From Nostoc punctiforme PCC 73102 (GTDB lineage Bacteria; Cyanobacteriota; Cyanobacteriia; Cyanobacteriales; Nostocaceae), in NCBI RefSeq assembly GCF_000020025.1, contig NC_010628.1, positions 6,240,001 through 6,272,000 on the forward strand: DNA of 32,000 nucleotides. Reading direction: 5' to 3'. Within the stretch, counting starts at the first letter, position 1. Each line of letters starts with the position of its first letter. Positions 1-32,000 of the stretch are shown in pieces. Position numbers and translations under genes: made by a program. Under the pieces are notes generated by a model. That model was not told where the DNA came from, did not search any database, and saw nothing but the letters and a program-made list of their open reading frames with translations.

Positions 1-3000
1 CAAGCAGAAGAAGCTTTGCGGCGTAGTGAAATGAAATACCGCAACATCTTTGAAAATTCTCAAGTGGGTATTTTCCGCACTCGGCAACAAGATGGATTAA
101 TTATCGAGGCTAATCAACGCGGTGCCGATATTTTAGGTTTTGCCTCTGCTGCTGACTTGATTGGCAAGTTTTTCACAACTGACTTATATGCTAATCCAGA
201 CGATCGCACACGCATGTTAGCAGAGTTAGAAAAAGACGGTGAAGTTCGTAATTTTGAAGTAGCACTACAGCGACTCGATGGTTCGGTTGTTTGGTTACTG
301 TTGTCACTCCGTCTCAACGCCGAAGAATCCTGTTTGGATTCTGTTTTTACAGATATTAGCGATCGCAAACAACAAGAACAGGCTTTACGCTTAATTGTTG
401 AGGGTACAGCAGCAAAAACAGGTAATGAATTCTTCAATTCCTGCGTTCGTTATCTGGCTGAGGTATTGCAAGTTCAATATGCCCTAGTCACTGAGTTTCA
501 TGATGAGCGGAAAACTAAAGTCCGCACTTTGGCATTTTGGTCTTGCGGGGCGATTAACGAAAATTTGGAATACCATTTGCACGGCACTCCTTGTCAACAT
601 ACCTTGGAAGGCAATATGTGCCACTACCCCCAAAGAGTGCAAGCTGCTTTCCCTGAAGATGCAGATTTAGTGAGGATGAATGCCGAAAGTTTTTTTGGCG
701 TTCCTCTCACCAGTTCCTCTGGGGAAATCATTGGACATCTAGCAGTGATAGATGTCAAACCAATGAAGCACGATCCGGGACGGGAACTGATTATCAAAAT
801 CTTTGCAGCCCGTGCCGGTGCCGAATTAGAACGCAAACAAGCAGAAGCAGCCCTACAAGAAAGCGAGTTAAAGTTTCGCACTATCGTTGAAAAGGTTAAT
901 GATGTGCTGTTTGTTATCAGTGCTGATGGGGCATTCAACTACATTTCCCCAAACATTTTGAAGACTACCGGATTTGCCCCTAGCGAAATCGAGGGTAATT
1001 CCTTGGCATTATTTACTCATCCCGATGATGTGCCAAAATGTGTAGAAGTTGCCCAAACAGTCCTCGAAACAGGTGAGGGAATTTCGGATACTGAGTTTCG
1101 CGGCAGACATCGCAATGGAGGCTGGGTTTGGCAAACTGCTAATATAGCCCGCACACAAGATGCTCAGGGTAACTTTCAGATTGTGGGGGTAGCTCGTGAT
1201 ATTAGCGATCGCAAACAAGCAGAAGCCGCCCTGCAACGCCGGACTCAAGCAGAAAGTTTACTCAGTAGCATTTCTCGCCAATTTATTGACCAAAATTTAG
1301 AAACAGCAATTAATTTTACACTCCAAGCGATCGCTCAGTTTATTAGTGCCGAACACAGCTGCATCTTTGAATTATCCGAAGATCAAAGGCGATTCGACTT
1401 GATTCATGAATGGTGTGGTGAAAATGTCGAGCCATTGATCGATCTTGCCAAAGGTTCGCCTATTGAAAGTTTTCCCTATTTCTATACTCCGATCGTGCGT
1501 GGCAACCATATACAAATCCCTTCTGTGGCAGACTTGCCACCTGATACAGCAGAGAGAAAGCTATTTGAGGGCATGTCGTTTCAGTCTGTAGCTGCTGTAC
1601 CCATGCTTCATTCTGGTAAAGTAGTTGGATTTGTCGGTACAGCGATGATTCACTTGTGTAAAGCTTGGAGTCAAGAAGATATTAATCTATTGAAGTTGGT
1701 AGGTGAAATAATTGCGATCGGTCGAGCCAGACATCAAGCAGAAGAAGCGCTGAGAATTGCCAAAGAAGCAGCCGAAACTGCCAACCAAGCTAAAAGTGCT
1801 TTCCTCGCTAATATGAGCCACGAACTCCGCACGCCTCTCAATGCCATCCTGGGTTTTTCTCAGTTAATGGAACGAGATACTAGCCTCAACTCAAACCAAC
1901 GTGAATCTTTAGCTACCATTAACCGCAGTGGCGAACACTTACTCAATCTGATTAACGATGTCCTAGAAATGTCCAAAATTGAGGCTGGACAAATCATTTT
2001 CACCCCTGAAGATTTCGACCTTTATCTGCTGTTGCAAACATTACAAGAAATGTTTCAGGTAAAGGCACAAACAAAGCAATTATTCCTCAAATTTGAAATT
2101 GCTCCCAATCTTCCCCGTTATATCCAGACAGATGAGGGGAAACTCCGCCAAGTTCTCATTAACCTTTTGGGGAACGCCGTCAAGTTTACTCAAACAGGCG
2201 GAGTTACTTTACGAGTCAGGTTGGGGAGTGAACAGGGAGCAGGGGAGACAGGGGAGGAAGAACTATTAAGCCCTGCCCAATGCCCAATGCCCAATGCCCC
2301 ATGCCCCATTCCCAATCCCCAATCCCCAATCCCCAATGCCCGATTCCTTCACTTTGAAGTCGAAGACACTGGACGGGGAATAGCACCAGAAGAAATGAAT
2401 AACTTGTTTCAGCCTTTTGTCCAGACAACAAGTGGTATCCAAACCAAGGAAGGAACTGGGCTAGGACTGACAATCAGCCGCCAATTTGTGCGGTTGCTGG
2501 GTGGCGATATTTACTTAACGAGTACCCCTAGACAAGGTTCTACTTTTAGCTTTGACATCCAAGTAAATTTAGCCGCAGCATTGAAAGTTTCACCAAGGTT
2601 GAATAAGGGACGTGTCATCGCGCTAGCACCAGGCCAGCCCTCTTACCGGATTCTGGTAGTGGATGACCGTAAAGAAAACCGTGATTTAATTGTGCAACTT
2701 CTTGGTAGCATTGGTTTTGAAATTGAGGCTGCGAATAATGGACAAGATGCGATCGCAATGTGGCAAACTTGGCAGCCTCATCTTATTTGGATGGATATGC
2801 GGATGCCTGTAATGAACGGCTACGATGCAACTAAAGAGATTAGGATCAGGGAAAGAAATACAAATACAAATCACCGCACTGTAATTATTGCCCTAACTGC
2901 CAGTGCTTTTGAAGAACAACAGGCGAGTATCTTAGCCGCAGGTTGCAACGACTTGGTTCGTAAGCCATTTCGTGAGCAGGTAATTTTTGAAAAGATAGCT

Positions 3001-3297
3001 GAATATTTGCAGGTGCGCTATATATGTACAGAAGAAAGCAGTGAAGATGCAACAGACAACAATCTAAAGAATATTCAATTTTCCATTTTGGATCTTCGCT
3101 CTGCAATTACCATTATGCCTGCCCAATGGGTAACAGAACTTAATCAGGCAGCCGTTGAAGTCGATGCCGAAAGGATTTTTCAACTAATTGAGCAAATTCC
3201 ACCAACACATTCTCCTTTGGCAGAAAAATTGACAAATTTAGTCCGAAGTTTCTGCTTCGATGAAATTATTGATGTAACGGAAGAAAATTGTAACTGA
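1..3297 (+). CDS. Hybrid sensor histidine kinase (multiple PAS/GAF, HisKA, HATPase, receiver, C-terminal helical tail); 5' end lies upstream of the window
   Basis: The frame of ORF 16..3297 stays open back to base 1 ([10 protein letters not shown] precedes the first Met). H-box [15 protein letters not shown]-box [13 protein letters not shown]1 EDTGRGI, G2 GTGLGLTIS. Receiver [13 protein letters not shown]...[11 protein letters not shown]. Recurrent DISDRKQ(A/Q)E PAS-linker motifs. Confidence 0.9.
2223..2341. repeat. Composite G-rich (GGGGAGCAGGGGA-type) plus C-rich heptamer (CCCAATG/CCCCAAT) repeat, in frame inside the kinase ATPase domain
   Basis: ggggagtgaacagggagcaggggagacaggggagg ... (gcccaat)x3 gccccatgccccattcccaat(ccccaat)x3, translated as [35 protein letters not shown] between the N-box and G1-box. 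The same two-part element is intergenic at 25293-25540. Confidence 0.8.
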
Positions 3298-3479
3298 GTC
3301 AACTTAACGTTAAATGGGCGGTTAGAAACCGCAGCTACACGAGGCTTTACCCACAGAGATGGGTTTAAAACACTCAATTTTCGCCTGTTAATATTTTCTT
3401 TGATTGTGCGATCGTCTGTGACAAAAAATGTAGAGACGCGATGTTCCTCAAGTCTCTACAAAAATTACGAATAATGTAT

Positions 3480-4675
3480 ATTAATTGCAAAAGTGTTGAA
3501 TGTTAAGAAAAATCCGATAAAAACAGCCCAAAATATGTTAAATTTTGGGCGGAAGATTAAAGTATATCTATTTAATAGTGATTATAAATTCATTTCCCAA
3601 GATTGTCAAAGATATCTTGAGAGGACTGCCAAAAAACGATTATCCAGTATTGAACAGTCGTCTGTTCTTTGAGTGCTGGTTATCTTATGCTATGGATAAC
3701 AGCTTAACAAGTATGCGAGATTTATTTAACAGATTAAACAACACAGGATTTCCGGTAGATATTTCTACTTTCTCTAAAGCAAACTTACATCGAAGTCAAA
3801 AACCTTTTCAAGAAATTTACCAAAAATTAAATGAATTAGTACAGAAGAAAGTTCAAAAAAAGTTACATGATAAATATGCAATTTGTCCAATAGATTCAAC
3901 AATTATTACTCTCACAAGTAAATTGTTATGGGTACTAGGACACCATCAAGTAAAACTTTTCAGTTCTCTAAATTTAGCTACTGGAAGTCCATCAGATAAC
4001 TTCATAAACTTTGGACATGACCATGACTATAAATTTTGGTTGTAAAATGATGTCTAGTCTACCAAATAATGCTGTTGGTGTAATGGATAGAGGTTTTGCT
4101 GGATTAAATTTATCCAAGAATTAGTCCAAGAAAACAAATACTTTGTTTGCGGGTAAAAAACAATTGGAAGTTAGAATTTGAGGAGCAAACTGGATTAATT
4201 AAAGTTGGTGCATCTAATGATGCTCAAGCCTATAGAGTGATTAATTTTTGTGATTTAGAAACGAAAACTGAGTTTCGATTAGTAACCAATTTACCAACAT
4301 TAGGAGAGGCTGCCGTTAGTGATTATGAAATCAGGGATATTTATCGATTGCGTTGGGGAGTTGAATTGTTGTGGAAGTTTTTGAAAATGCACTTAAAACT
4401 TGACAAGTTAATTACTAAAAATGTTAATGGTATCACCATACAAATTTACGTTACTTTAATAGCTTATCTAATTTTACAGATATTATCTGTACCACAACAA
4501 TGGGGACATACGCTATTAGATAAATTCCGCTATTTACAATCTTGTATGTGTCAGAAAATAAGTTATGTTCATTGGTTTGAAGAGATGATGTCATGTTGAC
4601 TATTTTAGGCTTTTTAGAGTTAGTGTAACTAGATATGTAAACTTTTGTATCAGCATTCAACATTTCTGTATTAAT
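3480..4675 (+). mobile_element. Decayed IS4-family insertion sequence with imperfect terminal inverted repeats
   Basis: Left end attaattgcaaaagtgttgaatg (3480-3502). Reverse complement of the right end is attaatacagaaatgttgaatg (4675 back to 4654). The interior encodes DDE transposase fragments. Confidence 0.7.
3545..4599 (+). pseudogene. IS4-family DDE transposase, broken into at least three frames
   Basis: ORF 3545..4045 carries ICPIDSTIITL (first D). An out-of-frame stretch around 4080-4110 reads VMDRGFAG (second D). ORF 4147..4599 carries YRLRWGVELLWKFLK (E region). Stops and frame changes lie between 4045 and 4147. Confidence 0.75.
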
Positions 4676-4677
4676 TG

Positions 4678-5579
4678 TTACTCCTCCAACCCATTTAACC
4701 AAGCTACCAAATCACCTGCATTGCCAAAACCTAACAAAGCTTCTGCTAAATCTTCTAATTGTGTAGTCGATAATTGGCGAATCCGTTCTTCTAATTCAGG
4801 TGTAACCTCACCAACTTTCAGATTTAGCAGGCGCATAATTATTTCCAGCTTTCCCTTTTGTATTCCTTTTAATTCCCAACTAGTAACAATTTCCATAACT
4901 ACCTCTTGTTTGGCTACTTCAAATTTAGCAATCTCAGTTTGGAAAATCTCTTCTTCTGCTGCATTTAATTTGAGATAAGTGTCAACAAACCAACCAATCA
5001 TTTTCATTCGTGCTGGATCGAGTCGTAAAGTCGCTAACAAACGCAAACATTCAGCCTTAACTCTGGGACGTTCTGAGGGTGCTATGTTCATTTTAGCCAT
5101 GAGCGCACTGGCAACGGGGTTTTCTTGTTGTAAAAAATCGCGCCAGTTTAATTGATTGAGTTGAACCACCCCATAGTTAAATTCCAGAACATTTTTATCT
5201 GGAAATTCCATCCGGTAAATATTTTTTTGGGGTGTGCGAGGAGCGTCATAGGAAAAAACTACAATTAGATATACAGGTAAAGCGTATTTTTCAAACAATC
5301 GCGCAAAGTAACGAAACATTCTGCGCCCAAAGTCAGCTTGTGGATATGACTGATTTTCGATATGCACAAGAAAAAAGTTTTTTGTTCTCGAAATCTTACT
5401 TGTACTACTAAATCAGCTTCGTATTGTTCGCCAGCAGTGACATCGGTAAATACTTCTTTGTCCAAGAATTTCAATGAGTCAGGTTCTAGATAAGCAATTA
5501 CCTGGGGAAAAAATAATTCTAAAAATTCTATAAAAAATGTTGCAATTAGTTCTTTAAATAAACGGTCGTGGTCAATCAT
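4678..5579 (-). pseudogene. Rpn-family recombination-promoting nuclease / PD-(D/E)XK putative transposase, frameshifted
   Basis: N-terminal ORF 5265..5579 (MIDHDRLFKELI...YEADLVVQVRFREQKTFFL) and C-terminal ORF 4678..5367 (HIENQSYPQADFGRRMFRYFARL...) join into one protein if the A6 run at 5371-5376 (T-run in the gene sense) had one more base. Confidence 0.75.
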
Positions 5580-5834
5580 GTTGGTACTGGTTTACCTATA
5601 AGTTGATTCTAAATCATTGCCTTTGCTCCTTTCCTCACTTTTGTTATTTACCATAACTAAAGAGCTATGCCCGCCGCAGGCATAGCTCTTTAGTTGCAAA
5701 CGTACTTAAATTAAATAAATTAACATAGCAATTCTGAATCATTCGCGATCAACAAGATCCCCGACTTATTTGAGAAGCCGAGGATCTGCGGTTTGCGAGA
5801 ATTGCAAACCAAATAGGATTGCTATAAATATTTA

Positions 5835-6317
5835 TCAAGTTGTTGCTAAAGCTGGTTCTGCCACAAAATATTTTAGATTTTCTTGCTGAGTGGCGAATTT
5901 CAAATATTGAGATGCCATTTCTGGTGTTAGCAATTCAATCATTAATCTGTTTTCTACCCAAAACTCAATCACATCAAAGAAAGAATCGCGGTTACAGCGC
6001 ACTACACGCCAATCTTCACGGACACCGATTTGTTCAATTTCTTTTTGGCTGATGGGTACAGAAATAGCTGCATGAATATCTGTATACATAGAGGTAATTG
6101 CAGTACGGACAAATACGCATTCTTCATCATTTTCACCAGGTTCAATTTGAGAGCCTAAAGGATAGAGTTCAATGGCTGTACCGTATTCATCAAAAGGTAT
6201 AACCATATAGCTTCCTGGGTTAGGAGGAAATGGAACAGCTTGTGCTTTTAAAATTTCTGCCAGAACTTGAGCAACGTGGCTGGGGTTTCTAACAGCAATT
6301 GAAATATGGTGAATCAT
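5835..6317 (-). CDS. VOC / glyoxalase-fold family protein
   Basis: The MIHHISIAVRNPSHVAQVLAEIL start is typical of the VOC beta-alpha-beta-beta-beta module. ATG is preceded by a GAGG Shine-Dalgarno. Promoter box A lies upstream. Confidence 0.6.
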   Translation of the reverse strand: MIHHISIAVRNPSHVAQVLAEILKAQAVPFPPNPGSYMVIPFDEYGTAIELYPLGSQIEPGENDEECVFVRTAITSMYTDIHAAISVPISQKEIEQIGVREDWRVVRCNRDSFFDVIEFWVENRLMIELLTPEMASQYLKFATQQENLKYFVAEPALATT

Positions 6318-6343
6318 GGGATAACCTCAGTTCGATATTTTAT

Positions 6344-6377
6344 AGATTAGAAAACAATCGGGGAGAACTAGGGGAGA
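6344..6377 (-). promoter_or_regulatory. C-rich box A plus -10: TCTCCCCTAGTTCTCCCCGATT-GTTTTC-TAATCT (gene sense)
   Basis: Reverse complement of 6344-6377. 22/22 match to the five-copy consensus. The -10-like TAATCT ends 27 nt before the VOC ATG. Confidence 0.55.
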
Positions 6378-6499
6378 GAAAAAATGGATAATCCAAGATG
6401 TATTGCAATAGGGTTCGGTTAAGGCAAGAGACGCGAAATTAGACTGGGCTGGGCTTCGCTACTCGCTTTCGCGTCTCTACATTCTTTTTAAACAAATAT

Positions 6500-7042
6500 C
6501 TATTGAGGTCGCCCATAGTGAGCTAGACCCTTGCCATCGGGGGTTGCAAGCAGTAGAACTTGCTGCCCGGATTCATTCGTCTCAATCGACCACTCGTAAG
6601 TCTCAGCCTTTGCCGAATTGCGGCTGGAGTAGGTACGCCCGCTATTGCAGATTTGCCCTTTGGATGTGCTGTCGCTAGGTTGGAAAGTCAGACGTTGACC
6701 TTCAATCTTAACTTTGCCTTTTTCCTGTATGAAGAGATTAGATTCACAGTTATAAGTGGTGATTTGAAGCAGCCGATTTCGCTGGTAGTTTCCGTTAGAT
6801 GCGAGTTGAAATTGATCGCTTGAACCATTTGGGGCTGCTGGCCGACCTGTGTAGCTGTCTTGGTATTGGATAGACGAGATTCGACCATACCGCCACTCGC
6901 CCTGAAGTTCGGCAGGTACTCCAGCATCGTTTTTACCTGCTTGACTTGCGCTTGGGTAAAAAACAAGGCTAGCGATGAGTCCCAAACTAAACGCGCTAGT
7001 AGTTAAAAGTTGAGCAGCTTTTGGTTTTGTTATTGAGTACAT
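6500..7042 (-). CDS. Hypothetical secreted protein
   Basis: N-terminal hydrophobic signal-like segment LLTTSAFSLGLIASLVFYPSASQA. No family recognised. Confidence 0.55.
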   Translation of the reverse strand: MYSITKPKAAQLLTTSAFSLGLIASLVFYPSASQAGKNDAGVPAELQGEWRYGRISSIQYQDSYTGRPAAPNGSSDQFQLASNGNYQRNRLLQITTYNCESNLFIQEKGKVKIEGQRLTFQPSDSTSKGQICNSGRTYSSRNSAKAETYEWSIETNESGQQVLLLATPDGKGLAHYGRPQ

Positions 7043-7167
7043 ATTGCTTTCTAGAAATAGATTTATTTATCAACAAAATTAACAAATGCAAATTCTGCGT
7101 GTTTATGTATAGCTTTTCTCCGTAAGGGTGTACAGTTAGCTGTACCCCTTACATCCAAACGCAAGAT

Positions 7168-7620
7168 TCACGCCAGAAATTGCAATCCATATTTGTTCAA
7201 AAGAGGCTGTATTTTTTCCATGTTTGGCGATGGACTATCTGCTATTTGACCCATTTCTTCATAAAAGTTTTTTGCATTTTGAGGTGCAATTAAAACCAGA
7301 AATTTAGCAGTAGCAGAACGAATCTTGAAGGCGTGTGGTGCATTGTGAGGAATATTAACAAAAGAGCCGGTTGATGCCAAAATTGTTTCTGTACCAACTT
7401 GGATATCTAGTTCTCCTTCGAGAATATAAAATGCCTCTTCCCAAGGGTGAGTATGCAGTGGTGGACCATTTTCTTGTGTATCTGTAATTTCATAAATTTT
7501 CCAAGCTTGATTTGTCTCTTCACCAGTTGCTTTGGTTGTAAATTGTCCACCCATAATTGAGAATTGATTACCTTCTCCTGATCCAAGAATAATTGGTTTA
7601 CGCATGGTTGAAGTTTGCAT
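7168..7620 (-). CDS. Cupin domain protein
   Basis: Cupin motifs [18 protein letters not shown] and [14 protein letters not shown] lies 8 nt upstream of the ATG. Promoter box B lies upstream. Confidence 0.75.
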
Positions 7621-7683
7621 ACAAGTTACTCCGTATTGTGTAATTTGGTAGGTGTTATCTACAAATTTGATTTGATGTTTTTA

Positions 7684-7717
7684 AGATTAGAAATTAATCG
7701 GGGAGAACTAGGGTAGA
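7684..7717 (-). promoter_or_regulatory. C-rich box B plus -10: TCTACCCTAGTTCTCCCCGATT-AATTTC-TAATCT (gene sense)
   Basis: Reverse complement of 7684-7717. 21/22 match to consensus. About 50 nt of extended similarity to box A, including an upstream CCATTT. Confidence 0.55.
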
Positions 7718-7824
7718 TAAATGGGTAATTGGAATTTTTTTGTAAACGATTATTAAGACCTAGGACTAAGGTTACAATTTCTAGAAATCATTAGTAGCCT
7801 ATTCTGGCTAAAGTCGATCTTGCC

Positions 7825-9360
7825 ATGCCTAAAGAGCCGCTCAACTTTCCCAAAGCAGACATACTGGTGATTGATGACACGCCAGAAAACCTGAACCTCT
7901 TATCTGCCATGTTGACAGAACAGGGATATAAAGTTCGGAGTGTAACTAAGGGTTCTACGGGGTTACGAGGGGCAAATGCAGTTCCCCCCGACCTGATTTT
8001 GCTGGATGTGAATATGCCGGAGATGAATGGGTATGAAGTCTGCGAACATTTGAAGGCAAGCGATCGCACTCGCAAAATCCCGGTAATTTTTATCAGCGCT
8101 TTAGGTGATGTGCTAGATAAGGTGAAAGCCTTTGCAGTTGGGGGAGTGGACTATATCACTAAGCCTTTTCAACTAGAAGAGGTTTTAGCACGAATTGAAA
8201 ATCACTTAACGATTTGGAAACTGCAACAACAACTCCAAGCCCAAAATGAGCGGTTGCAGCAGGAAATTCACGATCGCGCCAAAGCAGAAGAGAAGTTTGC
8301 TAAAGTTTTTCGCTCTAGTCCCAATCCGATCGCGATCGCTACAGTCTCGAATGCTCGTTTCATTGATGTCAATCCCAGTTTCTTGAAGATGAGCGGCTAC
8401 TCTCTAGACGAAGTGATTGGAAATACTGCTACTGAACTTAATTTGGGTAAAAACACAGTCGCGATCGCTCAAACAATTCAACTTCTGCCAGAAACTGGTT
8501 CACTGTACAATCTAGAATTTGAATTTTCGACTAAGTGTGCAGAACTAAAAACTGTACTGATATCTCTCGAATTGATTGACTTAGCTGGAGTACCGTGTGC
8601 TTTATTAATTGCCAATGATATCACCGAACGCAAACGCCTAGAAAACGAATTTATCTCTTTAGTCAGTCATGAATTGCGTACACCTTTAACTTCCACAATG
8701 GGAGCATTAGATTTATTGGGTTCAGAACAACTGGGAACTCTGAATGAACAAGGCCAAAAAGTTCTGAGCATTGCCACCACTAATACTGAACGCCTAATTC
8801 GTTTAGTGAACGATATTCTCGATTTAGAGCGGATGAAATCGGGCAAAATCTTCACGCGGAAGATGAAGTACAACGCCGCAGACTTACTAACTACCGCCAC
8901 AGAAGCAATGCAAGCAATGGCAGATCAATTACAAGTCAAATTGATTATAAATCCTGTAGAAGTTGAACTTTGGGCTGATCCCGATCGCCTGCTGCAAACC
9001 CTGACTAATTTACTGAGCAACGCTATTAAGTTTTCTGAACCAGGAGACACGGTGTATATAAGTGCCACTCTCTCAGAATCTCAAGGCGTTGAGCCTAAAG
9101 AAAATGAGCCTTTATTACCCAAATACCTTTTGATTACTATCAAAGATCAAGGGCGAGGAATTCCTGAAGATAAACTACAAATAATTTTCGAGCGCTTTCA
9201 GCAGGTGGATGCATCCGACTCCCGCAACAAAGGAGGAACAGGTTTAGGACTAGCTATTTGCCGAGATATCATCCAGCAACATGATGGCAAAATCTGGGTT
9301 CAAAGCACTTTAGGTGAAGGTAGCACTTTTTATGTATTGCTACCTTTACCAGTGCAATAA
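7825..9360 (+). CDS. Receiver-PAS-histidine kinase (N-terminal REC, PAS, HisKA, HATPase)
   Basis: ILVIDDTPENLNLL...LLDVNMPEMNG...K receiver, a coiled coil, a PAS-like segment, H-box [11 protein letters not shown]-box LLSNAIKFS, G1 KDQGRGI, G2 GTGLGLAI. Confidence 0.9.
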   Translation: MPKEPLNFPKADILVIDDTPENLNLLSAMLTEQGYKVRSVTKGSTGLRGANAVPPDLILLDVNMPEMNGYEVCEHLKASDRTRKIPVIFISALGDVLDKVKAFAVGGVDYITKPFQLEEVLARIENHLTIWKLQQQLQAQNERLQQEIHDRAKAEEKFAKVFRSSPNPIAIATVSNARFIDVNPSFLKMSGYSLDEVIGNTATELNLGKNTVAIAQTIQLLPETGSLYNLEFEFSTKCAELKTVLISLELIDLAGVPCALLIANDITERKRLENEFISLVSHELRTPLTSTMGALDLLGSEQLGTLNEQGQKVLSIATTNTERLIRLVNDILDLERMKSGKIFTRKMKYNAADLLTTATEAMQAMADQLQVKLIINPVEVELWADPDRLLQTLTNLLSNAIKFSEPGDTVYISATLSESQGVEPKENEPLLPKYLLITIKDQGRGIPEDKLQIIFERFQQVDASDSRNKGGTGLGLAICRDIIQQHDGKIWVQSTLGEGSTFYVLLPLPVQ

Positions 9361-9380
9361 ACTGCTTCTAACAGCTTAAT

Positions 9381-9414
9381 TCTTCCCTACTTTTCCCCGA
9401 TCTGGCTTTAGAAT
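9381..9414 (+). promoter_or_regulatory. C-rich box D plus -10: TCTTCCCTACTTTTCCCCGATC-TGGCTT-TAGAAT
   Basis: 18/22 match to consensus with the same 6-nt spacing to TAnnnT. Lies 53 nt upstream of the receiver gene ATG. Confidence 0.45.
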
Positions 9415-9466
9415 AGCTCAAGAGCGATCAAGCAAATCAGCACATATATTTTGCAAGAGTGCCATT

Positions 9467-9841
9467 ATGAACAGAAAGATCTTGATTGTTGATGATGAAG
9501 AAGATGTGCGGGCGATCGCCAAGTTGGGATTAGAAATGGCTGCTGGCTGGAATGTATTGACAGCAAGTTCTGGTCAGGAAGCTTTGAAGGTAGCTGCTAC
9601 CCATAAACCAGATGTCATTCTACTAGATATGATGATGCCTGATATGGATGGGCGTGCAACTCTGCAACAACTGAAAGCTAACCCCGCCACTAAGAAAATT
9701 CCAGTAATTTTATTAACAGCTAAACTCCAGCAATCAGATCGAGAGAGTTTTACTGATATGGATGTCGCTGCTATTTTTGCCAAGCCTTTCCGTCCATTGA
9801 AACTAGCAGAGCAAATCAATGAAGTGCTGGTTGCCCTTTAG
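9467..9841 (+). CDS. Single-domain (CheY-like) response regulator, no output domain
   Basis: ILIVDDEEDVR...ILLDMMMPDMDG...LTAK...KPF over 124 aa. Confidence 0.9.
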   Translation: MNRKILIVDDEEDVRAIAKLGLEMAAGWNVLTASSGQEALKVAATHKPDVILLDMMMPDMDGRATLQQLKANPATKKIPVILLTAKLQQSDRESFTDMDVAAIFAKPFRPLKLAEQINEVLVAL

Positions 9842-9849
9842 TTTTAGAT

Positions 9850-10077
9850 AGGACTGACGCAAAAACCCTCTCAAACACTCATTCCTCAGTGTCGCGCCAG
9901 TTGCTACAAGTCGGGGAACCCGACGACAGTCGCCTCAAGTCGGGAAACCCGCCCACGGCGCTGTCTCCCCAACGCACTGGCTTCTCTGCGTCCTCCGTGG
10001 TAGCCTGCGGCAAGCCACTTCTCTACGAGACGCTACGCGAACGTGTCTACGTTTTCCGTTACTTGTACGTAAGTCCT
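9850..10077. repeat. MITE-like element (termini AGGACTgACGCAAAA ... ACGTAAGTCCT) carrying nested insertions
   Basis: Same family as the 91-bp copy at 22734-22824. Shared termini and internal blocks (cctctcaaac, ttctctg.g.cctc.gtgg, ttttccgttac). The extra roughly 137 bp appears as two internal insertions of other dispersed repeats. Confidence 0.7.
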
Positions 10078-10195
10078 ATTAGATTCAGAATCCTGTTTCA
10101 ACTCGTCATTATAGAGGCTCTAGCTCTGGTTACACAGTTAGGGCTTTAGGGCTAAGATCCAGTGCCCATGTCGTCAATTATTTTCCACCCAAAAA

Positions 10196-10311
10196 TTGGC
10201 GTTGCTGAATTCAGGTATGAAAATGATTTTGCGTGATTTCAAAAACCTTGTAGAGACGTTGCAATGCAACGTCTCTACACCAAGATCCATATATCTAATC
10301 AGCAACGCCAA
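10196..10311. repeat. Nested palindromic element: 13-bp inverted repeats TTGGCGTTGCTGA / TCAGCAACGCCAA around the perfect palindrome GTAGAGACGTTGCAaTGCAACGTCTCTAC
   Basis: Inverted repeats at 10196-10208 and 10299-10311. Central 29-nt palindrome at 10250-10278. Related GTAGAGACG...CGTCTCTAC hairpins at 3430-3459, 6427-6480 and 27038-27057. Confidence 0.75.
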
Positions 10312-10335
10312 AAAATTTTTCTGCTATTGCAACTA

Positions 10336-10369
10336 TCTCCCCTACTTCTCCCCGATTCTTCTCTACATT
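10336..10369 (+). promoter_or_regulatory. C-rich box C plus -10: TCTCCCCTACTTCTCCCCGATT-CTTCTC-TACATT, putative lanA promoter
   Basis: 21/22 match to consensus. The predicted transcription start near 10376 leaves an ~80-nt leader that contains the conserved hairpin. Confidence 0.55.
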
Positions 10370-10381
10370 CAAATCAGAAGA

Positions 10382-10419
10382 GCAGAGAACACCGCACAAA
10401 ACAAGTGTAGAATCTCTGC
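10382..10419 (+). promoter_or_regulatory. Conserved 5'-leader hairpin of lanA1 (GCAGAGA ... TCTCTGC)
   Basis: A 7-bp stem is conserved in front of both precursor genes (second copy 10846-10871) while the loops differ. It is followed by the conserved GGTTTA..GTCAA.AAACGGAGGATA ribosome-binding region. Confidence 0.35.
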
Positions 10420-10455
10420 GGTTTAGATAAGTCAACAAAAACGGAGGATAGACGG

Positions 10456-10731
10456 ATGTTACACCAAATCAAAGAATTACTGCAAAACGCCCAATTACAA
10501 CAGCAAGTAAAAGCAGCAGCTAACCAAGCAGAAGCTATTAAAGTGTTAGCGATCGCTAGTGCAGAGAAAGGTTATAACTTCACAGTCGAAGCGATCTCTC
10601 AAATGCTGGCAGAATTGACCTCTGTGGCATCTGATGAACTGAGTGAAGAAGAATTACTCAGCGTTAGTGGAGGAGCCGTCTCTGAATCACACGTACACAT
10701 GTCATGTTGTAACGACTGTCCAACGAGATAA
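10456..10731 (+). CDS. lanA: Nif11-like-leader class II lanthipeptide precursor 1 (core AVSESHVHMSCCNDCPTR)
   Basis: 73-aa leader with Nif11-type features (helical N-terminus, acidic LSEEELLSVSGG double-glycine end). The 18-aa core has 4 Ser/Thr and 3 Cys. Strong GGAGGA ribosome-binding site. LanM lies immediately downstream. Confidence 0.9.
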   Translation: MLHQIKELLQNAQLQQQVKAAANQAEAIKVLAIASAEKGYNFTVEAISQMLAELTSVASDELSEEELLSVSGGAVSESHVHMSCCNDCPTR

Positions 10732-10906
10732 GCCAATTAGAGAAGCACGAGCCAGGGATTAACCAGAGTGGGGACTAGAGGAGTAAAAGATTACTCTGCT
10801 TGATTTTGCCATTCAGCAATCCCTTACTAAATTTAAAACAAAAAAGCAGAGAATATGCATAAAATCTCTGCGGTTTAATGAGTCAAACAAACGGAGGATA
10901 TAGCTT

Positions 10907-11182
10907 ATGTTACACCAAATCAAAGAACTACTTCAAAACGCACAACTACAACAGCAAGTAAAAACAGCAGCTAATCAAGCAGAAGCTATTAAAGTGTTAG
11001 CGATCGCTAGTGCAGACAAAGGTTATAACTTTACAGTCGAAGCTATCTCTCAAATGCTAGCAGAATTGACCTCTGTGGCATCTGATGAACTGAGTGAAGA
11101 AGAATTACTCAGTGTTAGTGGAGGAGCCGTCTCTGAATCACACGTACACATGTCATGTTGTAACGACTGTCCAACCAAATAA
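10907..11182 (+). CDS. lanA: Nif11-like-leader class II lanthipeptide precursor 2 (core AVSESHVHMSCCNDCPTK)
   Basis: Differs from copy 1 at 13 of 276 nt: 10 synonymous and 3 conservative changes (A20T, E37D, R91K). Confidence 0.9.
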   Translation: MLHQIKELLQNAQLQQQVKTAANQAEAIKVLAIASADKGYNFTVEAISQMLAELTSVASDELSEEELLSVSGGAVSESHVHMSCCNDCPTK

Positions 11183-11291
11183 ACCAAATTGAGTAGCACG
11201 AGCAAGGGATCGTGAGGAGTGAGGACTGGAGGAGTAAAAGATTACTCTGCTTGATTTTACTATTCAGTCATCCCTTACTAAATTTAAATCA

Positions 11292-11309
11292 GGCGCAAGG
11301 CTTTGCGCC
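11292..11309 (+). terminator. Hairpin GGCGCAA-ggct-TTGCGCC after lanA2 (possible partial terminator/attenuator)
   Basis: Perfect 7-bp GC-rich stem followed by cctatattt. A second perfect 11-bp hairpin AGGCTATATTC-atc-GAATATAGCCT lies at 11343-11367. Both precede lanM. Confidence 0.4.
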
Positions 11310-11418
11310 CCTATATTTAACATTTAACAGACACAAGTGAGAAGGCTATATTCATCGAATATAGCCTACACGAGTATTTTTCTACTTTTGTCTAACCACC
11401 ACCTTAAAAAGTTCAGCC

Positions 11419-14400
11419 ATGTCTCAACTATTTGTTCAATCTTCCCAGCAGATTCCTCTATCCGACTTAGCAACCATAGTCACTAAAGCCAGTTTTCTGT
11501 GGGAACGCCTCAATACAAAACAATTTGCGATCGCTGCTGGTTTGCTTAATGAACAAAAGATTGACCATCGCCTGGAACGCTGGTGTCAAGTCGTAGCACA
11601 AGGAAATTGGAATACTCTACAAAAACGTTTAGAGTGGGAAGGCTTAGACTTCGATACAATTCGCCCTCAATTGGGAACAGTAGAGTTTAATGCTGGTCAG
11701 CCGTTGCCAAAATGGGCAGAAACATTACAAAAAATTATTCAAACAGCAACAGAATTTCAGCCTGAATTAGAAACATTTCTCCCGACCGACTCAGAAAATC
11801 CTATTCCCTTTGAAGACATTTTTTTGCCTATTATTAAAGTCGCCAGGCTAGAACTTAGAACTCGACTTGAAGAACACCTTCCCCAATTACTTTTAACAGA
11901 AACCGCTTACCGCAATTTGGAACGGAGTTTGCTGCAACGGCTGGCGACATTTTGCACCAAAACACTACATTTTGAATTTTCTCAGGCTCGTCCATTTGGT
12001 CAAAACTTGCTCAACTTGTTGGGGCTAGAAACAGAAAGTGAAAAAACTAAGACTCACTACAATAAGTTTGTCAATCAACTTCTACAAGATGGATTGATGG
12101 CATTCTTTTGCAAATATCCAGTTCTCGGTCGATTAGTGGCAACCGTAGTCAACTTTTGGGTTGATTTCACTGCCGAGTTCTTGCAACGTCTGGCTGAAGA
12201 CAAAGCAGATATTCAACAAATTTTTGGAGAATTTGGGTCTGAGCAACCAGATTATTTAGGTAAAGTTGCTGAAATAAAAACTTCCTTATCTGATCCTCAT
12301 AAGCAAGGAAGAACCGTTATCTTGCTCACATTTGAGTCGGGACTAAAACTCGTTTATAAACCCAAAGATTTGGGTCTGGAAGTTAGTTTCAACCAATTTC
12401 TAGACTGGTGCAATCAACACAGCCATCTTTTAGATTTTAAAGTTATCCAAGTGCTTAACCGGAATAACTACGGTTGGGTAGAATATGTTGAACATCAAGC
12501 TTGTATTGATGAAGCTGCTGCGGAGCGCTTTTATCAACGAGCAGGGATGTTGTTATGTGTACTTTATACTTTACGGGGGACAGATTGTCACCACGAAAAT
12601 TTGATTGCTAGTGGTGAACATTTGGTGCTGATTGACACAGAAACTTTACTGCATCATGAAGCAAATCTGATTGAAAATTCACCAGATATGCAAGGATCTG
12701 AGGCCAACGCTGAACAGCAACTTGGAAACTCTGTACTCCGTAGTGGGCTTTTACCCCGTTGGGATTTTAGCAGCGATCGCCGCGTTGCGTATGATGTTAG
12801 TGGTTTGGGCAGTACTGACCCTCAGCAAGCTCCTCAGAAAGTACCGCGCTGGGGACTAGTTAATACCGACGAAATGCACTTGGGCTATGAGTTTATCACG
12901 TTACCTATTCAGAAAAATGTGCCGTACATAGGTGAAATTGGCCTTTCTCCCAATGATTATCAAGCACAAATTGCTGCGGGGTTTGAGCAGATGTATCGTT
13001 TTCTGATGGACAACAAGGATATGTTGTTTCAACCAAAGAGTCCGTTAACTGTGATGGGGAAGCAACAGGTGCGTTTTGTTTTTCGCCCCACTCGCGTTTA
13101 CAGCGTCATCCTACAAAAAATTTGGGCATCCGATTACCTCAAAGACGGGATAGACTACAGCATCGAACTTGAACGCCTCAGTTGTGCTTTTCTGGTCGCT
13201 CAGGAAAAACCTAATGCTTGGCATATTTTGAGTGCGGAATTACGGGCGATGGAACAATTAGACATTCCTTTCTTCACAGCTAACGCTGCTAGTGATGAAT
13301 TGAGTGTGAGCGATGATTTATCTATTCCGCACTATTTTAAACAACCCAGTTATCACCATGTCTTGAGGCAGTTACAGGCAATGAGTAAAACTGACCTTGC
13401 CAGACAAATAGCAATTATTCAAGGCTCGTTCCATGCCAAGTTAGCACAAACCTCCAGTGAAGAAAGTGAGCAATGGGACGTTGAATCTGCACCGTTGCTA
13501 AGTTCAGCACAATTGATAGAAGAGGCTGGAGCGATCGCTAATGCACTCGAAAAGACAGCGATTCTCGATCCTGATGGTAGTATCAACTGGATTGGCTTAA
13601 ATTATGTACCCGAAGCAGAGCGATTCCGACTGCAAGTATTAGGCTCTGGTCTTTATGATGGACGTTCTGGGGTTGCCTTATTTCTTGCTGCACTCAATAA
13701 AGTAGCCGGGGAGCCACGCTTGCGCGATTTAGCATTGAGGACATTACAACCCTTGCGTCGGCAAATCCAGACTTTTGACTTAGAATCTCAGCAACGTATG
13801 AGTCGCTTGATGGGAATCGGTGGGGGAGCGGGTTTGGGTTCTCTAATCTATGCTTTTGTGAAAGTAAGGCAATTCCTAAATGATGAAACGCTATTGGCAG
13901 ATGCTCAAGCATTAGCAGAGTGGATGACACCTGAATTGATTGCTGCCGATAAAAAATTGGATATCATGAGCGGAGCGGCTGGAGCTATTTTAGGGCTGTT
14001 ATCTTTGTATGAAGTCACAAAAGATGCAACCGTTTTAGAAAAGGCGATCGCCTGTGGGCAACATTTACTTTCTCGCCAGGTCAGCTATAAAGGCGCTCCC
14101 AAAGCTTGGCAGACTCTTGGCGAACAACCTTTAACTGGTTTCTCTCACGGAACAGCAGGAATTTCTTATGCTTTGCTGCGACTTTACACAGTTACTCAAA
14201 ATCAAGATTATTACGAAGCTGCACTGGCAGGCATTGAGTATGAACGCAGTGTCTTTTGTGAATCCCAAGGTAACTGGCCTGATTTTCGCAGTGCAGAGAT
14301 GAATCAACCACCGGGCTTTCCAGTGAGATGGTGTCACGGTGCAACTGGCATTGGTTTAGGACGTTTGGGTAGCTTGGGAGTTATCGATTCTCCTGAAATT

Positions 14401-14724
14401 GAACAGGAGATTGAAATTGCTTTGCAAACCACCCAAAATTACAGCTTACAAGACAGCGACCACTTATGTTGTGGCAACTTAGGTCGGATTGAGGTGTTGT
14501 TAGTCGGCGCTCAACGTTGCTCCCGCTCTGATTGGCATCAAATAGCCCTCCAGAATGCTGCAAATGTCGTAGCTAAAGCCAAGCAAACTGGAGCATACCA
14601 AATGTTTACTAATTTACCTAGTTCGGTATTTCATCCGAGTTTATTCCGGGGTACGGCGGGAATTGGTTATGAGTTGCTACGGCTAGCCACGGATGATCTG
14701 CCTTCGGTGCTGTTATGGGAATGA
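11419..14724 (+). CDS. lanM: Class II lanthipeptide synthetase LanM (N-terminal dehydratase, C-terminal LanC-like cyclase, CCG type)
   Basis: 1101 aa. Cyclase motifs SHGTAGI, WCHGATGIG and HLCCGNLG (Cys-Cys-Gly in place of Cys-His-Gly, as in ProcM-like enzymes). Adjacent to GG-leader precursors. Confidence 0.93.
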   Translation: MSQLFVQSSQQIPLSDLATIVTKASFLWERLNTKQFAIAAGLLNEQKIDHRLERWCQVVAQGNWNTLQKRLEWEGLDFDTIRPQLGTVEFNAGQPLPKWAETLQKIIQTATEFQPELETFLPTDSENPIPFEDIFLPIIKVARLELRTRLEEHLPQLLLTETAYRNLERSLLQRLATFCTKTLHFEFSQARPFGQNLLNLLGLETESEKTKTHYNKFVNQLLQDGLMAFFCKYPVLGRLVATVVNFWVDFTAEFLQRLAEDKADIQQIFGEFGSEQPDYLGKVAEIKTSLSDPHKQGRTVILLTFESGLKLVYKPKDLGLEVSFNQFLDWCNQHSHLLDFKVIQVLNRNNYGWVEYVEHQACIDEAAAERFYQRAGMLLCVLYTLRGTDCHHENLIASGEHLVLIDTETLLHHEANLIENSPDMQGSEANAEQQLGNSVLRSGLLPRWDFSSDRRVAYDVSGLGSTDPQQAPQKVPRWGLVNTDEMHLGYEFITLPIQKNVPYIGEIGLSPNDYQAQIAAGFEQMYRFLMDNKDMLFQPKSPLTVMGKQQVRFVFRPTRVYSVILQKIWASDYLKDGIDYSIELERLSCAFLVAQEKPNAWHILSAELRAMEQLDIPFFTANAASDELSVSDDLSIPHYFKQPSYHHVLRQLQAMSKTDLARQIAIIQGSFHAKLAQTSSEESEQWDVESAPLLSSAQLIEEAGAIANALEKTAILDPDGSINWIGLNYVPEAERFRLQVLGSGLYDGRSGVALFLAALNKVAGEPRLRDLALRTLQPLRRQIQTFDLESQQRMSRLMGIGGGAGLGSLIYAFVKVRQFLNDETLLADAQALAEWMTPELIAADKKLDIMSGAAGAILGLLSLYEVTKDATVLEKAIACGQHLLSRQVSYKGAPKAWQTLGEQPLTGFSHGTAGISYALLRLYTVTQNQDYYEAALAGIEYERSVFCESQGNWPDFRSAEMNQPPGFPVRWCHGATGIGLGRLGSLGVIDSPEIEQEIEIALQTTQNYSLQDSDHLCCGNLGRIEVLLVGAQRCSRSDWHQIALQNAANVVAKAKQTGAYQMFTNLPSSVFHPSLFRGTAGIGYELLRLATDDLPSVLLWE

Positions 14725-14783
14725 GGGCAAGTTGGGGACTTCATATTGGAGATTATTTTTCCCCAGTCCTCAACACCTCCCCC

Positions 14784-14906
14784 AATACGGTTCGGTTAAA
14801 GGGGAAAGGGAAAAGGGAAAAGGTTTTAAATACATCCTTTACCCCTTGCCCCAAAACCTTTTCCCAGACCACAAGGAAAGTTCATAGTGCTTATCCGAAC
14901 CGTATT
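14784..14906. repeat. MITE-like element with 12-bp terminal inverted repeats AATACGGTTCGG / CCGAACCGTATT and an internal hairpin
   Basis: Termini at 14784-14795 and 14895-14906. Internal GGGAAAAGGTTTT / AAAACCTTTTCCC. ACCTCCCCC lies on both sides (14775-14783 and 14910-14918). Confidence 0.65.
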
Positions 14907-14910
14907 GATA

Positions 14911-14944
14911 CCTCCCCCAGTTCTACCCGATTTCCCCTTAATCT
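14911..14944 (+). promoter_or_regulatory. C-rich box E plus -10: CCTCCCCCAGTTCTACCCGATT-TCCCCT-TAATCT, putative export-operon promoter
   Basis: 19/22 match to consensus with identical 6-nt spacing. Lies about 90 nt upstream of the HlyD-family gene ATG. Confidence 0.5.
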
Positions 14945-15035
14945 TAAAAGTCTAGAAGTCATCAAAATATTCTCTCAGAGGCTCTAGGCACTGTGAGCAT
15001 CGCATAGATGATCTGATACACAAAAGAGGGGAATA

Positions 15036-16475
15036 ATGCAACTCAAACACAGCCATATCTTTCGCCAAGAAGCTCTGGAACGCTTATCTTCACCAGAACA
15101 ACTGGATCAAGCGATAAATGTAGTCAAGCCTCAAGCTTGGTTGACTTTATCTACCATGAGTTTTGTAGTTGCTGTAGCTGGGCTTTGGAGTGTGTTCGGC
15201 AGAATTCCCCTGACTGTCACAGGTCAAGGTATCTTGATTAAACCGCACCATGTTGTAGAATTTCAAGCGCCCAGTTCTGGCCCGTTACTAACTTTGAAGG
15301 TAAAGGCGGGAGATATTATTAAGCAAGGTGATGTGCTGGGTATTATCGACCAATCAGCGCTAAAACAGCAACTACAGCAAGAGCAAGTAAAGTTGCAACA
15401 ATTGCAAACCCAAAATCAAGAGACTGACAGGTTACAAAAGCTGCTAATTGACCAACAAATCATTACTCTTGGGCAGCAGAGAATGGATTTGGAAAATAAT
15501 TTGCGTCGAGAGCAAGGTGCGCCAAAGTTACGCGATCAAACACAAAGAGCGATCGCTCAAAAACGTCAAAGCATTAATTCTCGCAAACAACAAATTAATT
15601 ATTTACTCAAAACTCTTAAAGGACGAGTTGATAATCGTCGTCACCTTTTTGAGCAGCATGTAATCAGCCAAGATATGTTGGTGCAAGCTGAACAGGAATA
15701 TTTTAACACTCAAAGCGAACTCTCAGATATTGACGTACAACTAAAGGATCTCGAAATCCAAGAAACCACCACACAACGAGAATATCTGGAAAATCTTAAT
15801 AGAATTGACGAAATTAAAACAAAAATTAAAGACCTGAATACTCAAAATACTAAATTACACGAGCAAGACCTGAAGCAATCAATTGACAAAACAAATAAAA
15901 TTCGGGAAGTAAAGCGCCGTATAGCCCAATTGGAACTCCAACTATCTCAAGAAAGTAGAATCATTAGCAAATACAATGGTCATATTCTGGAAGTGAGTGT
16001 TGTTCCTGGTCAAATGATGAATCCGGGTACTCGCCTAGGGTCAATCGAAGCTGAAGAAGCAAATTCAAAACTTATGAGCCTTGTTTACTTTGCTAATAAA
16101 GATGGTAAGCAAATCAAGCCAGGAATGGCTGTACAGGTGACTCCCAGTTTTGCCAAGCGTGAACGCGAAGGTGGTATTGTCGGAACGATCGCAGATATTT
16201 CTTCATTTCCGGTAACTACACAAGATATTACAGCGATCGTTGGTAACAAAGAAATGGCTGCCAGTCTTGCAGGTAAAGGCGAAGGTCAAGTGCAAGCTTT
16301 TGTCCAACTCCAAGAAAATCCAACATCAGTCAGTGGCTACAAATGGTCATCTTCTGACGGCCCTGCTTTAAAAATATCCTCCGGCACAACTACCTCTGTT
16401 CAAGTAAAAGTTGGAGAAAAAGCACCGATTTCTTATATTATTCCTATGCTGCGATCTTGGACGGGGATTTATTAA
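15036..16475 (+). CDS. HlyD-family membrane-fusion/secretion protein of the NHLP/Nif11-type bacteriocin export system
   Basis: N-terminal [16 protein letters not shown] motif, one TM segment, a biotinyl-lipoyl-like hairpin, a long Q/E/K-rich coiled coil, and a C-terminal beta-barrel. GAGGGG ribosome-binding site. Followed by a C39-ABC transporter. Confidence 0.88.
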
Positions 16476-16478
16476 TTT

Positions 16479-16834
16479 GGGAATGGGGAATGGGGAATAG
16501 GGCATTGGGGTTAAAACTTGAATGTTCACCCTCAGAAGCTCAACGTCCGCCCTCAGAAGCTCAACGTCCACCCTCGGAAGCTCAACGTTCACCCTCAGAA
16601 GCTCAACGTCCACCCTCAGAAGCTCAACGTCCACCCTCAGAAGCTCAACGTCCACCCTCAGAAGCTCAACATTCACCCTCAGAAGCTCAACATTCACCCT
16701 CAGAAGCTCAACGTCCACCCTCAGAAGCTCAACGTTCACCCTCAGAAGCTCAACGTTCAAGTTTTAACTCCCAAATGCCCCATGCCCAATACTTCGGCTC
16801 CGCTCAGTACAAGTGCCCCATTCCCAATCCCAAA
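16479..16834. repeat. Inverted-repeat-bounded repeat element between hlyD and the ABC exporter
   Basis: Left arm gggaatggggaatggggaatagggcattggggttaaaacttgaa. Right arm ttcaagttttaactcccaaatgccccatgcccaat...gccccattcccaatccc, with complementary inner arms. Encloses the 21-bp array. Confidence 0.8.
16524..16754. repeat. Tandem array, 11 units of 21 bp (consensus GTCCACCCTCAGAAGCTCAAC)
   Basis: Counted unit by unit. The only variants are at unit positions 1, 3, 5 and 11. All three plus-strand frames and one minus-strand frame are open across it. Confidence 0.95.
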
Positions 16835-19046
16835 ATTTAAACCAAATCGTGTTCGCACTTCTACACTTTTACAAATGGAAGCGGTCGAATGTGGTGCGGC
16901 TGCTTTGGGAATAATTCTTAGCTATTACGGCCAGATTGTGCCACTGGCTAAACTGCGTGAAGAATGCGGTGTCTCGCGGGATGGGAGTAAAGCTTTTAAT
17001 ATTCTCAAAGCTGCCAAAAACTATGGACTCAATGCTAAAGGTTTAAAACTGTCTCTAGAAAAGGTAACAGCTACCCGTCTTCCCTACATTGCCTTTTGGA
17101 ATTTTAACCATTTTCTCGTGGTAGAAGGATATAGCAAAAAACGCGTCTATCTCAATGATCCTGCCAATGGTCGGAGAACAGTGAGTTGGGAAGAGTTCGA
17201 TCGCGCATACACTGGTGTTGTGCTGACAATGGAACCAGGAGCGGACTTCCAGAAGGGTGGCAAAAAAAATCACATTATCTCAGCTTTAACTACCCGTTTA
17301 CAAAACTCACGAGTTACTATCTTGTTTTGTCTGCTAGCTGGGTTATTGTTAACATTGCCTCGGTTAGCGGTGCCAGCTTTTGCTCAAGTGTTTATCGATG
17401 AGATTTTAATCCGAGATCGGCAAGATTGGTTACGACCTTTATTGTTAGGGATGTTTTTAACTACTATATTGCGGGCATTCCTTGCGAGACTGCGGCTGAC
17501 TTATCTGCGGCGATTGATGGTTAAGTTGTCAGTCAGCACATCAGGACAGTTTCTCTGGCATATCCTGCGATTGCCTATTGGGTTTTATGACCAACGTTTT
17601 GCTGGGGAAATCAGTAGTCGGATGCAACTGAATGACCGAGTGGCGGAAGTACTCTCAGGGCCTTTGGCAACCACATTAATTGACGCAGTAATGATGGTTT
17701 TTTACCTGCTGATAATGATTCAGTATGACCAATTATTGAGTGCGATCGCAGTTGGTTTTGCTGCAATTAATATTTTCGCCCTCCTATTTTTATCGCAAAC
17801 TCGTGTCGATGCCAATATCCGCTTGGCTCAGGAATATGGCAAAGTTGGTGGCGTAACAGTTAGTGGCATCCAAACCATAGAAACCATAAAAGCTTCTGGG
17901 CTGGAGTCAGATTTATTTGCTCGGTTTGCCGGTTATTACGCTAAAGCACTCAACGCCCAACAGGAATTAGGCTTAAAAACTCAAATTCTCACCACATTAC
18001 CGACGATTTTGACAGCCCTGACCACAGCTTCTATTCTACTGGTTGGCGGCTTTCAGGTAATGAACGGTAATCTCAGTATTGGGATGCTCGTTGCCTACCA
18101 AAGTTTAACCCTAAGTTTCTTAGAGCCAGTTAATAGCCTGGTCAATTTCGGCAGCACGCTGCAAGATTTAGAAGCTGACTTAAATCGCCTTGATGATGTG
18201 CTGCAAAATCCTGTTGATTTGGAAGTGGAGGAGAGGCAGGGGGAAGGGGGCAGGGAGCAGGGAGCAGGGGAGGCAGGGGGAGCAGGGGGAGAAATTACTT
18301 TTTCATCTCTATGGCAATTACAGGGACATATTGAGTTACGAAATATCACTTTTGGCTACAGTCGGGTGGAACCTGCCTTAATTGAGAATTTTAGCTTAAC
18401 TGTTCAACCTGGACAACGCATAGCGCTTGTGGGGGGAAGTGGTTCAGGAAAATCTACGATTGCTAAATTAATTTGTGGGCTTTATCAGCCTTGGGCAGGG
18501 GAAATCTGTTTTGATGGTGTAGAGCGATCGCAAATTAAGCGTTCTGTATTGGCTAACTCATTGGCAATGGTTGAGCAGGATATCTTTTTATTTGCGGGGA
18601 CTGTGCGAGATAATATCACTCTTTGGGATTCAACTGTGCCAGAAGCTGATTTGGTGCAAGCTTGTCAGGATGCAGCCATTCATGATGCGATCGCTTCTAT
18701 GCCTGCAAAATATGACTTTGAATTGATTGAAGGTGGTATGAATATCAGTGGTGGGCAACGCCAACGTCTAGAAATCGCCCGCGCTTTGGTGAGAAATCCC
18801 ACAATATTAGTACTGGATGAAGCAACCAGCGCCCTCGATGTAGAAACCGAATTGATGATTAACCATAACTTGCGACAGCGTGGTTGCTCATGTATTGTAG
18901 TAGCCCACCGCCTGAGTACAATTCGTGATTGCCATAAAATTATTGTTCTAGACCAAGGTAAAATTGTCCAAAGTGGTACCCATGAGGAATTATGGCAGCA
19001 AGGTGGAACTTATGTTCGCCTACTCCACGCAGCAGAGGCAAGGTAG
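16782..19046 (+). CDS. Bacteriocin/lanthipeptide ABC exporter with N-terminal C39 double-glycine peptidase domain (LanT-like); start codon uncertain
   Basis: [22 protein letters not shown] (catalytic Cys), six-TM domain, Walker [10 protein letters not shown], signature ISGGQRQR, Walker [16 protein letters not shown] 16782 is the only in-frame ATG between the array and the C39 motif. The TTG at 16518 would add about 88 aa of heptad repeat. Confidence 0.85.
18235..18290. repeat. G-rich GGGGAGCAGGGGA-type repeat, in frame in the TMD-NBD linker of the ABC exporter
   Basis: ggcagggggaagggggcagggagcagggagcaggggaggcagggggagcaggggga, translated as [20 protein letters not shown]. Same repeat family as 2223-2257 and 25293-25340. 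Confidence 0.8.
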
Positions 19047-19165
19047 TATTTGTAAAAAATTTAGACGAGAATGTAAAAATACCCACCCAGACAATTTTGT
19101 GGGAATTATAAAAATTTATTAGGTTTAAATGTGAGTAAAATTGATTTTGAAAATCTGAGGAAAAA

Positions 19166-19690
19166 GTGATTAATAACCAATTAATATCCATTGCTCTGTT
19201 TGCAGGAGCTTTCGGTCTTGATTTGGGTATAGAAGAAGCAGGTTTTTATACTGTCAGCGTAGTTGAAATAGATGCTGATGCAACAAAAACTATTATTCTG
19301 AACCGCCCCCACAATATGGATAAAGACCAAGTAGTTTACTGGGCTGAAAAAATTCAAGAAAAGGTTAAAGAAGGAGATCAAGCGTATATAGGATTTACTT
19401 ATGGTAAAAGAACAAGCAAAACAGTAACAATTGGTCTATTAAAACAAATACTGCCTGATTGGGAAATGCAAACTTTGATTGGTAAAGAACTGTGGAATTT
19501 CTTGAGCGAAGACTCTGATTACAGTTCTAAATTATTTGAGGTTTTGCGTAAATCAGCACATCAGATACTGCATCAAAATTCACTTTCCGAAGAGATAGAT
19601 AGTTGTGCAAATAGAGTAAATTATGAATTTATACAAGACTTTGGAGATGGTCATCAGGGAGTATCGAATTACATTAATAGCATTTTTTAA
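19166..19690 (+). CDS. Hypothetical chimeric ORF: N-terminal ~48 aa resemble motifs I-II of a C5 cytosine DNA methyltransferase, the rest is unrelated
   Basis: ISIALFAGAFGLDLGIEEAGFYTVSVVEIDADATKTIILNRP resembles FxGxGG...AGF...vEid...NxP, but with AGAFG instead of AGAGG. No PC catalytic motif follows. GTG start with GAGGA 5 nt upstream. The surrounding 19047-19830 is visibly AT-richer than its neighbours. Confidence 0.4.
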   Translation: MINNQLISIALFAGAFGLDLGIEEAGFYTVSVVEIDADATKTIILNRPHNMDKDQVVYWAEKIQEKVKEGDQAYIGFTYGKRTSKTVTIGLLKQILPDWEMQTLIGKELWNFLSEDSDYSSKLFEVLRKSAHQILHQNSLSEEIDSCANRVNYEFIQDFGDGHQGVSNYINSIF

Positions 19691-19830
19691 TGCTAAATTT
19701 TATATGGCAACGTGCAATACTTTTGTCTAAAATTATACATACAAAGCTAATTATTAATTATAGAACGCTATGTACTAGATATGATATAGCAAAAGACTTC
19801 TAGCCCATCAAATATTCCATTAATTGAGCA

Positions 19831-22716
19831 ATGAGTAGCGCGCAGGTGAATCCTTCTTCTAAACTCCACTCCTTTCAGGCAAACGAACCAGTATTGTTAA
19901 ATGACTCAGAAACACTATGGATAGTGCAGTCTGGAACATTAGCTGTGTTTGCGACTGGAGTTAAAAACAGTTTACCAAAGGAGCAGCGCCGCTATCTGTT
20001 TCATGTCAACCCTGGAGAATCATTATTTAGTGCAGCTTTGTTAGCGAAAGAAAGCAAGTGGAGTTTTGTAGCGATCGCAATTGAACCTACTCAATTATGC
20101 CAGATGTCAATGGTTGATTTGGTTCAGGGAATTGCAACGGCTGACTCTCAAGCCATAAAACTTTTAGAAGGTTGGGTAAATCATTTAAGTCAGTCTCTTA
20201 GTTCCCAGCAAACAGTTTTGACAATGCCATTAAACATTGTGCAGACATCGGGACAGGATTTTTCATTATCGACTGGTGAGGCACTACATCTGTGGCAACA
20301 AACATTTGTGTGGGTGAAGTTGCAGCAAGGTAATGTTAGCTGGATGGGAGTTGAAGAACTAAGGTTGAATCCCGCCTCGCCAGCTTTTCCCTTCACGAGT
20401 GCGATGTGGCTGGAGGCAGAAAATGCAGTTATTGGACAACTATTAACAATCGCAGATTTACCAAGTTATGAAGAAATACCCAGTAGCTTGGTATGTTTAC
20501 ATACTTATTTCTTTCACTACTTGAGTTTGCTAGCAAACAAACAAGCAGAAGCAGAATTTCGGCAGTTTCAGCAAAGAGAGCAACTTAATCAGCAAGTAAT
20601 TGAGGGCGCACTCTCTGAATTAGCAACAGTATTGCAACCACAGCAAGAAGCTATATCTCAAGAGGGGCCGCCTCTATTGGTAGCAATGGGAGCAATTGGA
20701 CGGACATTAGGAATTGAGATTCGTCCAGCAGCAGATAATTTTAATTCAATTAAAGACCCTGTGGCAGCGATCGCCCAATCATCGCAAATTCGTATCCGGC
20801 GTGTGACTTTGGCAAGTGGCTGGTGGCGGCAAGATCAAGGGCCGATGTTAGCTTATACTCAATTAGAAAAGCGCCCAGTAGCTTTGTTACCGACAGATAA
20901 GCGGGATTATGTGATCTTTGATCCAGTTACGCGAACTCGCATCCCCGTAAATGAGGCAGTAGCAAAAACACTGACAACATCTGCCTACGTTCTGTATCGA
21001 CCGTTGCCCCAAGTTGCACTCAAAGCCATCGATTTACTTCGGTTTGGGGTGAAAGGTTATGAAAAAGACATCGCTAGTATTTTAGTAGTGGGGCTACTGG
21101 GGACGATATTGGGAATGGTTGCACCACAAGCAACAGCAATTTTAATCAATAATGCTATTCCAGATAGCGATCGCGCTTTACTATGGCAGATAGGATTAGT
21201 AATGTTTGCAGTTGCCTTTGGGCAGCTAGCTTTTCAAATTGCCCAAAGTATTATTACCCTCCGAGTTGAAAGCGCCACAGATAGCGTATTGCAACCAGCT
21301 ATTTGGGATCGTCTGCTGAGATTAAGTCCGAGGTTTTTTCGTCAGTATACTGCCGGAGACTTAGTTAACCGGGTGATGGCGGTGAGAGAAATTCATCAAA
21401 AATTGAGCGGCGCTACCCAAAAAACGTTGTTGAGTGGGGTTTTTGCCTTACTCAATTTAGTGTTGATGTTTATTTACAGCTGGCAATTAGCGCTGGTGGG
21501 AGTGGGTTTAGCAATCTTTGCTGCTGCGGTTACAACAGTTGCAAGTTTCCGCTTGGTGAAGAAATCCCGCAAACAGCAAGAACTTAATGGCGCGATTCAG
21601 GGACTCACTGTCCAACTAATCAACGGTGTTGCCAAACTGCGGGTAGCAATGGCAGAAGAACGGGCATTTGCTGCTTGGGCAAAAAAGTATAGCCAGCAAA
21701 TCCGGCTAAAGGCGAATTGGCAACAGATTAAAGATGGCATGTCTGTATTCAATGAAGCACTACCCTTAGTCAGTTCTATATTGCTTTTCGGATTGGCAAT
21801 GCTGTTGATGCAGCCACACCTCACACTTGGTATATTTGTTGCTTTTAACTATGCCTTGACAATTTTCATCAAAGGGATAATTGACCTGAGCAATACTGTA
21901 TCTGAGATTTGGGGGATTGTACCAATATGGGAACGGGCAAAACCAATTTGGCGATCGCAGCCTGAAGATGGATCAACCAAAGTTAACCCTGGTCAATTAA
22001 GCGGTCGTATTGCCCTAGAAAGTGTGAGTTTTCGCTACTCGGAAAATGGCAACTTAATTCTCAATAATGTCAGTTTCCATGCTGAACCAGGAGAGTTTGT
22101 GGCGATTATTGGCCCTTCTGGAAGTGGTAAATCAACGATATTCCGGTTGTTACTGGGATTTGAGACTCCACTGACAGGCAGTGTCTACTATGATGGCCAA
22201 GACTTAGCAGATTTAGAACTTCAGGCTGTACGCAGGCAGTTGGGAGTCGTATTGCAAAATGGCAAATTCGGGACTGGCTCAGTTTTTGATAATATCACCG
22301 CCGGAGCTTTGGTTTCTCTAGAAGAAGCTTGGGAAGCCGCACAGATGGCAGGTTTGGCTGATGATATCAAGCAAATGCCGATGGGGATGCATACTATCAT
22401 TGCTGAGGGTGGTACCAATCTTTCTGGGGGACAACGGCAAAGATTATTGATTGCGCGATCGCTAGTTGCAAAGCCCAAAATTATTTTAATGGATGAGGCA
22501 ACCAGCGCTCTGGATAATCGCACCCAGGCAATTGTGACTGAAAGTTTAGCTAAATTAAATGCTACCAGAGTGGTGATTGCCCATCGCCTCAGTACAATTC
22601 GTCATGCAGACCGCATTTATGTTCTCGATGCAGGTAATGTAGTGCAGATGGGTAATTTCTCAAAATTGATTGCAGAAGAAGGGTTATTTGCTCGACTTGT
22701 AGTTCGGCAGTCATAA
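19831..22716 (+). CDS. Second ABC transporter of the NHLP/Nif11-type export trio (cNMP-binding-like N-terminus, Cys-less C39-like domain, TMD, NBD)
   Basis: N-terminal beta-barrel-like LWIVQSGTLAVFA...RRYLFHVNPGESLF. C39-like region lacking the Cys (PPLLVAMGAIGRTLG ... YVIFDPVTRTRIPV). Walker A GPSGSGKST, signature LSGGQRQR, Walker [12 protein letters not shown]. Confidence 0.88.
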   Translation: MSSAQVNPSSKLHSFQANEPVLLNDSETLWIVQSGTLAVFATGVKNSLPKEQRRYLFHVNPGESLFSAALLAKESKWSFVAIAIEPTQLCQMSMVDLVQGIATADSQAIKLLEGWVNHLSQSLSSQQTVLTMPLNIVQTSGQDFSLSTGEALHLWQQTFVWVKLQQGNVSWMGVEELRLNPASPAFPFTSAMWLEAENAVIGQLLTIADLPSYEEIPSSLVCLHTYFFHYLSLLANKQAEAEFRQFQQREQLNQQVIEGALSELATVLQPQQEAISQEGPPLLVAMGAIGRTLGIEIRPAADNFNSIKDPVAAIAQSSQIRIRRVTLASGWWRQDQGPMLAYTQLEKRPVALLPTDKRDYVIFDPVTRTRIPVNEAVAKTLTTSAYVLYRPLPQVALKAIDLLRFGVKGYEKDIASILVVGLLGTILGMVAPQATAILINNAIPDSDRALLWQIGLVMFAVAFGQLAFQIAQSIITLRVESATDSVLQPAIWDRLLRLSPRFFRQYTAGDLVNRVMAVREIHQKLSGATQKTLLSGVFALLNLVLMFIYSWQLALVGVGLAIFAAAVTTVASFRLVKKSRKQQELNGAIQGLTVQLINGVAKLRVAMAEERAFAAWAKKYSQQIRLKANWQQIKDGMSVFNEALPLVSSILLFGLAMLLMQPHLTLGIFVAFNYALTIFIKGIIDLSNTVSEIWGIVPIWERAKPIWRSQPEDGSTKVNPGQLSGRIALESVSFRYSENGNLILNNVSFHAEPGEFVAIIGPSGSGKSTIFRLLLGFETPLTGSVYYDGQDLADLELQAVRRQLGVVLQNGKFGTGSVFDNITAGALVSLEEAWEAAQMAGLADDIKQMPMGMHTIIAEGGTNLSGGQRQRLLIARSLVAKPKIILMDEATSALDNRTQAIVTESLAKLNATRVVIAHRLSTIRHADRIYVLDAGNVVQMGNFSKLIAEEGLFARLVVRQS

Positions 22717-22733
22717 CACCTTTTATTCTTAAC

Positions 22734-22824
22734 AGGACTTACGCAAAATACCTCTCAAACTCTTATTCCACCGTGTTCTCTGTGCCTCTGTGGTTCGATT
22801 TTCCGTTACCTGTGCGTAAGTCCT
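22734..22824. repeat. MITE-like element, short (91-bp) copy of the 9850-10077 family
   Basis: aggacttacgcaaaatacctctcaaac...ttttccgttacctgtgcgtaagtcct. Terminal inverted repeats AGGACTTACGCA / TGCGTAAGTCCT. Same orientation as the upstream copy. Starts 18 nt after the ABC stop. Confidence 0.7.
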
Positions 22825-22954
22825 ACTTAAGACAATACAATCATTGCTATGGTGATTGATTGCCGCCACAAACAAATTGTATGAACCTAAGTAAGTGGGC
22901 GTAAATAATTGTCGTTGGGATAAGGCAATAGGCAATCAATACTTGTCGAGTTTT

Positions 22955-23000
22955 GGGGAAAAGGCAAAGAGAAAAGGGGTAAAGAAAAAACCTTTACCCC
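22955..23000 (-). terminator. Probable rho-independent terminator of the 23050..23505 gene
   Basis: On the minus strand, GGGGTAAAG-gtttttt-CTTTACCCC (9-bp stem) is followed by TTTTCTCTTTGCCTTTTCCCC, about 50 nt past the stop. Confidence 0.5.
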
Positions 23001-23049
23001 AATAGTTCATTTAACAATTTTTGGTAGTAATTCAGGTTTAAGTTAGTGT

Positions 23050-23505
23050 TTAAAACTCATCCGATAAAACCACTTTTAATTTGGTGTTAAGCTTTGGTGC
23101 AAAACCACTTCCTTCAGCTACATAAGTAATTGCTCCTCCAGCTTCTAAAACAGCAGGGCCACCACAGGCTTTAATTAAATCAACACCGTTCTTCACCTTA
23201 ATATCTTGACAACCAAATTCAAGTCCATTTGGGCCAGTAATTTTAATCTTATTGATTGTTCCAGTTTCACCAGCCGGTAAAAAAAGTTTAGCAGAGCGAA
23301 TAACTGTTGTCGCTGGCAAAGGAGGTGTTGTTGTGTCGATACTGAACTTGCCTCCAGTAATTGTCGCTTTTTCCGTGATAATTAAGGTAGGAGGGGTACT
23401 TGGCGCTGCGATCGCCTCTGTAGAGAAACAGAAAATCAGAAATGATAGAGCAAATGCTAAAATCTTGGTCAAGCGCATGGATTTCTTGAGTGAATTCATA
23501 ATCAT
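23050..23505 (-). CDS. Hypothetical secreted protein
   Basis: Signal-like MRLTKILAFALSFLIFCFSTEAIAA, then a Thr/Pro-rich and beta-rich sequence. No family recognised. The start could be any of three nearby Met codons. Confidence 0.55.
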   Translation of the reverse strand: MIMNSLKKSMRLTKILAFALSFLIFCFSTEAIAAPSTPPTLIITEKATITGGKFSIDTTTPPLPATTVIRSAKLFLPAGETGTINKIKITGPNGLEFGCQDIKVKNGVDLIKACGGPAVLEAGGAITYVAEGSGFAPKLNTKLKVVLSDEF

Positions 23506-24065
23506 TTTTTGTTGAACCTGTAATTTTTAATGCCAGCTAGAGGAAATATTGTCTCCATCGCTGTACTCAAAAGCTACGATATCAACTAAAAAACGCATTT
23601 AATAGTACCCTTGAGGGTACCATTAAGCTGAGTTATCACTTTATGGCAGCTTCGATTTTTCCTCTCTTTTCTACGAAAGATTGATGAAACGAACGATGCA
23701 ATCTATATGCCAATCGTAGTTGCGATCTGCCAAAAGCATTAAGCTTGCAAGGTTCAAAATCAGTTATCTCGATAAAGTATCAAACGTACTGGTACATCGC
23801 TACACAACTATCACAACAGCGAAAATATACCAGACAAAGAATTATTGACATTACTAGTAGTAGTTATAACTCAGTAAGAGAGCGATCGCGTCGTTAAACC
23901 TTACTAACACTACTCACTTAGAAGAGTTTTTAATTCTTTGCCTGACTCAATTCTCCAATTTTTTCTACATAATCGTCCAAAAGAGCCACTAGCTGTGGCA
24001 ATCTGGGAAACAGAGATTTATCAAATCTGATATTTTTAGCTACTGCAAATTTACCCGATCAGGTT

Positions 24066-25292
24066 ATGCAAACTCTGCCCATAGTAGATACTTCAAATAC
24101 TGCATCAAGTCAACATATCTTTGATACAACTATCAAGCGGCGTAAAACCCGTCCCGTAAAGGTAGGAAATGTCACCATTGGCGGTGGCTACCCAGTTGTA
24201 GTGCAGTCAATGATTAACGAAGACACCCTTGATATTGATGGTTCCGTGGCTGGTATTCGTCGTCTGCACGAAATTGGCTGTGAAATTGTCCGTGTCACAG
24301 TGCCGAGTATGGCTCATGCTAAAGCTTTAGCAGAAATTAAACAAAAATTAATAAAAACTTACCAAGACGTACCAATTGTGGCTGATGTCCATCATAATGG
24401 GCTAAAAATCGCCCTGGAAGTCTCCAAGCACATAGAAAAAGTGCGGATTAATCCGGGGTTGTATGTCTTTGAAAAGCCCAACGTCAATCGAACCGAGTAT
24501 ACTCAATCCGAATTTGACGAAATTGGCGATAAAATCCGCGAAACTCTAGAACCTCTAGTAGTTTCTTTGCGAGATCAAGGCAAATCAATGCGAATTGGGG
24601 TAAATCACGGTTCCCTCGCCGAGAGAATGCTATTTACCTACGGTGACACCCCAGAAGGAATGGTGGAATCTGCCATAGAATTCATTCGCATTTGTGAATC
24701 CTTGGATTTCCGCAACTTGGTAATTTCCATGAAAGCCTCACGAGTACCTGTAATGCTAGCTGCCTATCGCCTGATTGCCAAGCGCATGGATGAACTGGGT
24801 ATGGATTATCCGCTACATTTAGGCGTTACCGAAGCTGGTGATGGCGAATATGGGCGAATTAAATCTACGGCTGGTATTGCTACCTTACTTGCTGATGGCA
24901 TTGGCGATACAATTCGCGTCTCACTCACAGAAGCACCAGAAAAAGAGATTCCCGTCTGTTACAGCATTCTCCAAGCTTTGGGATTGCGAAAAACGATGGT
25001 GGAATACGTCGCTTGTCCTTCTTGTGGGCGCACTTTGTTTAACCTAGAAGAAGTGTTACACAAAGTCCGGGAAGCCACTAAACACCTAACTGGATTAGAC
25101 ATAGCAGTTATGGGTTGTATTGTCAATGGTCCCGGCGAAATGGCAGATGCCGACTATGGTTATGTTGGCAAAACACCTGGTTACATTTCCTTGTACCGTG
25201 GCCGAGAAGAAATTAAAAAAGTCCCGGAAGACAAAGGTGTAGAGGAATTAATTAACCTCATCAAGGCAGATGAACGCTGGGTAGAACCTTAA
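24066..25292 (+). CDS. ispG: 4-hydroxy-3-methylbut-2-en-1-yl diphosphate synthase (MEP pathway)
   Basis: [30 protein letters not shown]..., VRINPGL, and the C-terminal Fe-S cysteines CPSCGRT ... GCIVNGPGE. 408 aa. Confidence 0.95.
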
Positions 25293-25540
25293 GGGGAGCA
25301 GAGAGGGGCAAGGGGGCAGGGAGCAGGGTAGGCAGGGGGGACAAGTCTCTTCGTCTCCCCACTCTTCTTTGTCTCCTTTGTCTCTTCTTCATGCCCCATT
25401 CCCCATTCCCCATTCCCCATTCCCCATACCCCATACCCCATACTTCTCTGACGAGAGGCTACGCCCTAAGCGTAGCTATGCCGCAGGCTTTACGACTGGG
25501 CTTAGTACAAGTTCCCCATTCCCAATTCCCCATTCCCAAT
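25293..25540. repeat. Composite G-rich / C-rich heptamer repeat element in the ispG-ctp intergenic region
   Basis: ggggagcagagaggggcaagggggcagggagcagggtaggcagggggg ... (ccccatt)x4 (ccccata)x2 ... ccccattcccaattccccattcccaat. Same architecture as the in-frame copy at 2223-2341. Confidence 0.85.
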
Positions 25541-25689
25541 CTTAAAACTTTTGTATTGATAACAACCAAGGTCGCCGGATTGTCAAGTATTTTGTTTAAA
25601 TTAAGAATACATACTCGGTCTGTACAGTGGAAGCCTGTGTTAGATTGAGCATACTGACTATATATTTTCCCTCTGACGCAGCTGTCATT

Positions 25690-26973
25690 ATGGTGATTAC
25701 AAAAAGTAGGCTTGTTTTGGGTGCTACGGCGGTGACACTCTCCACGATCGCAGTTACTAGCCTTGGCATTCACTCGCGAGGTCAGGCTTTATTTAAAGCA
25801 AGTCCCAAAGAAATAGTAGATGAAGTTTGGCAAATTGTTCAGCGCCAATATGTAGATGGTACTTTCAATCAGGTAGATTGGCAGGCTGTTCGTAAGGAGT
25901 ACTTAAGCAAGTCCTACAGTAATCCCCAGGAGGCTTATAAATCTATTCGGGAAATGTTGAAAAAGCTGGATGACCCATACACCCGGTTTATGAACCCAGA
26001 AGAATTCAAGAATATGCAAGTGGACACTTCTGGAGAATTGATCGGGATTGGGATCACTATCAGTCAAGATGAAAAAACTAAGCAACTGGTTGTAATTGCG
26101 CCAATCGAAGACACGCCAGCATTTAAAGCTGGCGTTTTGGCAAAAGATGTCATCCTTAAAATCGACAACAAAAGCACCAAGGGGATGGATACTAATCAAG
26201 CAGTAGCCCTGATTCGAGGTGAAGCCGGAACGCAAGTTAGCCTAACGATTCAGCGCGACGGTCAGATAAAACAATTAGACATCAAACGGGCGCGGATTGA
26301 AATTCATCCAGTTAAATATTCCCAAAAGCAAACTCCAGCAGGTAATCTTGGCTACATTCGCCTGAACCAGTTCAGCGCTAATGCTGGTAAAGAAATGCAA
26401 ACAGCTATCAAGGATTTAGAAAGCAAAAAGGTAGCTGGATATATTCTGGATCTACGTGGTAATCCTGGTGGCTTACTGTTCTCCAGTGTAGACATTGCCC
26501 GGATGTGGATAAATAAAGGTAAGATTGTCTCCACCGTTGAACGCCAAGGAGAGGCAGAAAAAGAAGAGGCCAACGGACGCGCCTTGACAGATAAACCTTT
26601 GGTGGTGCTGGTAGATAAAGGTTCAGCCAGTGCCAGTGAAATCCTTTCAGGGGCTTTGAAGGACAACAAGCGTGCTACTTTGGTTGGTACTCAAACCTTT
26701 GGTAAGGGACTAGTGCAATCGGTACGTCCCTTAGAAGATGGCTCAGGATTGGCGGTAACAATTGCTCATTACTATACTCCTAATGGTACAGATATTAATC
26801 ACAAAGGTATTAATCCAGATGTGAAGGTAGAGTTGACCAAAGAGCAAATGCAGGAATTATGGCTCCATGAACGCGATAAACTCGCTACCTTACAAGATCC
26901 ACAATTCGCTAAAGCAGTAGAAGTGATAGGTAAAAAAATTGCTGCTAAGGGTACAGCCACAGCAGAAAAGTGA
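25690..26973 (+). CDS. S41 carboxyl-terminal processing protease (PDZ domain plus peptidase S41)
   Basis: DPYTRFMNPEEF, PDZ GIGITI...PAFKAGV, LDLRGNPGGLL, GSASASEILSGALKD, GKGLVQS. The ATG at 25690 (MVITKSRLVLG.. signal anchor) is preferred over the upstream start at 25627. Confidence 0.9.
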   Translation: MVITKSRLVLGATAVTLSTIAVTSLGIHSRGQALFKASPKEIVDEVWQIVQRQYVDGTFNQVDWQAVRKEYLSKSYSNPQEAYKSIREMLKKLDDPYTRFMNPEEFKNMQVDTSGELIGIGITISQDEKTKQLVVIAPIEDTPAFKAGVLAKDVILKIDNKSTKGMDTNQAVALIRGEAGTQVSLTIQRDGQIKQLDIKRARIEIHPVKYSQKQTPAGNLGYIRLNQFSANAGKEMQTAIKDLESKKVAGYILDLRGNPGGLLFSSVDIARMWINKGKIVSTVERQGEAEKEEANGRALTDKPLVVLVDKGSASASEILSGALKDNKRATLVGTQTFGKGLVQSVRPLEDGSGLAVTIAHYYTPNGTDINHKGINPDVKVELTKEQMQELWLHERDKLATLQDPQFAKAVEVIGKKIAAKGTATAEK

Positions 26974-27068
26974 AGAGTTAAAAATAAAGTTAGAAGTAAG
27001 TAGTGAACAGTTAGGAATACAAAATATCATTTCTAACAGACGCGATTAATCGCGTCTCTACTGCTAAC

Positions 27069-27254
27069 TTAAACTGGTTGGCACTTTCCAGCCCTAATTA
27101 GTCCGACACGCCGAGCGATCGCTTCTCCTTCCGAACTAAAAGGCCCCCACTGTTCTATAATCTCTAAATCATCGTCGCCAACTTTGTCACTGGGGACGAT
27201 CTCGCAATTTCCAGCAGAGTGCTTGACAATATACCAAGTTTGTGAATCATTCAT
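27069..27254 (-). CDS. Small conserved hypothetical protein (61 aa)
   Basis: Clean ATG ORF MNDSQTWYIVKHSAGNCEIV...GLIRAGKCQPV. No function recognised. Confidence 0.45.
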   Translation of the reverse strand: MNDSQTWYIVKHSAGNCEIVPSDKVGDDDLEIIEQWGPFSSEGEAIARRVGLIRAGKCQPV

Positions 27255-27675
27255 GCTTGAAAAAAATTTGTTTTTTACTGTAAAAATTTTACGGCATAGA
27301 GAAATGATTCTCGCACATCTGCGATCGCACCGAAGTTAATTGCTACGGTCATTTGGATATGATTTAGACATGGCTCTTGTAACAGTGTCAAATTTTATCT
27401 TCTCAGAGTTTTTGATTTTATTTTGGTGCGTTGCATAGTTTACCACCGCAGGCATCACTTATCCTAAATTTCAAGTCAAATTTTTTCTGCCACAGCTAGG
27501 CAATATTATTTTTCCGTAGAATTAATTTACAAGGGATAAATGCGTTTATAGGCTATGCTCAAATTTGTTATTTGATCTTGGCTAAGTACAGATAGATTTT
27601 AATCAAAAGATAAAGTTTATTTAAACAACTACATGAATTAATATAGATAGCACTTTTGAAATTAAGTGAATTGAT

Positions 27676-28173
27676 ATGCGTTTACCTATCATTATCAGTG
27701 CCGGATTATTGCTATCTTTCGGCCTTAACCTACCAGTAATGTCAAAATCTCCCATAGAGATAGCACAATCGCCAACAAAAAATAATAACTTGGATTTAAG
27801 GCGATTAAAATTTAATCGCTATTTGTGGAATCAGCAAAATATTTCCAACTATCGCTATACATTTAGTAATGGATGCTTTTGTATACCCGACGCTAGGGGC
27901 CCGGTAGTTATTGAAGTCCGTAATGGTCAAACAACTTCCATCACTTCTGTAGCTACAGGTCAAGCAGTTAATCCAGACTTCTTTCAAAACTACAAAACAA
28001 TTCCTAAACTGTTTGATGTGATTGAAGATGCTATTAACCGTAAAGCCTCCAGCCTAAATGTGAGTTACAGCCCTAGATTCGGCTATCCAACCCAAATTCA
28101 AATCGATTACAATAGTCAGATAGCTGATGAAGAAATATATCTCACAATTGAGAATTTTCAGGAAATTAAATAG
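27676..28173 (+). CDS. Hypothetical secreted protein (possibly DUF6174-like)
   Basis: Signal-like MRLPIIISAGLLLSFGLNLPV. The motif YRYTFSNGCFCIP...VIEVRNGQ recalls a small lipoprotein-like family, but the assignment is uncertain. Confidence 0.5.
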   Translation: MRLPIIISAGLLLSFGLNLPVMSKSPIEIAQSPTKNNNLDLRRLKFNRYLWNQQNISNYRYTFSNGCFCIPDARGPVVIEVRNGQTTSITSVATGQAVNPDFFQNYKTIPKLFDVIEDAINRKASSLNVSYSPRFGYPTQIQIDYNSQIADEEIYLTIENFQEIK

Positions 28174-28509
28174 TCGCCGTTGAACCATAAAATTAGATAT
28201 TAAGGCGATCTAGTGCGTAGCTTTCCACCGCAGGTATCGCCCTAATTTATCGTGTGAATCAAATTTTATTTAAGAGAAAAGATTGGCATTGCTAATTAGA
28301 TGTATAAATCTTGGTGTAGAGATGCAAAATTTTAAGCCATCGCTCATCACAAAAGCCGATTTTTTAATTTTTAACTCTTATGAATAAAGATTTCTAGCTA
28401 TTGTGTCACTACATATTTATCATTAAAAAATCTTTTATTTGTATCACTGAATACTTGATATTGAAACGAAGAACTTGGACACTGTTTTTGTAATTAAAAG
28501 TACAAAAAC

Positions 28510-29349
28510 ATGAAAAAAATCAAGATTTTCAAGTTTCTACTGCCGTTTGTGACGGTGGTTTTATTCATAATTGGGTTAGCACAGATTGTACCAGCCCAGT
28601 CATCAGTAAGTGTTCACCTAACCCTTGGCAACCCTAGCGGCGCTGGAACTTCTAGTCAAAATAACTACTTGTTGGTAAAACCACAATATGTAATTGGTTA
28701 CAATTGCTCACTAGGTAGACCAAATTGGGTGTCTTGGCAGTTGAATAGTAGTTGGTTAGGTAGCACACCAAGGCAAGATACTTTCCGGGCTGATACAACA
28801 CTTCCTTCTGGCTGTTATCAAGTTCAATCTACCGATTTTAGCGGAAGTGGGTTTGATCGCGGTCACATGACACCTAGTGCTGACAGGACTAGTAGTGTTA
28901 CTAATAATTCTGCCACCTTTTTGATGAGTAATATGATTGCTCAAGCCCCAGATAACAATCAGGGAATTTGGGCAAGCCTAGAGGATTATGCCAGAACTTT
29001 AGTAGGACAGGGTAAAGAACTCTACATCATATCTGGTGGATATGGGATGGGCGGTACTGGTTCTAACGGAACGTTCTATACAATAGCGAATGGACGGGTT
29101 CAAGTCCCTAACAGAACCTGGAAAATTCTTGTTGTATTGAATACTCCTGGTTCAGGTCTTGCAGGCGTGACAACCAGCACGAGAGTTATTGCTGTCAATA
29201 TTCCCAACGCCCAAGGCGTGCGAACAGCGAATTGGAGAAATTATCGGGTTAGCGTTGACTCATTAGAATCTCTAACTGGATACAATTTTCTCTCACAAGT
29301 TTCAACATCTATTCAGTCTGTAATAGAAGCGCAAGTCGATAATTTATAA
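28510..29349 (+). CDS. nucA: Secreted sugar-non-specific DNA/RNA endonuclease (NucA family)
   Basis: Signal peptide, then the catalytic FDRGHMTPSAD (DRGH) motif and the NMIAQ..NN region. Size and convergent nuiA partner match the Anabaena NucA/NuiA pair. Confidence 0.88.
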   Translation: MKKIKIFKFLLPFVTVVLFIIGLAQIVPAQSSVSVHLTLGNPSGAGTSSQNNYLLVKPQYVIGYNCSLGRPNWVSWQLNSSWLGSTPRQDTFRADTTLPSGCYQVQSTDFSGSGFDRGHMTPSADRTSSVTNNSATFLMSNMIAQAPDNNQGIWASLEDYARTLVGQGKELYIISGGYGMGGTGSNGTFYTIANGRVQVPNRTWKILVVLNTPGSGLAGVTTSTRVIAVNIPNAQGVRTANWRNYRVSVDSLESLTGYNFLSQVSTSIQSVIEAQVDNL

Positions 29350-29373
29350 GTTTGGATGATTTCAGAAATGAGA

Positions 29374-29408
29374 AAGCCTAGCCATCTGTGTAGCTAGGCT
29401 TTTATTTA
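29374..29408 (+). terminator. Rho-independent terminator between convergent nucA and nuiA
   Basis: AAGCCTAGC-catctgtgta-GCTAGGCTT (9-bp stem) followed by TTATTT. The stem can also form on the minus strand after nuiA. Confidence 0.65.
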
Positions 29409-29428
29409 AAGAAATTTCTCCCTGTATA

Positions 29429-29827
29429 CTAGGTTTCAACCAGTTTTGTAACTACTCCAGCTAAGTCACCGTCTTGAGTTTGTCCGATGATATAAGCGTC
29501 AATATTTATTTTTCCGACACGATAAACTTTGATGTCACTAAGATTATCTTTAAGTGTCTGGATAAGTGTTTGAAATCTTTTAACATCTTGTTTCTGTAAG
29601 TCATTATGCCACTCTTGCTCAAATGCACAATTACGAAAAAGATAGTCTAACTCTACTACTTCGACTGGCAGGTTTTGAGAACCTGTTAGCTGTAAGATTT
29701 TTTCTTGTGTTGCAGGTGCAGCACCTTTCCATTGAACAACCTCAAAAGGGTAATCTGACTCGCTCATCATTAATAAGCCAGTACTAGCTTCCTTGAGTTT
29801 TTCGACAATCTCGCCGCTCATAGTCAT
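29429..29827 (-). CDS. nuiA: Nuclease inhibitor NuiA
   Basis: 132 aa. ..LKEASTGLLMMSESDYPFEVVQWKG.. and C-terminal ..GDLAGVVTKLVET match my recollection of Anabaena NuiA. Convergent with nucA. Confidence 0.8.
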   Translation of the reverse strand: MTMSGEIVEKLKEASTGLLMMSESDYPFEVVQWKGAAPATQEKILQLTGSQNLPVEVVELDYLFRNCAFEQEWHNDLQKQDVKRFQTLIQTLKDNLSDIKVYRVGKINIDAYIIGQTQDGDLAGVVTKLVET

Positions 29828-29937
29828 CAGTTTCTAGCAACGCTCATACTGTATCATTCAGCCAGTAGCAAGAAGGGAAGCCGAAAGAGAGATATGTAGG
29901 AGGAAGCAACGCCGCAGCGATCGCTAATCAGAAAATT

Positions 29938-30834
29938 TTAGGGTCTTGAAGTCCCTGCTTCTGGCTGAATCAGAATAGGCGCTCCACCTTTTTCAGAACC
30001 AATAATTACAATTTTAGAATTATTCGATTGAGCTAGCTTTTCTGTGGCTTCAATCGCTCGTAATTGTAGCACTTGGTTGCTAAGTCCACCGGAGATAATT
30101 TTTTGAGAATCAGCTATGCCTTGAGCTTCAATACGCTTTCGTTCTGCCTCTTGACGCTCTTTCTCTAAAACAAATTTCATTTGCTGGTTTTCTTGCTCTG
30201 TCTTGAGTTTGTTTTGAATTGCCACTTGGAGAATATCAGGCATTTTGACGTTTCGTAAAAGAGCTTCCTCAACAATGAAACCCAAAGCCGGTATTTCTTC
30301 GGTGAGTTGTTGGTCAATTTTTTGGGCGATTTCTTGACGTTTGGTAGAGTAAATAGCACTGGCTGGGTAGTTTGCGGTGATAGCGCGAACAGTAGAGCGG
30401 AATCTGGAAATTACCAGTTGTGTTTCATCAGTTCCAATGGTTTTATATACTGTAGCTGCTTTCTGGGGATCGAGCTTGTACTGAAGACTGACATCAAGAT
30501 TTAGACTCAAACCTTCTTGGGTTGTCACATCTATGTTTTCCTTCACATCCTTAATGCGAGTGGAAAAATTCAGCACTTTGTTAAAGGGGCTCAACAAGTG
30601 GACACCAGGATTAAGAGTGCTTTCGGAAACCTCACCAAATAAGTTGACGACACCAATATTGCCTGGTGGGACAATCACCAAAAGCCTAGAAATAGAATTC
30701 AGTATTGCAATACTGCTAATCAATATCGTAATTGTGCGTATTGCTAAACGTGACTTTTCGCCAGAGATCCTACCTGTATTGAGATAAACGAGGATTCCAA
30801 TCAGGCTAGTTAGAAGAGAGATTATAAAGCCCAT
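29938..30834 (-). CDS. SPFH / band-7 (prohibitin-like) membrane protein
   Basis: N-terminal TM segments, then the SPFH core VPPGNIGVVNLFGEV...LSLNLDVSLQYKLDP...RAITANY and a coiled-coil EQENQQMKFVLEKERQEAERKRIEAQG. ATG 30834 is preferred over the upstream TTG at 30918. Confidence 0.85.
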   Translation of the reverse strand: MGFIISLLTSLIGILVYLNTGRISGEKSRLAIRTITILISSIAILNSISRLLVIVPPGNIGVVNLFGEVSESTLNPGVHLLSPFNKVLNFSTRIKDVKENIDVTTQEGLSLNLDVSLQYKLDPQKAATVYKTIGTDETQLVISRFRSTVRAITANYPASAIYSTKRQEIAQKIDQQLTEEIPALGFIVEEALLRNVKMPDILQVAIQNKLKTEQENQQMKFVLEKERQEAERKRIEAQGIADSQKIISGGLSNQVLQLRAIEATEKLAQSNNSKIVIIGSEKGGAPILIQPEAGTSRP

Positions 30835-31058
30835 GAGTTTTTCTGTGTGGTTAAGATGGATAGACTTAATCACATAATTCCCAGATGCTTTTATAAAACT
30901 TTCCCTCAAGGGCAGCAAGCTATAATTTTGCTTTGCCCTGTTTATTGTGGGCGGAACTCTTTTGTCATTGAGAAGGTTGATACCCCTTTTAACTCATTAC
31001 TCTTCATGGCAGCCAAGATTGTTAGGATAAACAGTAAGAATATTGTTTTGCCAAGCTT

Positions 31059-31319
31059 ATGCCTTCACCGTTTCCAGGGATGAACCCTTACCTAGAAAAT
31101 CCCGAATTCTGGGCTGAAGTTCACAGTCGGTTGATAATTGCGATCGCAGATGTAATTGCTCCTCAACTACGACCCAAATATCGAGTAGCGGTTGAAAAAC
31201 GAGTATATCAGATGACAGATGAAAATTCTATTCTAGTTGGTATTCCTGATGTGGTTGTTGCACGTTCTTTAACAAACACAGAAAAGAACCGTCTAAGGCA
31301 GCACTTCCGGCTGCTATGA
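31059..31319 (+). pseudogene. DUF4058-family gene, N-terminal fragment only
   Basis: MPSPFPGMNPYLENPEFWAEVHSRLI.. is the characteristic N-terminus of a ~250-aa family. This ORF stops after 86 aa where an antisense transposase remnant begins. Confidence 0.5.
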
Positions 31320-31532
31320 GGTACAGTAACAGCAATTAGCAAACCAGTTTCTTAAATGTTGAGGATTTATTAAATCAAGCGCAATTGAAATTATTTGATC
31401 TACCCTTTTTGTGGTAGTCGGTGAAAACATTCGTAAGATCATCCTGCAGATAAGAGTAAAGTCTTTGATTGTGCGATTAACTTCCCTCCCAATGGAAAAG
31501 CAATAAGATTGGAAAACATACAAGCATTCCAA
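31314..31532 (-). pseudogene. IS630-family transposase C-terminal remnant
   Basis: The C-terminal ..ALDLINPQHLRNWFANCCYCTS resembles the conserved tail of cyanobacterial IS630/Tc1-mariner-type transposases. No DDE core is present. Confidence 0.4.
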
Positions 31533-31597
31533 GAACGGTGGAGTACAGAAGGATTAGCGTTTCAACAGCACCTTCAAAGCGTATTAAATATTCATTA

Positions 31598-31630
31598 ATA
31601 AAAATCCCCGCATATTTAAATGCAGGGCTT
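31598..31630 (-). terminator. Rho-independent terminator of the EF-G-like gene
   Basis: On the minus strand, CCCTGCAT-ttaaat-ATGCGGGG (8 bp including one G-U pair) is followed by ATTTTTATT, about 25 nt past the stop. Confidence 0.6.
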
Positions 31631-31651
31631 TGATTTCAGATAAATCCAAAA

Positions 31652-32000
31652 TTACTTGCCATTGCCGTTACTACCATTGCCATTGCTGTGAATGACACGT
31701 TCAGCGAGTTTTTCCGGCACTTCCTGGAGATGGTCATATTCCCAATGGAAGGAACCAACGCCCAAGGTGAGCGATCGCAGCTCTACAATAAAGTTTTGCA
31801 TCTCTGCTTGTGGCAAGTATGCAGAGACATTATCCCAGCCTTGCCAATCGTTTCTGCCCTCATAGCCTAAAATTTGCCCTCGTCTACCACTCAACAGTTG
31901 CAGCACTTTCGAGGTAAATTCGCTCGGTGTAGTCACTTCCACGCGCAGAATTGGTTCTAACAGGGTAGGTTCTGCTTGGGGTATCCCCGTTTGCATTGCC
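31652..32000 (-). CDS. Elongation factor G paralog, C-terminal part (continues beyond the window)
   Basis: LLEPILRVEVTTPSEFTSKVLQLLSGRRGQILG...AEMQNFIVELRSLTLGVGSF matches EF-G domain V and the C-terminus. The ORF is open to base 32000. It has an unusual NGNGSNGNGK tail. Confidence 0.85.
   Translation of the reverse strand, partial: AMQTGIPQAEPTLLEPILRVEVTTPSEFTSKVLQLLSGRRGQILGYEGRNDWQGWDNVSAYLPQAEMQNFIVELRSLTLGVGSFHWEYDHLQEVPEKLAERVIHSNGNGSNGNGK

What the first reader, a model, noticed from the sequence alone, without database searches (positions are those of the whole stretch)
6344..14944. Five copies of a 22-bp C-rich box at fixed spacing from a -10 hexamer link the lanthipeptide genes to a VOC protein, a cupin and an orphan receiver
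Each intergenic region was read in the sense of its downstream gene. A (rc 6344-6377, VOC): TCTCCCCTAGTTCTCCCCGATT-GTTTTC-TAATCT. B (rc 7684-7717, cupin): TCTACCCTAGTTCTCCCCGATT-AATTTC-TAATCT. D (9381-9414, stand-alone receiver): TCTTCCCTACTTTTCCCCGATC-TGGCTT-TAGAAT. C (10336-10369, lanA1): TCTCCCCTACTTCTCCCCGATT-CTTCTC-TACATT. E (14911-14944, hlyD/ABC): CCTCCCCCAGTTCTACCCGATT-TCCCCT-TAATCT. Between 18 and 22 of 22 positions match the consensus. The box always lies exactly 6 nt before a TAnnnT hexamer, always points at the gene, and sits 25-120 nt from the start codon. It is a direct repeat TCTCCCC-N4-TCTCCCC with an 11-bp period (one helical turn). It occupies about -40 to -19, where a -35 element would sit, and no TTGACA-like hexamer is present. 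This fits a promoter dependent on an activator (for example a winged-helix/OmpR-class protein) or an alternative sigma factor. I do not recognise it as NtcA, HetR, LexA, Fur, HLR1 or Pho-box. No DNA-binding protein is encoded in the window, so the cognate factor is unknown.
Basis: seen in the sequence. Interest (0 to 1): 0.8.

Follow-up and report, generated by a model that had tools for sequence, protein, structure and literature searches.

The report
Activator box of the nostolanthin regulon
A conserved 22-bp tandem-repeat box replaces the -35 element at five promoters around the symbiosis-induced nostolanthin (lanthipeptide) gene cluster of Nostoc punctiforme and at over 100 promoters in related cyanobacteria; it is most likely the docking site of an OmpR/PhoB-type response regulator encoded 2.5 kb outside the window.

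Summary
Five boxes lie at the stated coordinates, 18-22 of 22 positions match, each is followed by 6 nt and TAnnnT, and none is expected by chance. The flanks do not align, so this is not a mobile repeat.

A scan of 185,579 species genomes with the box alone returned 143 cyanobacterial matches, mostly from Nostocales. In 140 of them TAnnnT sits exactly 6 nt downstream, although the hexamer was not part of the search pattern. Nearly all are intergenic and point at a gene. The recurrent targets are HlyD/ABC exporters, a VOC-fold protein, a cupin, a receiver-only protein, Nif11 LanA precursors and other small peptides.

The geometry is that of a PHO box: two 11-bp direct repeats, a heptamer core ending 10 bp before the -10, and no -35.

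The window is the nlt (ripp4) cluster of N. punctiforme PCC 73102, which is induced by host contact. It encodes no DNA-binding protein. The truncated kinase at its left edge is preceded by a 787-aa REC-wHTH-HPt-REC-GGDEF regulator (ACC83377). This regulator travels with the box across lineages, and I propose it as the cognate activator. That link is inferred, not shown.

I class the box as a new member of a known kind.

The parts
6356..6377 (-). Box A, TCTCCCCTAGTTCTCCCCGATT (0 mismatches), promoter of the VOC-fold gene
   Evidence: The orthologous box precedes VOC-fold genes in 24 instances.
6344..6349 (-). -10 hexamer TAATCT of promoter A, 6 nt after the box; predicted transcription start near 6337(-)
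   Evidence: The spacing is conserved in 140 of 143 cyanobacterial matches.
7696..7717 (-). Box B, TCTACCCTAGTTCTCCCCGATT (1 mismatch), promoter of the cupin gene and probably of the 180-aa secreted-protein gene behind it
   Evidence: There are 20 orthologous cupin promoters and a perfect box before the cupin gene in the Aphanothece MAG L133.
7684..7689 (-). -10 hexamer TAATCT of promoter B
9381..9402 (+). Box D, TCTTCCCTACTTTTCCCCGATC (4 mismatches), promoter of the receiver-only gene nltR2
   Evidence: It is conserved before orthologous receiver genes in 7 instances.
9409..9414 (+). -10 hexamer TAGAAT of promoter D
10336..10357 (+). Box C, TCTCCCCTACTTCTCCCCGATT (1 mismatch), promoter of nltA1-nltA2(-nltM)
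   Evidence: Six Nif11-LanA promoters carry the box. It lies inside the 614-bp upstream fragment that drives an inducible CFP reporter (10.64898/2026.08.14.744816).
10364..10369 (+). -10 hexamer TACATT of promoter C
14911..14932 (+). Box E, CCTCCCCCAGTTCTACCCGATT (3 mismatches), promoter of the exporter genes nltT1 (HlyD) and nltT2
   Evidence: HlyD genes are the commonest box target, with 26 instances.
14939..14944 (+). -10 hexamer TAATCT of promoter E
5835..6317 (-). Target gene: 160-aa VOC-fold protein
   Evidence: No profile hit. AF2 model pLDDT 85; the 50 Foldseek PDB hits listed (76 at E<=0.001) are all VOC superfamily. UniRef names homologues 'VOC domain-containing'.
6500..7042 (-). 180-aa protein with a signal-peptide-like N-terminus, between the cupin and VOC genes; it has its own box in some genomes
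   Evidence: cluster 12; 26 loci
7168..7620 (-). Target gene: cupin (Cupin_2)
7825..9360 (+). NltR1: REC-PAS-HisKA-HATPase kinase; no box, no DNA-binding domain
   Evidence: named in 10.64898/2026.08.14.744816
9467..9841 (+). NltR2: 124-aa receiver-only protein (target gene); cannot bind DNA itself
10456..11182 (+). nltA1 (10456-10731) and nltA2 (10907-11182): Nif11-leader lanthipeptide precursors with the core ...SHVHMSCCNDCP...
   Evidence: The core matches the published (S/T)HxHxSCCxDCP motif.
11419..14724 (+). nltM, class II lanthipeptide synthetase (DUF4135 + LANC_like)
15036..22716 (+). Exporter genes nltT1 (HlyD, 15036-16475), nltT2 (C39-ABC, about 16518-19046) and nltT3 (cNMP-ABC, 19831-22716)
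1..3297 (+). C-terminal 1,093 codons of a hybrid PAS/GAF histidine kinase (about 1,870 aa in the orthologue of Nostoc sp. ATCC 53789). The gene starts at about -2315 and is preceded at -4903..-2540 by the 787-aa REC-wHTH-HPt-REC-GGDEF regulator, the candidate box-binding protein, which lies outside the window.
   Evidence: L137 positions 6686-8988 equal window 1-2303 at 100% identity.

Best explanation
The 22-bp box is the operator of a class II, OmpR/PhoB-type, activator-dependent promoter.

Proposed mechanism:
- Two winged-helix domains bind head-to-tail to the two 11-bp direct repeats TCTCCCCTAGT and TCTCCCCGATT.
- The repeats occupy the place of the missing -35 element, with the heptamer core ending 10 bp before a sigma-70-type TAnnnT.
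- From there the bound dimer recruits the housekeeping RNA polymerase.

In this window the five boxes tie together one regulon of the Nostoc punctiforme nostolanthin (nlt/ripp4) locus:
- the precursor/synthetase operon;
- the HlyD-ABC exporter operon;
- the receiver-only gene nltR2, which would give a feedback loop;
- a cupin(-180-aa) unit;
- a VOC-fold gene.

The most likely binding protein is the 787-aa regulator ACC83377/WP_012411331. Its architecture is REC, OmpR-type wHTH, HPt, REC and a degenerate GGDEF. It is encoded 2.5 kb left of the window, directly upstream of the large PAS-rich hybrid kinase that the window truncates.

NltR1 (REC-PAS-kinase) and NltR2 (receiver only) have no DNA-binding domain. 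They probably feed or drain a multistep phosphorelay that ends on this regulator through its HPt domain, as in RcaE-RcaF-RcaC.

Shown here: the sequence architecture, its conservation, the target genes and the genomic linkage. Inferred: binding, activation and the route of phosphotransfer.
For: 1. The five boxes are real and non-random. Similarity stops at the box and the hexamer.

2. A genome scan with the box alone hit its 120-block limit. It returned 107 cyanobacterial blocks and 13 non-cyanobacterial chance hits. TAnnnT lies exactly 6 nt downstream in 140 of 143 cyanobacterial matches and in 0 of 13 non-cyanobacterial matches, although it was not in the pattern.

3. Of 145 boxes, 141 lie outside ORFs of 150 aa or more, although such ORFs cover 75% of the DNA. 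For 134 of 145 an ORF starts within 450 nt downstream on the same strand.

4. Across 29 unrelated downstream gene families, conservation is limited to the box, the -10 and an A-rich start region.

5. The geometry equals the PHO box: two 11-nt direct repeat units, each with 7 conserved and 4 less conserved positions, bound head-to-tail by PhoB, which contacts sigma-70 (PMC4415409).

6. No DNA-binding domain was found in any window ORF scanned, large or small.

7. Regulator linkage:
- The regulator-kinase pair adjoins the locus in Nostoc sp. ATCC 53789. In the source strain, L137 overlaps the window at 100% identity.
- Regulator residues 1-220 score as a complete OmpR/PhoB-type regulator (RppA model 292.8 bits, cut-off 250).
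- The kinase orthologue lies inside 19 box-bearing 8-kb blocks and the regulator inside 3.
- The Aphanothece MAG L133 carries regulator, kinase, a box-driven cupin, a REC-PAS-kinase and a box-driven receiver, with no lanthipeptide genes.
- Seven distant loci were fetched through the regulator protein alone. Four of them contain box+TAnnnT sites at up to 7 mismatches (5 sites, about 0.02 expected per locus). Two of these lie immediately upstream of the regulator gene, divergently oriented.

8. Experimental context from the literature: a 614-bp fragment upstream of ripp4 drives a reporter induced by Blasia contact and by nostoclide/nostovalerolactone (10.64898/2026.08.14.744816; PMC9324945).
Against: - There is no binding, footprint, transcription-start or mutant evidence; the regulator-box link rests on genomic association only.
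- N. punctiforme encodes many OmpR-type regulators, and any of them could be the binder.
- The regulator and kinase genes carry no box themselves in Nostoc.
- Two regulator-kinase loci, L130 and L135, have no box within 10 kb.
- Many boxes lie far from the regulator, though this is expected for a regulon.
- A Ser/Ala difference in the recognition helix tracks box variants only loosely. Calothrix HK-06 has Ala (P0111) yet carries a box matching the search pattern at L016, TCTTCCC..TTCTACCC.
- Many cyanobacterial promoters lack a -35, so its absence alone does not prove activation.
Confidence: 0.62

Rival explanations
1. The box has the same function, as a tandem-repeat activator site that replaces the -35. 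It is bound, however, by a different regulator encoded elsewhere: another OmpR/PhoB-family response regulator, or another family that binds direct repeats. The neighbouring multidomain regulator would be only a bystander or an upstream relay component.
For: - The regulator is not next to most boxes.
- It has no box of its own in Nostoc.
- L130 and L135 have the regulator and kinase but no box.
- ripp3 and ripp4 also respond to overexpression of an AraC-type regulator of the pks1 cluster (PMC9324945).
Against: - The AraC effect is reproduced by the purified diffusible pks1 products, so it is indirect.
- AraC-type proteins contact two unlike half-sites with two different HTH motifs, whereas these half-sites are near-identical.
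- No other DNA-binding protein recurs near the boxes.
- The regulator-box association holds in at least nine separate lineages, including loci chosen through the regulator alone.
Confidence: 0.22
2. The box is a repressor operator. A protein bound from about -40 to -19 blocks RNA polymerase, and induction is de-repression.
For: - The cluster is silent in standard culture and sharply induced.
- The box overlaps the polymerase footprint.
- RcaC-type regulators both activate and repress (PMC5737509).
Against: - No promoter carries a -35-like hexamer at 16-18 bp, so without a factor these would be weak promoters.
- The strict 6-nt phasing to the -10 at 140 of 143 sites is what activator-polymerase contact requires. 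Steric blocking would not demand it.
- The geometry is identical to activating PHO boxes.
Confidence: 0.09
3. The box plus the hexamer is the bipartite promoter of an alternative (group 3 or ECF) sigma factor.
For: - The block upstream of the transcription start is conserved.
- There is no canonical -35.
- The targets form a coherent regulon.
Against: - The -10 is a housekeeping-type TAnnnT (TAATCT, TAGAAT, TACATT).
- The upstream element is a direct repeat, with both copies equally conserved.
- The heptamer copies lie 21 and 10 bp from the -10, not 16-18 bp.
- No sigma or anti-sigma gene is linked to the boxes.
Confidence: 0.05
4. The box is a dispersed or mobile short repeat with no regulatory role.
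For: Cyanobacterial genomes are rich in short dispersed repeats, and other repeats (STRR-like, G-rich) lie in the same intergenic regions.
Against: - The flanks are unrelated.
- Only a few copies were returned per genome (up to about 6 in the truncated scan).
- 141 of 145 copies are intergenic.
- The orientation towards genes is uniform.
- The phasing to the -10 is fixed.
- The boxes are conserved at orthologous promoters across genera.
Confidence: 0.01

Closest known systems
PHO box / PhoB-dependent promoters (E. coli and many bacteria)
   Same: - Two 11-bp direct repeat units, each with 7 well conserved and 4 less conserved positions, bound head-to-tail by an OmpR/PhoB winged helix that contacts sigma-70 (PMC4415409).
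- The box replaces the -35.
- The heptamer core ends 10 bp before the -10. That this equals the E. coli spacing is from my own knowledge of the pho box.
   Different: - The repeat sequence is TCTCCCC, not CTGTCAT, nor the cyanobacterial PyTTAAPyPy(T/A) recalled from memory.
- The regulon is peptide natural products and their export, not phosphate supply.
- The candidate regulator has three extra domains (HPt, REC, degenerate GGDEF).
NisRK / SpaRK autoinduction of lantibiotic operons (Lactococcus, Bacillus); from my own knowledge, not checked in a paper here
   Same: - An OmpR-family regulator activates the lanA promoter, the transporter or immunity promoter and a regulatory-gene promoter of a lanthipeptide cluster.
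- It does so through short direct repeats with a period of about 11 bp at promoters that lack a good -35.
   Different: - Here the kinase and receiver inside the cluster (NltR1, NltR2) have no DNA-binding domain, and the candidate DNA binder sits outside the cluster.
- The known inducers are host contact and nostoclide/nostovalerolactone. The peptide itself is not known to induce.
- The regulon extends to VOC and cupin genes, and to loci without any lanthipeptide genes (L133).
RcaE-RcaF-RcaC and RfpA-RfpC-RfpB phosphorelays of cyanobacteria
   Same: - A sensor kinase, a receiver-only shuttle protein and a large response regulator act in series (PMC5737509; PMC13492139).
- The regulator is of the OmpR class and carries an HPt domain; this part is from my own knowledge.
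- The window locus has the same cast: kinases, the receiver-only NltR2 and a REC-wHTH-HPt-REC regulator.
   Different: - RcaC's L-box is a different sequence. It is called an inverted motif in PMC5737509.
- RcaC has no GGDEF domain (my own knowledge).
- Those signals are light colours.
- Orthology with RcaC was not tested.
CcaR G-box promoters (chromatic acclimation type 2)
   Same: A cyanobacterial OmpR-class regulator binds a direct repeat in the promoter and activates it (PMC5737509).
   Different: - The G-box consensus I recall, CTTTNCNATTT, only loosely resembles the half-site CTCCCCGATT.
- CcaR is a simple two-domain regulator with different targets.
- Not tested here.
SARP (Streptomyces antibiotic regulatory protein) boxes
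   Same: Heptameric direct repeats with an 11-bp period overlap the -35 of biosynthetic-cluster promoters and are read by an OmpR-type winged helix (my own knowledge; AfsR binding at a -35 region is mentioned in PMC4415409).
   Different: - SARPs have no receiver domain and carry a BTAD domain.
- No BTAD or SARP protein is linked to the boxes.
- The candidate here is a phosphorylatable response regulator.

Membership tests
OmpR/PhoB-type class II activator-dependent promoter (PHO-box-like) | Tandem direct repeats with a period of about 11 bp (one helical turn) | tested here: met
   The box is TCTCCCCTAGT|TCTCCCCGATT. Both halves are conserved across 29 gene families.
OmpR/PhoB-type class II activator-dependent promoter (PHO-box-like) | The box occupies or replaces the -35 at a fixed distance from a sigma-70-type -10 | tested here: met
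   TAnnnT lies exactly 6 nt after the 22-mer, so the heptamer core ends 10 bp before it. This holds in 5 of 5 window sites and in 140 of 143 cyanobacterial matches.
OmpR/PhoB-type class II activator-dependent promoter (PHO-box-like) | No functional -35 hexamer | tested here: met
   The sigma-70 scan finds no -35/-10 pair at the five sites. The position 17 bp upstream reads CCTAGT.
OmpR/PhoB-type class II activator-dependent promoter (PHO-box-like) | The box is bound by a winged-helix response regulator dimer | not testable with these tools
   There is only a candidate: ACC83377, whose residues 1-220 form a complete OmpR/PhoB-type module. It is linked to the boxes by synteny and co-occurrence.
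OmpR/PhoB-type class II activator-dependent promoter (PHO-box-like) | Transcription depends on the activator and starts about 7 nt after the -10 | not testable with these tools
   Published reporter data show only that the 614-bp region upstream of ripp4 is inducible. No transcription-start data were available.
Cyanobacterial Pho box / HLR1 / NtcA / known Rfam elements | Match to the known consensus or model | tested here: not met
   The repeat TCTCCCC differs from the consensus sequences I recall for these sites. Rfam gives no match in the window. A full-text search for the box strings found no paper that uses them in this context.
Dispersed or mobile short repeat (MITE/STRR-like) | Similarity extends into the flanks, copy number is high, and there is no bias in position or orientation | tested here: not met
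   The flanks are unrelated. 141 of 145 copies are intergenic. 134 of 145 have a gene start within 450 nt downstream.
Alternative (ECF or group 3) sigma promoter | A single -35 element 16-18 bp from a non-housekeeping -10, with a linked sigma or anti-sigma gene | tested here: not met
   The -10 is TAnnnT. The heptamer copies lie 21 and 10 bp from it. No sigma gene occurs in the window or in related loci.
LytTR (AgrA/ComE/PlnC-type) bacteriocin promoters | 9-bp direct repeats with a period of about 21 bp upstream of a -35, with a LytTR regulator in the cluster | tested here: not met
   The period is 11 bp and the box replaces the -35. No LytTR domain was found in the window ORFs scanned. The LytTR site geometry is from my own knowledge.
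Nostolanthin (nlt/ripp4) biosynthetic gene cluster | Two Nif11-leader precursors with the core (S/T)HxHxSCCxDCP, a LanM, three transporters including a C39-ABC, and NltR1/NltR2 | tested here: met
   The window carries ...SHVHMSCCNDCP... twice and has the expected Pfam architecture. The published description is in 10.64898/2026.08.14.744816. The window joins at 100% identity to a contig that encodes the N. punctiforme PCC 73102 protein ACC83377.

The most novel reading that the evidence does not exclude
The box and the REC-wHTH-HPt-REC-GGDEF regulator form a previously unrecognised signalling regulon, widespread in Nostocales with outposts in Coleofasciculaceae, Aphanothece and Chroococcales MAGs. 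A multistep phosphorelay would convert host contact or cell-density cues into co-ordinated transcription. The relay would comprise the large PAS kinase, NltR1 and the receiver-only NltR2 feeding the regulator's HPt domain. The targets would be secreted RiPPs (nostolanthin and its sister clusters, and the 40-aa Cys-rich peptides), their exporters, and a conserved VOC/cupin pair. In that case the published assignment of NltR1/NltR2 as the cluster's two-component regulator is incomplete. The co-induction of ripp3 and ripp4 would also have a single cis-acting explanation.
Probability: 0.35. Interest if true: 0.78.

Novelty: new member of a known kind. Interest (0 to 1): 0.64.

Why it matters
The window is the nostolanthin (nlt/ripp4) cluster. 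A 2026 preprint shows that its product promotes early Nostoc-Blasia symbiosis. Its transcription is switched on by host contact and by the mediators nostoclide and nostovalerolactone. How that switch works is unknown.

The preprint names NltR1/NltR2 as the regulatory pair, but NltR2 is a bare receiver that cannot bind DNA.

The box supplies three things:
- a concrete cis-element, 22 bp in five copies, that can be mutated in the existing 614-bp reporter;
- a defined regulon that reaches beyond the biosynthetic genes (VOC-fold protein, cupin, receiver, exporters) and recurs across Nostocales;
- a specific candidate transcription factor, ACC83377, to delete, purify or use for ChIP.

It could also serve as a search key for silent RiPP clusters and as an inducible promoter part for Nostoc engineering.

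Tried and rejected
- Larger repeat or mobile element: rejected, because the flanks of the five sites do not align.
- Known RNA element: no Rfam match in the window.
- A regulator hidden in small ORFs of the window: ten ORFs of 59-90 aa gave no DNA-binding family, and the larger ORFs gave none either.
- Search of the box-bearing 8-kb blocks with OmpR, PhoB and NarL DNA-binding domains: only L008 and L024 (the multidomain regulator) and one NarL-type protein in L055 were found. The blocks are too short to reach the regulator in most genomes.
- Literature search for the box strings, for the regulator's accessions and for NPUN_RS locus tags: nothing relevant. Supplementary RNA-seq tables of the two Nostoc papers are not held, so co-induction of the VOC, cupin and nltR2 genes could not be checked.
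- Plasmid collection: it holds only paralogues of the regulator at about 40% identity and one weak box-like hit. This was uninformative.
- Attempt to extend the window leftwards with window proteins: only short contigs were returned. The link was made instead through the regulator protein.
- ripp3 of PCC 73102 could not be fetched. The HlyD search lumped the paralogues into one 90% cluster. A second box-driven HlyD operon, next to an LRR protein gene, in the close relative UCD121 (L095) is only suggestive.
- Ser/Ala at the recognition helix as a specificity marker: the trend is only loose. Calothrix HK-06 has Ala (P0111) yet carries a box matching the search pattern at L016, TCTTCCC..TTCTACCC (alignment).

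Full report
**Observation**

- A: 6356-6377(-), 0 mismatches.
- B: 7696-7717(-), 1 mismatch.
- C: 10336-10357(+), 1 mismatch.
- E: 14911-14932(+), 3 mismatches.
- D: 9381-9402(+), 4 mismatches.

Each is followed by 6 nt and a TAnnnT hexamer. At up to 3 mismatches there are four matches, against 0.00 expected in shuffles. The next best site in the window has 7 mismatches and no hexamer.

An alignment of the five regions with 60-nt flanks shows identity only in the box and the hexamer, so they are not copies of a longer repeat. The consensus promoter scan reports no -35/-10 pair at any of the five sites. The hexamer that would sit 17 bp upstream of the -10 is CCTAGT.

The distance from the hexamer to the start codon is 26-91 nt.

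**What surrounds the boxes**

Pfam annotation gives this gene order:
- the C-terminal 1,093 codons of a PAS/GAF hybrid kinase (1-3297, +);
- insertion-sequence debris;
- a 160-aa protein without a profile hit (5835-6317, -);
- a 180-aa protein (6500-7042, -);
- a cupin (7168-7620, -);
- a REC-PAS-kinase (7825-9360, +);
- a 124-aa receiver-only protein (9467-9841, +);
- two Nif11-leader precursors, a LanM, HlyD, a C39-ABC transporter and a cNMP-ABC transporter;
- then unrelated housekeeping genes.

The precursor core ...SHVHMSCCNDCP... and the gene order identify the nostolanthin (nlt, formerly ripp4) cluster of Nostoc punctiforme PCC 73102 (10.64898/2026.08.14.744816). In that paper the REC-PAS-kinase is NltR1 and the receiver is NltR2, so the receiver is not an orphan.

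The '160-aa VOC protein' has no sequence-profile match. A confident AlphaFold model (pLDDT 85, pTM 0.80) matches only VOC-superfamily structures, namely FosX/FosB/FosA, glyoxalases and bleomycin-resistance proteins. UniRef labels several homologues as VOC domain proteins.

**Conservation**

- 107 blocks are cyanobacterial. Nearly all are Nostocales: Nostoc, Calothrix, Tolypothrix, Aulosira, Fischerella, Chlorogloeopsis, Anabaena catenula, Amazonocrinis and Desmonostoc. The rest are Coleofasciculaceae, Chroococcales and Aphanothece MAGs.
- 13 blocks are chance or coding hits in other phyla.

Of 143 cyanobacterial matches, 140 have TAnnnT exactly 6 nt downstream. None of the 13 others does. Because the hexamer was not searched for, this is an independent confirmation of the box/-10 unit.

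141 of 145 boxes (including the window's five) lie outside ORFs of 150 aa or more, although such ORFs cover 75% of the sequence. 134 of 145 have an ORF starting within 450 nt downstream on the same strand.

The downstream genes fall into recurrent families:

| Family | Instances |
|---|---|
| HlyD exporters | 26 |
| VOC-fold protein | 24 |
| Cupin | 20 |
| 165-192-aa membrane protein | 8 |
| Receiver-only protein | 7 |
| Nif11 LanA | 6 |
| Acyl carrier protein | 3 |
| C39-ABC transporter | 2 |

Tandem 40-aa Cys-rich peptide genes also occur, each with its own box.

Across 29 families, conservation is restricted to the box, the -10 and an A-rich start region. The truncated scan returned only a few boxes per genome. 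This is a regulon, not a dispersed repeat.

**Mechanism**

The box is two 11-bp direct repeats, TCTCCCCTAGT and TCTCCCCGATT. The 18-bp core TCTCCCC-N4-TCTCCCC ends 10 bp before a housekeeping-type -10, and there is no -35.

This is the definition of a PHO box: two 11-nt direct repeat units, each with 7 conserved and 4 less conserved positions. PhoB effector domains bind them head-to-tail and contact sigma-70 (PMC4415409). Near-identical half-sites argue for two copies of one DNA-binding domain, which fits the OmpR/PhoB family.

An alternative sigma factor is unlikely, because the -10 is TAnnnT and the heptamer copies lie 21 and 10 bp from it. LytTR sites have a period of about 21 bp, which does not fit either. 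A repressor reading is possible, but it does not explain the strict phasing or the missing -35.

**The likely regulator**

Contexts of the VOC-fold protein in complete genomes were fetched. They show that the kinase truncated by the window is about 1,870 aa long. It is preceded by a 786-787-aa protein with the architecture REC, Trans_reg_C (OmpR wHTH), HPt, REC and GGDEF.

The N. punctiforme copy is ACC83377/WP_012411331. It lies on contig L137, whose last 2,303 bp are 100% identical to window 1-2303. In window coordinates the regulator gene therefore occupies -4903 to -2540 on the + strand, and the kinase starts at -2315.

Residues 1-220 score as a complete OmpR/PhoB-type regulator (RppA model 292.8 bits, cut-off 250). 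They carry the phospho-acceptor Asp and, further on, an HPt-like HKLAG motif. The GGDEF motif is degenerate (GNGEF).

Evidence that this protein belongs with the box:
- Proteins of the same architecture lie beside box-driven genes in Calothrix L008 and L024 and in Tolypothrix L086.
- The kinase orthologue lies inside 19 box-bearing blocks, from Nostoc to Chlorogloeopsis, Anabaena catenula and Coleofasciculaceae.
The unusual non-Nostocales taxa in the box list (the Aphanothece MAG, the Coleofasciculaceae MAG and Anabaena catenula) reappear in the regulator list.
- In the Aphanothece MAG the order is regulator, kinase, box-driven cupin, REC-PAS-kinase and box-driven receiver, with no lanthipeptide genes. 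The regulatory module and the box therefore travel together independently of the biosynthetic genes.
- Seven distant loci were fetched through the regulator protein alone. Four contain box+TAnnnT sites at up to 7 mismatches: five sites, where shuffles give about 0.02 per locus. In Leptothermofonsia and Kovacikia the diverged box lies directly upstream of the regulator gene, divergently oriented. In both it drives an FHA-domain gene, as the variant box does in a Pleurocapsales genome.

Evidence against:
- There is no box upstream of the regulator or the kinase in Nostoc.
- Two regulator-kinase loci have no box within 10 kb (L130, L135).
- The recognition helix differs by Ser/Ala between most canonical-box and variant-box genomes, but the correlation is not strict.

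**Proposed circuit (inferred)**

The cast is a large PAS-rich hybrid kinase, a second REC-PAS-kinase (NltR1), a receiver-only protein (NltR2) and a large OmpR-class regulator with an internal HPt domain. This matches the multistep cyanobacterial relays RcaE-RcaF-RcaC and RfpA-RfpC-RfpB (PMC5737509; PMC13492139).

I propose that phosphate reaches the N-terminal receiver of the regulator. The regulator then dimerises on the boxes and recruits RNA polymerase. NltR2, whose own gene carries box D, would act as a shuttle or a sink and so provide feedback.

The published inducers are contact with Blasia and the mediators nostoclide and nostovalerolactone. ripp3 and ripp4 are always the most strongly co-induced clusters. 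A shared box would explain this, but I could not fetch ripp3 of PCC 73102. A close relative, UCD121, has a second box-driven HlyD operon next to an LRR protein gene (L095); the preprint reports internalin (LRR) genes in some sister clusters.

**Novelty**

Neither Nostoc paper mentions a promoter motif, or that NltR2 lacks an output domain. Full-text searches for the box strings or for the regulator's accessions found nothing relevant. Rfam has no match.

The kind of element, an OmpR/PhoB-class direct-repeat box that replaces the -35, is well known. The sequence, its regulon and the candidate regulator appear to be undescribed. I therefore rate it a new member of a known kind. Its above-average interest comes from turning an open question into direct experiments: how a symbiosis-relevant silent cluster is switched on.

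**Limits**

- All evidence is computational.
- The genome scan was truncated, so per-genome counts are lower bounds and co-absence of regulator and box was not tested.
- The PCC 73102 chromosome itself was not readable with these tools.
- Transcription starts, binding and activation are untested.

Noticed in passing
L069 2298-3100; L097 3408-3900; L051 1691-2100; L063 7666-7800: Tandem genes encode a 40-aa Cys-rich peptide (MKTVEAIQPKTMKKFVIREVETLRTTRAAAYVCWICSSCW). They repeat every ~233-236 bp, each with its own box+TATATT promoter, in Nostoc linckia, Nostoc sp. C117 and N. punctiforme NIES-2108. They look like precursors of a non-Nif11 RiPP that belongs to the same regulon.
   Followed up: partly
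L128 9705-9726(-); L129 9964-9985(-); L134 18316-18337(-): In Leptothermofonsia, Kovacikia and a Pleurocapsales genome a diverged box (TTCT[TC][CT]C half-sites) with the same 6-nt spacing to TAnnnT precedes an FHA-domain gene. In the first two it lies back-to-back with the regulator gene.
   Followed up: partly
window 10382-10419 and 10846-10871: The same hairpin (GCAGAGA...TCTCTGC) lies in the leader of both nltA1 and nltA2, just before the ribosome-binding site. Folding z-scores are only -2.2 and -1.7.
   Followed up: partly
window 11292-11352: A terminator-like GC hairpin (11292-11309) lies after nltA2. It is followed by the best sigma-70-like promoter match in the scanned region (TTAACA-17-TATATT, 11324-11352) ahead of nltM. 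This suggests attenuation between the precursors and the synthetase, and a separate basal promoter for nltM.
   Followed up: no
window 3300-5600: Insertion-sequence debris lies between the kinase and the VOC-fold gene: a DDE transposase fragment at 4147-4599 and a DUF4351 ORF at 4678-5367. Nostoc sp. ATCC 53789 has a shorter version of this stretch, and Nostoc sp. C110 has other genes there.
   Followed up: no
window 19166-19690: A 174-aa ORF with only the N-terminal part of a C-5 cytosine DNA methylase sits between nltT2 and nltT3.
   Followed up: no
window 9880-10030 and 10249-10279: The 495-bp gap between nltR2 and box C holds STRR-like GC-rich repeats and a palindrome with a perfect 14-bp stem and a 3-nt loop (TGTAGAGACGTTGCATTGCAACGTCTCTACA), which the scan scores as terminator-like on the - strand.
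   Followed up: no
outside the window, L121 17174-19534(-) / L137 1782-4145: The GGDEF domain of the candidate regulator carries GNGEF instead of GG[DE]EF, in Nostoc and in Calothrix. It is probably not an active diguanylate cyclase.
   Followed up: no
L007, L015, L021, L028, L042, L076, L102, L112 (box family '...GATT gttatt TAATCT aaaaatataaac'): One well conserved box family has no intact ORF downstream in several genomes. Short remnants resemble the N-terminus of the 165-192-aa membrane protein that other members drive. This may be a decaying target gene or a non-coding transcript.
   Followed up: partly
window 14780-14830 and L137 4146-4369: G-rich/C-rich short repeats (GGGGAAAGGGAAAAGGGAAAAGG and its complement-like CCTTTCCCCTTTCCCC) occur upstream of box E and in the regulator-kinase gap.
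   Followed up: no
window 28510-29827: The sugar-non-specific nuclease NucA (Endonuclease_NS) and its inhibitor NuiA are encoded convergently. This pair is typical of Nostoc/Anabaena and is unrelated to the finding.
   Followed up: no
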